Under the pieces are notes generated by a model, which worked only from the letters and a program-made list of their open reading frames with translations, was not told the DNA's origin and made no database searches. This document shows positions 1 through 64,000 of a stretch of 64,000 nt of DNA, piece by piece. Made by a program: the position numbers and the translations under genes. Position 1 is the stretch's first letter. Each line of letters opens with the position of its first letter. Source of the stretch: a virus; the IMG/VR virus record IMGVR_UViG_3300035670_010555, positions 32,001-96,000 of that record. One strand, written 5' to 3'.

Positions 1-3000
1 TTTTTCTAAAAGTGAAACTTGTCCAAACCAATCTTGACTCAGTGATAATGTTGCAAAATTATTGTTCCATCCGTTGAACATTCCAGCACCTGTATTAGAA
101 GCTTCTTGATAAGTTCTGATGTAAGAAATAGTATATATCGCAACTTGTAAATCAACGTTATTAGGAATTAACCTTTTCAACGCCTCAGCAAAAACTTGTG
201 GAGTCATTTCAGTCAATGTCGCATCAACCGCTTCATATCCACCATTAGTGTATACAGGTGCAGTTATTTTTGAACTACAAGAATTTGTAGTGTCTTTTGT
301 GTTATCCGCCTGTTGTACAACTTGAGTTGATTTAACATTATTAGTTGTTGCATTAATTTTTACTTGGTCCTTATTTATCTTCAGTATCTCTTCTAACTTT
401 GTAATCAAATTTTGATTAATACTTTGTAGGAAACTATCTATAGTCGGTAAATCGAAATAACCTTGTCTTGTTCCATCAAATGTAGTTTGAAAGGACCCTT
501 GTTGAATCGAGTGATTTACCTCAGTAATCAAGTATGGTCCATCAAACATGGGAACATGCCGTAAATTAAAATACATTGTAGGTTGTATTAACGCATTTCC
601 CAAACTTGTTATCGAACATTTATATGACCTATTTTTGTATAAGTTATATAAACTATTATTTTGTGTTGCTATCTGTCTTCCTGAAGCTTGATTTGCCATG
701 TCAAGTTGGACATTTATCGATTCAGATGTTGCAACCCCATTATCTTGTGAAACTGTCATGGAATAAAAAATGTTCTGATTTCTAATTCCAACATCGACAT
801 TGAAACCAACGCACTTGTTTGAAAGAGCCCAATCCTTTTTTCCTTGTTGGTCTTCTAACAATGGATTACCAGAAGCTCTTCTCATTTCAAAAGCATCATC
901 TCGATACTTAAAATCTCCTTTAGGTAATTTCAAATATTGTGAAGGTTTTCCAGCATAGAAGCAAACCATCTTTGGTCCCGAATTTCTATAGTCAACATCC
1001 AAAAATGTTCCCCATAAATTATTTGCAAATTGTTCGGGTCTATCAAGTCTTGGAGTCGCCGTCACATCAACATCTTGGATATTGTAAAAATTCACATATG
1101 CTGGAAGTGGCATCACAACAAAATTATTTTTAATCAAAATACCACTTATAAAAGTGAAAACACTCATTGCTTGATTAAGAGAAAAATCTCCAGGAGTTTT
1201 ACCTCCAACACCAAACATGTATTTCAAATCAAAAATATCGAGTAATATACTATCTCCAATATTTCTTGATGCTCTATCCAAAAACAACATATCTTCAAAT
1301 AGAGTTTTGGTTTTCCAATCCCCACCAGAAATCCACTTGTCATTCAACGCTTTGAAAACTTCATAATTTTCAACCTTACTTTGGTCTCCAGTAATGACAC
1401 TATTAATTGCACGTTCAGGTAATTGTACTTGATCTGGTAAATCTTTTCTCAGTCGGCTTAAAACTCCATTCAAAAAGTTGTTTTGTATCAGTGTTTCTCT
1501 CTCAAGATATTGATTTAGTTGATTTTGAAATTGTATTGCATTTAGATTTGGATTATTTAATTTCTGAGTAGCGTACATTTTAATAATCGGAGCCAACAAT
1601 GTAACATTCTCACTAGTAAATGCTATATTGTTATCGATAAAAAAATCTGTAATATATGACCCTATTGAACTATATCTTACATTAGGGATTGTTGAGAACC
1701 CTACTTCTGTTTCCAAAGCCGTCCAAGCCTGTCTATTATTAATTTGAGATTGACTTAATAATAAATTACCACCGGCACTCGGAAGAGAATTAGGTACGTA
1801 AGGTTCAAAAGTAATTGGGTCTACAACTTCCTGAGTATTATTATGAGATAAGTAAGAATCAAAAATTCTCCTTTCATAGTTGGAAGGATTACCATATTTG
1901 AATATGACATCATATTCCATAAATGATTTAATACCATTTTGAAATAATGAATATTGATTATTAATTACATTGTTAAAATATAATTCATCAGTTTCTGTTT
2001 GTGTTTTAGCAGGAACCACCATTAAACTTCTGAATAATGATTGGAAGTTTTTGAAAGTTGCATTTGGGTCAACGGGAGATTGTCCAAAAGTAACAATATT
2101 CCTTCCAGTTGAAGCATTACCAATCGGTTTACAAAAATTCAAAAATTCAGTTTCAAATGAATCTAAAATTTTCTTTTCGAAAACAGAAAACACTTCTTCT
2201 ATTTTTGTATAGTTGTCTTGTGTTAGAAAATACAATGGTGTTTGGCTGTTGCCAGTCGTGATTAAAGTTAAATAGGAATCTGGTTCAGGGAATGCCAACT
2301 GATTACTATCGAAATATCCAAAATTAGGTGCCGACCATAAACATCTTACCGACCCATTGTACATGTTTGGATTGTTAGTTAAATCCACAACAGTTGCTGG
2401 AGATGTTGTTTGTGCACTAAAACAAGAATCAACTGTTTGATTGAATTGTGTCCCAAACGACGGAATTACAAAATAATCATCACCTACAGTATTATCTTTA
2501 GGGTTACAATCAACTGGAGGTCTGATAGTTATATTTGGTAATAAAATTGACCATGTAGTCAATCTTAAATTTTTATCCCCTTGTTTAGCACTATTTATGT
2601 TTGATGAACTGAAATTATATAATTTCATACCAGAATTAACACTCTGTTGGATTTCCTCACTTGTATAATTTTCATACAAATCATATCCGTTTAGAAAAAC
2701 GTTGAAGTCATTAATAACTTTAGGATAAAACCCGACTTGCATCTGAATTTGATTTTCCTCTTCGTTTTGAAGTGTTATTTTTGTATCTACGTTTGAATAC
2801 TTGAATTCATACGTTTCAGTTACAGCACTTGTAACAGGATAGTAATTACCCGCGTAATCAAAGTTTTTCCAAGCACTTTCTAATATATCAACATTCGACT
2901 CTTTATATTTTTTATACCTGTGCCAAATCGAACCATATTTTAGAATCCAAGCATATGGTAACTTATGGATTGCACCAAATTTTTTGAATGTTGATGAAAT

Positions 3001-6000
3001 GTAATCCAAATCAGTTGTAATATTGTTAGAAACAGATTTGTATTTTTCTCTCAATGTTGCCAAAGGTAATGAATTCAAGAACATATATGCCGCTTGGACA
3101 TATGGATAGGTGATTCCTGACAACCTAGAATTATAAACTCCGTTTTGTACAGCATTTATAAAGTAAGGCGTATTCAACATTGAAGTGGTACTTCTTGGAC
3201 TGAACGCCCTTGTCGGAGTAGTCCCGTTGATATACCCTTCAGTCGCAACAAAATCCTGAGGGTTTCTATTCAAGTAAAACGCATTGAGTCCAAGTGGTCC
3301 ATAGGTCGTATATGTAGAAAGTCCAGTCGTATCAATAGTTTCAGTTGGATTTTGATTTAATATGTATGAAAAATTTGTTACAGGTCTATTCGTTGTGTAG
3401 TTATACACGTCACTAAAGTTTGCAATAATTCTTCTTTGCTCGAAAATAGTTAAAGACTTGTTTGTATTATAAACTTGATTGGACAAGGCGCTATTTCCTT
3501 GATTCAAATTGTTAAGGCACCAAGTTTGGTCTGTGTAGGGTAAAGTATCAACAATTAAAGGGTCATTTGGGGCATTGACTACTAAAGATCTTAATGCCTC
3601 TGATTTTGTTGCGGTCTGAGGTATTTTACCTAAATCCAAAGTACTAAGAATTGAAAAAGAGTTTTCAGTTATTCTCTTAATATAGGGGGTAACAAAAAAA
3701 TCTCTAATAAAATCTTGATAAGCTCTACCTGTTCCTGAGTTTGATATTGTCCTCAAAAATTCAGGATAGTCTTGAGCGTTCAGATTAAAGTTTTTAAGTT
3801 TTAATGTCAAGTAGGGAGAACTTATTCCAAGTTTTGAAATAATATTATTTGCTTCCGCCTCAATGTTTAACGTAATTAATTCATTAAGTTGATTTGAGTT
3901 ACCTCTTATGAATCCAGAATAATGAGAAGTTAAAAATTGTCTTTCCCATATTTCATAAAAAAACTTTATTTCTTCTTTGTTTGAGTATGCCAATCCCACC
4001 GATGGGAATTCAATCGCATTAATGTTAATGATATTAGTATCCCGTTCATTATCTAACGGTGGAGGGGAATTAGGATTTTGAAACTTTTGAGTCAATCCTT
4101 TCATATATTCCTCAACAAATTCAACTTCAGGCCATTTGTCGAAAAGGTATCCTTGAGTCAAATCAACAACAGAAGGGTCGGCAATGTATTTTAATTGAAA
4201 TTTGTTTTTTTCATCTTGAGTTTCAACAAAAAATTGTGGCCATGGATATACTGGTATCTCAGCTAACTTTAATCCAGTTTCTTCTTCGAATGCGTTTGAT
4301 GCTAATTTCAAATCATCTTGAGAGTCCGAACTTGGAGCTGAGGCTAGGTCATTCAAAATTGCCCGTTTTCTTACGGGGTCATATTTTACGTCCCAAGCGT
4401 TTGTATGAACATCATCCAAAAGACGGATGAAACCTTCTGCAGATGCCATAATAACCGCAAGCATATTTCTTACTGTAGGTTTGAACCCGATACCCGTCGC
4501 AGTATCCTCAACTTTTCTTAAAAGAGCGGTAGAAATTTGACTTTCGTAATCAGATAGTTTTTTGTTGGCTTGAGTTTCAAGTAATGCGATTTCTTTATCA
4601 AATCTTCCTTCATCTTCGAACACAAACCATTTTTCTTTTACCAAGGTACCTTTAGCTAAAAGTTCTAAGGTTTCAATAATTCCAGTTGGATTTTTTGGTA
4701 ACTCAATCGAAGTAGGAACAAAAAACTTTGTCAAATTAATCTTCGTTTGAGTTATATTTTCAACACTTGGGGTTACAATTCCAGTCTGAATTCTAGTAGT
4801 TTCTTCCCAATTTATTTCTGAAAAAACTGGAGCGGTAGCTTCAATCATATCATACTTTACAGGATTTGGAATCGGTGACGCTCCCTTGGACCCCAATGTC
4901 GGATTACTCGCTAGGGCCTCATTAAATTTCACAATATCACCCTGTAATTGAGTAATCGCAGTTTCTTTAGCTTCTCTTGATAGGTCTTTGAATACATATA
5001 ATTTTTGGCCTGTTTTGAGGACTATTGGATTAGTGTTTAGATTAATATTAAACCAAGATGTATTTGACCCTCTTATTGTTGTAAAATATTGTGTGAGAAC
5101 TGACTTATAATTTCTTATATTCGTTAAGGATTCAACTTCTGTTTTATCAAACGAGTCCGCGATTAGTGTTTCAAAATTTTCTAACTTATTCATAAGTTGA
5201 ACTAATGTCAACTCAGGAAAGTCAGGAGCAATTAATCCTTTAGCTTTGTATTCACTATAAACTTCTAATATTTTTTGATATCCCTTTTCAGCAACAAGTT
5301 GAGTAACAACCGCCTCATTAGAACCTAAATTATTAGCACCTCTTTCGGCTTGAGTACTTGCTTGGGACTCAGCCGCTTTATTAGGCTGTTGTGGACCATC
5401 TACTGTTTGAGTTACATCAAACCTTTGACTATACATGTGAGGAGCCGCCAATAGGTGACCCATGGAAACTTCATTTAAGATATTAAACTTGTATCCTACA
5501 AAAACCAATCTGACCTGATAGTTTCCACTAAACCCATTAAATGACGCATGGAAAGTTTTTAAGTTAAGTTGGTATCTAATCGCTTGTCCATAATACCCTT
5601 TTAATGTCAGATAGAATTGTGGGTAAGGTAAGTTAAAAAATGCCGAATAAGGTGAATTATTTCCTAATTGAAATAATCCTTTACCTTGGACATCTTCCAA
5701 TAACATTTCTACAGTAGGAATGAAGCTAGATGATGTTTTTATATTAATTGACGTAATTCCTAACAATCCGTTGTCGATTATATCTTTCTGATTAACAACA
5801 GTGTCAAGTATATAAGGGTCACTATTATCTGTTGCAGATTGTGATATCGCGGCTTTTTGATTTTCTCCTTTGAATTGTGTTGTATTTTCTCCAGTCAACT
5901 CATCATAATAACCTGTTCCAAGATATGAATTTTTACTAGGTTTCAGGAAATTCATTTTTGCAACAGAGATAGTCTTAACTCTATCATTAGGACTTCCTCC

Positions 6001-6195
6001 TACCGATAATTTTGTTCTTTTTAGAACATCGGCCTCCAAATTTGCATACATGACAAGATTTTCATGGTCAACAAGTCTTTCACTAATATTTCCAAAATCA
6101 TCTGTAGTTTTGTTAGGGTCGACTACAATAATATTGTTTTCGTCCAACTCAACTAAAATATTTCCACTTGTGTCCGCTTGTATGTTACCTGCCAT
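1..6195 (-). CDS. Very large baseplate hub-like protein (>2065 aa, 3' end beyond the window edge); not in the ORF track
   Basis: ATG at 6195 (MAGNIQADTSGNILVELDENN...) overlaps the stop of the upstream gene. The same frame is open at the segments translated by hand near position 1, and the track reports no stop-terminated ORF from this start. Contains SYKCSITSLGNALIQPTMYFNLRHVPMFDGPYLITEVNHSIQQGSFQTT, typical of the C-terminal strands of gp27/gp44/VgrG-type hubs. Confidence 0.75.
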   Translation of the reverse strand, partial: MAGNIQADTSGNILVELDENNIIVVDPNKTTDDFGNISERLVDHENLVMYANLEADVLKRTKLSVGGSPNDRVKTISVAKMNFLKPSKNSYLGTGYYDELTGENTTQFKGENQKAAISQSATDNSDPYILDTVVNQKDIIDNGLLGITSINIKTSSSFIPTVEMLLEDVQGKGLFQLGNNSPYSAFFNLPYPQFYLTLKGYYGQAIRYQLNLKTFHASFNGFSGNYQVRLVFVGYKFNILNEVSMGHLLAAPHMYSQRFDVTQTVDGPQQPNKAAESQASTQAERGANNLGSNEAVVTQLVAEKGYQKILEVYSEYKAKGLIAPDFPELTLVQLMNKLENFETLIADSFDKTEVESLTNIRNYKSVLTQYFTTIRGSNTSWFNINLNTNPIVLKTGQKLYVFKDLSREAKETAITQLQGDIVKFNEALASNPTLGSKGASPIPNPVKYDMIEATAPVFSEINWEETTRIQTGIVTPSVENITQTKINLTKFFVPTSIELPKNPTGIIETLELLAKGTLVKEKWFVFEDEGRFDKEIALLETQANKKLSDYESQISTALLRKVEDTATGIGFKPTVRNMLAVIMASAEGFIRLLDDVHTNAWDVKYDPVRKRAILNDLASAPSSDSQDDLKLASNAFEEETGLKLAEIPVYPWPQFFVETQDEKNKFQLKYIADPSVVDLTQGYLFDKWPEVEFVEEYMKGLTQKFQNPNSPPPLDNERDTNIININAIEFPSVGLAYSNKEEIKFFYEIWERQFLTSHYSGFIRGNSNQLNELITLNIEAEANNIISKLGISSPYLTLKLKNFNLNAQDYPEFLRTISNSGTGRAYQDFIRDFFVTPYIKRITENSFSILSTLDLGKIPQTATKSEALRSLVVNAPNDPLIVDTLPYTDQTWCLNNLNQGNSALSNQVYNTNKSLTIFEQRRIIANFSDVYNYTTNRPVTNFSYILNQNPTETIDTTGLSTYTTYGPLGLNAFYLNRNPQDFVATEGYINGTTPTRAFSPRSTTSMLNTPYFINAVQNGVYNSRLSGITYPYVQAAYMFLNSLPLATLREKYKSVSNNITTDLDYISSTFKKFGAIHKLPYAWILKYGSIWHRYKKYKESNVDILESAWKNFDYAGNYYPVTSAVTETYEFKYSNVDTKITLQNEEENQIQMQVGFYPKVINDFNVFLNGYDLYENYTSEEIQQSVNSGMKLYNFSSSNINSAKQGDKNLRLTTWSILLPNITIRPPVDCNPKDNTVGDDYFVIPSFGTQFNQTVDSCFSAQTTSPATVVDLTNNPNMYNGSVRCLWSAPNFGYFDSNQLAFPEPDSYLTLITTGNSQTPLYFLTQDNYTKIEEVFSVFEKKILDSFETEFLNFCKPIGNASTGRNIVTFGQSPVDPNATFKNFQSLFRSLMVVPAKTQTETDELYFNNVINNQYSLFQNGIKSFMEYDVIFKYGNPSNYERRIFDSYLSHNNTQEVVDPITFEPYVPNSLPSAGGNLLLSQSQINNRQAWTALETEVGFSTIPNVRYSSIGSYITDFFIDNNIAFTSENVTLLAPIIKMYATQKLNNPNLNAIQFQNQLNQYLERETLIQNNFLNGVLSRLRKDLPDQVQLPERAINSVITGDQSKVENYEVFKALNDKWISGGDWKTKTLFEDMLFLDRASRNIGDSILLDIFDLKYMFGVGGKTPGDFSLNQAMSVFTFISGILIKNNFVVMPLPAYVNFYNIQDVDVTATPRLDRPEQFANNLWGTFLDVDYRNSGPKMVCFYAGKPSQYLKLPKGDFKYRDDAFEMRRASGNPLLEDQQGKKDWALSNKCVGFNVDVGIRNQNIFYSMTVSQDNGVATSESINVQLDMANQASGRQIATQNNSLYNLYKNRSYKCSITSLGNALIQPTMYFNLRHVPMFDGPYLITEVNHSIQQGSFQTTFDGTRQGYFDLPTIDSFLQSINQNLITKLEEILKINKDQVKINATTNNVKSTQVVQQADNTKDTTNSCSSKITAPVYTNGGYEAVDATLTEMTPQVFAEALKRLIPNNVDLQVAIYTISYIRTYQEASNTGAGMFNGWNNNFATLSLSQDWFGQVSLLEK

Positions 6196-6508
6196 AATAA
6201 TAAAAATGATTTTCTAATGCTGCCTTATAGTCCTGTAAAGATGGTAATAACGGAAATGGGATAATCAATACCGCTCCGTCATAAATATTATTTTCAAGAC
6301 CTCCAAATTGCGGATTCGCCTGAAGAATTAGCCAGCTGAATACAGGTGAATTATAAAATTCTTGTGAAACTTTATCTAGTCTACTTTTAGCGACTTTATA
6401 GATAAATGCCTTATCTGTCGGTTTTTGAGGCAGGTATACAAAGGGTACAACTGTTTGTTCCCCATTAATAAGAAAATCACTATATCTATTCCAATATTGA
6501 TATGCCAT
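6185..6508 (-). CDS. LysM-like baseplate wedge protein (T4 gp53 / P2 gpX-like)
   Basis: RLDKVSQEFYNSPVFSWLILQANP...GAVLIIP pattern; position between the tube initiator and the hub. Confidence 0.75.
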   Translation of the reverse strand: MAYQYWNRYSDFLINGEQTVVPFVYLPQKPTDKAFIYKVAKSRLDKVSQEFYNSPVFSWLILQANPQFGGLENNIYDGAVLIIPFPLLPSLQDYKAALENHFYYYGR

Positions 6509-9500
6509 TAGTTAAGTTTTGATTTAGATATATATGCACCTGTAGTGTTTCCATTTGTATCATTCCAAGTTAATACATTTGTATTTTGATTTGTTGTATT
6601 TGCCAAACCTTTTATCATATTTTCTTGAGATGTTTTTTGTCCACTATCCGCAGAATTCTCTGTTGTAAAGGTCAAATTTCTTTGTTTGGTAGTGTCGAAT
6701 GGTGTATAAATTAAATAATCTTTCAAGTCATTTTTTTCCAAATTTTCTATGAATGATTTCGTAATATTATTTTCTTCTAAGAAAATAGGTCTAGCGGTTG
6801 CTATCCAATATGTATCAAATATTACTTCAATGTCAACAGATCCATCACCAAGTAATGCTTGGTTACCGAGAACATTTCCAATAAGTTCTTGTTTGAATAC
6901 CTCATATTTTTGCGCGTCGATTACATCATCAGAAATAGTCATATATACTCTTCTTTCAGCATTATTTCCTAAAAGAGGATTTGTACTGAATGGTAGGAAA
7001 ACTTGTTCGACTGTGACAGCATTTGATTTTCCGTTTACAGTTTCAAACACTAATGTCCCTTCATATGTGGTATTAGTCGCAGGATAAACAAATGGTCTTT
7101 TACCTTGAATAATAGTATTAAATGCTGCTATGTCTTGTTGTATTTTAACCGTGTCTTCAACTAATTCCAAATATGTGTCTGGACTTTCCGAAGTTGGGTG
7201 TATGTCTGTGGTTCCAGATGTTACATATATTCTTACAGGTCCGTTTTTAGCCTGAAGTCCATCAGTACCAGTGTTAGAATCAGTTGGGTCAAATAATATT
7301 GTATTCAATCTACCAAGAGTTTGTAGATATGTCTGTTCTTCATTTACCAAACTCTGTGTAATTGTTGATATCCCATTCTGAAATGAACTTCTTTTCCTTG
7401 ACACAAAATTTCGATAATTTTCTTTCAGTGCTCTGATTAACTTAGGCGATAAATTTTTCGATGGTTCAGAAATAAATTTAATAAATCCTTCTGTACCATT
7501 TTTTATATTTTCATCAAGTTGTACAAATATTTCATCAAATCTTTTCTCCACATTATTAGGTTTACCAAACAATACTACTGTATCAGCGGATACATTGAAA
7601 TTACCTTGAGTGTAATTTCTTTCTATCATCCATTGTTGTCTTACTGCATTGTTATATTGATTTACAGTTTCTTTGGTTTTATTGACAACATTTGTAAAAT
7701 ATGTTTGAGTATCAGTAACAACCTTACCCATAAATGCACTATAACTTATAACACCCGTCGTGATTCCACTTACATCTATTAAGGAACTAACTATCGTACC
7801 AATAGTATTATTATTATCTTGTCCATTGTTTGGAGCGGCACTGTTGACACCAGGTATTGGAGGAGGAACTTGACCCGCTAAAAATATTTGGTCTAATATT
7901 CTTGAAGACTCAATATCTGTTGAGTCCGCCCTTTCATCATAGATTTCAGTGTTAGCATAGTAATTGAATGTTAGTGCATTTTGTAACTTGTCAACCGATT
8001 CCTTCAATCCACTACCTCCAACAAAGTTAAATGATAATGTGACGTTTGCAATCATTGGTTGAACACCAATTCCTTCAGGATTAATATCTAACCCTTCATA
8101 GTTAATTGCTAACGATGTAGGAATAATCTTCGTATTATAAAAATCGCCTACTCTCAATACCAATACTGGAGGTGCTCCAAATGATGTGTTTGTAGCATTA
8201 TTATACTGTAGTTCTTGCTTACCACCTGGTGTGGATTGTTTAACTGTTGGTATTGTATCACCAGGTCTCATACACTGTTGTAAAAACGTCAACCTTGAAT
8301 TTAATCCTTCAGGTGTCATTGAATGGAATGATGGTTGAAAGAACTTTAATTTGTCTTTCAAGTTATCATAAACCATCGGCGTTTCAGATTTGATAGTTTC
8401 AAAATAATCGCACTCGGACAATAAAGCTCTAACGACTTTTTTTGTAATATTATCTCTTGGTTCCCATCTTGGTTCAATGACTGGTTCAGGTACAGTCTGA
8501 GTGACAACATTTCCAATCAACACTGGAATTGTACCTGAACTTGTAGTCGGATTTGTCTGTCCTCCTGGTGTTCCTTCACCATTAGGCCCTGTCTGTGGAG
8601 CTTTTAAGTTTGGAACTATCTTTGAAATAAATGACCTTCTACAAGCCATTGCTCCTACTGTAAAGATTTCTTTCGCACCAACCAAAGTATCCCCTCCTTG
8701 AACAGTAGTATCACTACATCCAAATGTTTTCCCGTTTGGTTCCAAAGAATCGATATATGGTCCTTTAGTCAAATTACTTTTCTTTGGATTAGATATCGCA
8801 ACCTCTCCGAGAGCTCCAGCTCGTCCACCCCCACTTCCAGTATCTTCTTTAACAATTAATCTAACAGGATTTGGTTCCATGTATTTTTTTGTTGCATCGT
8901 TTTCCACAAAAAATTTGACTGTTGCCGCTATTCTACGTTTTGATAACTCAAGATTATATGATTCAGTTGCAGGTGCTGAACAACTTGAACTAATGTATAC
9001 TGTTACAGTCCCTTCGTTAGTTTCTAATTGTTTTCCCAAATCTATCGCAAACTCATCCATTGCCTTATAATTTGGAGTAACAACTGTATCGAAAAAACTT
9101 TTGGTTTCTGTAGCATTTGATTTTTTGGAATACTGCTCATTAACTTCTGTAGTATATCTTGCGTATTCAGTTGTATAATTTATAGTTGTGTTCGGTTTTG
9201 GAAAATCGTTTCCAAAATAAAATCCTAGTTGTAGATATTTGTCGAAGTTTAAGTTTGTATTACCACCTCCTCCTTCTTGAGCAAGTGGTTGATCTCCTCC
9301 ATTAGGTGAAAAAGCTCCTGATTCTATGGTTCCACGAGTATATACAATTTGTTCTCGCGTCATTTCCTTTGAAGAAATTGCCTGTTGTAATTCGAACAAA
9401 TCATTTGGATTTACTGTTACATATTTTTTTGCCAACTCATAGATATCATATTTTCTACATCCAGCAAAAAATGATTCTAAAATACTATCAATACGAGTCT

Positions 9501-11619
9501 TGTTTGTTTCGTTATTCAAAACTTTATTCACAATGACATTAAGAACTGATGGATGGTCTACTACAATTTTCCATTGTAGTGATCCCGTTCTTGATGTATT
9601 TTTATAAGTATATATTGGTTCAGGTCGTCCCAAAAAGTCAGATTGATTCCAATTCGATGATATGCTTTCACTGAATGTTAATCCATATGGTGGAAACCAC
9701 ATAACTCTACCATCATTAGGTCCTCTCTCACAAACAGGTAAATCAGACGTTGAAAATCCTGGAGTACTAGATGTTCTCCATGCCAAATTTTCTAAAGAAA
9801 ACATATATTTTTTGGCAACCGCATTATTTATTGTACCAACAATATTCGTTGAATCCTGTCCACCTTCTTGTTTATTTGGTGCAATATTAAGGTTATAAGT
9901 CTTATCTAATACTGAATACGCAAATCTTCTGCCTTCAGTAGTAATACCATCTTGTTTCTGTAAATCGTTATACTGTAGATATGGTAAATCTTTAGCAAAA
10001 ACACGACAATACTCAGTACCTACCTCTTGACCGATAGCACCAACGTATCTATAAACTCTTGAACCTTTAGTAAGTTCTTTATATCCATCATTGAATACTT
10101 TACTTACTTGGTCTATTGCATTTCCAACGTGTTGAAGACGCTTACCTCCTTGAGGTTGGCTATCAATTATTCTTTGTGTTTTATCAAGGATTGAACCGTC
10201 CCTAAACTCATTATTGACCGATTCGGTATTAACGTAAGACGATGGTCTGAAGTCCTCATCTTGTTCAGTAACCTCACCACCAATACCAACTTTCTTACCA
10301 GCATTACCTCTGTACTTAGGTGAAACCCAAGTAAATCCACCTTCGATACCACCACCATTACTATATGTCGGCCCATTCGCACCAAGTCTTATTGATTGAC
10401 TTGGCCCTTCATATAACTGCGCCAACTCTGAAGGGCCATAGACAGGTGACTGTTGTTCAACACCAAATTGGTTAACTGGAACATCTCCTACAGGAGAAAA
10501 TACTTGGGATGGGTTAGAAGTTATACTTCCAACATAAAAGTTACTATTATCAGATACCGTACCTAAAAGAGTACCACCTAACCTTTGGAAAAAGTTTCTT
10601 GGGAAATTCGGTTTGTATCTGTTGAAATCAATGTTCTTGAATAGTCTAGACCTTTGTCCCGCTCCCATGTTATTAAACATGATTTGTGAACCTGTTTCTC
10701 CTCCGCCCATTAATCGGTTGAAGAACCTACCGACACCACTTCTTCTGAAAGCATTACCTAACTGTTGTATAGTTGTAGGTTGTCCTAAAGTAATGTTAGG
10801 GTCAAAATATGATCCAGGTATAGGTGATACAGGTAAAATACTACCTCCAAGTCTTAGTGCAAAATTAGTTGCTGCAAGTATTGGGTTTGCGGTTACTGTA
10901 ATGGTATAAACTGGTTCAATGATAGGTACAACACCAGCCAATATATTGACAATATCTGTCCCGCTTGAAACATTGAGAATATTTGCTCTACCTATTGTAT
11001 CTTGGCGTATTTGGTCCGCGATTCTTTGTTCAAACTCTCTCCTCAAAGTTTGAGCACCTAAACGTGCAATAAATGAATCTTGACTTAATAACCCATTACT
11101 ACCACTCGGATCAGGCGATAATAATATCGATACAGGTGTATAGGTTGATGATACAAAAGTTGTTGGATATGGTTGATTATTAAATGTGTTTCTTGCTAAA
11201 GGTCTATCTACTGACGAAAAAAATGGAGCACTATCTATTGGTAATTGATTTCCATTAGAAAAAACGTTGAGTGGTTTCCATTTTTGAGACTCAGGTCCTG
11301 ATTGGTCAAGTATGTTTGCATCTTGATATCCATACTCTCCCTCATTTGATTTTGTATTTAATAACGATCCAGGGTCTGGAACTTGTTCATAACCTCCTTC
11401 ATTTCCATATTGATTTAGTGGATATAATTTATTGGCAAAAGAAGGTTCATCAATCAATTTATCAGGACTATCTTGAACTGACGAATTCGATTGAACGTAT
11501 TCCGTATCGATTGGTTGTGTAGGTCTATTTGGAGCTTTTGCATAGGGTGTTAAATTCCTAGTCAAAAGTTTTTTTCTAAACCCCTCTGAATTTGCTAAAT
11601 CTAATAACGGACTTGCCAT
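6508..11619 (-). CDS. 1703-aa baseplate/tail tube initiator-like protein with an internal OmpA-C-like domain
   Basis: Tube-fold halves WFPPYGLTFSESISSNWNQSDFLGRPEPIYTYKNTSRTGSLQWKI and PPVLVLRVGDFYNTKIIPTSLAINY; OmpA-like SAPATESYNLELSKRRIAATVKF...CRR between them. Confidence 0.65.
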   Translation of the reverse strand: MASPLLDLANSEGFRKKLLTRNLTPYAKAPNRPTQPIDTEYVQSNSSVQDSPDKLIDEPSFANKLYPLNQYGNEGGYEQVPDPGSLLNTKSNEGEYGYQDANILDQSGPESQKWKPLNVFSNGNQLPIDSAPFFSSVDRPLARNTFNNQPYPTTFVSSTYTPVSILLSPDPSGSNGLLSQDSFIARLGAQTLRREFEQRIADQIRQDTIGRANILNVSSGTDIVNILAGVVPIIEPVYTITVTANPILAATNFALRLGGSILPVSPIPGSYFDPNITLGQPTTIQQLGNAFRRSGVGRFFNRLMGGGETGSQIMFNNMGAGQRSRLFKNIDFNRYKPNFPRNFFQRLGGTLLGTVSDNSNFYVGSITSNPSQVFSPVGDVPVNQFGVEQQSPVYGPSELAQLYEGPSQSIRLGANGPTYSNGGGIEGGFTWVSPKYRGNAGKKVGIGGEVTEQDEDFRPSSYVNTESVNNEFRDGSILDKTQRIIDSQPQGGKRLQHVGNAIDQVSKVFNDGYKELTKGSRVYRYVGAIGQEVGTEYCRVFAKDLPYLQYNDLQKQDGITTEGRRFAYSVLDKTYNLNIAPNKQEGGQDSTNIVGTINNAVAKKYMFSLENLAWRTSSTPGFSTSDLPVCERGPNDGRVMWFPPYGLTFSESISSNWNQSDFLGRPEPIYTYKNTSRTGSLQWKIVVDHPSVLNVIVNKVLNNETNKTRIDSILESFFAGCRKYDIYELAKKYVTVNPNDLFELQQAISSKEMTREQIVYTRGTIESGAFSPNGGDQPLAQEGGGGNTNLNFDKYLQLGFYFGNDFPKPNTTINYTTEYARYTTEVNEQYSKKSNATETKSFFDTVVTPNYKAMDEFAIDLGKQLETNEGTVTVYISSSCSAPATESYNLELSKRRIAATVKFFVENDATKKYMEPNPVRLIVKEDTGSGGGRAGALGEVAISNPKKSNLTKGPYIDSLEPNGKTFGCSDTTVQGGDTLVGAKEIFTVGAMACRRSFISKIVPNLKAPQTGPNGEGTPGGQTNPTTSSGTIPVLIGNVVTQTVPEPVIEPRWEPRDNITKKVVRALLSECDYFETIKSETPMVYDNLKDKLKFFQPSFHSMTPEGLNSRLTFLQQCMRPGDTIPTVKQSTPGGKQELQYNNATNTSFGAPPVLVLRVGDFYNTKIIPTSLAINYEGLDINPEGIGVQPMIANVTLSFNFVGGSGLKESVDKLQNALTFNYYANTEIYDERADSTDIESSRILDQIFLAGQVPPPIPGVNSAAPNNGQDNNNTIGTIVSSLIDVSGITTGVISYSAFMGKVVTDTQTYFTNVVNKTKETVNQYNNAVRQQWMIERNYTQGNFNVSADTVVLFGKPNNVEKRFDEIFVQLDENIKNGTEGFIKFISEPSKNLSPKLIRALKENYRNFVSRKRSSFQNGISTITQSLVNEEQTYLQTLGRLNTILFDPTDSNTGTDGLQAKNGPVRIYVTSGTTDIHPTSESPDTYLELVEDTVKIQQDIAAFNTIIQGKRPFVYPATNTTYEGTLVFETVNGKSNAVTVEQVFLPFSTNPLLGNNAERRVYMTISDDVIDAQKYEVFKQELIGNVLGNQALLGDGSVDIEVIFDTYWIATARPIFLEENNITKSFIENLEKNDLKDYLIYTPFDTTKQRNLTFTTENSADSGQKTSQENMIKGLANTTNQNTNVLTWNDTNGNTTGAYISKSKLN

Positions 11620-11669
11620 TTATATTTTTATTAATAAATAGGTTATGATTGTTTTTTTATTTATAAATT

Positions 11670-13526
11670 TCAGTAGGTCGCGGCTCCCCCTCCTCTGAAT
11701 ACATTAGTAGGATTAGTAACTCTAACTATATAATCCTTAAACTTATCTTCATTTAATTTATCCGAGATAGTTTTCGTAATTTGTTCTTTCTGATCTGAAC
11801 TCAATCCTGTCGGCATTTCTTGGAAATTAACGTTTACCTTTATTTCTCCAAGTAACTCAATTAGACTCTTTTGTTCTTTTACTTGGTCAGCAACTGTACC
11901 TAAATTTCGGTTTGCACCTGACATTCCTTCAGATGTGACTTTTGTCCAAAAATCATCCTCAGTTGTCGTTCCTCCTTTTCCCCCACCTTTGAACATTTCA
12001 AAATCAAGCCCTTTAATTTTACCACTTAAATTATCAAGAAGTAAATCTATCTTGTCAGTCATATTTCCTACAAAACCCCCTTTTTGTGACAATTCCTCTT
12101 TTATTTGGTCGCCCGCCTTTGACAACATATCTTTGGATGAGTCTGTTATAGTCCCAAATGATGCGGTAGAATTTGTCACCAATGTATCCAACGCCCCTTT
12201 TATATCTCCCTTAACAATCATATCTTCAACTGACTTTCTAAAATTAGTTGAAGCGGCTTCACTCATTTCCCTAATTCTTTCCATAGAAATATTTTCAACA
12301 CCAGCTCTTCCCGTAACTTCAGCCAATGTTCTACCCCCTTCTCGTAAATCTTGTATATTCTTATCTGTTAAAATACCACCCAAAACGGCATATTTGATTG
12401 CCGCGATATCACTCTGTATGATCTCATCAACAGTTAATTGAGCTCTTTGTAACTCTTCTACAGTCATAGCTTCTGTTTTTTGTTCCTTAATCAAATCATT
12501 TAATTGTTCTTGAGTAAGTTCTCCTAACTTGACGGCTTCTTCCTGCCCTTTTATTTTTACTTCATATTGTCCACCTTCTCCCATCCTACCGATGTTAGCA
12601 AGATATTGTTTGTCCTCCTCATTTTCGAATTTTAGACTTGGGCTTATTTGACCTAATCTCTGATCGAGTTCGGCAGCAGCTAATCCCAATTTCGACATTT
12701 CTTTCGCGCTAACTCCCGTCTGAGATTCCAACTCTTTTAAGGTTAATACTCCTTGTGGATTTATTTTGAAAGTTTTGGTTTTTTCATCGAAGTAAGTGAA
12801 TTGTTGTGCTACCTCTACTAAACTGTCTTGCAATGATCCAGGGTCATTTATTGACGCGTTCATCAAGGCGAAAGGGTCGGCCAAATTACCGACCGCTAAT
12901 CCTAATCTTTGAAATGCCGCTGCAGTTTCGACCGCTCCTTCAGGACTTAAAACTCTTTCAGCTAACTGAAAAGTTTGTTGCATGTCAAACCTCAACATGG
13001 ATGCTTGAGCAGCCATTTTGGTTAATCCTTGAACTCCCCCCTCAAATTGGTATCGGTTCATTTGCTCCATGTTCTTTTGAACATCTTGCATAACTTGCCG
13101 AGCATTTCCACCAATTCCTCTTACATAATCTATTGAGCCTTCAAGAGCATCTGATATCGATTGAATCCCGACCCCAACGTCCAAAAAACTGTTGCTTAAA
13201 TCTTGAGCACTTATTCCAAGTACTTTGGACGCAGAAAATAAAGCTTTTATTTCTTCTTCATTAGCAACGACATTTCTTCGTGCCGCCACTCCTACTTCTT
13301 GTATAATTCTACCGACATCCTTAATATCCCCCCCTAAACTTCTTACAGCGGGTAAAGAGTCCGCCACAGCTCTCTCAAATTCGAAAACTCTCTCTCTTCC
13401 TTGTGTGAAGGTACCGATAATTTGATTAGATATTTTATCTAAACTTTGTCTAACATCATCAAAACTAAAATTGTCTTTGGGTTTTTCCGCTCCAGTACCT
13501 GAAGCCGTTGCTTCTTGAAAAAACAT
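11670..13526 (-). CDS. Tape-measure-like helical tail protein
   Basis: Ala/Gln/Leu-rich helical composition; lies directly after the chaperone pair and before the baseplate genes. Confidence 0.6.
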   Translation of the reverse strand: MFFQEATASGTGAEKPKDNFSFDDVRQSLDKISNQIIGTFTQGRERVFEFERAVADSLPAVRSLGGDIKDVGRIIQEVGVAARRNVVANEEEIKALFSASKVLGISAQDLSNSFLDVGVGIQSISDALEGSIDYVRGIGGNARQVMQDVQKNMEQMNRYQFEGGVQGLTKMAAQASMLRFDMQQTFQLAERVLSPEGAVETAAAFQRLGLAVGNLADPFALMNASINDPGSLQDSLVEVAQQFTYFDEKTKTFKINPQGVLTLKELESQTGVSAKEMSKLGLAAAELDQRLGQISPSLKFENEEDKQYLANIGRMGEGGQYEVKIKGQEEAVKLGELTQEQLNDLIKEQKTEAMTVEELQRAQLTVDEIIQSDIAAIKYAVLGGILTDKNIQDLREGGRTLAEVTGRAGVENISMERIREMSEAASTNFRKSVEDMIVKGDIKGALDTLVTNSTASFGTITDSSKDMLSKAGDQIKEELSQKGGFVGNMTDKIDLLLDNLSGKIKGLDFEMFKGGGKGGTTTEDDFWTKVTSEGMSGANRNLGTVADQVKEQKSLIELLGEIKVNVNFQEMPTGLSSDQKEQITKTISDKLNEDKFKDYIVRVTNPTNVFRGGGAATY

Positions 13527-13551
13527 ACTTTGTTATTTTATATATAAATAT

Positions 13552-13578
13552 AAAAGGACTGATTTTTCAGTCCTTTTT
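13552..13578. terminator. Bidirectional intrinsic terminator-like hairpin
   Basis: AAAAGGACTGA-TTTT-TCAGTCCTTTT perfect inverted repeat with A/T tracts; overlaps the stop of the gp51-like frame. Confidence 0.7.
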
Positions 13579-13722
13579 GTTTAGTTCAACCCATTTATCT
13601 AAAAGATACTTCCTAATGAATATTGGCATTATTAAAAAATCAGAATAAGATATATTCAGAAGTGTCTTGAGATAGTAAAATTCATCTATCTGTCCTTTCC
13701 TATAATCAGAAGAAAGGACGAA
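13567..13722 (-). CDS. gp51-like / tail-chaperone C-terminal extension (51 aa), probably reached by +1 frameshift from the upstream gene
   Basis: +1 frame reads FVLSSDYRKGQIDEFYYLKTLLNISYSDFLIMPIFIRKYLLDKWVELNKKD*; no ATG/GTG/TTG near its 5' end; begins at UUU UUU CGU. Confidence 0.65.
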   Translation of the reverse strand, partial: FVLSSDYRKGQIDEFYYLKTLLNISYSDFLIMPIFIRKYLLDKWVELNKKD

Positions 13723-14449
13723 AAAAGTCCACCCCAAACCCAACATTAACTGTTAGTTTCTCTCCTGATGGGGCCATTACTGTTCTCGTTAAATCTAGTT
13801 TAGGTTCATTTTCTTCCATGAACTTTCTTATGTATTTGGAATCCGCAATTGGCATTTGGTCTATAAATCTTGCGATTTCAGATTTATCTGTTACCCCATT
13901 TGCTTCAATAATTTGTTTGTTTAATCTCCAAGTAACTTTTGGTGCGGTTCTCCCTTGTGGATATGATTCCGACATTTTTTGAATTTCCAAAATTTCACCA
14001 TAAGTTAAAGGTTTAATCTTTACAGTTGTCTGAGACTTCGGTAACATAGTTACAAAAGTTCCATCATCAGATGGTTGTACCCCTTTAATAACATCTAATT
14101 CGTCAAGTCTAACAGCGCCTTTGAATGGTTTTTTTGTAATTGGGTCAACCAAGTTTAATTCCATTTCAGGTCCGAACGAGGTATTTCTTAAAAAAATTAA
14201 TATTGCTTCAACATCTCCTTCCAATAAATCTTCAATACGAACATCTGGTTCGTAAATCTTTGTTCTTAAAAGATTTTGAGTCATGTCGTTACCTCCAGCC
14301 ATTAGGATGTTTTCATCATTTGCTGTCAGGTATCCAACTTTGATTGATTTTTTCTTATTCTTGTAGAATAGACCTTGTGTCGGTAAAGGCACAACGTCGT
14401 GAGGTAACGTAAAATTCGATTGTCCGTGTTCTCTTGCTTGATTATCCAT
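13706..14449 (-). CDS. Tail/baseplate assembly chaperone (T4 gp26-like)
   Basis: VPLPTQGLFY, LTANDENIL, LLEGDVEAILIFLRNTSFG, C-terminal GVDFFRP; sits between tube and tape measure. Confidence 0.75.
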   Translation of the reverse strand: MDNQAREHGQSNFTLPHDVVPLPTQGLFYKNKKKSIKVGYLTANDENILMAGGNDMTQNLLRTKIYEPDVRIEDLLEGDVEAILIFLRNTSFGPEMELNLVDPITKKPFKGAVRLDELDVIKGVQPSDDGTFVTMLPKSQTTVKIKPLTYGEILEIQKMSESYPQGRTAPKVTWRLNKQIIEANGVTDKSEIARFIDQMPIADSKYIRKFMEENEPKLDLTRTVMAPSGEKLTVNVGFGVDFFRPFF

Positions 14450-14455
14450 ATAAAA

Positions 14456-14490
14456 ATTTAACCGTAAAGTTTAGTGCTTTACGGTTAAAT
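14456..14490. terminator. 14-bp perfect hairpin: tube-gene terminator or leader structure of the chaperone gene
   Basis: ATTTAACCGTAAAG-TTTAGTG-CTTTACGGTTAAAT, followed on the minus strand by TTTTA and then the ATG at 14449. Confidence 0.6.
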
Positions 14491-14530
14491 ATAAATGTAT
14501 TTGAATTTTAATAAATAGTATCTTGATAAA

Positions 14531-15019
14531 TTAGTAAACAAGTACGCAACGGTCCATTCTAAGTGTTGCGTTGATTGTCGCCAATCCATCCTGTGCGTAA
14601 CTCAAAGCGTTGAAGTTTACGTCAGTCAAAAATGTACCATAAAGAATCCATTTTTCTACAACAACTCCGGTTGGGTCCAACATTTCGAGGTCAACATCTT
14701 TTTTATAACCCGCAGCATAACCCATACGACCTGTCACAGATTCAGCGTGTAAACGTACCCATTCCATAAGAGCCTGAGCCGCTGAAGGTCCAATCGGATC
14801 TCTAAACACCGCTGGAATTGTTTGCCATGTGAACTTACCTGCAACATAAGTTTCAGTATTCAAGAAAGGAATTGGAACTGGGTTTATAACAATATGTGGT
14901 CTTGCAGAAGATTCAACAAACCATTCATTTATACCAAGTGATGATGGAAACCTTAAGATAAAACGATTCTGTCGTTTTGGTTCGTAAGGAATCGGCATTT
15001 TCATTAACAAATCAGCCAT
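14531..15019 (-). CDS. Tail tube protein (T4 gp19-like)
   Basis: EPKRQNRFILRF, EWVRLHAESVTGRMGY, YKKDVDLEMLDPTGVVVEKWILYG; 162 aa downstream of the sheath. Confidence 0.9.
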   Translation of the reverse strand: MADLLMKMPIPYEPKRQNRFILRFPSSLGINEWFVESSARPHIVINPVPIPFLNTETYVAGKFTWQTIPAVFRDPIGPSAAQALMEWVRLHAESVTGRMGYAAGYKKDVDLEMLDPTGVVVEKWILYGTFLTDVNFNALSYAQDGLATINATLRMDRCVLVY

Positions 15020-15112
15020 GTGTTTTTAATTTTTTTGTTTTTGTTATTTTATTGATAAATATATCCTTTCACAAAAATTTTTCTATTTACTTTTTTTTTG
15101 AAAACGATATTC

Positions 15113-15943
15113 TTATTTAACTTCCTGCTTAACTCCTCCAGCAGTAGAATAAGTCTTTACTATATTATCTGGTTTATTTTTGAAGTGTTTTTGCATTACT
15201 TCTATATTTTTTGGATCATCGTCACTAAATCCTATAGATAAGTTATCTGGATTAAATTTATTACTAATATCCTTTTTTAAGAATGCTCTTTTATTTAATA
15301 CTGCGGCCATCGCCTTGATGTAATTTACAAAAGCCTCCATAGCCTCTACTTTAGCTTCTTCAGGATTAACCGCTCCTTGGTCATCACCAAAAGACACTGG
15401 ATGATACTTATTGAGTTCCAAATATGACTTGATTAATTCTTCGTCACTCATTTCATCTTCACCTACAAAAGACCGATATTTTTTAAGATTTTTAATTAAC
15501 TCGTCTTTATCTATCCCGTTGAATCCCTCTATAATATAATTATAAATTGCTTCTTTTATAGTGTTCGGGTTATGTCCCCTCGCAGTAATTATTGCAAATA
15601 TTGAACCGTTATTGATTGCCTCTCTAAAATCATCGAATGCTGGTCCTTTTTTTGCCCTCATAGCATCCACCAAAAAATCTTTGTCCCCGTCGGTTCTAAA
15701 ATTTCTGAATGGAGAATCACTATAACCCACAATCGTATTACCTTTATAACTGAATGGTTCTTTTCCTATTTGATGTCTAAACTCTGCGAAATCATCAGTA
15801 GACATTCCGACTTCATTGCCACTCTCATCTTTAACTAAAATTTTAGTCGGCATATGAACTATATTATCGTCCCAATCGAACGCGTAATATTTTAAGTCTG
15901 GAGTACCCTCACTTTTGAATCCTTCTGTAAAAATTTTTTTCAT
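15113..15943 (-). CDS. HAD-superfamily phosphatase
   Basis: Motif I AFDWDDNI, motif II ITARG, Lys in AKVE, motif IV GFSDDDPKN. Confidence 0.7.
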   Translation of the reverse strand: MKKIFTEGFKSEGTPDLKYYAFDWDDNIVHMPTKILVKDESGNEVGMSTDDFAEFRHQIGKEPFSYKGNTIVGYSDSPFRNFRTDGDKDFLVDAMRAKKGPAFDDFREAINNGSIFAIITARGHNPNTIKEAIYNYIIEGFNGIDKDELIKNLKKYRSFVGEDEMSDEELIKSYLELNKYHPVSFGDDQGAVNPEEAKVEAMEAFVNYIKAMAAVLNKRAFLKKDISNKFNPDNLSIGFSDDDPKNIEVMQKHFKNKPDNIVKTYSTAGGVKQEVK

Positions 15944-15951
15944 TTGGCTTA

Positions 15952-15971
15952 AGGGGGGATTTCACCCCCCT
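15952..15971. terminator. GC-rich hairpin after the sheath gene (terminator or mRNA-stabilising stem)
   Basis: AGGGGGG-ATTTCA-CCCCCCT; only a weak U-tract. Confidence 0.45.
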
Positions 15972-15979
15972 ATTAAATA

Positions 15980-18900
15980 TTAGATATTTTCGAACGAAGC
16001 TCCTGTTGGAGTGATAAAGAATTCGATATCGATGAATTCTAATGCCTTCGTAGGTTTCAAGTATATCTTTCCTGTTAATGTGTTTCTATCTAAATCTTCA
16101 GGTGAAGAAGAAACTGTAACTCTGAAGTCGAATAGACCTCTGTCTCTTCTAATTGAATCTAAGATAGGGTTAACACTGTCCAAGAATTGTTGTCTAACGA
16201 TTTGGTCATTTTGTTCGAACAACAATCTTACTGCTACTGCTGAAATCAACTTACGAGCTTGAAGTAATAATCTTCTTACGTTTAATCTATTAAGTGCAGT
16301 GTCAGCAACTTGTAAAGTTTTGTTACCCCAAATTACAGTTCCTACATCAGAGAAAGTTGCGATAGGGTTGATTCTGCCTTGATAAAGAGTGTCTCTATCT
16401 TCTTGAGTCAACTTAACTCTCGCTTTGATTGAGTTCACAAGACCTCTTGTGTAACCCGCTGAAGCGAACCAAGGGAATGCGATGTTATCTGTCAATGCCA
16501 AGTTTCTACAAACTTCACCTGTAGGTGGAAGATAGATTTGGGTATTATTTACAGTATCTCTTGTAAGAATCCAAGGATAATAAGTCGCAGTATAGTTAGA
16601 ATCGATACCTGTGTTATCCAAGTTGTCAACCGCTTCTTGAGGATAAATAATATCCTGTGGATTTGTTGCATCAGGAGTAAACATTTGGTAATCAGGTGTA
16701 GTTGCAATGTAAACTGAGTCCGCTCTTGAGAATTGTACCATGTCGATAGCTTCTTCTACAAGGTTAGAGTTGTTTACATAATCAATACTTGATGTTGCAA
16801 ATACGTTGATGTTGGTTGATTCAGGGTTAGCGAACGTTAAGATACCAAGTAAGTAAGCGTAGTAGTCGGTGTTTGCGAAATCTTGAGTATTGTTTTGAAC
16901 CACAATTCTCTTGAATAATCCAGTACCAGTTGCGTTTGGATATCTTTGAGACGGAGATGCTCCCGCCAAGAATCCTGTAGCTCCGATTTGGAATCTGTCC
17001 TCATTAGTCCTAAACTCTCTGTAAATGTCCCAACCATCAAAACCACCAGCAAAACATACCGTATATTTTCTTGAGAAGATGAAGTAATACGGATTCTCTT
17101 GAGTTTCAGGATCTCTCGTAAAATCAGCAACCCCACATTCAAATGCAGTTTGTCCACTCGTTAGTGAAGAGTTAGAAATTGTAACTACAGTTGCGCCTGA
17201 GTCCATGTGGAATCCTTTACTCAAGTAGTTCCAAGTTGCTCCTTCAACAGGTAATGGAGAATCTACCCAATTCAAAGGATTTTGTGTACCTTTGTATTGT
17301 AAGAATGAATCATCAATTCCGAATTGACTTGAGAAACCTAAATAACTTCTTCTAACAATATCTCCTGAAGATTCAGTTACATCAGTTGGTGCTCCGAATG
17401 GAGGGTTATAGATAACTTCACCAGGGAAATAATATTTTGTTTTGAAAATTGGAACTGGTGAAGGGTTACTTACTGAAGAGTATTCTCTTTGAGTGTAACC
17501 GTAGAAACCGCAAGGAATCGCATCGATTGGAGCTTCGTCAGCCAACTCAATCATTATGTAACGTGAAATCAAAGCGTATTCTCCATCACTTGAACCGATT
17601 TTCTTAGCAACGAAATTGTTTGAATTAGGATTCATGTTACAGTTAGTAAATTTCTCAATTACCACAGGGTTAGCATCAGTATCGAAGAAATTTCTTACTA
17701 ACACATCGAATGACATATTATTAAACGATAAGTTAGTGATAGAAACTTTTACTTCTGTGTTTGCTGCATTACCATCGGAAATTGATATAAACTTGAATAA
17801 GTTATAAACCTTGTTACCTCTGAGTTCAGACACTAAGAAAGGTGTACTTGGTGACTTATATTGGGTTACATTGTAAGCGATTGATTGTGGGTCTTGACTT
17901 CTAGCTCCTTCAAGTGCAATTAAATTACAATTCAAACCACGAATATATCCTTGGTTATAAGCGTAAGCCAAAGTTCCTGGATAAATTTCTTCAACATATA
18001 CCGGTACTTCATTTCTTGATTTACCAAAGTTATCAACACCTAATACTTTTGTTATGTACTTAGGAGAAGATGCTGACATAGATGTTTCAAAAGAGAAATT
18101 GTCGTTGTCTTTTGTAACACCTGAAATTAAGAATGACTCAAAAGGAGATTGAGTGACTCCTGAGTATTGTTCAGTACATACTAATTGTAAATCAGTTAAA
18201 CCACTAACTTCATAAATTGGTCCGTGGTTATCACTTGTTGTACTATTCGTATATAAAGATATACCTCTTGAACGTAAAGTCGCAACAACCATATTGTTGT
18301 ATTCAGAGTAAGCAGTACCTGAATAGTTATAAACCGTACCTGATATAGTACCTGAAAATGTAGATGATGCTCCTGAAGTTAGAGAAGATACATAATAAAA
18401 GAATGAGTATCCTGAATAAGCATTTCCTGATGTAATATCAAAATTAGCATAATACCATGGGTCATTTTCATCAGAGGACAAGTCATTAGTTGCAAGATTG
18501 ACAGTGTCACAAGCATATTCGTTAATGATGTTTGAATAAGTCGCGGTCAAATCATAAAAATCACTTTCAGGAAGAACTCCATAAACAACCGCAGTATTTG
18601 CGGATAGAGAAGGAGTATCCATGATATTATCAAGATTACTTGTAAAATCTAATCCTAAAGTTGATGTACTACCATCAGATAATCTGTATTGACTGTTAAA
18701 TTTAGCCAAAACTTCAGAAGGTAATGCTCCACCAACAAATTCAACAGTATTTCCTGAAGAAGACCCTGTGAAATCTGCCGACCAAGTAGTTCCTGTTACA
18801 GGACTGAGACCAATAGTTAATGGATCGACATTTGCAGTCACCTTAATACTCCAAGACGGACCAGCGTCATAACCTGATAAACCTAAAATTCTTGTTACGA

Positions 18901-19189
18901 AAAGTTGATTTGATTGTTGCAAATATGACTTTGCAATATATGCAGCTTCATACTTAGGGATTTGTGTGTTTATAAATTTTGTAGGTTCAGTCCCCCCAAA
19001 ATATGATTGAAACTCATCGTAGTTCGTGATGAAGATAGGTTCGAATGCGGGACCTTTGATTGTTTCCCCGACTAAACCTAACGTAGTCACACCTACACTT
19101 TGAGCCACAAATGATAAGTCAGTTTCAGACGTATATACTCCAGGCGATACGTATACCTTTTGATTTACTTGTGTTGCTTGAAAAAACAT
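15980..19189 (-). CDS. Contractile tail sheath protein (T4 gp18-like)
   Basis: SPGVYTSETDLS, GETIKGPAFEP, PWFASAGYTRG, LYQGRINPI, WGNKTLQ, LNRLNVRRLL, KPTKALEFIDIEF. Confidence 0.95.
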   Translation of the reverse strand: MFFQATQVNQKVYVSPGVYTSETDLSFVAQSVGVTTLGLVGETIKGPAFEPIFITNYDEFQSYFGGTEPTKFINTQIPKYEAAYIAKSYLQQSNQLFVTRILGLSGYDAGPSWSIKVTANVDPLTIGLSPVTGTTWSADFTGSSSGNTVEFVGGALPSEVLAKFNSQYRLSDGSTSTLGLDFTSNLDNIMDTPSLSANTAVVYGVLPESDFYDLTATYSNIINEYACDTVNLATNDLSSDENDPWYYANFDITSGNAYSGYSFFYYVSSLTSGASSTFSGTISGTVYNYSGTAYSEYNNMVVATLRSRGISLYTNSTTSDNHGPIYEVSGLTDLQLVCTEQYSGVTQSPFESFLISGVTKDNDNFSFETSMSASSPKYITKVLGVDNFGKSRNEVPVYVEEIYPGTLAYAYNQGYIRGLNCNLIALEGARSQDPQSIAYNVTQYKSPSTPFLVSELRGNKVYNLFKFISISDGNAANTEVKVSITNLSFNNMSFDVLVRNFFDTDANPVVIEKFTNCNMNPNSNNFVAKKIGSSDGEYALISRYIMIELADEAPIDAIPCGFYGYTQREYSSVSNPSPVPIFKTKYYFPGEVIYNPPFGAPTDVTESSGDIVRRSYLGFSSQFGIDDSFLQYKGTQNPLNWVDSPLPVEGATWNYLSKGFHMDSGATVVTISNSSLTSGQTAFECGVADFTRDPETQENPYYFIFSRKYTVCFAGGFDGWDIYREFRTNEDRFQIGATGFLAGASPSQRYPNATGTGLFKRIVVQNNTQDFANTDYYAYLLGILTFANPESTNINVFATSSIDYVNNSNLVEEAIDMVQFSRADSVYIATTPDYQMFTPDATNPQDIIYPQEAVDNLDNTGIDSNYTATYYPWILTRDTVNNTQIYLPPTGEVCRNLALTDNIAFPWFASAGYTRGLVNSIKARVKLTQEDRDTLYQGRINPIATFSDVGTVIWGNKTLQVADTALNRLNVRRLLLQARKLISAVAVRLLFEQNDQIVRQQFLDSVNPILDSIRRDRGLFDFRVTVSSSPEDLDRNTLTGKIYLKPTKALEFIDIEFFITPTGASFENI

Positions 19190-19310
19190 AGTTCAAAATT
19201 ATTGTTAGCAAATTTATTTTAATGATAAATATTCATATCTGAGTGAAAAAACTTGACTTTTGAATATCTATTTGTAAGGAGTATGAATTTATTCTACCTT
19301 TTTTCTACCT

Positions 19311-19472
19311 ATGAAAACAACTAAAGAAATAAAGAATATCAAAATATCCCCTGAATCCCACGAGATATTAAAAAAGTACTGTGAAAAGCGTGGAATAAAA
19401 ATCTACAAGTTTTTGGAAAATCTTATTATAGAAAATTGTAAAGAGAAGAAAGATATTTACGGGGAGGACTAA
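19311..19472 (+). CDS. Small ribbon-helix-helix-like DNA-binding protein (53 aa); not in the ORF track
   Basis: MKTTKEIKNIKISPESHEILKKYCEKRGIKIYKFLENLIIENCKEKKDIYGED*; beta-alpha-alpha RHH pattern. Confidence 0.6.
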   Translation: MKTTKEIKNIKISPESHEILKKYCEKRGIKIYKFLENLIIENCKEKKDIYGED

Positions 19473-20509
19473 ACTAACTGAGATTCGAATTCGATGTTGG
19501 ACTCTAAGTCATTATCATTTTTGACAACATCAATTCTTAAAATATCATTTGTTGTGATTTGAATTTCGGAAACATCAGTACCAAAATAATCCCCATTTAT
19601 ATATACATCAAAACTATCAACATTAGTTGATTTAATTAAAGATAAGTTTGCTCTAAAATCAATAATTTCACTTAAAGTGTTATTCCCAACTATATATAAA
19701 AAGTTGGATAAAAATTCGTCAGGATTTTTAGGAAACTTTGGTCTTCTTCTCTTCAACACCGTGTTGTCCAACTCCATAATTTGCGAGACTCTGGCGATTG
19801 CTGGTTTAACTTCAAATTCCTCTTCATCAATCAAATAACCTAACATAGTAAAGTCATAATTTTGAATAAAATATTTTCTAGCATCAACCTGCATTTGTGA
19901 CTCGTCAGATATATTATTAAGAACAATTGGAACATATTGACCTTTGATAAAAGTATATGCTTGCCTTGAAGAAAACTTTTGCATAATAATCTTATTCAGT
20001 TGGTTAAGTTCTCTCATTCTGTTACAAATAATTTTCACACTATAATTAATGTCAACAGGTACGGGTTGAGGGATTGTGTAAATGTCCATACCCTGTTCAT
20101 TACCATTCCAAGTTGGCACAGAAGCGTAATAAAATTGTTTTCTATTTGGTATTGTATATTGTAAAGCCGGATTTGTACCGTACTTAACTTCGGGTTGTCT
20201 AACAACAGTTATGAATGGAGGTTCAGGATTGAAATCCAAGTTGGTAAATAAAGCCGTTTCAACATATTGAGACCAATTTTGTGTCGTGATTATAATATCA
20301 ACCATCGGAATAATTTTTCCCGCTGTCACAACTTTAAGATCTTCTTTGACAAAATCCAGCATTCCCCTATCCAAATCAGCGTGTAATACTGACTTTGGTA
20401 AATAAGTTCCATCTTTGTTTATAAACTCAAGAAGTTGTTCTCTTCTTGCGTACAAAGTTTTCTTTGGGACTAAAGGTAATGTAGGTTTAACTTGTTTTGG
20501 TAAAGGCAT
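19469..20509 (-). CDS. Tail terminator/sheath stabiliser (T4 gp15-like)
   Basis: PQPVPVDINYSVKIICNRMRELNQLNKIIMQKF pattern; position upstream of the sheath. Confidence 0.6.
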   Translation of the reverse strand: MPLPKQVKPTLPLVPKKTLYARREQLLEFINKDGTYLPKSVLHADLDRGMLDFVKEDLKVVTAGKIIPMVDIIITTQNWSQYVETALFTNLDFNPEPPFITVVRQPEVKYGTNPALQYTIPNRKQFYYASVPTWNGNEQGMDIYTIPQPVPVDINYSVKIICNRMRELNQLNKIIMQKFSSRQAYTFIKGQYVPIVLNNISDESQMQVDARKYFIQNYDFTMLGYLIDEEEFEVKPAIARVSQIMELDNTVLKRRRPKFPKNPDEFLSNFLYIVGNNTLSEIIDFRANLSLIKSTNVDSFDVYINGDYFGTDVSEIQITTNDILRIDVVKNDNDLESNIEFESQLV

Positions 20510-20515
20510 CTTTTT

Positions 20516-20677
20516 TTATTTTTCAGAATTATCATGTCCACATTTATGACACATGTAAGGGTCTTTCCCTCCTTCAGATAATTTCCAAGACCAACCACAT
20601 TCATCACAAATAACTTTCTCTTTGGTGACCTTTTCAACTATTCGAGCCAGCTGAGTTTCCCTAACAATAATTTTCAT
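20516..20677 (-). CDS. Small Zn-ribbon protein (53 aa); not in the ORF track
   Basis: MKIIVRETQLARIVEKVTKEKVICDECGWSWKLSEGGKDPYMCHKCGHDNSEK*; two CxxC; TAATG coupling to the upstream gene. Confidence 0.7.
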   Translation of the reverse strand: MKIIVRETQLARIVEKVTKEKVICDECGWSWKLSEGGKDPYMCHKCGHDNSEK

Positions 20678-21192
20678 TATATTCCCCTAAATTCGTTTTC
20701 ACTAACATAAGTGGCAATAACAGTTCTATAGAAAGGTTTATATCCACCATATGTATGTTTATTATCAGATTTTACAAATCCATCATCGACAACAGAATAA
20801 TACCTAACTCGGTCTTCAGACTCGTAGTATCCAATGTAATCACCCATAAATATTTCAACACCCATATCATCCAAAGTTTTTTGATAGATACTAAATTTCA
20901 TATTACCAGGTTCTTGTTGTTCTATCTTGGAAGTTCCAAGATTTTTATTGACAGGTGCCATAACTTGAACCAATCCCTTCAGTTCAACAGGTGCAAGAAA
21001 CTGTATCCCATCTTCCAACACTTCTCCATATACATCATCAGTTTTCGTCTTTCTTCTATCAATACGGTAAAGTACTATAGTGAAATTCATATCACCGATT
21101 AGCCATTCTTCACCCATACCGATATCTAAACTATAATCTTCGGCTCCGAAGAATTTACCTAATCTTGAAATTGGAACTAACTTTTCTCCCAT
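20677..21192 (-). CDS. Head closure/neck protein (T4 gp14-like)
   Basis: LYRIDRRKTKTDDVYGE...PVELKGL...IFMGDYIGY; head-tail joining context. Confidence 0.55.
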   Translation of the reverse strand: MGEKLVPISRLGKFFGAEDYSLDIGMGEEWLIGDMNFTIVLYRIDRRKTKTDDVYGEVLEDGIQFLAPVELKGLVQVMAPVNKNLGTSKIEQQEPGNMKFSIYQKTLDDMGVEIFMGDYIGYYESEDRVRYYSVVDDGFVKSDNKHTYGGYKPFYRTVIATYVSENEFRGI

Positions 21193-21267
21193 TATATTAT
21201 ATGATTACCTATATGTTGATAAATACTCAGTTTATAACTATATTTTAATCAAATATTTTTCTTATAG

Positions 21268-23019
21268 ATGGATGTAAGTCTAGAATCGAAAGCATTATCA
21301 CTATTGGAATCTTATGAAGGTGGAAATAACTATTTACTTGAACTCAAACGAAAGTCTCAAATAAATAAAAGATTCTATCCAACAAGAAGCCAATCTGAGT
21401 ATATTATCAATAACCATAACAACCAACCAAAGGTTGCAAAGAAATGGGTCATACTAGATGCGTACTTTGCCAAAAAGTTAGCCGATGATAAATTATATAC
21501 CGTAATACCTGATAAAGTATGGGTTGAAAAATTATTGTGTGACACAGAAAAAGCTTTTCACATTTGGGGTAAGGTATTCGAAACTGAAGAATTCCACGAT
21601 TTTTGGTTACCAAAAGCTGCGATTATAAAAGACAATTCAGTTAAAGATGTTGTCATAGATTATAAAAAATATTCTCATAGACCCCCACTCGAACATCAAA
21701 AAGAAGCAATCCAAAAACTTGTTGAAAACAAAAAATACATATTGGCTGATGATATGGGTTTGGGGAAAACAACTTCAACGATCATCGCAGCTTTAGAAAC
21801 GGGAGCAAAGAAAATTCTAATCATTTGTCCAGCAACTCTTAAGATAAATTGGAAACGAGAAATTGAAAATTATTCAGATAGGTCGATATTCATATCAGAA
21901 GGAAAAACTTTTAGTACCGAACACGATTTCGTAATCATAAACTACGACATTATCAAAAACTTTCATGACACTAAGAAAAAAGATGAATCGCAAGTTATTG
22001 CTGCCAATTTTGATTTGGTGGTCGTTGACGAAGCTCACTATATCAAAAATCCTACAGCCCAAAGAACAAAACTAATAAACGACATCGCCAAAGGAGTTGA
22101 TAGATTATGGTTGTTAACAGGAACACCGATGACATCAAGACCTATGGATTATTTCAATCTATTACATCTTATTGAGTCGCCTGTTGCTAAAAATTGGATG
22201 GCTTACGCAATCAGATATTGTAGTGGGTATCAATTCAATGTTGGAGGACGTAAAGTTTGGAACGTAACAGGTTCATCCAATTTGGAAGAATTAAGAGACA
22301 GAACGACAGGTCTTGTGTTACGAAGACTCAAAGAAAACGTATTGGACTTACCCGAAAAAATAATAACCCCCGTTTATCTTAGATTGAAATCCAAAGCATA
22401 TGAAGAAGTTATGGGAGAGTATTATGATTGGTATGATAAGAACCCTGAAGAATCCAAATCATTAACGGTACAGTTTACCAAGCTTACCAAAGTACGACAA
22501 ATCATTGCCGATGAAAAAATACTTCAAACAATTGAAATTGCCGAAAACATTATTGAACAAGATAAGAAGGTAATTATTTTCTGTAACTTCACCGACTCTC
22601 TGAATAAAATTTGTCAACACTTTGGAAAAACTGCAGTCAAAGTGGATGGTTCGATGTCCAAATCTGAAAGACAACATAGTGTGGATAGTTTCCAAGAAAA
22701 TGATAAGGTCAAAGTATTTGTTGGTAACATTAAAGCTGCGGGAGTTGGTTTAACTTTGACTGCTGGTGAAGCGGTAATTATGAACGATCTATCATTCTTA
22801 CCATCTGACCACGCTCAAGCAGAGGATAGAGCATATAGATACGGTCAAAAAAACAACGTACTAGTTTATTACCCAATATTCGAAAATACAATCGAAGGAA
22901 TTATCTATGACATATTAAATAATAAAAAACAAGTCATAGCAACCGTAATGGGGGATAACCTTAATTCATCTGATATGGCTGAAGAAATTTTGAAGAGAAT
23001 AAACGAAATCAGAAAATAA
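21268..23019 (+). CDS. SNF2-family helicase/annealing helicase
   Basis: LADDMGLGKT, ICPATLKINW, DEAH, LTGTP, GVGLTLT, QAEDRAYRYGQ. Confidence 0.95.
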   Translation: MDVSLESKALSLLESYEGGNNYLLELKRKSQINKRFYPTRSQSEYIINNHNNQPKVAKKWVILDAYFAKKLADDKLYTVIPDKVWVEKLLCDTEKAFHIWGKVFETEEFHDFWLPKAAIIKDNSVKDVVIDYKKYSHRPPLEHQKEAIQKLVENKKYILADDMGLGKTTSTIIAALETGAKKILIICPATLKINWKREIENYSDRSIFISEGKTFSTEHDFVIINYDIIKNFHDTKKKDESQVIAANFDLVVVDEAHYIKNPTAQRTKLINDIAKGVDRLWLLTGTPMTSRPMDYFNLLHLIESPVAKNWMAYAIRYCSGYQFNVGGRKVWNVTGSSNLEELRDRTTGLVLRRLKENVLDLPEKIITPVYLRLKSKAYEEVMGEYYDWYDKNPEESKSLTVQFTKLTKVRQIIADEKILQTIEIAENIIEQDKKVIIFCNFTDSLNKICQHFGKTAVKVDGSMSKSERQHSVDSFQENDKVKVFVGNIKAAGVGLTLTAGEAVIMNDLSFLPSDHAQAEDRAYRYGQKNNVLVYYPIFENTIEGIIYDILNNKKQVIATVMGDNLNSSDMAEEILKRINEIRK

Positions 23020-23057
23020 ACTGATTTTGTATTATTTATAGTAAATTAAAGCCAACA

Positions 23058-24596
23058 ATGAATAAAACAGAAGAAAAGATTCAACAACTCGAATTACAGA
23101 TTGTAGAACAAAAAGTAACCAGAGAAAAAGAGTTGTTAATCACCGAAATGAAAAAAATAGGAATTGAGAAACTACCATATTCCTATTCCGCCCTCAAACA
23201 ATTTATTGACCCCGAAACAATGGATTTCCATTATAACAAACATTACAAGGGGTATGTTGATAAATTAAACGATGCTCTATCCAAGAAAAAATATGGAGAT
23301 TTAGAGTTAGAACAAATAATCAAAACAATAAGCCGATTTGACAAAACAATTAGAAATAATGCAGGTGGAGCATTTAACCACGCATTGTTTTGGAACATGC
23401 TAACACCTGAACCCAAAAGACTCAAAGGGGATTTACAGAAAAAAATTATCAAAGAGTTCGGTAGCTTCATTTTATTTAAGAAAAAGTTCGAAGAAATTGC
23501 CAAAGAAAGATTCGGGTCAGGATGGGTTTGGTTAGTTTTAACTGGTAGAAATACTTTGAAAATTATGTCCACCCCAAACCAAGATAACCCTTTGATGAAT
23601 ATTATTGAAGGTGGTGGATTTCCGTTATTAGGTTTGGATTTATGGGAACATGCATATTATCTCAAGTATAAAAACAAAAGAGACGAATATATTTCTAACT
23701 TTTGGAAAGTGGTGAATTGGGAATTTGTTTCCAAACTTTATGATATGAAAACAGAAACAAAACTTTTGGAATCTGTTGAAATGAAAAAAATTATCAAAGA
23801 ATTCAAGGAACCAAAATTTTGTGATTCAAATGAAATTACTTTTTATAAAGAATTAATCAACAATCCAAAGATAAAAAAATTATACCAAGAAGGTGTTACT
23901 GATGTTTTGAAAAAAGTATTTCATGAATATTGGGTGGAGAGTAATGAGAAAGAAATGTCTGGCTTTTATGGGATTGAATCCGACAGTGCTAGATCAGTTT
24001 TGAATAATTTGAATACCAACTTTAACACTTTTTGTTTATTAACAAAAGCAATCAATAGACAGATAGAATCGATTAACAAACCAAACAAAAAATTCGATTT
24101 TTCCATCAAAGAGAAACGAACAATTAGTGAGGTCAATAGACTTATTGCTGCGTTAGATTATTTCAAAAAAGAAATTTTTACAAAAAACAACGAAGATTTT
24201 GTTAACATTATAAGTGTGTTATTAAAACTTTGGGATAGAGGGCAAAAATCTGAAGACAAAGTTCTTTCTAAAATAGAGCAATATTTCGGTAAAGATTCTT
24301 CAGTTGAAAAGATAGGTGGCCATGGTCAGAAAAGTGACGCATTCAAAGGTATTGATTTGATTGTCAATGTTGGTGGTAAAAAACACACCGCTCAAGTGAA
24401 ACCTTTTTCTTCTATAAAAAAAGAAGGAGATAAAATCACAGTTTTGAATACAGGTAACGTTAAACCATATAACGTAGATTGGATGATATTTATAAACACT
24501 AAGTCTAATAAAATTCTAATTATTGAGAATAATCCGATTGAGAGCCGTGACCAATATGTTTTCAATGTGTCATCTCTAATTCACGAAATAGATTAA
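23058..24596 (+). CDS. sod: Mn/Fe superoxide dismutase fused to a C-terminal PD-(D/E)xK-like domain
   Basis: LPYSYSAL, HYNKH, NNAGGAFNHALFW, FGSGWVWL, PNQDNP, DLWEHAYY; C-terminal GQKSE...DAFKGIDL...AQVKP. Confidence 0.85.
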   Translation: MNKTEEKIQQLELQIVEQKVTREKELLITEMKKIGIEKLPYSYSALKQFIDPETMDFHYNKHYKGYVDKLNDALSKKKYGDLELEQIIKTISRFDKTIRNNAGGAFNHALFWNMLTPEPKRLKGDLQKKIIKEFGSFILFKKKFEEIAKERFGSGWVWLVLTGRNTLKIMSTPNQDNPLMNIIEGGGFPLLGLDLWEHAYYLKYKNKRDEYISNFWKVVNWEFVSKLYDMKTETKLLESVEMKKIIKEFKEPKFCDSNEITFYKELINNPKIKKLYQEGVTDVLKKVFHEYWVESNEKEMSGFYGIESDSARSVLNNLNTNFNTFCLLTKAINRQIESINKPNKKFDFSIKEKRTISEVNRLIAALDYFKKEIFTKNNEDFVNIISVLLKLWDRGQKSEDKVLSKIEQYFGKDSSVEKIGGHGQKSDAFKGIDLIVNVGGKKHTAQVKPFSSIKKEGDKITVLNTGNVKPYNVDWMIFINTKSNKILIIENNPIESRDQYVFNVSSLIHEID

Positions 24597-24614
24597 TAAA
24601 GATATTTATATTAT

Positions 24615-25742
24615 ATGTCAGCAATACCAGAACCAGAACGAAGTAGGATATACACTAGAATTAAACACCAATTAGGTGCTCCACTCAGAAGTGTCGAACT
24701 CGAAGACGAAATGTTGGATTCACTAATGGAATTAGCCATAGGGGACTATGAAGAATATATCCTTCAGTGGTTAATCGATTCACAGTGGGTTAATCTCGTA
24801 AACTTGAATATGAACGAAAGGTCAGTTGCCAGAGCGTTGGTAACTCGAACTATGGATTTTGAACAACAATTCAGTTATTCATATTCGAAAATTGTGGGTC
24901 TACAAACCACAGGCCCTTGGGTTCTAAAAAAAGATTATTTTATTTTAAGTGCTAATACACAAACTTACGAAATTCCCGCAGGACGAGAAGTAAATGAATT
25001 GTTGTGGTTTTCTAATCAACCTTGGACAGCATTTGGATTAGGAGGGGTTGGAGGATTCGGATTCGGAGGTATCGGATTAGGGGCTAATGAAGCTGGTTAT
25101 GCTCAAATGGGATATCAAGGGTCATACTTTATGATGTCAGGATTTGACTACTTAATTAGAATGCAAGAGGCGAATATTCTAAACAGAATCTTAGGAGGTT
25201 CCTTAACATATAGAATTACTGGTCTTCCTGATGGAAAAAGACTTATCCACTTATATAACACTCCTGGAGGAAGATTCAATTGGAATAACTACAGTTTGTA
25301 TGTTGGTAAAGCGGTATGGTATTGGTATTATGATGTTGAACCTGATAGTCGAGCCGATTGTTTGAAGAACAATCCTGACATTATCAAACTACCTACTGAT
25401 GTACCTATTGAAGAATTGACTTGGACTGACCTAAATGTGCCAGGCCAACAATGGGTTAGAAGATGGTTCACCGCTTATTGTAAAGAAACTTTGGCAAGAG
25501 TAAGAGGTAAATATAGTGGTAATCTTAAGACACCTGATAGTGAGATAGTTATGGACTATCAGAGTTTGTTAACTGAGGCTAAAGATGAAAAAACTAAATT
25601 AATCGAAGAATTAATTGGTGCTGAAGGTTGGTTAACAAGATTGAGACCTGAAAAAGTAATGGAGAGAGAGGCATTAATTGCCGAAAATCTAAATAAACAA
25701 ATGAAGTTTAGAGCAATGCCTCGACAAATTTACGTAATTTAA
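24615..25742 (+). CDS. Neck/head-tail adaptor (T4 gp13-like)
   Basis: IKHQLGAPLRSVELEDEML N-terminus; WVRRWFTAYCKETLARVRGKYSG. Confidence 0.75.
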   Translation: MSAIPEPERSRIYTRIKHQLGAPLRSVELEDEMLDSLMELAIGDYEEYILQWLIDSQWVNLVNLNMNERSVARALVTRTMDFEQQFSYSYSKIVGLQTTGPWVLKKDYFILSANTQTYEIPAGREVNELLWFSNQPWTAFGLGGVGGFGFGGIGLGANEAGYAQMGYQGSYFMMSGFDYLIRMQEANILNRILGGSLTYRITGLPDGKRLIHLYNTPGGRFNWNNYSLYVGKAVWYWYYDVEPDSRADCLKNNPDIIKLPTDVPIEELTWTDLNVPGQQWVRRWFTAYCKETLARVRGKYSGNLKTPDSEIVMDYQSLLTEAKDEKTKLIEELIGAEGWLTRLRPEKVMEREALIAENLNKQMKFRAMPRQIYVI

Positions 25743-25746
25743 TTTT

Positions 25747-26082
25747 ATGGCAATAGTAAAATCAATACCTTCAAAAAGAATAATTAAGGGTGAAGTAATT
25801 AATGCTTCAGAAATTTCTGTAGTTTCCGAGACAAGTTACAAAACCAGCGGAGAGAGTTGTGTTATTGTAAGAGGTATTGCTCAAGCAGTTATAATTTTGG
25901 ATTCAACAAATACCGACCACGTTGTGGTTAAATCAATGACCAACCTCACCATACTTCCCGATGTCGGACTAATCGACGAAGAATATGATGAGGTTGTTGT
26001 TGATAAGTTTGCTTGTATTGAATTCAGATTTGTTGGTGGAAACTGGTACATCCTGTCAAGTGACGGACTTAAACAGTCATAA
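25747..26082 (+). CDS. Hypothetical beta-rich protein, possibly structural
   Basis: Coupled to the neck gene; ends IEFRFVGGNWYILS, resembling fibre/baseplate modules. Confidence 0.55.
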   Translation: MAIVKSIPSKRIIKGEVINASEISVVSETSYKTSGESCVIVRGIAQAVIILDSTNTDHVVVKSMTNLTILPDVGLIDEEYDEVVVDKFACIEFRFVGGNWYILSSDGLKQS

Positions 26083-28858
26083 GTTTTTCCTCCCACCCTT
26101 CTTCAGCTAAATCATACATGTAATTAGGACTCAATCCTCTCTTTTCCCAGTATTTGAGTTCTAACTCAGTAATATCTAACACGTCTTCTTGTAATCTATC
26201 TTGGTCACCTTCAGATAATGGGTGTCCATTTATCAATTCACATTGAGACGTTGTGAAGATTCCCCTTTTCTCAGGGTCACTCACAATTAAACCATTTCTC
26301 ACTTCATCTTGAAACACAACCATTAGAGGTTCAATTCGTTTGTTGAATGTTACTATCGCTCTCGGTACATTATAATCACCAGTCAAGGTTGGGTCATTGC
26401 TCAAAATATCTTTGTCTAACATATAACAGTTGACTATAACCCCATCTTTTACTTCAGGGGACTTTGGGTCTTGGAGTTTATTTGCAACATTCAAATCTTT
26501 TAGTTGTTTTACCGTCATCTTTTGAACATCTCCTTGAGAAGCCTTTGTACCATTATTAACATACATGATTACATCACCCAAGTTAACATTCAGTCCTTCT
26601 TGGATTGCAAGTTCCATGTGTGCCATACGAGACATACTATTGCCCGACTTAGTTTTGGTCGTTAATCTTTTCTTGTACTCATCAATAGTTAACTTCACTT
26701 TTGCCCTCTGTGCGATTTTGGAAAGAGGAATTTTTTTGTCATATATTGTCTGAAGATACTCGTAATAGTATTCAACGAACCCTTTCCCGTCCCCTTGTAA
26801 TAACATCTTGATACCTTTATCCAAAAACTCTTCAATATAGATTGGAAGTTTTTTTGACTTGATACTGTTACCCGTGAGTTTAATTTTACCCTTCGCATCC
26901 ATAACCGCATAGTTCTTACGAGCCAAGTTAATACACGATGGCCAAACGCCATCAGTATCCAAAGCCATCTCACCTCTCATGAATATGTCATTATATTCTG
27001 CAACGTCTGCTTCAGGTCCATAATATTCTTTACCCAACTTAACTTTCCAATTCAAACCACGTCCAACATAAACTCTATTCTTAGCATCCTCAGGTGTAGA
27101 AAAGTTCACACCATCAGTATCCATCACCAGTGGAACATATCCTTTGGTCATAAAAAACTTAATCATCTGACGAAGATACTGTCTTCCCGTGCACGTAATT
27201 TGTTCTCCCATATACATGTCACCCCAAGCATAAACCTGAGGAGCCGACAATGCACCGAACATGGAGTTAATAAAGATTTTAATAGGTAATTGTTTGTTAC
27301 CGTAAGACTCAGATTTTTTTCTGTCTGTTTCGTAGTATTGTTCCGCCAAGTTTTTGTATTTGATACGAGTATCTCGGAACCACTTCAACATACCTTTCAT
27401 CGCACCCGTGACATCACAGTCAGGGAATACGTCATGTACCAACTGAATGGAGGGGTATAGAGACGAGAAGTCAAGCTTGAGTACGTCCTTACTATATCCC
27501 ACCTTAAGTAGTCGTGAAAGACCTCCAACGAAGTCAGTCTTAGATTCTTTTGCGGGGATTGCAATGTTATGTTTATAAGACCAAGCCATCATCAACATCT
27601 TCCACAAAGTTGCGGTACCCATAGTAGATACTCTCTCATAGGTAGTTGGAATCATCGCAGCAAGCAAGAATGAACCTTGGTTGAATTCTTGGTCAACTTT
27701 CAAGGTCTCGTCCAAGTCATCGTCAAGATATCGTTCTACCAAGTTGTCTCCTGTTACTTTAAGATAAACATCAGTTCTCTCTTCACAAATCTTGTCTATC
27801 TTGGGGTCTTGTCCAACTTTGCGATAGTTACCATTTTGAGTATTCAACCAAAACTCTTCTTTCTTAGCATAAAACGGACCGATGTCCAAGTGGTCAATAT
27901 AAACTCGGTCAGGTGCCTCAGCGTTAATATATTGTGTAATATACTTCAAACCCGCAGACTTGATACTTGAATTGATTGCTTGTGCTCGTCTTACCGCGTG
28001 AATAATATCAATCACATTGTAACCCCAAATGGAAGTCTGAGTATACAACTCAACTTCGTTCGCAAGTTTCAACATACCCTCTTTTCTTGTGAATGAATGT
28101 TGGGGGTGTAGGGAACGACAAATCTTCTTTGGGTCAATACCCAAGATTTTACATCGTTCAAATATCCAATGCCAGTCAAAGTTTGCTGAGTTATATCCAC
28201 CAATAATACTTGGTTTCAACTCGTCAATAATATTAAAAAATTCTATGATGGCACCTCTTTCTTGAGATTCATCAATACATTCGATAACCTTATGATATCC
28301 TTTGTTGGTTTTGATTCCAATCATGAATATACGACCGTCTTTGGGCTCCAATGCGGTCGTTTCCAAGTCAAATACCAAACGGGTTACTTGATTATAATCT
28401 TCAAATCCTTTGAACAATCTTTTTTCTTTTGAAACAAGATATTGTTCTACCGGAGATAAAATCATTATTTTTTCTTTTGTCTTTTCACCCCACGGATCAC
28501 ACCCTCCTTCTCTGAAAAATTGAATGAGTTCGCGGTATCCTTTCAGAGATTTAACCATAAAGGTCATTCCTCTTTCTAATCTTTCATTGCCGTGTGTGTC
28601 AAGTTTTTCAATCATGATACCATGTTTGGTCATGGCTTCCTTCTGAGCGGCTTTTGAACCACCATAAAAGTTGATGTCTCGTAAATCACCAACCCATGCG
28701 AATGGTGTAAATGTATCCTTACGGATCTCTTTACCCTTACCAGGAATTTCTTTGATTTTGTAGATGGAGTTGGAAGCGTAGTCGAATTCGATTGCGACTA
28801 TAAATTCTTCAGGGTCATTTCCGTGTAGAAACGATTCAATTTCTTTTTCTGTAAACAT
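26069..28858 (-). CDS. polB: Family B DNA polymerase with 3'-5' exonuclease
   Basis: ExoI FDLET, ExoII GYNSANFDW, ExoIII YLDDD; Pol motifs DFSSLYPS, KIFINSMFG, MDTDG, KNY. Confidence 0.95.
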   Translation of the reverse strand: MFTEKEIESFLHGNDPEEFIVAIEFDYASNSIYKIKEIPGKGKEIRKDTFTPFAWVGDLRDINFYGGSKAAQKEAMTKHGIMIEKLDTHGNERLERGMTFMVKSLKGYRELIQFFREGGCDPWGEKTKEKIMILSPVEQYLVSKEKRLFKGFEDYNQVTRLVFDLETTALEPKDGRIFMIGIKTNKGYHKVIECIDESQERGAIIEFFNIIDELKPSIIGGYNSANFDWHWIFERCKILGIDPKKICRSLHPQHSFTRKEGMLKLANEVELYTQTSIWGYNVIDIIHAVRRAQAINSSIKSAGLKYITQYINAEAPDRVYIDHLDIGPFYAKKEEFWLNTQNGNYRKVGQDPKIDKICEERTDVYLKVTGDNLVERYLDDDLDETLKVDQEFNQGSFLLAAMIPTTYERVSTMGTATLWKMLMMAWSYKHNIAIPAKESKTDFVGGLSRLLKVGYSKDVLKLDFSSLYPSIQLVHDVFPDCDVTGAMKGMLKWFRDTRIKYKNLAEQYYETDRKKSESYGNKQLPIKIFINSMFGALSAPQVYAWGDMYMGEQITCTGRQYLRQMIKFFMTKGYVPLVMDTDGVNFSTPEDAKNRVYVGRGLNWKVKLGKEYYGPEADVAEYNDIFMRGEMALDTDGVWPSCINLARKNYAVMDAKGKIKLTGNSIKSKKLPIYIEEFLDKGIKMLLQGDGKGFVEYYYEYLQTIYDKKIPLSKIAQRAKVKLTIDEYKKRLTTKTKSGNSMSRMAHMELAIQEGLNVNLGDVIMYVNNGTKASQGDVQKMTVKQLKDLNVANKLQDPKSPEVKDGVIVNCYMLDKDILSNDPTLTGDYNVPRAIVTFNKRIEPLMVVFQDEVRNGLIVSDPEKRGIFTTSQCELINGHPLSEGDQDRLQEDVLDITELELKYWEKRGLSPNYMYDLAEEGWEEKLMTV

Positions 28859-28862
28859 TGTC

Positions 28863-28924
28863 TATATACGAGTGGTTTATTGGCTTTCACACTAACGTGA
28901 AGTTTACCTTGCTCATCGTATATA
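28863..28924 (-). promoter_or_regulatory. Structured 5' leader of polB (candidate translational operator)
   Basis: Outer stem TATATACGA/TCGTATATA and inner stem TTCAC/GTGAA; ends 4 nt before the ATG. Confidence 0.5.
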
Positions 28925-28961
28925 AATATTAAACAAATTTATAGACTTATCAAATAGCGGG

Positions 28962-29459
28962 TTATAATAAAAGTTTTGGACTATTTTTGTTTTCCTTTGT
29001 CGTCATCAAATAAGAACCATTTTTTGAAAAAGCTGAAGTAATGATTTTATAATTTTTCAAATCATCTGCTAACACAATAAACTCCAAATAGTTCATAAAG
29101 TACGGTAATCCCAAATCATCTCCTACTTCTTTGATTACTGAAATAGTATTATTTGGTCTTACTAAATCTAACTTTGACATTTTATTTTTTATTTTATCAA
29201 AGTCGTCAATAAAAATACTTCCAATTAATTTATTGGGGGCTCCGACTCTTTCAAAAAATTTTGGGTTGTTAGCAAAATTATAATCGTAAATTTCCACAAT
29301 TTCGTCAAGAGATTTATTTCCTTGTCGTTGATTCCATTGATGGTATGTTGCAGACAAATTTATCAAAAATTTATCATGAACAAAACTCACAATAGGTAAC
29401 GACCCATCAGGTTTTACTTGTTCTAAAATTAAATCGGATAATAGTCGGGTTAGTTTCAT
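28962..29459 (-). CDS. Hypothetical protein
   Basis: 165-aa ORF; N-terminal MKLTRLLSDLILE leader. Confidence 0.6.
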   Translation of the reverse strand: MKLTRLLSDLILEQVKPDGSLPIVSFVHDKFLINLSATYHQWNQRQGNKSLDEIVEIYDYNFANNPKFFERVGAPNKLIGSIFIDDFDKIKNKMSKLDLVRPNNTISVIKEVGDDLGLPYFMNYLEFIVLADDLKNYKIITSAFSKNGSYLMTTKENKNSPKLLL

Positions 29460-29462
29460 AAA

Positions 29463-29840
29463 TTAACAACATGCCGTTTCTGATATGAAACTATCTTGAA
29501 TATTTATGTATAATTCTTCCCTAATTGGTAATATTAAATTACCCTCATCATTTCTAATTAAAAATTGCCCTTGATATCTGCCAATCGTATTTGTATCTCT
29601 TGAACTGAACTTGAAATAAATATAATACTCAGGAGCTGCCCCCAAAGGTAGAATTAAATTAACGATTTCACACGGTGCGGAAACAATCTTAGGAATACCT
29701 GTTTCCACATCAATCATAGTAAAAAATATTGTCGAGACCTCAAGGTCTTCCATGAGTTGTTGGTAACCCGCTCTTCCATCCTTTACTACCTGCATTTTTA
29801 ATACAGGGAGAGTTGCGTTCTTTTTAATATAAAATTCCAT
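29463..29840 (-). CDS. BppU-like baseplate/fibre attachment domain protein (start revised to MEFYIKKN)
   Basis: FYIKKNATLPVLKM...IFFTM...YFKFSSRDTNTIGRYQGQF pattern; TATTTAT motif just upstream of the ATG at 29840. Confidence 0.6.
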   Translation of the reverse strand: MEFYIKKNATLPVLKMQVVKDGRAGYQQLMEDLEVSTIFFTMIDVETGIPKIVSAPCEIVNLILPLGAAPEYYIYFKFSSRDTNTIGRYQGQFLIRNDEGNLILPIREELYINIQDSFISETACC

Positions 29841-29856
29841 AACAATAAATATACTG

Positions 29857-31533
29857 TTATGACTCTTTACGAAGCCCCCTATCGTAATGTTCAAATCTAT
29901 CGTGCTCCGTTGGTGTTAATAACAACAATGCGGGATTTAATTCTCCTTTTTTGACAAGTTGATACATGTGTGACATCCACGTTTGTTCAAACGGGTGTGC
30001 CCAAGTTGTGTCTAAGAACATCTTTTGATTCCCTGTTCTACTAACAATTTGAGGCCAATTGCAATAATAGACCTCACCCGCAGCGTATGGAAGTCCTTTG
30101 TGGGACAAGACTTTGTTGAATTGTGTTTTAGGGGCATTTGGGTCTAACCCAATTTCAGGTAGTCGTGGTTTACCCGGCCAAAATTCTGTCCTAACATGTT
30201 GTGGAACATTATACCAAGACCACTGAGTACCGTTATCACCATAAAATTCAGAATAATTAAGTTTCAAGAAATCGAAGTTTTCTTTTTTAATAATCTCCAA
30301 AGACTTACTGTACAGATTTGGAACGTACCTATTAAAACCATTTCTACAAACTTCACCTTCATTTGGATAAAAAAACATATCATCCTCAAAAAATAAATAA
30401 TAGTCCAAATCCGTTTCATTTTGAAAGTGCTCGGCAATCCATTGTCTTCCCCCACATATTCCCAAATTATCTTTTTTAATATGTTCAAATCCAAATTCTT
30501 CACAAATCTCAGAATATTCTGAGGTAGTTGTCAAATCACTTGAATTATCTAGTAAAAATTTACTTGTTTTATTAAGGTAATCTTTATCGTAAGCCAACAT
30601 CGAATCAATCAAGGTCATAAATTGGTTTGGGCTATTGAATGTGATAACATACAAACCGACTTTGTTTGTATCCAAATTATTTACAACTTGTACTGAACTT
30701 TCATTTTTGGATTTCAAGTTATCATTTTTTAAGTCCTCAAAGAATTTACCAACAAGTCCATTCCCTTCAATTTCAAAGTAATTGAAAAGGTCAGAATGTT
30801 TATAACACATGATACTGAATATAGATTCTTCAGTACCCATGTATCCTTCCTCTAAAGTACTTTTTAACAATCCATAATAAATTCCATTAACATCACCAAT
30901 TGTGTGTTTAGGACCTCCAAAAAAACCACCTCTTGCAACTTTTGTCACTTTATTGCCGGCAATATAATTTAACTTATTATATTCAAATCCATGAATTTCC
31001 CTCTCCGCTCCGTATGGAAAACAAATAAATGAAAATTTGGAAATGTATTTAGATAAGTTATTAAGAACTTTATCATGAGTGAAATAACCTGGATGTACTG
31101 TATTAGTTAATCCACCATCAATCCAAAACATATACTCCGAGTTGAACTGGTCCATAATTTTAGCATCATGTAACAAAAACATTTTGGACATTACTAATGG
31201 ATTGTAGTTTTCTAAACGACCTTGTGTCGATTCTTTTAACCACCCAACTTGGTCATACCACTCAGAACTTGTTCTAATTTTTTGAATTAAAGGAAAAAAC
31301 TCTGAATTGGTAAACCAGCTAAGTGGTCGCACAATAAATTGTGTGTTTTCGGTATTACGTCTTTCAAAAACGAAAGATTTCAGATCTTCGTCTCCAAATA
31401 TAATAAGGTTTTCTTCAACCTTTAATAACTGGTCGAATTTATCCAAATAATGCTGGTAGGATCTACTCCATCCTTCGGTTAATTCTCCTCGACCGATGTC
31501 CCAAATACCTGTAACTAAAGTTATATTACTCAT
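29857..31533 (-). CDS. HtrL/YibB-like domain fused to a GT-A (GT2-like) glycosyltransferase domain
   Basis: TLVTGIWDIGR..RSYQHYLDKF, FWIDGG, GGFFGG, GTEESI; C-terminal YVITFN...NLGICGGR...FFEDD. Confidence 0.65.
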   Translation of the reverse strand: MSNITLVTGIWDIGRGELTEGWSRSYQHYLDKFDQLLKVEENLIIFGDEDLKSFVFERRNTENTQFIVRPLSWFTNSEFFPLIQKIRTSSEWYDQVGWLKESTQGRLENYNPLVMSKMFLLHDAKIMDQFNSEYMFWIDGGLTNTVHPGYFTHDKVLNNLSKYISKFSFICFPYGAEREIHGFEYNKLNYIAGNKVTKVARGGFFGGPKHTIGDVNGIYYGLLKSTLEEGYMGTEESIFSIMCYKHSDLFNYFEIEGNGLVGKFFEDLKNDNLKSKNESSVQVVNNLDTNKVGLYVITFNSPNQFMTLIDSMLAYDKDYLNKTSKFLLDNSSDLTTTSEYSEICEEFGFEHIKKDNLGICGGRQWIAEHFQNETDLDYYLFFEDDMFFYPNEGEVCRNGFNRYVPNLYSKSLEIIKKENFDFLKLNYSEFYGDNGTQWSWYNVPQHVRTEFWPGKPRLPEIGLDPNAPKTQFNKVLSHKGLPYAAGEVYYCNWPQIVSRTGNQKMFLDTTWAHPFEQTWMSHMYQLVKKGELNPALLLLTPTEHDRFEHYDRGLRKES

Positions 31534-32407
31534 ATATTCTGTTAAATTCTTCTAAGATTTTATAAAAACTTTTATTTTGTTGGAACAATTCTTCGGAAGT
31601 TCCCCTTGGAGCGTTATCTCTACACCACCAAATATCAAAATGTTTTCGTTCAAAAAGTTCTTTATGGTTATAATACATTAGAGTCATTACAGTTTCTTCA
31701 TGAGGTATACCCTTATCTTCAGGTATAATTTTACTAATATAATTTTCGAACAAAGTGACAACTTCATCCCACTTGCTCTTATGTCCCCCAAACAAACCAC
31801 CAATTATATGTAACCCTCTATCGTATTCTTTGTACCACTTTCTATCAACGGTTCCCGACCAAAAATTTCTATCATTTTCCTTTCCGATAATGATAAATTT
31901 ATCTTTCGTGTCTTCAATTAAATTTTTTAAGAACTCGTTATTGAATAATGAACTTTCATAGTATCTTCTAACAAGACCGTCATGAGTTAAATATTTTAAG
32001 GGTATTAACCCACAATGGGACAAGCCGGCATCAATCCAATAGTAATAATCATATGATTTATCTTCATTCCACCACCAGTGGAATTTGGAGTATTGTATTT
32101 CGATGCACCTATCAGACTTTTTAGATTCTTCAATATTTTTATATTGATTTATCAAATCCTTAAATTTAGTTTGAGAAATATCAAAAATCTGAAATTTTAA
32201 TTTTTCGGGGGATATTTGATTTTCTTCATAAAAAAATTTTTGTAGTGACTCTATTTCTCGATTTGAGGTATAACACAAAAAATCGGCATCAGTCATTTTG
32301 AGTAATGACAATAGACTAAACCTGTAGTGTCCTCCCCTATTAATTCTTCCACCATATTCGGTACCATAAAGGTCACTATATATTGAAGTTATAAATTTAA
32401 CTTTCAT
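31526..32407 (-). CDS. HtrL/YibB-like putative glycosyltransferase
   Basis: YSKF, YYWIDAG, IIGGLFGG, HEETVM; paralogous to the N-terminal half of the next gene. Confidence 0.55.
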   Translation of the reverse strand: MKVKFITSIYSDLYGTEYGGRINRGGHYRFSLLSLLKMTDADFLCYTSNREIESLQKFFYEENQISPEKLKFQIFDISQTKFKDLINQYKNIEESKKSDRCIEIQYSKFHWWWNEDKSYDYYYWIDAGLSHCGLIPLKYLTHDGLVRRYYESSLFNNEFLKNLIEDTKDKFIIIGKENDRNFWSGTVDRKWYKEYDRGLHIIGGLFGGHKSKWDEVVTLFENYISKIIPEDKGIPHEETVMTLMYYNHKELFERKHFDIWWCRDNAPRGTSEELFQQNKSFYKILEEFNRIYE

Positions 32408-33143
32408 AGTAAAATTTGCGATGTTCGTTTTTATCTTTTATTTCCTGTACTTGAAACTGGTCCATAAACTCGTGGGGTATTTTTATTGGGGTCCATCGAT
32501 TCCAATTATAAGTTTGCATATACCAATTGTTATATACTCCTTCAGAAATATTTGAATAATTTGTTTTCTGAGGTGCAATTGGTAGTATGGGACAATAACT
32601 CTGATACTTGTCAACTATAAATTTGTAGGTATAGTCATCTAAAGCAAAAAAGTATTCTCCACTATTTGTAAACGCGGTCAATGCTATGTCAAATATTTTG
32701 TCGTAAATTGATTCGTCGTAAATTACCATGTTTGCACCATAAATCCCTCTAGCTTCAGGAGGAGCTTCAGGTGTGTTTGTCATGTCAAATAGGATATCAT
32801 AATCCTTACTCACATTGATTGGTCTATTTTGTGTTGGGGACAAATTGAACATGGCAAACTCCAAGTTCGGACATGATTCTTCGATTTTAGTTAACAAATC
32901 TTTTGCATAAGGCATAAATCCGCAATCATCCTCAATCATCATTACTCTTGGGTATTTCTTTTCCTTAGCAATTTTAATAATCTCAAAAGTGGATTTGGTA
33001 ATGCCCATATATGAGTTTGTGTCTATTGCCGAAAACCTTTCAAAGTCCCACCCAATATATTCCATTTCCTTGGTTATAGATTCCATCCTATCTGGTCTCC
33101 TATCCAAGTTTATTACAAACTTTGGTATTTCTGAAAAGTTCAT
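32397..33143 (-). CDS. GT25-like glycosyltransferase
   Basis: VINLDRRPDR, FERFSAID, MIEDD. Confidence 0.75.
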   Translation of the reverse strand: MNFSEIPKFVINLDRRPDRMESITKEMEYIGWDFERFSAIDTNSYMGITKSTFEIIKIAKEKKYPRVMMIEDDCGFMPYAKDLLTKIEESCPNLEFAMFNLSPTQNRPINVSKDYDILFDMTNTPEAPPEARGIYGANMVIYDESIYDKIFDIALTAFTNSGEYFFALDDYTYKFIVDKYQSYCPILPIAPQKTNYSNISEGVYNNWYMQTYNWNRWTPIKIPHEFMDQFQVQEIKDKNEHRKFYYES

Positions 33144-34405
33144 TAACTAACGTGATTGTGGTTTAGTTGCCCTGTTAATCTATCACACCAACCTTTGGAC
33201 ACCGAGTGAGGCCACACAACCCAATGTGTTGGTAATACTGTTGTTGGGAATTCTCTCCACACCTTACAATATTTGTCAGGGTCTCTAAAAAAACCGGCAA
33301 TTTCATTCTTGTCCGCATCTCTTCTATAAATGGTTTCATCGTTTGGACCGTGGAATGCGACCACCCAAAAATCGTAATCCTTTTCAGGAACGCTTGAATA
33401 CCCAATATCAATACAATGTTTATAAATGGTTGAAAAACTTTTTTTCCATTCTTCTTCATCTTCAATAACAGGACTTGGCGCGTATTTTTTATCCAAACAA
33501 TGTTGGTCAACCGCTCTTTTTTCAAATAATAAACCAGCGTATCTTTCGTAATCCCGTAATGTTCTCACAGTTCCGAATCCGTAAGGACCATCATGACCTT
33601 CTTGAGTTTCACCATCCATACCAAATAATTTTCTATTTGTTAGGTGAGATTTTTTATTTTTTTCACCCCACGTTTTATCGTCATCCCATTGTTTGGTTCT
33701 GCCTTTACGAGTGTATTCGTGATACACAACAGGAATGTGTGGGTGGAACAAATCGTAACCCCAAGTATATGCTCTCGCGGCAATTGAAATTTCTTCTCCG
33801 TGAAAATAGTATTCAGGATTGTGTTGTACTTCAGTTGAGAATTGTCCGAGTGTGAAACAGAAGTGAGCTGAATAGAATCTTGCGGTAACAGGTTTTGTCA
33901 TCTCTTTCCATCCTGGTATTGTTTCAGGTAAAAAGAATACCGCTCCTTCAGGAATAAATCTATCAAAAGCCATTCTCCAAGCGTCTTGTGCACGACCTGC
34001 AGGGTCATTTTCAGGATCGAATGAAGGAACATAACCTGTCAACAAAGGTTTCTTATATCCATCCTTTTGTAATCCTTTAATCATTTTGATTAATACATCA
34101 TCCCAATCTTTGATGAATCTCATATGAGAATCAATTTGAAGTGTGTATGTTTCACCATCATATAGTTGTTGAGTTAAATTTCTTGCCCAACAAACTCCTT
34201 TAGATTCTTGATATGGAATGTCCAATATTTTGAATCGTTTATCTTTTCTAAACTCATCTAAATTATCGAATCCATCTGATTCACTGTATTGTCTCGCAAT
34301 TCCGAAAACCAAGTTATTCGGTTTTTTTGCATTTGAAATCATGTCTTTTAATGTCGGAACCAACTGTGGATCTCTGTAGGAAGCAATTTGAATAAAAATT
34401 TTCAT
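33143..34405 (-). CDS. GT60-family polypeptide alpha-GlcNAc transferase (Gnt1/Gnt2-like)
   Basis: IFIQIASYRDP, SKGVCWAR, LQIDSHMRF (DSH motif), FHGEEISIAARAYTWGYD, VYHEY. Confidence 0.8.
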   Translation of the reverse strand: MKIFIQIASYRDPQLVPTLKDMISNAKKPNNLVFGIARQYSESDGFDNLDEFRKDKRFKILDIPYQESKGVCWARNLTQQLYDGETYTLQIDSHMRFIKDWDDVLIKMIKGLQKDGYKKPLLTGYVPSFDPENDPAGRAQDAWRMAFDRFIPEGAVFFLPETIPGWKEMTKPVTARFYSAHFCFTLGQFSTEVQHNPEYYFHGEEISIAARAYTWGYDLFHPHIPVVYHEYTRKGRTKQWDDDKTWGEKNKKSHLTNRKLFGMDGETQEGHDGPYGFGTVRTLRDYERYAGLLFEKRAVDQHCLDKKYAPSPVIEDEEEWKKSFSTIYKHCIDIGYSSVPEKDYDFWVVAFHGPNDETIYRRDADKNEIAGFFRDPDKYCKVWREFPTTVLPTHWVVWPHSVSKGWCDRLTGQLNHNHVS

Positions 34406-34430
34406 TTGAAATATATTTTATCCTAAAAGT

Positions 34431-34461
34431 AAAAAACCCTCCGACAAAGTGGAGGGTTTTT
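34431..34461. terminator. Bidirectional intrinsic terminator
   Basis: AAAAAACCCTCC-GACAAAGT-GGAGGGTTTTT. Confidence 0.75.
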
Positions 34462-34486
34462 GAATATATATTAATGTTTTTTATTT

Positions 34487-35320
34487 TTAAGATGAAGATG
34501 GTGTAGGTGTCATAGTAGGAGTTTCGGTTGGAGTACTTGTTGCTGTCTCACTTGGTGTGTTGGTTGGAGTTTCAGTTGGAGTCTCGGTAGGAGTTTCACT
34601 TGGAGTTCCTGAAGGTGTATTGGTAGGAGTCTCGGTAGGAGTTTCACTTGGAGTTCCTGAAGGTGTATTGGTAGGAGTTTCGGTTGGAGTCTCGGTAGGA
34701 GTTTCACTTGGAGTATTAGTAGGAGTTTCGGTTGGAGTCTCGGTAGGAGTTTCACTTGGAGTTCCTGAAGGTGTATTGGTAGGAGTTTCGGTAGGTGTAC
34801 TTGTTGGAGTTTCTGTAGGAGTATTAGTAGGAGTCTCGCTAGGAGTATTTGTTGGAGTTTCTGTAGGAGTACTTGTTGGAGTTTCGCTAGGAGTATTCGT
34901 TGGAGTTTCAGTTGGAGTTGGACTCGGTGTTTCTGTTGCGGTCACGCTCGGAGTTGGGGTCGATGTTTCAGTATTAGTTGGAGTCGGTGTAGGTGTTCCA
35001 GTTTCTGTTGCAGTCACGCTCGGAGTTGGAGTATTTGTAGGGGTTTCAGTTGGTGTCATTGTTGGAGATGGCGTCAGCGTTGGAGATGGTGTTGGTGTGT
35101 TAGTTGCAGAAATTGGAGGAAACGCACCTTCATCTACAAATGAAACTGCAGATTTGAATGCCGATGCAATTGTATAGGTCCCATCGATAACCCAAATATT
35201 TTTCGTTTGATTAGGTAATAATTCAACTTGATAATCCCAAAAAGAATCATCACATCTTCGATAACTAAAGTTTACTACAGTTGAACCTGTATTTGTAAGA
35301 ATGTATTTACTGCAAGCCAT
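34487..35320 (-). CDS. Mucin-like protein: small Cys-containing N-terminal domain plus ~200 aa of TP(T/S)(E/N) repeats
   Basis: [14 protein letters not shown]...RRCDD domain followed by [12 protein letters not shown] repeats. Confidence 0.85.
34560..34920. repeat. Coding tandem repeat with a 12-bp base unit and 48-bp higher-order copies
   Basis: ggagtctcggtaggagtttcacttggagttcctgaaggtgtattggta at 34578 and 34626, with a further copy near 34734. Confidence 0.85.
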
Positions 35321-35346
35321 ATATTTTTATATTTTTTTTCGCTAAA

Positions 35347-35559
35347 TTATACTGGAGGAAAAACTCCGTCGTTAATCAAAGATATTGATGGCTTGAATAA
35401 TGGTGCCACAGTATACGTCCCGTCAGTTACCCAAATATTTTTTACTTGGTTTGGGGATAGCTGGATTTGATAGTCCCACATCGAATCGTCACATCTTCTA
35501 TAACTAAAATTTACTGATGTTGATCCTGTATTTGTAAGTGTATATTTACTACATGCCAT
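35347..35559 (-). CDS. Stand-alone paralog of the MACSKY domain (70 aa)
   Basis: Highly similar to the N-terminus of 34487-35320; has its own upstream TATTTAT motif. Confidence 0.75.
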   Translation of the reverse strand: MACSKYTLTNTGSTSVNFSYRRCDDSMWDYQIQLSPNQVKNIWVTDGTYTVAPLFKPSISLINDGVFPPV

Positions 35560-35622
35560 CGTTTATCTCATTTAATTTATAAATACAGCAAACAGTAGTA
35601 TTTTCCATTTTTTTTCCAAAAA

Positions 35623-35931
35623 TTATGAAGGTGTCACTGTTGGTGTCAACGTATTGGTCGGGGTTATAGTTGGTGTTGGCGTTTCTGTTGACGATGGGGT
35701 ATTTGTTGGGGTTATAGTTGGTGTTGGCGTTGGTCCTGAAATGACAAGAGAATACGTTGTACCATATGTTGGAACATAACAATTGTAAGTACCCAAATAG
35801 TAATCTGATAGATATTCGAATGGAAATACTTGAGTACCTAAATCAATAGTACCTCCAGATTCTGGCAAATACGTTACATTGGTTGTTAGACCACTCAAAT
35901 TATTACTTAATATTCTTACTCCAATTACCAT
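35623..35931 (-). CDS. Small beta-domain protein with a Thr/Pro tail
   Basis: C-terminal PTPTPTITPTNTPSSTETPTPTITPT. Confidence 0.7.
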   Translation of the reverse strand: MVIGVRILSNNLSGLTTNVTYLPESGGTIDLGTQVFPFEYLSDYYLGTYNCYVPTYGTTYSLVISGPTPTPTITPTNTPSSTETPTPTITPTNTLTPTVTPS

Positions 35932-35942
35932 ATCTATATATA

Positions 35943-36509
35943 TTAACAGATACCTTTGTTTATTATCAAAGTTCCACTTAATTGTACGAAAATTGCTCCA
36001 TCAGAAATTGTGAATTTATTACCTGCTGGTGGTATGGTCAATGCCCTATTACCGTAAACATGGTCCCCAACTTCTAAAGTGTTGAACGGTTTTGTTGTAA
36101 AGACCTTAACATTCGCAGGATTTGCAATCATATTAACGGACTCACAAACGTTTTGATACCAACCTCCACCTCTTAGATTTCTTTCATATATAGGAGAAGG
36201 AGTCACGGACGGTGTTGGAGTTTCTGTTGGAGTAGGAGTTTGTGTCATTGGTGTTGGTGTAACACTTACCGTTGGAGTGACTGTTGGAGTTACTGTAGGT
36301 GTCGGAGTTGTGCTTGGGCATAATCCAGTATTTATAATATCCAAAGGGCCACTGTAACTTTCTTGAGCCAAATATTCGGCACAAACAAACTCTGTGGAAA
36401 GTGGTGATATTGAAGATACACTAATTATACCCGTACACCCTGTCCATATATAAAACCCATTTTGGGTACTATTATAGTTAGTTATTCGATATTGGTTACA
36501 AGTACTCAT
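35943..36509 (-). CDS. Two Cys-containing domains joined by a Thr/Pro linker
   Basis: MSTCNQYRITN...WTGC domain (loosely like MACSKY), PT linker, C-terminal domain ending KGIC. Confidence 0.7.
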   Translation of the reverse strand: MSTCNQYRITNYNSTQNGFYIWTGCTGIISVSSISPLSTEFVCAEYLAQESYSGPLDIINTGLCPSTTPTPTVTPTVTPTVSVTPTPMTQTPTPTETPTPSVTPSPIYERNLRGGGWYQNVCESVNMIANPANVKVFTTKPFNTLEVGDHVYGNRALTIPPAGNKFTISDGAIFVQLSGTLIINKGIC

Positions 36510-36532
36510 ATTTTAACAGTCCATGTTTTGAT

Positions 36533-39079
36533 TTAGTTTGTTGGTGTAACTGTAGGAGTGATAGTTGGTGTTGGTGTCGGAATAACAGGTAAAATTAAAT
36601 CGACAGGACAAATACAACCAATTAAATTATAGGAAAAAACGTCAAACGCAACTACAATTTCTCCAGGTAATAAAACTGGAGATAAATCAAATTGGTGTTG
36701 ATGTTGTTCTACGTTTATAGTTTCTTCCCCATAGAAAACAGTTCCTAATGAACCGTAAGCCGCTCCCGAAATGATATAATCACAGTTAGCAATCGCTGGT
36801 GACGTAAAATCAGGAAGATTCCATAATACCAATTTGAATTTTGTGGACTCCGTCAGTTCTACCTGTAAATATTGTGTTGTGATAGGACACGTTGGTGTTT
36901 GTGTTGGTGTCCCAGTAGGTGTATTCGTCGGTGTTTCAGTCGGTGTAACTGTCGGAGTAACTGTTGAAGTTTCTGTAGTTGTCGGAGTCGGTGTTTCAGT
37001 CGGTGTAACTGTCGGAGTAACTGTTGAAGTTTCTGTAGTTGTCGGTGTCGGTGTTTCAGTCGGTGTAACTGTCGGAGTAACTGTTGAAGTTTCTGTAGTT
37101 GTCGGTGTCGGTGTTTCAGTCGGTGTAACTGTCGGAGTTTCTGTAGTTGTCGGTGTTGGTGTTACGGTTGGAGTAGGCGATGGTTCAATTAACTCATAAG
37201 TTAAATCATTGCTTGGAACAACAATAGTACAATTAGGACACTCAGGATTCAACAATGTATACTTGTCTTTCAAAATTCTAAAATTGTGTTTGACCTGCGA
37301 AGCGTTTAATGGTTCAACATACATTCTGAACGAGCTTATGTCACCAATCATACTACCACCGAAATATTCTTCTAACTTAATATGTGTGGTTAATCCTGAA
37401 TAAATTGTATTATCTAAATCATGAGTTGTTAAACATTCAGGGTCTTGCTGGTAAGTGATACCACTAATAGATTCAGGACACCCTCCTGAAAATGTCAAGT
37501 TATCTTTAAGACCTTGAGTTCCTCCACCTAACGAAATATTATATCCAACACCAATTTGTTTTTCTCTTTCAACATTCAACAATCTTGGGATAATTTCTTC
37601 AAAGTTTTCTGCAACCATGAACAATTTACCATTAACAAAAATTTTGAGAGTACCCAATCTGTATATTTGTTCCTCAGTCCAATTGTCGTTGAAAGTTACA
37701 ATTTCTGTTGTTGCAGGATCGTATGGTAATTCATGAGTTAGTGGAGGTTCAATCAAGCTAACACTATTGTTTGCTGGTGTTGCAGTATATATCGTGTCAA
37801 CAAGAAGTCCTAACCCACCCTTCTCATAAAGGTCACAAGTGTCGAGCCATTGATTTCTTTGGAATACGGCATCGATTTGAACCCAGTGTTCTACATTTAT
37901 ATACGGTGTATTTTTACACTCATCGAAAATACCTCTTGTTGAACACCATTCTGTAACTGAAGTTCCTGTTTGATATGTTAACCCTGTAAGACAAGTTCCA
38001 CTTGTTTCACAGCCACCAGTAATCCTATATGTTTTTATACAAACTCTCGGATTTCCTGTATCACCACTTAACCTTATTGATAATCCATTGGAAACGCCAT
38101 CATATAATGGATCTTTCTCAGGATATTGGGCATTTACCTCACATTCACAATTACATCCACATGAACAATTTTTTGATGTCCCCCCTGAAATCTGATAAAC
38201 TTGAAGACAAGTTGATGCGGTATTAGCAGAACTAGCACATCCACAAGTATGCATACAAGTTAAACCTGAAGTTACTCTTGTATATCCAGTATCTTGTTTT
38301 GGTTCTCCATCCGCATAATGGTAAAATTTGTTTTCAGCCCGAGAACCCATATAAAAGAATGTTCCTTTATTATCAGGGTATCGATTGTTAAGACCAACAC
38401 TTGTATCTCCCGTCCATCGGTATCTCAACATAAATTCTGCAGTCCAACCTAATGGTACTCTTTGTGGGAAAATCTGATAGTCGTATCCAGGTATTTTATA
38501 AAATCCTTGGAAAAATCCTCCATCTAATCTTGCAAAATATCCGACAGGACCTCCATCAGTCGCGTAATTCAAATCATAACTGTATGAATTATCGTTCCAT
38601 AATCTAGTTTGTGTTGTTGTAAACCCTGTAATAGGGTGGAGTTTCATTCTCCTATCGTATTTGTATCTACTATATTTGTCGGTGTTGTTTGTGTAAAGTC
38701 CTGTTGTTATTTGGATTGTCTCTCCTGACATTTTTTTAACCAAACCATTATCAATACCAGTTAAACCTACATCACACAAGTCGGTAACCTTTGGACAAAA
38801 GTTAGGATCTATGTCGTCAGGATTCCAATAATTTTCAGAAACAATTACATCATTATCAAAAGTACATACCCCTGATTGACATATCGTCGTACCTGTACTA
38901 TTGAAATCAAATTTGAATGGCATTCTATTTCCATCGTCCTCACCTATTAATAAAGGTGAAAAAATTACTTCTTGGTCATAGTCCTTCTCATCCGAAGCCA
39001 AACAGATATCGGTAATTTCATTGACAGGTTTAATCCCCCAACGTCTAAAATTGTACTGATTAATATTTTGATATGCCAT
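36533..39079 (-). CDS. Cys-rich protein with LamG/ConA-like elements and Thr/Pro repeats (putative virion appendage)
   Basis: GWTAEFML, LKIFVNGKL, FGGSMIGDISSFRMYVEPLNASQVKHNF; CSCGCNCEC; PT repeats. Confidence 0.65.
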   Translation of the reverse strand: MAYQNINQYNFRRWGIKPVNEITDICLASDEKDYDQEVIFSPLLIGEDDGNRMPFKFDFNSTGTTICQSGVCTFDNDVIVSENYWNPDDIDPNFCPKVTDLCDVGLTGIDNGLVKKMSGETIQITTGLYTNNTDKYSRYKYDRRMKLHPITGFTTTQTRLWNDNSYSYDLNYATDGGPVGYFARLDGGFFQGFYKIPGYDYQIFPQRVPLGWTAEFMLRYRWTGDTSVGLNNRYPDNKGTFFYMGSRAENKFYHYADGEPKQDTGYTRVTSGLTCMHTCGCASSANTASTCLQVYQISGGTSKNCSCGCNCECEVNAQYPEKDPLYDGVSNGLSIRLSGDTGNPRVCIKTYRITGGCETSGTCLTGLTYQTGTSVTEWCSTRGIFDECKNTPYINVEHWVQIDAVFQRNQWLDTCDLYEKGGLGLLVDTIYTATPANNSVSLIEPPLTHELPYDPATTEIVTFNDNWTEEQIYRLGTLKIFVNGKLFMVAENFEEIIPRLLNVEREKQIGVGYNISLGGGTQGLKDNLTFSGGCPESISGITYQQDPECLTTHDLDNTIYSGLTTHIKLEEYFGGSMIGDISSFRMYVEPLNASQVKHNFRILKDKYTLLNPECPNCTIVVPSNDLTYELIEPSPTPTVTPTPTTTETPTVTPTETPTPTTTETSTVTPTVTPTETPTPTTTETSTVTPTVTPTETPTPTTTETSTVTPTVTPTETPTNTPTGTPTQTPTCPITTQYLQVELTESTKFKLVLWNLPDFTSPAIANCDYIISGAAYGSLGTVFYGEETINVEQHQHQFDLSPVLLPGEIVVAFDVFSYNLIGCICPVDLILPVIPTPTPTITPTVTPTN
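36927..37138. repeat. Near-perfect 60-bp coding tandem repeat, ~3.5 copies
   Basis: Consecutive 60-nt lines are identical except one base; unit encodes TPTVTPTETPTPTTTETSTV. Confidence 0.95.
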
Positions 39080-39088
39080 AAACTAATG

Positions 39089-39115
39089 ATAAATACCTTA
39101 TGTCATAGTATTTAT
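39089..39115. promoter_or_regulatory. Back-to-back TATTTAT motifs (divergent putative late promoters)
   Basis: GTATTTAT on each strand, each oriented toward its divergent gene (39079 minus, 39132 plus). Confidence 0.55.
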
Positions 39116-39131
39116 AGATAAAAACTGCGAT

Positions 39132-39953
39132 ATGATTCCTGTAGATACTGAATTTTTTTCATCACCCTATTATTTCTTAATGAGAGATAAAGGAAATAAA
39201 TATTCATTATATTTCTCAGTTGAGAATACTTTGACCGAAGCACGTAAAAAAGATGAGGTCGTTCACTTCTCTAAAGAAAAGGGTGAGAAGGTAAAAAAAC
39301 ACTTGAAAAAAATTGCAAAGGAAAAGAAGATAAAAGACACAAAAACTTTAAAGACCGATTTAGAGGAACTGGTAAACTCTGATGGTAATATGTCAAACTC
39401 TAAAATTCCGATTTTAGACCCAAGATTACACCCACGAAAAACTATGGACCAAACCGTAGCCGCGGCAAGTATTACTAACGACCCAATCTCACGTGGTTAT
39501 AGAACTTACTATGGTGAAAGTGAAGTAAAAGAAATCGATATGTCAGGTGCATTTGGTTACGAAGAAACTGAAGATATGGACGGCAAAGAAACCTACGAAT
39601 TTTTGGTTAAAGATATGGGTATGGAACCTGACGAGGCGAAGGAAAGAACAAAACAACAAGGAAAAGACCCATCGGGTAAAAAAGATAAAAAGTCAGAATA
39701 TTATGAAGACCCCAATTTTATAACAAGAGCAACTTTGTCGGAAATTCAAAAACAGAAAGCAATTAAGGTGGTTGAAGATATGTTGGCAAAAAAGAAAGAT
39801 TCTAATTCTGCTGACGTAGGAAAAAAAGATAAACCAAAGGATTTGGATAATTTATCACCAATATTGAAAAAAAATCTTAGCTCTTTAATGAAACAAGCAG
39901 AAAAACACGGGTTTTCAAAAAAAGATTTAATAAAAATAATTCAAGGTGAATAA
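39132..39953 (+). CDS. Hypothetical charged protein, possibly head-internal
   Basis: 273-aa ORF with upstream TATTTAT; several L/V-x-E sites. Confidence 0.65.
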   Translation: MIPVDTEFFSSPYYFLMRDKGNKYSLYFSVENTLTEARKKDEVVHFSKEKGEKVKKHLKKIAKEKKIKDTKTLKTDLEELVNSDGNMSNSKIPILDPRLHPRKTMDQTVAAASITNDPISRGYRTYYGESEVKEIDMSGAFGYEETEDMDGKETYEFLVKDMGMEPDEAKERTKQQGKDPSGKKDKKSEYYEDPNFITRATLSEIQKQKAIKVVEDMLAKKKDSNSADVGKKDKPKDLDNLSPILKKNLSSLMKQAEKHGFSKKDLIKIIQGE

Positions 39954-40422
39954 CGATTTATATAATTCAGCAAAAGGAGAAATTGAATTTCCATCAACTT
40001 TGAGGGACCATATGAAAAAATGTTTCCACATGGTTAAAGGTGCTGATGAGAATACAGAGGGGTTTAACCGTAACAAAGAATTACAGGATAAAAATTTTAT
40101 TGAATACAAACAACTAAAAAGAATAAAAAACTTTTTTGACAATTTTATAGGTAATCAAAAAGAACCTTCATTTATTTTAAATGGTGGTGTTGAGATGAAA
40201 AATTGGGTTAATAACGAGTTACGGAAGATGAGGGATTATACCAAAATGACCAAAACAAATAAAATGGACGCTGGAATGCAAAATCAGTTCATTAAACCTC
40301 ATGAGAAAAAAGACTTTACCAATGTTAGACCATCACAACAACATTCAGATACCTTCAACAAATATGACTCAGCGGTGACTGAAAGCCTTAAAAGAATAAA
40401 CGAAATAATGAAACAATTATAA
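39946..40422 (+). CDS. Hypothetical protein
   Basis: GTG start overlapping the previous stop; 158 aa. Confidence 0.65.
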   Translation: MNNDLYNSAKGEIEFPSTLRDHMKKCFHMVKGADENTEGFNRNKELQDKNFIEYKQLKRIKNFFDNFIGNQKEPSFILNGGVEMKNWVNNELRKMRDYTKMTKTNKMDAGMQNQFIKPHEKKDFTNVRPSQQHSDTFNKYDSAVTESLKRINEIMKQL

Positions 40423-40424
40423 TT

Positions 40425-40718
40425 ATGGGAAACGAACTCGCAATCGATTTATCTCAAGATATTCCAAATGCATTGACAGCAATTGGTGATGTAGAAAGAG
40501 CAAAACTGATACCTAAAAATGATTTTAACGCAGTTGGCAACGAATACTCTGTTGTTAACAGAGACGCAGTTGCTGATGGTGATTCTATGGGTAGAGGTAC
40601 AGGAGCATTTTTGGACGTTTATAATGTCAACGCAGGAACCATTACTGACGTTGTTGAACGAAAAAATGAAATAAAAATTAACAAATTTAATTCATCAAAG
40701 ACTTATCCTAACTTTTAA
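40425..40718 (+). CDS. Hypothetical protein
   Basis: 97-aa coupled ORF. Confidence 0.65.
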   Translation: MGNELAIDLSQDIPNALTAIGDVERAKLIPKNDFNAVGNEYSVVNRDAVADGDSMGRGTGAFLDVYNVNAGTITDVVERKNEIKINKFNSSKTYPNF

Positions 40719-41098
40719 TGAAATTACAAGAGACGCTCAAAGGTTTAATTTGTGAAATCGCATCTGTTGATAGTGTTGTTAACGCTATTAAAAACAAACA
40801 GAAGGTGGTTATCTATTATGATGGTGATGAGCCGGGTGGTAGAGGATTAAGAGAAATTGAACCTGTGTGTTTAGGCACAAGTAAAGCGGGAAACAAAGTA
40901 TTACGAGCGTGGGATGAAGAAGGAGCGTCCCACACAGCCTACAAAGGAGAACAACCTTTACCAGGATGGAGACTTTTTAGATTAGATAAAATTCTGTCCT
41001 TAAAACCAACTGGAGAAAATTTTACAGAAATGAGGCCAAATTTCAATCCAAATGGTGACAAAAGTATGACTTCGATTATTATTATAGCAAAATTCTAA
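40718..41098 (+). CDS. Stand-alone WYL-domain protein
   Basis: VIYYDG...REIEPVCLG...LRAWD...WRLFRLDKI. Confidence 0.8.
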   Translation: MKLQETLKGLICEIASVDSVVNAIKNKQKVVIYYDGDEPGGRGLREIEPVCLGTSKAGNKVLRAWDEEGASHTAYKGEQPLPGWRLFRLDKILSLKPTGENFTEMRPNFNPNGDKSMTSIIIIAKF

Positions 41099-41100
41099 TT

Positions 41101-41724
41101 ATGGACCAATTAATGCAAAAACTTATGATATCTAAAGCCATTATGGATAAGACTGATGGTATCAAAAGAACTGATAGTAGAGAGATGAATTCTCCATCAA
41201 ATATGGTGGAAACATTTAATATGCCACAAGCAAAATACAATATACCTCAAGAATTCTTACAGGAACAACCACAGATACAACAAATGAATCAGCCTTATTT
41301 GTCATCATTACCTGTAGAAAATACAAAACCTGTTGGTGTCCCAACCATAGATGCAATTAAGAACTCAAGACTACCTGACGAGATTAAGAAACTAATGATG
41401 GAACACCCTATCTCACAACCACAACAATCAGTTGCAACTTTATCAAATGATTTAGTTGAAAGAGCGTCAAGATTGATGAAAGAAAACCCAAGTGGATATG
41501 TTCCAGAATCTGCAAAGCCGAAACAACAAACTCAGACATCACAACCAACAGGAAATATCGACTACAAAGTTTTACAAAAAATGATTAATGAAGCAGTTAA
41601 TAATGCGTTAAAAGAGAATGGATTGTTAATGGAATCATCAGAAAAAACTAACGAACTTTTTAGTTTCAAAGTTGGTAAACATATATTTGAAGGTAAGGTA
41701 ACCAAGATTAAAAAGTTATCCTAA
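41101..41724 (+). CDS. Hypothetical Gln/Pro-rich protein
   Basis: 207-aa ORF in the same operon. Confidence 0.65.
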   Translation: MDQLMQKLMISKAIMDKTDGIKRTDSREMNSPSNMVETFNMPQAKYNIPQEFLQEQPQIQQMNQPYLSSLPVENTKPVGVPTIDAIKNSRLPDEIKKLMMEHPISQPQQSVATLSNDLVERASRLMKENPSGYVPESAKPKQQTQTSQPTGNIDYKVLQKMINEAVNNALKENGLLMESSEKTNELFSFKVGKHIFEGKVTKIKKLS

Positions 41725-41777
41725 CCACTTTTCTTATTTGACATAAAAACTTATACTTTCAGGTATATTCTAAATTT

Positions 41778-42998
41778 ATGTCAAAAATCAAAGTTTTAGT
41801 TGTTCCTTCTGACCGTTCAGGTGTTGGTAAATTCCGTTCGGTCGATCCACACATTTTTCTTCAAAATCAATATCCAGATGAGTTTCACGTAGACATTATT
41901 TATGAACCTCCATACGAGGATGTAAATTTTTGGACACAATACCAAATAGTAGCATATCACAGAAGTATTGGTCAAGATTTTGAAAAGGCAAATAGATTAA
42001 TTCAAATGTTAAACTCTTTAGGAGTTGTTACTGTTTGTGATATTGATGACTATTGGATGCCGGGTAAAGAACATCCAATTCACGATATTATTCGAGTTAA
42101 TAAAATTAATGAAAAGATTGTCGCTAATCTAAAAGTTTCTAAGTTTGTGACTACGACAACTGAAATATTTGCTGATGAAATTCGTAAGTACAATAAAAAC
42201 GTTATCGTTTTTCCAAATGCAATTAATCCTAATGAAGCTCAGTTCAAAGAAAAAACTGAAGAATCAGATAAGGTACGTGTTGGTTGGCTTGGTGGGTCTT
42301 CTCACTTACACGATATCCAACTTTTAGACTCAGGATTTTCCAAGATATTACCCCTCAAAGATAAGGTACAGTATGTATTGTGTGGATTCGACACTAGAGG
42401 AACTGTGACTGAAATCAACGCTCAAACAGGTGAACAAAATAAAAGAAATATTTTACCGGCAGAAACTGTATGGGCTCAATATGAAAAAATATTCACACAA
42501 AACTATAAGATAGTATCAGAAGGATATAAAAACCATCTTCTTAAATACAATCAAGAAGAATACCGTGGGGATAATGATGAATCATACCTTCGAGTTTGGA
42601 CAAAACCTGTAACAGGATATGCCAAAAACTATTCCAAGTTCGATGTATCTTTAGCTCCAATCAAAAACACAATGTTTAATAGAATGAAGTCTCAACTTAA
42701 AGTTATTGAAGCAGGGTTCTATAAAAAAGCAATTATAGCTTCTAATATTGGACCTTATACTATCGACCTAAAACATTGTATGGAAAATGGTAATTTTGTA
42801 GATGGAAATGCTATCTTGATTAATGAAGCTAGAAATCATGCCGATTGGGCAAAATTCATTGAAAAATTGGTGAAGAATCCAAATCTTGTCAAAGATATGG
42901 GTGAAAGGTTATATGAAACCGTTAAAGACAAGTATGACTTGAACAATGTAACTAATGATAGAAAACAATTTTATATCGATATCGCAAACAAATCATGA
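41778..42998 (+). CDS. GT-B (GT4-like) glycosyltransferase
   Basis: DIDDYW, VGWLGGSSH, FDVSLAP, FNRMKSQLKVIEAG, IIAS. Confidence 0.8.
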   Translation: MSKIKVLVVPSDRSGVGKFRSVDPHIFLQNQYPDEFHVDIIYEPPYEDVNFWTQYQIVAYHRSIGQDFEKANRLIQMLNSLGVVTVCDIDDYWMPGKEHPIHDIIRVNKINEKIVANLKVSKFVTTTTEIFADEIRKYNKNVIVFPNAINPNEAQFKEKTEESDKVRVGWLGGSSHLHDIQLLDSGFSKILPLKDKVQYVLCGFDTRGTVTEINAQTGEQNKRNILPAETVWAQYEKIFTQNYKIVSEGYKNHLLKYNQEEYRGDNDESYLRVWTKPVTGYAKNYSKFDVSLAPIKNTMFNRMKSQLKVIEAGFYKKAIIASNIGPYTIDLKHCMENGNFVDGNAILINEARNHADWAKFIEKLVKNPNLVKDMGERLYETVKDKYDLNNVTNDRKQFYIDIANKS

Positions 42999-43696
42999 TT
43001 AACATTCCAATCACCAAACTTTTATTTATAGACATAGAAACTGTAGGAGTTCATCCTGATTTTGAAACATTAGAATCTGTGAATCCCGAGTTGTCTTTTC
43101 AATTCAAAAATTATTTTGATTGGTTTCAAAAAAGATTTCCTGAAGATGCAGATAAAGGTCATTCTCAGATGTTTGTCAATCGTTCGGCATTAGTACCCGA
43201 ATTTGCCAAAATCGCATGTGTAAGTGTTGCATTTGTTCTTGAAAGTGGTGAAGTCAAAGTACAATCATTTAGTAACAAAAATGAGAAAGATTTGTTACAA
43301 GATGTTCAAAAACTTTTACGTAGAGTCGGAGAGTTAGGATTTTTTCTTTGTGGTCACAATGTTAAAGGATTTGACATTCCTATGCTTGCAAAAAGAATGA
43401 TTATGAACGGTCTTCTACCACCAAAAATATTACCAGGTCATGACACTAAGCCATGGGAAATTAAGGCATTAGACACAAAAGAACTTTGGCAATATGGTGG
43501 TTATGGGTCTATCGCATCTCTTGAATTGATGTGTGTTTGTATGGGGGTAGAATCTTCCAAAAATATGGAAGTTACTGGAAATAAAGTACACGAGGCGTAT
43601 TGGGTAAATGACGATATTAAAGGTATTGTAGAATACTGTGAAAAAGACGTGTTAGTATTAATTGATGTTATAAAAAAAATTACAAATTTAGTATAA
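42995..43696 (+). CDS. Stand-alone DEDDy 3'-5' exonuclease (PolB-exo-like)
   Basis: FIDIET, GHNVKGFDIP, YCEKDV. Confidence 0.85.
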   Translation: MINIPITKLLFIDIETVGVHPDFETLESVNPELSFQFKNYFDWFQKRFPEDADKGHSQMFVNRSALVPEFAKIACVSVAFVLESGEVKVQSFSNKNEKDLLQDVQKLLRRVGELGFFLCGHNVKGFDIPMLAKRMIMNGLLPPKILPGHDTKPWEIKALDTKELWQYGGYGSIASLELMCVCMGVESSKNMEVTGNKVHEAYWVNDDIKGIVEYCEKDVLVLIDVIKKITNLV

Positions 43697-44313
43697 TGGA
43701 AAACTCAAACATAAATCTGAACCAAGATATTTGGAAACAAATACAAGAAACATTTGACCAAATAAAACAAGATGCGGGTGTTGAACCTGAAGAAGATTAC
43801 ATGAAAGAATTGGAAAGTCTTTTGGGAATGTCTGTTGATGAATTGAATGAAAGTCACATGACCATGATGAAGACTAGATCATTAGGAGTTGAGTTAGTTC
43901 ATGAAGATGCAAAAGTCCCATCTTATGCTTACCCATCAGATTCAGGGTTTGATTTACGTTCAACTGTGGAAATAATCATACCACCATTTGGTAGAGCTTT
44001 AATACCTACAGGTATTAAATTGTCAATTCCTGAAGAGTATGAAATTCAAATTCGACCCAAGAGTGGACTGGCATTAAATCAAGGGCTTACCGTATTAAAT
44101 ACTCCTGGAACCGTTGACTCGGGATATGTGGGAGAGATTAAAGTTATTGTCTTTAATACTAATAACGCATCCGTTACAGTGTCCAAAGGAATTAAAATTG
44201 CTCAAGCGGTTTTATCTCCAGTAATGTGTGGAAAATATGTTTCCATAGAACTAATGGATAAAGTTGGGAATAAAGATAGAATGGATAATGGATTTGGAAG
44301 CACTGGACTATGA
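43696..44313 (+). CDS. dut: Trimeric dUTPase with an acidic N-terminal extension
   Basis: SGFDL, RPKSGLA, GTVDSGYVGEI, IAQ, GFGSTG. Confidence 0.92.
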   Translation: MENSNINLNQDIWKQIQETFDQIKQDAGVEPEEDYMKELESLLGMSVDELNESHMTMMKTRSLGVELVHEDAKVPSYAYPSDSGFDLRSTVEIIIPPFGRALIPTGIKLSIPEEYEIQIRPKSGLALNQGLTVLNTPGTVDSGYVGEIKVIVFNTNNASVTVSKGIKIAQAVLSPVMCGKYVSIELMDKVGNKDRMDNGFGSTGL

Positions 44314-45935
44314 TAACTGTAGGATATTCGACTAGAGAATCTAAACCTGAATTTATAGAGTATCTTAGAAAAAGTTCGGGGTTCAAAAAACTCGAAGTCA
44401 TTGAAAAAGTAAATGACGGTAAAAAGTCTCTTGCTCAAGTTTATAATGAAATACTATCTGAGTCAAAAACCGACATAGTTCTTCTTTGTCACGATGACAT
44501 TTATTTTGACACCCCCGCTTGGTACAGTAAACTCCTTAAACATTTCGAAAAAACTGATTTCGGGATTATAGGAATGGCTGGGACAACATCGATGCCTGCA
44601 GGTGGAATGTGGTGGGAAAATAGGAAAAGAATGGTTGGTATTGTTAATCATGAAAAGGATGGAAAAAAATGGGAATCAAAGTATGCGGATGCTGTTGGTA
44701 ATACGGTTCATGAAACGGTTATTGTAGATGGTTTATTTATTGCCGTACATAAAAAAAGAATTAAGAGGTCATTCAATGAAGAGTTTAATGGGTTTCACTT
44801 CTATGACATTCCATTCTGTTTCGAAAATCATTTGGAAGGTGTGAAAGTTGGCGTTATCACTAATATTAGAATGACTCACAAGTCAATTGGAGAAACTAAT
44901 GAACAATGGGAAGAGAACCGTAAAATCTTTGCGGAAAAGTACAAATCTTATCTACCACTTAAATTACCTATCGACTCAAACAAAAGACTTAAAGTTTTAA
45001 TCAGTTGTTTGTTCTTTAGAACATTCACAGGTTCAGAATTATATGTTTATGAGTTGGCTAAAAACTTAATGAAACAAAACTGCGATGTGACAGTAGTATC
45101 ACAAATTGGAGGTCCACTAACTGACTTGGCGAAAAAACAAGGTATCAAATGTGTTCCATTTGAGCAAGCACCAGGTTTCAAATTAGGTGACGGTAAATGG
45201 GGAGTTCAAACTGAGAATGGGATACAAACATCCCAACCGAATGTCATGTATCGTATAGGTCAAGTTAATTTTGATATTATTCATATGCAACATAAACCTG
45301 TTGCAGAAAGAATGATTCAGTTTTATCCTGAAATAGATAAGATATATTCAATACACTCTGAAGTGATAGAATTGGAAGACCCAATCAAACATGAATCGAT
45401 TAAGAAATACATCGCTATCAGACCTGAAATAAAAGAACATATTGTTGATAAGTTTGAAATCGACGAAAATATGGTTGAAGTAATATATAATCCTGTAGAT
45501 AAAGAAAAATTCAAATCCAAATCAGTAAAGGAAGAGAACTATGTGTTATTTGTTGGAACAATAGATTATCTACGCAAAGAAACAATTATGGATTTAATTG
45601 ACTATACCGTAGATAATGGTAAAGAACTTTGGTTAGTCGGTGAAGACAAGTCAAACTATCTTCCACAAATATTAACCAATTCTCACGTTAAACATTTTCC
45701 TCCAACATGGAATGTTGAGTCATATGTTCAAAAATGTTCCGAAACTGCGGGTATTCAATTAGGCCGTACAACTATAGAAGGATGGATGTGCGGAAAACCA
45801 AGTTGGATTTACAAAGTTGATTCGGGAGGATTTATTCTTTCCAAAGAAAAGTTTAATCCTCCATCAGATATAGAAAAATATTATTCTGTAAATGTTGCAA
45901 CACAAATAATAGGAGAATATAAAAAAGTATTATAA
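44310..45935 (+). CDS. Bifunctional GT-A (GT2-like) plus GT-B (GT4-like) glycosyltransferase
   Basis: LCHDD, VDGLF, FHFYD; then TGSELYVYELA...GRTTIEGWMCGKP. Confidence 0.75.
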   Translation: MITVGYSTRESKPEFIEYLRKSSGFKKLEVIEKVNDGKKSLAQVYNEILSESKTDIVLLCHDDIYFDTPAWYSKLLKHFEKTDFGIIGMAGTTSMPAGGMWWENRKRMVGIVNHEKDGKKWESKYADAVGNTVHETVIVDGLFIAVHKKRIKRSFNEEFNGFHFYDIPFCFENHLEGVKVGVITNIRMTHKSIGETNEQWEENRKIFAEKYKSYLPLKLPIDSNKRLKVLISCLFFRTFTGSELYVYELAKNLMKQNCDVTVVSQIGGPLTDLAKKQGIKCVPFEQAPGFKLGDGKWGVQTENGIQTSQPNVMYRIGQVNFDIIHMQHKPVAERMIQFYPEIDKIYSIHSEVIELEDPIKHESIKKYIAIRPEIKEHIVDKFEIDENMVEVIYNPVDKEKFKSKSVKEENYVLFVGTIDYLRKETIMDLIDYTVDNGKELWLVGEDKSNYLPQILTNSHVKHFPPTWNVESYVQKCSETAGIQLGRTTIEGWMCGKPSWIYKVDSGGFILSKEKFNPPSDIEKYYSVNVATQIIGEYKKVL

Positions 45936-47092
45936 TGAAAATAGGTATCATAGGAGCCGGAAGATTAGGTCTTTCATTTGCTCTTTTGTGTAAAAAGGCG
46001 GGATATGATGTAATTGTTTCAGATAAACGTGAAGACTATGTTTATAATTTGAATCAGAATATTTGTAAAACAAATGAACCATTGATTCAAAAAATGTTGT
46101 TTGAACTTAATAGTTTTAGCGCAACTACAAACAATGTTGAAATTATTGAAAATTCCGACATTATATTCACCTTTGTTTCAACTCCTTCCACTACTGAAGG
46201 GAATTATGATACTTCCGCAATCTTCGAAGTTGCAAACGATTTTTTTGAAGCATCCAAATTAGATATTTCAATCTTCAATAAAAAATTTGTTATTGGTAGT
46301 ACAACAAATCCTGGTGATGTTGAACAAATTCAAAATAAACTTTCTATGTTTAGCATTCAAGTATCTTATAACCCACAGACTGTTGAGGATGGGGAAATGA
46401 TTAAAGGAATTCAAGAATCAGATATAATTTTGATTGGGACCGAATATCAAGAGTTAGGAAATGAATTAGTTCAAATTTATAGTCAAATTCAAACTACTCC
46501 TGTCAATGCTCATATTATGTCTTCAAAAGCTGTTGAGATTACCAAACTCGGTATCAATAGTTTTATTACAAATAAAATGACTTTTGCAAATATGATGGGG
46601 GATATCTTAACAAAGTCAAATTTATTAAATGAAGTTGATTCTGTTTTGAATGCAATCGGAGGAGATAGTCGAATTGGAAAAAAACATATGAAATACGGGT
46701 TTGGATTCGGGGGGGAATATCTACCAAAAGACAATCGAACTTTAAGTCATTATGTTAATGAACTTGATTTGAAACAAAATCTACCTTTAACAGTTGACGA
46801 ATTTAATAATGAACATTCTAATTTTCTCAAAAACTTTTTCATTCAAAAAAATCCTGACAAAAGTATTCCATTTGTTATGAACTATCTAACACATAGAAAA
46901 GGAACGGATATTTTGGAAGAGTCACAACAATTAAAATTGTGTTTGGCTTTACTGGAAGAGGGATATTACTTAAATGTAATTGAGTCGGATTCTATCATAA
47001 AACAATTATTATATTTAGGAGAACAATTCGATGGAAAATTGAAATTTTATAAACAAGGGGCTTTTCCTGAAGGATATGTAATAAACTTATGA
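45935..47092 (+). CDS. UDP-glucose/GDP-mannose 6-dehydrogenase homolog lacking the catalytic Cys
   Basis: GAGRLG, VSTP, STTNPG, EITKLGIN, DSRIG, GFGFGGEYLPKD (canonical GGxC(F/L)PKD). Confidence 0.8.
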   Translation: MKIGIIGAGRLGLSFALLCKKAGYDVIVSDKREDYVYNLNQNICKTNEPLIQKMLFELNSFSATTNNVEIIENSDIIFTFVSTPSTTEGNYDTSAIFEVANDFFEASKLDISIFNKKFVIGSTTNPGDVEQIQNKLSMFSIQVSYNPQTVEDGEMIKGIQESDIILIGTEYQELGNELVQIYSQIQTTPVNAHIMSSKAVEITKLGINSFITNKMTFANMMGDILTKSNLLNEVDSVLNAIGGDSRIGKKHMKYGFGFGGEYLPKDNRTLSHYVNELDLKQNLPLTVDEFNNEHSNFLKNFFIQKNPDKSIPFVMNYLTHRKGTDILEESQQLKLCLALLEEGYYLNVIESDSIIKQLLYLGEQFDGKLKFYKQGAFPEGYVINL

Positions 47093-47820
47093 TAATAAAT
47101 TTTGTTGTTTGCGTTTGGAATGCAGAAAAATATATTAAAAATTGTATTAGAACTTTGAAGTCTCAGCAAGATAAAGACTTCAAAGTTTTTATTATTGATG
47201 ACATGTCTACAGATAATACAGTAGAAATTACTAAATCACTTATTGAGGGTGATGAAAGATTTAATTTAATCATCAACACCGAAAAAAAATTTAAGCTAAA
47301 AAATTTAGATGAATTAATTCCAACATTTGATGATGACGATATTGTTATTGAATTAGATGGTGACGATTTTTTACTAAACACAGATGTCGTATCAGACATT
47401 AGGAGAATCTATTCAGATGGAAAAGTTTGGTTGACTAATGGTTCATTTATGTATTCAAGTGGTAATCAAGGATTCTCAACTAAATGCAATCCTGAAACTA
47501 TTCGAAAAGATGTTTTTACATTTTCCCACTTACGTACTTGGAAATCTTTTTTATGGAAATCAATTCCGAAAGACTATCTCAAAGATGATGATGGAGAATA
47601 TTTCAAATCCGCAGCAGATGTCGCATATACGTTTTCACTTTTAGAATTAGCGGGAGAAGAGAATTATAGATTTTTACCTAAACTATATTACGTTTATAAC
47701 GAACAATCGCCGTACAACGACCATAAACCAGGAAGTGCCACTGGTGGAGGACATCGAGAACAAGAAAGATGTTCAAACATAATACGTAATAAACCAAAAT
47801 TAAAAAAATTAATTAGATGA
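47089..47820 (+). CDS. GT2 glycosyltransferase
   Basis: VWNAEKYI, IDDMSTDNT, LDGDD. Confidence 0.85.
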   Translation: MIINFVVCVWNAEKYIKNCIRTLKSQQDKDFKVFIIDDMSTDNTVEITKSLIEGDERFNLIINTEKKFKLKNLDELIPTFDDDDIVIELDGDDFLLNTDVVSDIRRIYSDGKVWLTNGSFMYSSGNQGFSTKCNPETIRKDVFTFSHLRTWKSFLWKSIPKDYLKDDDGEYFKSAADVAYTFSLLELAGEENYRFLPKLYYVYNEQSPYNDHKPGSATGGGHREQERCSNIIRNKPKLKKLIR

Positions 47821-48635
47821 GTAATTTAATTTCATGTAATTTGATGGGTGGATTGGGAAACCAACTTTTTCAAGCGGCGCACGCTGTCGCTCAAGGAATT
47901 ACACATAATCGGGACGTAGTTTTTGTTCCAAGGTCTTGGACTCCACTACAAGGAAGACAAACTGAAAACTACGTGAATAATATTTTTCGTAATCTTAAAT
48001 TTGTAGATAATATTGATGGGTTTGAAAGAATTGTGGAAGGACCTTGGGAATATAGTGAAGTTCCTGTTAAAGACGGTAATATTGTTTTTGACGGATATTT
48101 TCAAAGTTCGAAAAACTTCAGTCCCCATTTCGATAGAATTCGTAACATTTTTTCCCCCACGGATGAATTTATTTCAGAAATGTTGGAAAAATATCCCGAG
48201 CTAAAACAAGAAAATACAGTTTCACTTCACGTAAGAAAAGGAGATTTCTTAATGAATCCCGATATCCATCCGTCAATTGGCCTTTCATATGTGAAAAGAT
48301 GTTTTGAACTTTTAGGGGAAACAAATCACATATTTGTATTCAGTGACGATAAATCATGGGCGAAAGAAAACCTACAAATGGTTAACTCAACATTTGTGGA
48401 TGAGGAAGATTATAAAGAATTATGGTTAATGTCTTTGTGTAAAAATAACATTATCAGTAATTCATCATTTTCATGGTGGGGTAGTTTTTTGAATAAAAAT
48501 CCTGAAAAGAAAGTTTTTGCGCCTTCAATATGGTTCGGTCCTAGAGGTCCAAGAAATTTCGTGGATATATTCCAACCGGAGTGGACAGTAATAAATGTAG
48601 AATATAAAGACGGTAACTTAGAGTATGTGTCTTAA
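47817..48635 (+). CDS. GT11 alpha-1,2-fucosyltransferase-like
   Basis: GGLGNQLFQ, GYFQS, HVRKGD, FSDD, SNSSFSWWG. Confidence 0.9.
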   Translation: MSNLISCNLMGGLGNQLFQAAHAVAQGITHNRDVVFVPRSWTPLQGRQTENYVNNIFRNLKFVDNIDGFERIVEGPWEYSEVPVKDGNIVFDGYFQSSKNFSPHFDRIRNIFSPTDEFISEMLEKYPELKQENTVSLHVRKGDFLMNPDIHPSIGLSYVKRCFELLGETNHIFVFSDDKSWAKENLQMVNSTFVDEEDYKELWLMSLCKNNIISNSSFSWWGSFLNKNPEKKVFAPSIWFGPRGPRNFVDIFQPEWTVINVEYKDGNLEYVS

Positions 48636-48650
48636 TCTTAGGAAAAAAGT

Positions 48651-49469
48651 ATGGTAAAAATTAACATGTTATCTAGAAACTTTGCACATGACAAAGGTTC
48701 TACCGCAAATAAAGCTCCACAAACAATCGAATGGTGTTTCAATAGTTACGACAATCCAATTTCAGTATATTTGGATAATGATTTATTCAAAGCAATACAA
48801 GACCACAAAAATGATGGTGGGTCTAAGAAAAAATTTCTTTGGATTATAGAATCTCGTAAATTTGATGGAGGTGCTATCGATAGTATTAAAAATAACTTGG
48901 ACGATGTATTAAATACATTTGAACAAATTTGGACTCATAACGATGAGTTATTATCCCTAAACCCAAAATTCAAATGGACACCAGCTTACGGGAGTTACAT
49001 TAAAGACTTCGGAATTCATCCTAAAACTAAGATGGCGTCAATGATTACTTCAGACAAAAGATGGACTCGTCAGCATGAAGTCCGTCATGATTTTGCAATG
49101 CAAAACAAAGATAAAATCGATGTATATGGTAGAGGTATTAATGAAATCCCGAATAAGGAAATTGGATTAAAGGATTATCGTTTCTCATTTGCAGTAGAAA
49201 ATGATACGTACGACACCTACTTCACTGAAAAAATACTTGATTGTTTTGCCACAGGCACTATACCTATTTACATGGGGACTAAAAAAGTTGTGGACTATTT
49301 TAATACCGATGGAATAATCTTTTTTGAGGGTACATTTGACATTTCACAACTTACAGAAGAACTTTATTTGTCAAAAATTGACGCAGTAAAAGATAACTTT
49401 GAAAGAGTACAAAAATATAGTGTTCTTGACGATTGGATTTTTGAAAATTATTTAACTCACTATGTCTAA
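48651..49469 (+). CDS. GT10 alpha-1,3/4-fucosyltransferase-like
   Basis: YRFSFAVEND..DTYFTEKILDCFATGTIPIYMG. Confidence 0.85.
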   Translation: MVKINMLSRNFAHDKGSTANKAPQTIEWCFNSYDNPISVYLDNDLFKAIQDHKNDGGSKKKFLWIIESRKFDGGAIDSIKNNLDDVLNTFEQIWTHNDELLSLNPKFKWTPAYGSYIKDFGIHPKTKMASMITSDKRWTRQHEVRHDFAMQNKDKIDVYGRGINEIPNKEIGLKDYRFSFAVENDTYDTYFTEKILDCFATGTIPIYMGTKKVVDYFNTDGIIFFEGTFDISQLTEELYLSKIDAVKDNFERVQKYSVLDDWIFENYLTHYV

Positions 49470-50172
49470 AACTTGTCTTATAAATCAACCTGCAGGAATT
49501 GGAGATGTTCTTTTTCTTCAAAAGTTTGTTGATTTGAAATTATCTGAAGGATTTGAAGTTATATTCCCCGTTAATCCAAACTTAGTTTTTCTTAACGATT
49601 ATATCAGAAAACCGAAATTAAAATTTGTATCAACTGATAGTGAGTTTGTGTATAAAGGACACTTTCACAATAGTCAAATAATTAAAACACCTGATTTTGA
49701 ATTTTACCCATTTAATATTGCGGATAGATTTATTAACGGATCTTGTATGGAAGCTAAATATTCTTTTGCAGGTTTAGATTATCAAAATTGGCAAGACCAT
49801 TTGACGTGGGAAAGAAACACCGAAAAAGAGAATTATATATTCTATGAGGTTTGCAAATTAAAAGATGGTGATAAATATTCTGTTGTATCAAACACATGGG
49901 GGACATTACCACATTCATCCAAGAGAGACATTCAGACAAACCATAATTACCCAACAATATACGTACAATCAATAGATGGATACACTATATTTGATTGGGT
50001 AAAAGTGTTAGAAAATGCAACTGAAATTTATATGATTGACACATCATTCAATTATCTTATCGAGAAGTTAGATTTGAAAGCAGAAAACTTATATTTGTTT
50101 TCTAGATTTACTCCACCTAATTTTTCACATATTATTAATCTATTCAAAAAAAATTGGATTTTACAAAAATAA
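49462..50172 (+). CDS. Putative GT-B-fold glycosyltransferase
   Basis: GIGDVLF, IFDWVKVLENATEIYMIDTSF; operon context. Confidence 0.45.
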   Translation: MSKTCLINQPAGIGDVLFLQKFVDLKLSEGFEVIFPVNPNLVFLNDYIRKPKLKFVSTDSEFVYKGHFHNSQIIKTPDFEFYPFNIADRFINGSCMEAKYSFAGLDYQNWQDHLTWERNTEKENYIFYEVCKLKDGDKYSVVSNTWGTLPHSSKRDIQTNHNYPTIYVQSIDGYTIFDWVKVLENATEIYMIDTSFNYLIEKLDLKAENLYLFSRFTPPNFSHIINLFKKNWILQK

Positions 50173-50173
50173 A

Positions 50174-51157
50174 ATGAAAAAAAAGTTTTTAATCACAGGA
50201 ATCACGGGTTTTGCAGGTCCTAATTTGGCAAAACTATTATTAAAGGAAGGGCATGAAGTACATGGTGTTATTCGTTGTCCCAACGGTAGACAAACAGATC
50301 TTTTGGACATTTTGACGATGGAAGAATTAGATTCCATAGTTTTTCACAATTTGGATTTAAGAATGTTCAGTAGTGTACAAAGATTGTTTTCGAATAACCA
50401 ATTCAATGGTGTGTTTCATTTGGCTGCACAGTCACATCCACCAACAAGTTTTTTAGACCCAATACTAACGTTCGAAGAAAACGTTTCGGCAAGTATGAAC
50501 ATAATTACATGTTTGGAAAAGACCGAAACCAAATTGATGTTTTGTTCAACATCTGAGGTGTATGGTGATACTTGCAAAGATAGAGGTATTTTGAAGGTTA
50601 CGGACCCACTCACTCCACACAATCCTTACGCAGCATCAAAAGCTGCAATAGATTTATATCTTCAAGAAAGATTTAAGAATGGCTTTGTCAAAGGATTTAT
50701 CACAAGAGCATTTTCACATACTGGTCCTAGAAGAGGGTTTAATTTTTCAATATCCTCAGATGCATATCAAATCGCTAAGATGGTTTTAGGGAAACAAGAA
50801 AAGGTCCTTAGAATCGGAAATCTCAATACTGAGAGAGTTGTTATAGACGTTAGAGATTGTGTAAACGCTTATTATAAGCTAATGATGACTGAAAAATCCA
50901 ATGGAAAAGTTTTTAATATTTGCGGAAAAGATGTTTGTAAAATGCAATATTTTACTGACAAACTAATTGAATCTTCAGGTATCCCGTATGATGAAATCGA
51001 ACAACGGATTGATGAAAAGTTATACCGACCTATTGACATTCAAGTCCAAATTGGTGATTCAACTGAAGTTACAGATATTACAGATTGGAAAATAGAATAT
51101 ACCATAGAACAAACTATGAGTGATTTATTAAATTATTGGATAAACAAATTAAAGTAA
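50174..51157 (+). CDS. GDP-mannose 4,6-dehydratase / GDP-4-keto-6-deoxymannose reductase-like SDR
   Basis: GITGFAG, HLAAQSH, STSEVYG, PYAASK, GNL...DVRD, YRP. Confidence 0.8.
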   Translation: MKKKFLITGITGFAGPNLAKLLLKEGHEVHGVIRCPNGRQTDLLDILTMEELDSIVFHNLDLRMFSSVQRLFSNNQFNGVFHLAAQSHPPTSFLDPILTFEENVSASMNIITCLEKTETKLMFCSTSEVYGDTCKDRGILKVTDPLTPHNPYAASKAAIDLYLQERFKNGFVKGFITRAFSHTGPRRGFNFSISSDAYQIAKMVLGKQEKVLRIGNLNTERVVIDVRDCVNAYYKLMMTEKSNGKVFNICGKDVCKMQYFTDKLIESSGIPYDEIEQRIDEKLYRPIDIQVQIGDSTEVTDITDWKIEYTIEQTMSDLLNYWINKLK

Positions 51158-51158
51158 T

Positions 51159-51542
51159 ATGACACTCATTCCGGTTAGTACAGGTGAATTGATAGACAAA
51201 CTTTCAATACTTTACGTAAAAAAAAATAAAATAACTAACGAGGAAAAATTAGTACTTATAAATAAAGAATTTGAATTACTCTATAATTTATCCTCAGGTT
51301 ATTTGGATTCGAAAGATATCGAAACTTTATATCATCAATTATGTGATATAAATGAAAAACTTTGGAATGTTGAAGATGAATTAAGAATATTAGAAACTAA
51401 AAAATCTTTTAATGATGATTTTGTTGAACTTGCAAGAAAAGTATACTTTACCAACGATGAAAGATTTAGATTAAAAAATAAAATAAACCTTATCACGGAT
51501 TCTGAAATACGTGAAGTAAAAGAATATGTAAAATATCAATAA
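51159..51542 (+). CDS. DUF6165-like protein
   Basis: PVSTGELIDKLSIL, LWNVEDELR, FVELARKVYFTNDERFRLK. Confidence 0.7.
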   Translation: MTLIPVSTGELIDKLSILYVKKNKITNEEKLVLINKEFELLYNLSSGYLDSKDIETLYHQLCDINEKLWNVEDELRILETKKSFNDDFVELARKVYFTNDERFRLKNKINLITDSEIREVKEYVKYQ

Positions 51543-52198
51543 TGAGTTTATTTGGAGCATTTTGGGATAAAGACCCTAATCCTGTTGGTCAAAGTCAATT
51601 CGGTAATAATAAAGGTTTATTTTTTAATCTTAATTGGTATCCAAAAGGGGTATTACACATCGGAGCATGGGATGCTTGGGAAGCAAAACAATACTCACAT
51701 TATTGTGGACCAAATTCAATATTTTTAGAAGCTAATCCAAAATCATATCAAAGGTTCAAAAATGAAATTGAACAATTTGGTCAAAAGATTTTTAATCTTG
51801 CGGCTTGGAATGAGGATGATTTAGAAATGAGCCTTTATTGTCCCCGAAGTAGAGAGGACTCCAGTTCTCTGATTCCACAAGACGGTGATATACTGAAAAC
51901 AAAGACAATAACAATAAAGACATTGTTTGAACGAGAAAATCTAAACTTTTCTGATTATGACTTGTTAAATATTGATACAGAAGGAGCGGAACTCCAAGTT
52001 TTGGAAGGAATCGGTGATAATCTTAAAATGTTCGAATATATTATAATTGAAGTTACTGACTTGGGGTCTGATTTCGACATTAAAGTAAATGATGTTATTT
52101 TATCGAAAGGGTTTACTCACGTCCGAGATAGTGACCATCACAGGAGTTCGATGAATGGAAAAATGTTTTGTGATAAATTGTATAAACGAAATTCATGA
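51542..52198 (+). CDS. FkbM-family methyltransferase
   Basis: LHIGA, LEANP, NIDTEGAELQVLEG. Confidence 0.85.
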   Translation: MSLFGAFWDKDPNPVGQSQFGNNKGLFFNLNWYPKGVLHIGAWDAWEAKQYSHYCGPNSIFLEANPKSYQRFKNEIEQFGQKIFNLAAWNEDDLEMSLYCPRSREDSSSLIPQDGDILKTKTITIKTLFERENLNFSDYDLLNIDTEGAELQVLEGIGDNLKMFEYIIIEVTDLGSDFDIKVNDVILSKGFTHVRDSDHHRSSMNGKMFCDKLYKRNS

Positions 52199-53025
52199 AA
52201 AGTTCAGTAATATTATCATCACGGAACGATAACTATGGGGGTAATCTTCACAAAAGAACAACCATGGCGTTAACCTCATTAATTGAAAACCATGATGAAG
52301 TGATTTTTGTTGATTGGAAAACTGTTAATGGTGATGGAGTTATTTCAAATATCAAACATAATATACCTCACACTAAAAAATTAAAATCCATTCAAGTTTC
52401 TAAAGATTTATTAAAATCAAAATATCCTAATATTGCAAATTATACAATAATTGAATCAATTGGGAGAAATATTGGGGTACGTAGGGCGCAAAATGAATAT
52501 ATAGTGTCAACAAATATAGATATTGTATCAACCCCTTTAGATTTTAATACTTTAGACGTTAATTCATTTTACACAGTATCTAGACGAGATGTTAATGAAT
52601 CCCTTCATCTTTCTTTTGAAAATTACCAATCTCTATATTCTCATTTGATTTCAAACAAAGATTCTTTTTCCCCAAAAGAAAAAATATCCAACGAAAATGA
52701 CCGTTGGTCCTTAATCATTTGCCCAGGTGATTATCAAATTGGACATAGAGATATTTGGTATAAAATGAAAGGGTTTGAGGAGTCCGTTTTGTTTGGATGT
52801 GGGATTGATACAAACGTGATGAAAAAAGCGTCGTGGTATTCAGAACTGAAAGTTTTAGAACATTACATATTTCATCTTAATCATGGAAAACATTCACAAA
52901 GAGATGATGATGAAACCATACCTCCAATGTCAGATCAAAATAGTATAATAAAAGATTTTATTGAAACAACTAATTCTGAAAATTGGGGGATGTTCAATGA
53001 AGATTTACCAATTGAAATAATATGA
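52195..53025 (+). CDS. Putative GT-A glycosyltransferase
   Basis: SRNDNYGG, FVDW, RNIGVRRA, TNIDI, GFEES, FHLNH. Confidence 0.6.
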   Translation: MKSSVILSSRNDNYGGNLHKRTTMALTSLIENHDEVIFVDWKTVNGDGVISNIKHNIPHTKKLKSIQVSKDLLKSKYPNIANYTIIESIGRNIGVRRAQNEYIVSTNIDIVSTPLDFNTLDVNSFYTVSRRDVNESLHLSFENYQSLYSHLISNKDSFSPKEKISNENDRWSLIICPGDYQIGHRDIWYKMKGFEESVLFGCGIDTNVMKKASWYSELKVLEHYIFHLNHGKHSQRDDDETIPPMSDQNSIIKDFIETTNSENWGMFNEDLPIEII

Positions 53026-53660
53026 GTGTATCAAAGTCAATTTTAATTATCGGAGGGTCAGCGGGAGCAAAAATCGCCACAAATATATTTAAGATGACTC
53101 ACCCACATCACATACTATATTATGTTGAATGTTATGCCGATGAAATCCAAACAAACAGATTATATACCACTGTTGAAAAATCTTTAGACCATATCAATGT
53201 TCCGAATGTAGATTATTTCATTGCGACTGGAGATAATGAAAAAAGAAAAGAACATTACAAACTTATTAAAGGGTACACAAAGAAAGAGCCCCTGAACTGT
53301 ATTCATCCAATGGCGGTTGTTGAAACCAAAAGAATCGGTCATGGGAATTTAGTTTGCCCAAAGGCCGTTATCCATATTGATTCGGTAATAGGTAATTGTA
53401 CTATCATTAATACTTCATCAATTATTGAACACGATTGTTATGTGGGAGATTTTTCACAAATTTCTCCGAATACAACAGTTTGCGGATACGTTAAAATTGG
53501 AAATAATTGTTTCATAAGTGCAGGTAGTACAATAATTCCAAAAATTAGTATTGGTGATAATTCGGTGGTAGCCGCAGGATCGGTGGTAATAGATGATATT
53601 CCATCAGACGTAATGGTTGCAGGAGTGCCATCCAAAATCAAGAAACAACTCAAACAATGA
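53022..53660 (+). CDS. NeuD/PglD-like sugar acetyltransferase (hexapeptide repeat)
   Basis: IATGDN..R, IHP, IIEHDC, hexapeptide repeats, VAGVP. Confidence 0.85.
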   Translation: MSVSKSILIIGGSAGAKIATNIFKMTHPHHILYYVECYADEIQTNRLYTTVEKSLDHINVPNVDYFIATGDNEKRKEHYKLIKGYTKKEPLNCIHPMAVVETKRIGHGNLVCPKAVIHIDSVIGNCTIINTSSIIEHDCYVGDFSQISPNTTVCGYVKIGNNCFISAGSTIIPKISIGDNSVVAAGSVVIDDIPSDVMVAGVPSKIKKQLKQ

Positions 53661-54820
53661 AAAACTTTTTAATACCTATTTTCAGATTGAAATTTGATTT
53701 TTTTTCAAAACTAAAATTTTTGAAAGGGTCTTGGGATATACTATCATCAGATAGACCTTTAGGAGAATCAAAATATACAAAACAATTCGAAGACAGATTT
53801 GCTGAAATGAGTAAATCGAAATTTGCGCTTGCATGTTCAAATGGGACTACCGCAATAGAACTGGCTCTCAAATCGTTGGATGTTAAAGGTAAAAAAGTGT
53901 TAATTCCATCAAATACTTTTTTTGCAACAAGCGTTGCGGTTACAAATGCAGGTGCTTCGATTGAATTACTGGACATGGAACCAAAATCGTTTTCAATCGA
54001 TTACAAAGATTTAGAAAGAAAACTCAATCCTGAAATTGGAGCGGTGATTATCGTTCATATAGGAGGTATTATAAGTCACGATATTAAAAAAATTGTGAGT
54101 ATTTGTAAGAAACACAAAGTACCTTTAATTGAGGACGCCGCTCACGCCCACTTTTCATCTAATGGAAAATATCATGCAGGAACTATTGGTGATATCGGTA
54201 CTTTTTCATTTTTTCCCACAAAAGTTATGACTACCGGTGAAGGTGGTATGATAACTACAAACAACAAAAAATATTATGAAAAAATGAAATCATTAAAAAA
54301 TTTCGGAAGAGATATTAATGATGGTGGGATAATTATAAACCCTGAAGGTAATAATTTTAAGATAAATGAATTCACTTCACTTTTAGGTTGTATTGAATTA
54401 GATCGTGTATTGGATAGAATACAAAAAAGAACAACTCTACTTGAAAGATACAAACAAAAATTAAAAAACACAAAGTATCAAGTAATCGGTCAAGATGGAG
54501 AAGGAATTTGCGCGAACTATAAGGCTATTGTTACTACTCCAATCGAAGGAGATTGGCTAAAACAATATTGTAAAGAAAGAAAAATTACTCTTACAGGTGA
54601 AGTATATAAAATTCCGATTCATCATCAACCATTATATAAAAAACAATTTACCTCTGTAAATTTACCAAATACAGATTATTATTGTAAACATCACATTTGT
54701 CCACCATTATATCCTGAATTAACATTGGAAGAGGTTGATTATATTTGTGATGTTCTAAAACAAGCCCACATAGACTATGAAAAACAGAGTAGCAAAGTTA
54801 ACTCAAATTCGAAAAATTGA
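53657..54820 (+). CDS. DegT/DnrJ/EryC1 PLP-dependent sugar aminotransferase
   Basis: SNGTTA, IEDAAHA, FSFFPTKVMTTGEGG. Confidence 0.92.
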   Translation: MKNFLIPIFRLKFDFFSKLKFLKGSWDILSSDRPLGESKYTKQFEDRFAEMSKSKFALACSNGTTAIELALKSLDVKGKKVLIPSNTFFATSVAVTNAGASIELLDMEPKSFSIDYKDLERKLNPEIGAVIIVHIGGIISHDIKKIVSICKKHKVPLIEDAAHAHFSSNGKYHAGTIGDIGTFSFFPTKVMTTGEGGMITTNNKKYYEKMKSLKNFGRDINDGGIIINPEGNNFKINEFTSLLGCIELDRVLDRIQKRTTLLERYKQKLKNTKYQVIGQDGEGICANYKAIVTTPIEGDWLKQYCKERKITLTGEVYKIPIHHQPLYKKQFTSVNLPNTDYYCKHHICPPLYPELTLEEVDYICDVLKQAHIDYEKQSSKVNSNSKN

Positions 54821-55805
54821 AATTTTTGAAGAAGAAATTCCAAAATTAAAAGAAGGTCAACTACTTGTTGCCATGAAATCCGTAGGAATTTGTGGGTCAG
54901 ACATGCATTATTTCAAAGAAGGAGGACTGGGCTCTTTCAAAAATCCATTACCGATGTATATGGGTCATGAACCGTCAGGTGTAGTTGTTGATTCAAACGG
55001 TTCAAGTAAGTTTAATGATGGAGACCGAGTTGCGGTGGAACCGGGAATGCCATGTGTCACTTCCTATTGGTCATTAAAAGGAAAACATAATTTATGTGAA
55101 AAAGGTACCTTTATGGGTGCTAACTCACAAGGTGCCTTTGCGGATTATGTAGTTGTGGAAGAATTACAACTAGTCAAAATTCCTGATTCAATGTCGTTCA
55201 ATTTGGCAAGTTTATTAGAACCACTTGGAGTATGTCTTCATACCGCAAACTTAATTAAACCAAAGTTCACAGAATCTGCAGCGATATTTGGAGCAGGTCC
55301 AATCGGATTGTGTATGTTTTCTATTTTGAAAAAAATGGGCCTTAAAGATATATACATGATTGACAAATTACCATACAGGGTGGATTTTGCAAAAAAGTTC
55401 GGGGCTAAAGAATCTTTTTTATTAGCCGAGGATTATAATAAAAAAATTAAAGAATTAACTCACGGGATGGGTACCACGTTAACCATTGATACTGGAGGGA
55501 CAACCGATTCTATCGATGGATGTATTAATGTTGCCTCGGTTAATGGACGAGTTGCTTTGATAGGAATTCCTGAGGCGGATTTTGTATCATACAATCCTCA
55601 TAGGATGAGAACGAAAGAGTTAACAATTAAAAATGTTCGTAGATCTAATCAAACATTAGATGATTGTGTGGTAAACTATACTGGAGATGAAGAAATCGAA
55701 AAAATAGTATCACATGAATTTACATTCGAAGATATTCAAAAAGCATTTGACACAGTCGCCGACTACAAAGATGAAATATTAAAGTGTATCATAACTAATA
55801 ACTAA
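54777..55805 (+). CDS. Zn-dependent polyol/alcohol dehydrogenase (MDR family)
   Basis: GICGSD, GHEPSG, GDRVAVEP, LEPL, GAGPIG. Confidence 0.9.
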   Translation: MKNRVAKLTQIRKIEIFEEEIPKLKEGQLLVAMKSVGICGSDMHYFKEGGLGSFKNPLPMYMGHEPSGVVVDSNGSSKFNDGDRVAVEPGMPCVTSYWSLKGKHNLCEKGTFMGANSQGAFADYVVVEELQLVKIPDSMSFNLASLLEPLGVCLHTANLIKPKFTESAAIFGAGPIGLCMFSILKKMGLKDIYMIDKLPYRVDFAKKFGAKESFLLAEDYNKKIKELTHGMGTTLTIDTGGTTDSIDGCINVASVNGRVALIGIPEADFVSYNPHRMRTKELTIKNVRRSNQTLDDCVVNYTGDEEIEKIVSHEFTFEDIQKAFDTVADYKDEILKCIITNN

Positions 55806-55806
55806 A

Positions 55807-56415
55807 ATGAAATTGAACTTAGATTATTTTGGTGACCCGAGATGGAGAGAAATGTCGGATTCACATAAAAAAAATTTACCAATACCTAATCTTTTTTTAT
55901 CAATACTATATAAGTACCAAGATAAAATTCCAAACCTAAATGATATTAAATTTGCGATTGAGACCGGTACTCACAATGCAAGAACATCTATTTTTTTAGC
56001 TGAACATTTTGATGTGGTATTTACTGTCGAACTATACCCCGACAAAAACCCATATGATGGAATAGATTATAGAAATCATTATCAAGAAATTAATAAAAAA
56101 TTTCAAAATTTAACATTTCTTTTCGGGACTTCTGAAGATTCGATAAAATCAGTACTCAATGAACTACCCAATGAAAGATTTTTCATTTTATTAGACGCTC
56201 ATAACTTGTTGAATGGCCCTTTGAGAGAAGAATTAAAAGCAATAAAAATGAACAGTAATCGTAACGACCATGTTATGTTAATTGATGATTGTCGAGATTT
56301 GGGACAAGGAAATTTTCCAACTTTGATTGAATTCGAATCATTAATCCGAGATATCAACCCAAATTATAATATATTAAATACTGAGGAGGGTAATCACATT
56401 TACTTAATTTATTAA
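55807..56415 (+). CDS. Class I SAM methyltransferase-like protein
   Basis: IETGT, TVEL, LDAH, LIDD. Confidence 0.6.
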   Translation: MKLNLDYFGDPRWREMSDSHKKNLPIPNLFLSILYKYQDKIPNLNDIKFAIETGTHNARTSIFLAEHFDVVFTVELYPDKNPYDGIDYRNHYQEINKKFQNLTFLFGTSEDSIKSVLNELPNERFFILLDAHNLLNGPLREELKAIKMNSNRNDHVMLIDDCRDLGQGNFPTLIEFESLIRDINPNYNILNTEEGNHIYLIY

Positions 56416-56416
56416 A

Positions 56417-57352
56417 ATGAAAAAATTTATTATAACAACCACAATCAATAACCCGACTGAGGCGACACTTAAATTCTGTAAAATTGCAGATAAAAAAGAT
56501 TTTACCTTCGTAATTGTCGGAGATACTAAAACTCCTCACGAATTATATCAACAATTAGAATCCGATTTTCAAAATGTTTTATATCTAGACCCTGAATATC
56601 AAGCGGAATTATATCCTGAATTATCGGAAATAATTGGATGGAAAACCATCCAAAGACGTAACATCGGATTTGTATACGCTTACCAAAATGGAGCTGAAAT
56701 TGTTGCAACCGTTGATGATGATAATATCCCATATGATAGTTGGGGTGACAACATCTTATTGAATCAGGAAATTGAAGTTGATGAATTTGAAAACTTATCC
56801 TGTCCTTATTTTGATGCAATATCAACCACAGAACATAATGATTTATGGCACAGAGGATTTCCAATCGAATATCTTCAAGTGAAGAATGACATCGAATATA
56901 AAGGTAAAACTAAAATAACTCCGCTAGTTCAAGCAGAATTTTGGGATGGTGACCCTGATATTGACGCCATTTGTAGATTAAGTAAAAAACCAATAGTGAA
57001 ATTCAAACCTTTTGAACCATTCACAACAAAACAGTTAACACCATTCAACTCACAAAATACATTCTTACATAGAAGTGTTCTTAAGTATTACTCGGTGTTT
57101 CCTTACACAGGTAGAATGGATGATATTTGGGGGGCGTATGTAATGCAACATTACTTCCCTAATTCAGTAATTTTTACAAAGGCATCTGTTTATCAAGCAA
57201 GAAATCCACAAGACCTTGTTAAAAATTTGGAAAATGAAGTGATTGGGTATAGAGGTACTTTGAATCTAATAGACAATATAAAAGATTATAGGGATTTACT
57301 TCCTGAGAAAACTGTCGAATATTTTGACATATACCAAAAATATTTTTTATGA
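56417..57352 (+). CDS. STELLO/RGP-like (GT75-related) protein
   Basis: TTIN, VGDTKTP, RNIGFVYA, DDDN, DPDIDAI, PFNSQNT, RMDDIW. Confidence 0.7.
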   Translation: MKKFIITTTINNPTEATLKFCKIADKKDFTFVIVGDTKTPHELYQQLESDFQNVLYLDPEYQAELYPELSEIIGWKTIQRRNIGFVYAYQNGAEIVATVDDDNIPYDSWGDNILLNQEIEVDEFENLSCPYFDAISTTEHNDLWHRGFPIEYLQVKNDIEYKGKTKITPLVQAEFWDGDPDIDAICRLSKKPIVKFKPFEPFTTKQLTPFNSQNTFLHRSVLKYYSVFPYTGRMDDIWGAYVMQHYFPNSVIFTKASVYQARNPQDLVKNLENEVIGYRGTLNLIDNIKDYRDLLPEKTVEYFDIYQKYFL

Positions 57353-57975
57353 AACTAGTAATTGATATCGGAGCAAATGTAGGAAACACTGTAGAACAAT
57401 TTCTGTTAAGCTCGGAAAAAGTAATTTGTTTTGAACCCAACCCTGCATTAGTTAAACATTTAACTCATAGATTTTCTAATAGACCTGTTGTGGTTGATGG
57501 AAGAGGAGTATCTAATAACAAAGGAACACAAACTTTCAAAATTTCGAATGCCAATACTATTTCAACATTCTCTGAAGATTGGATACATAATTCGAGATTT
57601 ACCAATTCTTATAATTGGGATAGAACAGTTGAAGTTCAAACTGTAACATTGGATGACATAATTGATGAATATGGGATTCCCGATTACATTAAAATAGATA
57701 TTGAAGGATATGAATATGAAGTTTTAACTTCATTCTCAAAATTACTTCCTGATACCGTGTTTGCGTTTGAATGGGCGGAAGAACAAAAAGATAAAATTAG
57801 CTCAATCATAAACCATTTGATAAATTTAGGATATCATAAATTCAGTCATACTGAAGCGGATTCAATAAGATTAGATAAAGATATTGATTGGAAATCTTAT
57901 AATGAATTTAACTTACTTCAAGAATTAAACCCTGAAAAAAAAGAAAAGTGGGGTATGATTTACTTCAAAAAATAA
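57349..57975 (+). CDS. FkbM-family methyltransferase
   Basis: DIGANVG, FEPNP, KIDIEGYE. Confidence 0.88.
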   Translation: MKLVIDIGANVGNTVEQFLLSSEKVICFEPNPALVKHLTHRFSNRPVVVDGRGVSNNKGTQTFKISNANTISTFSEDWIHNSRFTNSYNWDRTVEVQTVTLDDIIDEYGIPDYIKIDIEGYEYEVLTSFSKLLPDTVFAFEWAEEQKDKISSIINHLINLGYHKFSHTEADSIRLDKDIDWKSYNEFNLLQELNPEKKEKWGMIYFKK

Positions 57976-57980
57976 AAAAA

Positions 57981-59075
57981 ATGAAAAAAATTGTAGTTTT
58001 AGGTGGAGGAGGGTTCATAGGTGGGCACCTTGCCAAAAGATTAAAAGAAGAAGGTAATCACGTTAGAATATGTGATATTAAAAAACATGAATATTTCTTT
58101 CAAGATGAAATTTGTCATGAATTCATTTTAGGTGATTTAACGGACCCTAAAGTCGTTGAATTAGTTATCGAAGAAGGTGTTGATGAAGTTTACCAACTTG
58201 CCGCGGATATGGGTGGTGCATTATACATCTTTACGGGTGAACATGATGCAGACGTTATGTACAACTCAGCAACAATCAATCTTAATGTCGCTCGTGAAGC
58301 CGTGAAGAAAAAAGTTGGAAAACTATTTTATTCATCATCGGCCTGTATGTATCCTGAACATAACCAATTAGACCCTGATAACCCTAACTGTGAAGAATCA
58401 TCGGCGTATCCTGCGAATCCTGATTCCGAATACGGATGGGAAAAATTATTTTCAGAAAGATTATATTTGGCATTTAGTAGAAACTATGGATTGAATGTTA
58501 GGGTTGGAAGATTTCATAATATTTTTGGACCACAAGGAACATGGACTGGTGGTAGAGAAAAATCACCAGCGGCTATGTGTAGAAAAGCTGCTGAAACAGA
58601 AGATGGTGGTGAGATAGAAGTTTGGGGTAATGGATTACAAACTCGTTCATTCTTATATGTAGATGAATGTGTTGAAGCGGTAATTAGATTGATGGAATCA
58701 GAATTCGAAGGACCTGTGAATATCGGTAGCGAGGAAATGGTTACGATTAATCAATTAGCTAAAATGGCTATTGATATTGCAGGAAAAGACATCACTATTA
58801 AAAATATTGAAGGGGAAGAATTTGTTCAAAAATATGGATTCAAATGTCCATTAGGAGTAAAAGGTAGAAATTCAGATAACAAATTATATAAAGAAAAAAT
58901 TGGATGGGAAGTTAGCCAACCTTTGTCAGTTGGATTACAAAAAACTTATCAATGGATTAAGACACAAGTTGATAAAAAAAAACTAGAAACTAAATGGATT
59001 TATGAAAGTCCAGATGGAGGGAAAACAATCTATAAAAGAGAACTTATGGATTCTGAAAGACATAAAGTTAAATAA
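57981..59075 (+). CDS. gme: GDP-mannose 3',5'-epimerase with a short C-terminal add-on (start revised to MKKIVVLG)
   Basis: GGGGFIG, LAADMGG, YSSSACMYP, YGWEKL, RFHNIFGP, GGREKSPAAMCRK. Confidence 0.85.
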   Translation: MKKIVVLGGGGFIGGHLAKRLKEEGNHVRICDIKKHEYFFQDEICHEFILGDLTDPKVVELVIEEGVDEVYQLAADMGGALYIFTGEHDADVMYNSATINLNVAREAVKKKVGKLFYSSSACMYPEHNQLDPDNPNCEESSAYPANPDSEYGWEKLFSERLYLAFSRNYGLNVRVGRFHNIFGPQGTWTGGREKSPAAMCRKAAETEDGGEIEVWGNGLQTRSFLYVDECVEAVIRLMESEFEGPVNIGSEEMVTINQLAKMAIDIAGKDITIKNIEGEEFVQKYGFKCPLGVKGRNSDNKLYKEKIGWEVSQPLSVGLQKTYQWIKTQVDKKKLETKWIYESPDGGKTIYKRELMDSERHKVK

Positions 59076-59081
59076 TTAAAA

Positions 59082-59816
59082 ATGGGTAGATTAACAAAAC
59101 CAAAACCAACAGCGACTTTACCAAGTGAAGAAGCACCAATTAAAAATAAAAAACAGCAAATCTGTTCCATAATCAAACGAAAAACAAAAGAAAAGTTTTT
59201 ATCTGACAGTCAGAAAGAATATTATGAAAAATTAGTAAATAACCAAATTAGTATTTGTTCGGGGCCTGCGGGTGTGGGAAAAAGTTATATTGCTATGAAA
59301 TGTGCGGTTGATTTGTTATCAGACCCTAATACTCCTTATGAGAAAATCATAATTGTTAGACCCGCAGTTGAAGCTGAAGAAAAATTAGGTAGTTTACCAG
59401 GTGGTGTCGAAGAAAAACTTGACCCATATATTTTTCCATCCTATTATCTATTAAATAAGATAATAGGTAAAGATACTAGAGAAAAATTAAAGGAAATTGA
59501 AGCCATAGAAGTATTTGCATTGGCATATATGAGGGGTATGAATATTGATAATTCTATTTTGATTTTTGAAGAGGCACAAAACTCAACTCCAAGTCAGATG
59601 AAATTATTGTTAACTAGAATTGGATTTAACTCCAAGTTTTTCATATCGGGTGATTTGGATCAATTTGATAGACATAAAGACAAGACTCAAACTGGTTTGT
59701 GGGATGTTTTGAAAAAATTCCAAAACATGAACGATATCGGAGTTTTTGAATTCAAGTCTACAGACATCGTAAGAAACCCATTAATATCAAAAATATTAGA
59801 AAAATACGAAGAATGA
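59082..59816 (+). CDS. phoH: PhoH-like ATPase
   Basis: GPAGVGKS, RPAVEAEEKLGSLPG, AYMRG, EEAQN, GDLDQ, VRNPL. Confidence 0.93.
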   Translation: MGRLTKPKPTATLPSEEAPIKNKKQQICSIIKRKTKEKFLSDSQKEYYEKLVNNQISICSGPAGVGKSYIAMKCAVDLLSDPNTPYEKIIIVRPAVEAEEKLGSLPGGVEEKLDPYIFPSYYLLNKIIGKDTREKLKEIEAIEVFALAYMRGMNIDNSILIFEEAQNSTPSQMKLLLTRIGFNSKFFISGDLDQFDRHKDKTQTGLWDVLKKFQNMNDIGVFEFKSTDIVRNPLISKILEKYEE

Positions 59817-60412
59817 GAATCGGCATTGAATTAAATGGGGTCTTGAGGGATACATTAAAAAAAATACAACAAGAATATGAAAAGTGGTATTTGAACAATC
59901 CATTCAAAGAAGAAAATGAAGAAGATAGTTTTGAGTATGAAGTTTTGTCTGATTTAATATCTTTAGATATTAGGAAACATTTGAAATTCAAAGATGAAGA
60001 CGAGTTGTATGATTTTTTATATAAAGAGCACACAATGGAAATTTTTGGTCACGCTGGTTCAGTAGAGCCTTCAGGACTATTGGACTTGAACGAATTTTAT
60101 TTGGATATGAGAGATTCTCATGATATCATTATTGTTTCGGATGAAATAGGAAAATCAAAACCATCCTCATTATTTTTCATTTCTAAGTTTGGATGTTTAG
60201 TCGAATCGATTAGATTTTATAGTGAAAGTACAATTAATTCATTGTGGGATTCCGTAGACATTTTACTTACCGCAAATCCTAAACTATTATTAGACCATCC
60301 ACAAAACAAAATGGTAATTAAATTCAACACAACGTATAATACTGATGTCGAATCTAATTTTCATATTTCAAGTCTTAAGGAGTTAAAAACAAAAATACAA
60401 GAAATATTATGA
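59813..60412 (+). CDS. 5'(3')-deoxyribonucleotidase-like HAD homolog with degenerate catalytic motif
   Basis: RIGIELNGVLRD in place of IxIDxDGVLxD; C-terminal TTYN. Confidence 0.55.
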   Translation: MRIGIELNGVLRDTLKKIQQEYEKWYLNNPFKEENEEDSFEYEVLSDLISLDIRKHLKFKDEDELYDFLYKEHTMEIFGHAGSVEPSGLLDLNEFYLDMRDSHDIIIVSDEIGKSKPSSLFFISKFGCLVESIRFYSESTINSLWDSVDILLTANPKLLLDHPQNKMVIKFNTTYNTDVESNFHISSLKELKTKIQEIL

Positions 60413-60693
60413 TACAGGTATTAGGTGAGAATTATTTTATCGACTTAGATGAAATTGAAAATTATCTCGATATGAGTCAAGCTGACAACGGTGAAGATTC
60501 AGAGTCAGGAATGACAGAAACAAAAATTAATATTATCAAATTCGAAATGGTTAAAATGTTATTAGACACTGTTTTGAATGAACAAGAAATTGTTGACGAA
60601 AAACTTGGAATGAAATCTAACGCACAAGTTAGTATACCTTTTAGGTTAGCATTCAATAGTTTATTAAATAAAAAACTTATCAATCATTATTAA
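60409..60693 (+). CDS. Hypothetical acidic protein
   Basis: 94-aa coupled ORF. Confidence 0.65.
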   Translation: MIQVLGENYFIDLDEIENYLDMSQADNGEDSESGMTETKINIIKFEMVKMLLDTVLNEQEIVDEKLGMKSNAQVSIPFRLAFNSLLNKKLINHY

Positions 60694-60694
60694 T

Positions 60695-61747
60695 ATGGAA
60701 AACCAACTTCAAGAAAAAGTAAAACAGTCCATTAAGATATTAAGAGACAAACAAGCTAGAATATATTTTTTAGTTCAGGATACTAAAGGTAACGCAAAGG
60801 CTTCGGTAAGACTCATATATCAAATGGCGAAAGCATTAAAAGATAATGGATTTAATCCAATAATACTTCACGAAAAAGTCGATTATGCAGGAGTTGTTGC
60901 ATGGTTAGATGAAGAATATATGTCAATTCCTCACCGTGCGATTGAAGGACAAAATTTAGAAATTTCTCCAGAGGACTTTTTGGTCATCCCTGAAATTTTT
61001 GGATATGTGATGGAACAAGTAAAACAACTTCCTTGTGCTAAAATTGTGTTAACACAACAATATGCTCACATGTTAGAAACCTTACAGCCAGGTCAAACTT
61101 GGAACCAATTTGGGTTTTTGAAGTGTATTACAACATCAAGTAAACAAATGGAATATATCGAAAGAGTAATGAGACAAATTTCTTTCGATATTATTGATCC
61201 TTTAATTAGTGAAGAATTTACACCTAAATCAAGTCCCGCGATGCCTATCATTGGTGTTCATGCGAAAGAACAAAGTGATGCAATCAATTTGATTAAAACT
61301 TTCTACTTGAAATTCCCTCAGTATCGATGGTTTACGTTTAGAGATTTACGAGGATTGTCTGAAAAAGAGTTTGCAAATTCTTTGAGAGATTGTTTTTTGA
61401 GTGTATGGATTGACGACCATAGTGCGTTTGGTACTTTCCCATTAGAATCTATGAAATCAAATATTCCCGTAATTGGTAAAGTTCCAAACCTTTCACCTGA
61501 TTGGATGAGTGAAGAAAATGGTATTTGGGTTACTGACCAAACTTTATTACCTGATTTAGTTGCAGACTACGCCCAAAATTGGTTAGAAGATAATATTGAC
61601 CCACAAATTTTCGAAAAAATGAAAGAGACCGTTGAAAGATATTCGGATAAACAAAAGTTTGAATCGACCGTAGTTTCCTTATTTGAAGGATATTTGACTA
61701 CAAGAGCAGATTCATTCGAAAATCAAATTTCCAAAACAGAAGAATAA
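60695..61747 (+). CDS. GT-B (GT4-like) glycosyltransferase
   Basis: VIPEI, SAFGTFPLESMKSNIPVIG. Confidence 0.6.
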   Translation: MENQLQEKVKQSIKILRDKQARIYFLVQDTKGNAKASVRLIYQMAKALKDNGFNPIILHEKVDYAGVVAWLDEEYMSIPHRAIEGQNLEISPEDFLVIPEIFGYVMEQVKQLPCAKIVLTQQYAHMLETLQPGQTWNQFGFLKCITTSSKQMEYIERVMRQISFDIIDPLISEEFTPKSSPAMPIIGVHAKEQSDAINLIKTFYLKFPQYRWFTFRDLRGLSEKEFANSLRDCFLSVWIDDHSAFGTFPLESMKSNIPVIGKVPNLSPDWMSEENGIWVTDQTLLPDLVADYAQNWLEDNIDPQIFEKMKETVERYSDKQKFESTVVSLFEGYLTTRADSFENQISKTEE

Positions 61748-61748
61748 T

Positions 61749-62555
61749 ATGAATAATACACTATCACTATCAGTAATACTACCTATAAAATCATCTAAAG
61801 CAAAAGATTTTGATGAGTATTTTGAAAAAGCAATTTTATCTCTTAAAAATCAACAAGTAGGATTTGAAGAATTAGTAATTGTGCACTCACAAGAACAATC
61901 TCTAATTGACTTCTTGAATTCATATGATTTTGGAGATTTAAATGTCACAAAATTGTTGTGGGACCAAGAACCTAATTATGCAAATCAGGTAAATTTCGGT
62001 ATCAAGAACTCTAAAGGAACTTGGATATCTCTCTTCGAATTTGACGATGAGTATTCATCTATATGGTTCAAAAATGTTAAAAAGTATGTAGAATCATTTC
62101 CTGACGTTCAAATGTTTTTACCTGTTGTGGTGGAAACAGATGAAAAGGGTTTATTTGCAGGTTTCACAAACGAAGCAACATTTGCAGCTAATTTCTCACA
62201 AGAAATGGGTATATTAACAAATGATACTTTACAAGAATATCAAAACTTTCAAACCGCAGGTTCCGTAATCAAAAAATCAGTTATCGAAGATTTTGGTGGT
62301 TTCAAACCATCAATCAAACTAACTTTTATATATGAATTTTTATTGAGATTGACCTATAACTCCGTTACAGTCATGACAATTCCAAGACTAGGTTATAAAC
62401 ATGTAAATCTTCGTGAAGGTTCTATTTTTTGGAATTACAAATTTGGAGATAGTAAAATGGTTGAAGATGAGGTGAAGTTTTGGATTCAAGCGGCTAAAAG
62501 AGAGTATTTTTTCACGGACGACAGATCCATAAAATATCAATCTGAAAATGCTTAA
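61749..62555 (+). CDS. GT2-like glycosyltransferase
   Basis: LSVILP, NFGI, FEFDDEY, FGGFK, EFLLRL. Confidence 0.65.
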   Translation: MNNTLSLSVILPIKSSKAKDFDEYFEKAILSLKNQQVGFEELVIVHSQEQSLIDFLNSYDFGDLNVTKLLWDQEPNYANQVNFGIKNSKGTWISLFEFDDEYSSIWFKNVKKYVESFPDVQMFLPVVVETDEKGLFAGFTNEATFAANFSQEMGILTNDTLQEYQNFQTAGSVIKKSVIEDFGGFKPSIKLTFIYEFLLRLTYNSVTVMTIPRLGYKHVNLREGSIFWNYKFGDSKMVEDEVKFWIQAAKREYFFTDDRSIKYQSENA

Positions 62556-63301
62556 TGCAAACTTCAATCTCTGCTACAACAGAGGATATTTTATCAAAAA
62601 AAAGAGGTAGAAAGGCTGTTAAAGAAAATTATTTTGATGTAAGAGAAGAGGAGGCGGTTAGAAAATTTCTGATTGCCGAATCGTCCTACGAAAAAAATAA
62701 AATCTATAATCAGTTTTTAAGGCATCCTTTAGATAAAATGATTTCCTCAATTATTCGACGATATAAATTATATCGTAAAGATATGGATTTTGAGGAAATT
62801 CATACAGATACACATTCCTTCCTTATGACGAAAGTCGATAAGTTTAAGCCCGATAAAAATAAAAAGGCGTATTCTTATTTTGGAACTATATGTAAAAATT
62901 ACTTAATGGGCCAAATCATAAAAGACCAAAAAGAAACTAATCGAAAAATATCATACGAGGATATTTCATCAAGTTTAGAGGAAAGACCTGATTTGACTTA
63001 TAGAATTGACGATGATGTAGTTGAAACCGATTATGTGATTAATCAATATTTAGATGAGTTAAAAAATTACATTGAGTTAGAACAACTAAATGACAATGAA
63101 AAAAAATTAGGTTATGCACTAATTGATTTGTTTGATAATTACGAAACAATTTTTTCAGGGGCGGACAATAATAAATTCAATAAGAATGTAATATTATTAT
63201 CACTGAGAGAGATGACTAATTTAAGTACTAAAGAAATACGTAGTTCAATCAAAAGATTCAAAAAATTATATATCGTAATTCAATCAAGAATCAAAAACTA
63301 A
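62555..63301 (+). CDS. Phage late sigma factor (T4 gp55-like)
   Basis: NYF N-terminus; sigma region-2-like KFKPDKNKKAYSYFGTICKNYL. Confidence 0.7.
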   Translation: MQTSISATTEDILSKKRGRKAVKENYFDVREEEAVRKFLIAESSYEKNKIYNQFLRHPLDKMISSIIRRYKLYRKDMDFEEIHTDTHSFLMTKVDKFKPDKNKKAYSYFGTICKNYLMGQIIKDQKETNRKISYEDISSSLEERPDLTYRIDDDVVETDYVINQYLDELKNYIELEQLNDNEKKLGYALIDLFDNYETIFSGADNNKFNKNVILLSLREMTNLSTKEIRSSIKRFKKLYIVIQSRIKN

Positions 63302-63320
63302 TAAAAAAGTATTTATAGAT

Positions 63321-63689
63321 ATGCCGAGACCTCAAAGAAAAGAAATCAATTTTACCAAAGATTCTATATTATCACTCATGCAAGAAATCTATAATGAACT
63401 TGTAGAACAAAGACAAACTGCGATTAGGATACAGAATAAGATGTTAGCAATGTTAAAGGATCCATCTGATATGACTACTATTGGTCCTGTGATTGAAAAA
63501 CAACAAAAAATCGTAAATGATTGTGTTGAAAAAAAACTTAATTTATCGAAATTACAATCAAGTATTTGGGAAAAATCTAATAACAACAAGGAGGAATCAT
63601 TTTCTCTCGCAGATTTGGACGATGATTTAATACAGAATCTCATTGAAAAAGATGTTTCCAAAGATGAGGAATCATATAAAATGAGATAA
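63321..63689 (+). CDS. Hypothetical coiled-coil protein
   Basis: 122-aa ORF with GTATTTATAG immediately upstream. Confidence 0.65.
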   Translation: MPRPQRKEINFTKDSILSLMQEIYNELVEQRQTAIRIQNKMLAMLKDPSDMTTIGPVIEKQQKIVNDCVEKKLNLSKLQSSIWEKSNNNKEESFSLADLDDDLIQNLIEKDVSKDEESYKMR

Positions 63690-63692
63690 AAT

Positions 63693-64000
63693 ATGCCATT
63701 AGATATAAATTCAGCTCAGCAAACAATTCAAAGTAAAATTGATGCATACAAAACTTACAGGGAGGTTTCACAATCCGAAAAGAGTTTATTGGGTAAAGCG
63801 GGAAATTCAGCATCAGAAGCAACATCGCAAATATCCAGTGCATTAGATAAGGTAAGTGAATTTCAAAAAAGATTTCAAAGAGATCCTCCGAATTCGATGG
63901 ATCAGTTGTTGGGATTCTTGGGGCAAACTCAAGGGAACGGTAGTTCTACTCTAAGATATTTAAGAAGTAAAATATTACAGGCTGCGGCACAAATTGAGCC
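63693..64000 (+). CDS. Hypothetical protein, truncated at the window end
   Basis: ATG at 63693, MPLDINSAQQTIQSKIDAYKTYREV..., open to 64000. Confidence 0.65.
   Translation, partial: MPLDINSAQQTIQSKIDAYKTYREVSQSEKSLLGKAGNSASEATSQISSALDKVSEFQKRFQRDPPNSMDQLLGFLGQTQGNGSSTLRYLRSKILQAAAQIE

Follow-up and report, generated by a model that had tools for sequence, protein, structure and literature searches.

A candidate mucin-type protein O-glycosylation system encoded by an uncultured freshwater jumbo phage

Mucin-type O-glycosylation initiated by enzymes of the GT60 and GT27 families is regarded as a trait of eukaryotes. An uncultured freshwater jumbo phage, represented by a 170-kb contig that is 56% complete, carries genes for Thr-Pro-rich proteins directly beside a gene that resembles these initiating enzymes, which raises the question of whether a phage may build mucin-like glycoproteins of its own. 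We analysed 64 kb of this contig (the window, to which all coordinates refer), following up a sequence-only reading that had proposed such a system. Its observations are confirmed and its interpretation is partly supported, the computational checks being mostly favourable (GT60 identity, linkage and soluble enzymes). From sequence and predicted structure, we estimate a probability of about 0.6 that the phage encodes a cytoplasmic, mucin-type protein O-glycosylation system that modifies the Thr-Pro (PT) proteins. A literature search found no relevant publication on GT60 in phages, PF11397 or mucin-like phage O-glycosylation, and none on the pairing of GT60 with PT proteins in phages.

Thr-Pro proteins and gene layout

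A minus-strand block at 34487–39079 holds five genes whose products are made of small beta modules or a LamG-type domain, and 3' of it lie genes for the GT60 enzyme, a weakly matching GT25-like protein and two HtrL/YibB-like proteins, with open reading frames and strands as originally described. Four of the five block proteins carry the long PT tracts reported before, the longest of about 210 residues in the 277-aa protein. Together the tracts comprise 428 residues (181 Thr, 106 Pro and 36 Ser; 25% Pro), and 172 of the 217 Thr and Ser residues are flanked by proline. Pro-flanked Thr suits mucin-type initiating enzymes; PT tracts are also widespread as plain linkers of secreted and phage proteins. 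The window has no PT-tract open reading frames besides these four, which make up four of the six in the contig, so their clustering in one block is not due to chance.

The first gene of the block (36533–39079, minus strand) encodes an 848-aa protein in which a LamG/ConA-type region of 628 aa forms the N-terminal part, PT tracts occupy residues 629–736 and 830–848, and a 93-aa beta module is also present; the description of all five proteins as small-domain proteins therefore fails for this one. An Atlas lead connects the N-terminal region to ConA-like/Laminin_G_3 domains, and a homologue in the related locus L011 has three Laminin_G_3 domains (E = 5.5e-38). The gene comes first in all 17 block architectures listed and its N-domain family is present in 40 loci; a tblastn search with the N-domain found no match in cultured phages. 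The 848-aa protein is the candidate main acceptor and adhesin.

The remaining block proteins, all encoded on the minus strand, are smaller. The 188-aa protein (35943–36509) consists of two beta modules, first a Cys-containing one of 59 aa and then one of 80 aa, joined by a 49-aa PT linker (residues 60–108); Cys 4, 25, 43, 64, 122 and 188 are conserved among 18 homologues (alignment A1), its AF2 model (pLDDT 73) has two beta modules with a disordered linker, and Foldseek found no PDB fold match at E <= 0.001. The 102-aa protein (35623–35931) ends in a 42-aa PT tract (residues 61–102), preceded by a 60-aa module of family 3, which is represented in 40 related loci. The 70-aa protein (35347–35559) is a stand-alone module without a PT tract, paralogous to the N-domain of the 277-aa protein; both belong to family 1, which has 106 copies. 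We considered whether the 70-aa gene might be a piece of the 102-aa gene cut off by a frameshift, and rejected this, as the smaller gene has its own start and an upstream TATTTAT box, as do many genes of this phage, and is kept as a separate gene in two relatives (L004 and L011). The 277-aa protein (34487–35320) consists of a 67-aa module and a 210-aa (T-P-[TS]-x)n tract (residues 68–277) with 86 Thr and 23 Ser, encoded by DNA repeats with periods of 24, 48 and 108 nt (matches of 71–81%).

Although the block and the enzyme genes had been described as one cassette, they form two transcription units. An intrinsic terminator (34432–34461, minus strand), whose 11-bp stem leads into a T run, separates the last PT gene from the GT60 gene. 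It is the strongest terminator of the region and is kept in 69 of 72 relatives, with compensatory changes in the stem; the PT genes and the enzyme genes are thus not co-transcribed as one unit. A promoter-like box, TATTTATCAT (39086–39095, minus strand), lies 6 nt upstream of the start of the 848-aa gene. The single other copy of this 10-mer in the window precedes the tail-sheath gene at 19222, which weakly hints at co-regulation of the two genes.

The putative acceptors showed no signal peptide, as the sequence-only reading had noted, and no membrane segment either. The solubility of all components is established: among the 42 open reading frames at 28962–63689, no 19-residue window has the hydrophobicity of a membrane helix at a plausible site.

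The GT60 enzyme, its partners and a sugar operon

The gene at 33143–34405 (minus strand) encodes a 420-aa protein with a GT-A domain followed by a C-terminal beta domain at about residues 325–413. It matches PF11397 (E = 3.9e-68; 230.9 bits against a cut-off of 21; profile positions 2–44 and 95–351) and phrog_24687 (E = 3.5e-164), and carries the IASYRD and DSH motifs. D92, H94, E204, E205, R211 and H229 are invariant across 38 homologues (35–51% identity), and D92, H94 and H229 are the residues of the metal site (D-x-H plus a distal His). The AF2 model (pLDDT 95.5) has GT27 polypeptide GalNAc-transferases as all of its best 43 PDB matches by Foldseek (best E = 3.5e-10; 278 columns aligned at 3.9 Å rmsd), and no PDB chain matches the protein in sequence. 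Profile and predicted fold therefore bear out the assignment to GT60, and family, fold and conservation of the catalytic residues are established parts of the system. A predicted complex of the enzyme with residues 60–130 of the 277-aa protein and Mn scored 0.00, which counts neither way. More than 7,000 GT60 clusters at 90% identity were found and, to our knowledge, no bacterial or phage GT60 enzyme has been characterised. The characterised members of the family all act on polypeptides (PMC6939170, PMC8724618). By family and modelled fold, the phage protein is a candidate initiating polypeptide HexNAc-transferase.

The adjoining gene (32397–33143, minus strand) encodes a 248-aa GT25-like protein that also matches the phrog_2835 glucosyltransferase (E = 4.5e-6) and has no NCBIfam match. 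Its GT25 assignment is weakly supported: it exceeds the Pfam cut-off for PF01755 (E = 2.7e-7; 31.1 bits against 24), but the match covers only 41 of 199 profile positions (residues 7–47 on positions 3–43). The profile match makes it a candidate elongating transferase; the beta-Gal role once suggested for it is only an analogy.

Of the two proteins described as HtrL/YibB-like, the 558-aa enzyme (29857–31533, minus strand) belongs to this family through its N-terminal half, which matches PF09612 (E = 4.1e-22; 79.5 bits against a cut-off of 24.1; residues 3–257 on positions 2–256 of 267). Its score against TIGR02192 (E = 1.3e-22; 80.7 bits) falls below the equivalog cut-off of 264.9, which makes it a family member rather than an orthologue of Escherichia coli YibB. 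The C-terminal half is GT-A-like, with an FFEDDM motif. The other, a 293-aa protein (31526–32407, minus strand), has no Pfam match and is a distant relative, a weak paralogue of the HtrL half of the 558-aa enzyme (BLASTP E = 8e-6). Both have homologues in the cassette of Xanthomonas phage XacN1 (41% identity between the 558-aa enzyme and ORF330; 29% for the 293-aa protein). The pair of GT60 and the 558-aa enzyme is kept in XacN1, in most loci of a second phage clade and in 29 of 80 bacterial loci, many with the two genes directly adjoining; the 558-aa enzyme is a conserved partner of GT60.

A small protein (29463–29894, minus strand) is encoded between the enzyme genes and the DNA polymerase gene, to which the cassette lies close in both the window and XacN1. 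It probably starts at codon 19 and has 125 aa; the Atlas sequence begins at residue 19. Its earlier description as BppU-like found no profile support, with no match in Pfam (E up to 0.1; BppU_N, PF10651, not matched), PHROG or NCBIfam. The sole pointer, one similar Atlas cluster with BppU_N on 10% of its members, is only a lead.

About 21 kb on the plus strand (41778–63301) is occupied by soluble sugar-nucleotide and glycosyltransferase genes, as assigned by Pfam. The transferases are GT1/4, GT2 plus GT4, GT2, GT11, GT10 and another GT2; the sugar enzymes comprise UDP-Glc dehydrogenase, GDP-Man 4,6-dehydratase, a DegT aminotransferase, Zn-ADH and an epimerase; and modification is represented by two FkbM methyltransferases and a hexapeptide acyltransferase. 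A dUTPase/dCTP-deaminase-like gene also lies within this operon. No membrane segment was found in the operon, and none of the cassette or operon genes has a Pfam family of a membrane-bound priming transferase, flippase or polymerase. The lack of membrane segments throughout the 42 open reading frames makes a lipid-linked polysaccharide pathway unlikely. We infer that the operon may supply sugars or elongating enzymes to the GT60 pathway.

Linkage of GT60 and PT genes in phages and bacteria

A megablast search with the region found no match in cultured phages, and a related-locus search with P0172 as query found nothing. Among 80 related loci, each one whose upstream flank exceeds 600 bp has PT-tract open reading frames on the same strand directly upstream of GT60, and the reverse search, started from the 848-aa N-domain, recovered a downstream GT60 in 57 of the 59 loci whose flank was long enough. 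These close relatives form one lineage, so that their perfect synteny is worth about one evolutionary event. A second phage clade, with GT60 about 44% identical, encodes proteins that are not homologous to those above; their (TPS[IV][ST]x)n tracts run from several hundred to more than 1,000 residues and contain more Ser/Thr than Pro. Their genes lie upstream of, or between, two GT60 paralogs (for example, 5683–9947 of locus L103).

In the 80 bacterial loci, PT-tract open reading frames occur at 1.00 per 10 kb within 1 kb of GT60 versus 0.07 at 5–10 kb, an enrichment of about 14-fold (binomial p = 2e-5; 4e-4 once collapsed to about 11 lineages). These counts use a strict PT filter, because a loose Thr/Ser/Pro filter gave many off-frame false matches in high-GC bacteria. 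Several of the bacterial PT neighbours have twin-arginine signals. The expected co-occurrence thus holds in close relatives in both directions, in the second clade and in about 11 bacterial lineages, but not in one sub-clade (L084–L102, L112 and L113), where the GT60 cassette is retained but lacks any PT gene up to 10 kb away; G004, the complete genome of this group, has its PT tracts about 70 kb from GT60. GT60 is fused to a PT tract in 1 of 150 diverse representatives, which gives no Rosetta-stone support. The linkage of GT60 and PT genes is nevertheless conserved and has evolved repeatedly.

Proposed pathway, alternatives and known systems

In the pathway that we propose, the soluble GT60 enzyme would use its D92-x-H94...H229 metal site to attach an initial HexNAc to Thr/Ser within the (T-P-[TS]-x)n tracts, with the modular proteins encoded just upstream as acceptors. 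The GT25-like, 293-aa HtrL-like and two-domain 558-aa enzymes would then lengthen the glycan, and the 21-kb operon may furnish unusual nucleotide sugars and further transferases. The products would be stiff, protease-resistant ‘bottle-brush’ spacers bearing LamG-type and small Cys-containing beta modules, probably as adhesin-like appendages or as proteins released at lysis. Acceptor, sugar, order of steps, virion location and biological role are all inferred here.

The tracts could instead be unmodified flexible linkers of a hypervariable adhesin locus, with GT60 acting on other proteins (for example, capsid or tail proteins, the Gly-Thr-Ser fibre of this genome or host proteins) and adjacency reflecting inherited gene order. 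The wide use of PT tracts as linkers, the separate transcription units and the sub-clade without nearby PT genes fit this explanation and count against the proposed system, as does the rarity of fusions; the persistent closeness of the cassette to DNA polymerase also speaks for inherited order. Against this, the second clade places non-homologous PT/TPS proteins beside GT60, some between two paralogs, and a distance-dependent 14-fold enrichment across about 11 bacterial lineages is hard to obtain from inherited synteny, so we consider plain linkers unlikely. We doubt still more that the tracts are modified through hydroxyproline, after the action of a phage 2OG-Fe(II) oxygenase, with Thr/Ser left unmodified. 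The characterised GT60 enzyme Gnt1, which acts on Skp1, is specific for hydroxyproline (PMC6939170). A quarter of the tract residues are proline, and two complete relatives (G001 and G002) have three genes each for 2OG-FeII_Oxy_3 (PF13640) proteins. Yet neither the contig (56% complete) nor G004, a complete phage with GT60, yielded a PF13640 gene, no such oxygenase lies near the cassette, and the second-clade tracts favour Ser/Thr over Pro; 2OG oxygenases are, moreover, common in aquatic phages for other reasons.

A non-protein target, either phage DNA bases, as for T4 glucosyltransferases, or the polysaccharide or LPS of the host surface, would agree with the nearby DNA polymerase, the dUTPase/dCTP-deaminase-like gene, weak PHROG matches to HMC glucosyltransferases and the place of HtrL/YibB in the LPS-core cluster of E. 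coli. We regard it as very improbable. The contig, 56% complete, has a single thymidylate-synthase-family gene, which scores as a true ThyA (TIGR03284; 321 bits, cut-off 108), and so gives no hint of a hydroxymethyl-base pathway; two complete relatives likewise have one gene of this family each. The 42 open reading frames contain no membrane protein, flippase, polymerase or priming transferase, and the structures nearest to GT60 are polypeptide transferases rather than DNA or LPS enzymes.

If O-glycosylation of the PT proteins is correct, lake jumbo phages of a very abundant group produce mucin-like glycoproteins of their own, devoting about 30 kb of genome to glycosylation (including the 21-kb operon, if it serves the cassette), with acceptors that change faster than any other part of the locus. 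Phage surfaces, adhesion and resistance to proteases and grazing would then be seen in a new light, soluble enzymes would become available for the production of mucin-type glycans in bacteria, and ideas on how mucin-type glycosylation originated could be tested. The cultured phage XacN1 has the same enzyme cassette, making a bench test feasible. More speculatively, and with considerable doubt, GT60 and its two-domain HtrL/GT-A partner could be a widespread cytoplasmic module for mucin-type Thr-Pro O-glycosylation in prokaryotes and phages. Its targets would be hypervariable lectin-bearing appendage proteins in phages and Tat-exported or T9SS surface proteins, perhaps VgrG spikes, in bacteria. 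Such a module could be the prokaryotic root of eukaryotic GT60/GT27 mucin-type glycosylation.

Among known systems, mycobacteriophages use phage glycosyltransferases to O-glycosylate their own proteins in the host cytoplasm (Freeman et al. 2023, cited in PMC12619734). As that work is cited, their glycans sit on the C termini of capsid and tail-tube subunits, whereas the locus described here has dedicated candidate acceptors, with tracts of 40–210 residues (more than 1,000 in relatives). The moraphage paper that cites it mentions phage glycosyltransferases in general terms only (PMC12619734). The twin-arginine PT proteins beside bacterial GT60 suggest, by analogy, an order of modification and then export like that of Gram-positive serine-rich-repeat adhesins. 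In those systems, cytoplasmic O-HexNAc initiation by GtfA/GtfB, with elongating glycosyltransferases encoded next to the adhesin, precedes export; their initiator, unlike the phage enzyme, has a GT-B fold, and they have Ser-rich repeats and accessory Sec export. Giant viruses (Mimivirus fibrils and chlorovirus capsids) provide a precedent for virus-encoded, host-independent soluble glycosyltransferases and nucleotide-sugar enzymes, and the 21-kb operon resembles their sets in its aminotransferase, acetyltransferase, methyltransferases and dehydratases. Giant viruses differ in their eukaryotic hosts and transferase families, and lack Thr-Pro repeat acceptors beside GT60.

Animal GT27 GalNAc-transferases, the nearest solved structures, have the same D-x-H plus distal His site, and their substrates are Thr/Pro-rich tandem repeats, of which the phage acceptors are candidate counterparts only; the phage enzyme differs in lacking a ricin-type lectin domain, a membrane anchor, a Golgi context and sequence similarity to PDB chains. 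The protist GT60 alpha-GlcNAc-transferases share PF11397, the GT-A fold and the DxH metal site with the phage enzyme, which belongs to a prokaryotic virus and has an extra C-terminal beta domain outside the Pfam match. Mucin-type initiators of Dictyostelium and Trypanosoma cruzi have Thr/Pro-rich repeat acceptors, like the phage candidates, and Gnt1 is soluble and cytoplasmic, as is the phage GT60. The phage partners are HtrL/YibB-like rather than GT2/GT74; the succession of Gnt1 and the two-domain PgtA offers no more than an analogy to the pairing of the phage GT60 with its two-domain 558-aa enzyme.

GT60 and Thr–Pro-rich proteins in an uncultured jumbo phage

Genes for proteins with Thr–Pro-rich stretches (PT tracts) lie beside a GT60 glycosyltransferase cassette in this phage genome. 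The best available explanation is a candidate phage-encoded system for mucin-type O-glycosylation, in which the GT60 enzyme would initiate on the PT-tract proteins encoded alongside it (probability of about 0.6). The five minus-strand genes at 34487–39079 (848, 188, 102, 70 and 277 amino acids) are present as the sequence-only reading described, and four of them carry PT tracts, of 210, 108 plus 19, 49 and 42 residues. Combined, the tracts contain 181 Thr and 36 Ser, with Thr at every second position and 172 of the 217 Thr/Ser residues flanked by Pro. The window has no other PT-tract open reading frames (ORFs), and these four are part of a contig total of six; the remaining two, both on the minus strand and outside the window (L123 and L124), encode 415 amino acids (genome positions 118261–119505) and 361 amino acids (genome positions 167243–168325), neither with a Pfam domain. 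The 848-amino-acid protein includes a 628-amino-acid LamG/ConA-type region (an Atlas lead), and three Laminin_G_3 domains are recognized in a homologue (E = 5.5e-38). Small modules of 60–90 amino acids have conserved Cys pairs in alignments and are predicted to form beta domains with a disordered linker between them; a structure search returned no solved fold that matches them.

The product of the GT60 gene (33143–34405, minus strand) matches PF11397 (E = 3.9e-68). Residues D92, H94, E204, E205, R211 and H229 are invariant in an alignment of 38 homologues (35–51% identity), and a C-terminal beta domain (approximately residues 325–413) falls beyond the Pfam match. The AlphaFold model is confident (pLDDT 95.5), and each of its top 43 PDB neighbours is a polypeptide GalNAc-transferase, the type of enzyme that initiates mucin-type O-glycosylation; at the sequence level, the enzyme matches no PDB chain directly. 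The gene at 32397–33143, previously assigned to GT25, is only weakly GT25-like. Among the two proteins described as HtrL/YibB-like, the 558-amino-acid enzyme (29857–31533) does have an HtrL_YibB N-terminal half, followed by a GT-A-like C-terminal half, and the 293-amino-acid protein (31526–32407) is a distant HtrL paralogue. The gene for a small BppU-like protein is present, with the BppU label a mere lead.

These co-oriented genes are not a single transcription unit. The strongest terminator of the region separates GT60 from the PT gene that precedes it. Of 72 relatives, 69 keep this terminator, and the changes in its stem are compensatory. The candidate substrate genes are therefore transcribed separately from the enzyme genes. 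The 848-amino-acid gene (39086) is preceded by TATTTATCAT, and the same box occurs ahead of the tail-sheath gene (19222). Of the 31 listed gene starts, 14, including these two, have a sense-strand TATTTAT box no more than approximately 70 nt ahead of them. Because the genes that it precedes are not only structural (tail sheath, baseplate region) but also include a superoxide dismutase-fusion gene and the next gene, we place little weight on the shared box.

The source is an IMG/VR viral contig of 169,854 bp (GC approximately 33%; CheckV completeness 56%), of which the window spans bases 32001–96000. Tail-sheath, T4-type baseplate and family-B DNA polymerase genes occur in the window, and complete relatives are 317–326 kb in size; the sheath and baseplate genes, together with the size of these relatives, indicate an uncultured jumbo myophage. 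No close cultured phage was found. Hints of a Bacteroidota host come from the best bacterial matches to the GT60 (60–70% identity), which are Saprospiraceae, Lewinellaceae and Cytophagaceae metagenome-assembled genomes. On the plus strand, positions 23058–24596 encode a 512-amino-acid protein in which a complete Fe/Mn superoxide dismutase (the first approximately 226 residues; E = 3e-39) is followed by approximately 290 more residues.

Linkage in related phages

Relatives of the GT60 were found on 329 viral contigs, and in the 80 that were fetched the enzyme is 83–96% identical. Among the fetched loci, the count was limited to those with an upstream flank longer than 600 bp, and all of these have PT-tract ORFs immediately upstream of GT60 on the same strand. 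In the reverse search, from the N-terminal domain of the 848-amino-acid protein, GT60 lies 1.9–8.4 kb downstream in 57 of the 59 loci with enough flank; in one of the two exceptions the contig also carries it, at a distance of approximately 21 kb. The co-occurrence in close relatives thus holds in both search directions, although these relatives are one lineage and all linkage in the clade amounts to approximately one evolutionary event. The PT proteins are arranged as beads on a string, with modules of a few families joined by PT linkers of 20–130 residues. Module number and length vary strongly between phages with GT60s that are 85–95% identical, and the first gene of the block is of the 848-amino-acid type in the printed architectures.

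A second phage clade (loci L084–L121), with GT60 approximately 44% identical to that of the window, encodes two paralogues per genome (approximately 46–53% and 40–43% identical to the window enzyme), arranged in tandem or with genes for giant TPS-repeat proteins between them, as well as a homologue of the 558-amino-acid enzyme. In one sub-clade, (TPS[IV][ST]x)n tracts extend over several hundred to more than 1,000 residues. These TPS-repeat proteins have no similarity to the modules of the window, and one has an Lcl_C domain at its end; their genes lie immediately upstream of the GT60 pair or between its two members (for example, at 5683–9947 in L103, between GT60 genes at 4429–5676 and 10022–11269). 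In another sub-clade, PT genes are absent within 10 kb of GT60, and the PT tracts of its complete genome, G004, are approximately 70 kb from the enzyme. XacN1, a cultured Xanthomonas jumbo phage, retains homologues of GT60 (its ORF334) and the 293- and 558-amino-acid proteins together, and its giant ORF325, approximately 9 kb away, has a short PT tract.

Alternative targets of glycosylation

The window also contains a tightly packed 21-kb sugar operon of soluble genes (41778–63301, plus strand). Its transferases comprise GT1/4, GT2 plus GT4, two further GT2, and GT11 and GT10 fucosyltransferase-like enzymes, accompanied by UDP-Glc dehydrogenase, GDP-Man 4,6-dehydratase, DegT aminotransferase, Zn-ADH, an epimerase, DUF6165, two FkbM methyltransferases and a hexapeptide acyltransferase; interspersed with these are genes for a polB-type exonuclease, a dUTPase-like protein and PhoH. 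Membrane segments are absent from all 42 ORFs between 28962 and 63689, this operon included, which makes a lipid-linked polysaccharide pathway unlikely. Nothing points to glycosylation of DNA on hydroxymethyl bases, as the sole thymidylate-synthase-family gene of the contig is a true ThyA. Hydroxyproline may instead be the linkage residue on the PT tracts, a less likely reading: each of two complete relatives encodes three P4H-type 2OG-FeII_Oxy_3 proteins (G001, 312344–321891; G002, 28772–29065, 152970–153233 and 162023–162214), but none was found in this contig (56% complete) or in G004.

GT60 loci in bacteria and characterized enzymes

The pairing of GT60 with PT-tract proteins extends to bacteria. 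When one genome per species was scanned with a profile, 573 bacterial loci were obtained, the best 80 of which were analysed with a strict PT-tract filter and with off-frame artefacts excluded. In these best 80 of 573 loci, the density of PT-tract ORFs per 10 kb was 1.00 at 0–1 kb from GT60, 0.19 at 1–2.5 kb, 0.49 at 2.5–5 kb and 0.07 at 5–10 kb. The nearest 12% of the flank holds 15 of the 39 bacterial PT ORFs (binomial p = 2e-5), or 11 of 30 (p = 4e-4) after collapse to approximately 11 lineages, from Bacteroidota, Gemmatimonadota, Planctomycetota, Verrucomicrobiota, Acidobacteriota, Actinomycetota and Proteobacteria. The pair formed by GT60 and the 558-amino-acid enzyme occurs at 29 of these 80 loci, in many of them with the two genes side by side.

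Several bacterial GT60 neighbours have a twin-arginine-type signal followed by a PT/TSP tract (L131, 8507–9688; L134, 8000–9769; L189, 11479–12240; L195, 8424–9998; L203, 11491–12126). All five come from metagenome-assembled genomes, and a T9SS-like C-terminal domain is present as well in the two from Bacteroidota. Glycosylation in the cytoplasm, followed by export of the folded protein, would fit such signals. The Gemmatimonas neighbours (L138 and L141) seem, by eye, to have a PqqD-like N-terminal domain ahead of the PT tract. In Burkholderiales (Ralstonia, Achromobacter and Paraburkholderia), proteins of 780–954 amino acids with a (TP)n tract lie 1–4 kb from a GT60 homologue that is shorter, with a match to residues 2–324 only (L187, 12270–15131; L170, L173, L194, L197 and L204, at approximately 15050–17670); the Ralstonia protein in L187 appears by eye to be a VgrG-type T6SS spike. 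Many representatives of clusters at 50% identity, among them P0122, P0123, P0125 and P0132, are giant proteins of 1,000–2,460 amino acids, each with two to four GT60-like stretches.

We found no published description of a phage GT60/PT-tract pairing in the literature on GT60 with phage, PF11397 or mucin-like phage O-glycosylation. Characterized members of GT60 comprise Gnt1, with hydroxyproline of Skp1 as its acceptor, and the protist polypeptide alpha-GlcNAc-transferases that initiate mucin-type glycans (PMC6939170, PMC8724618).
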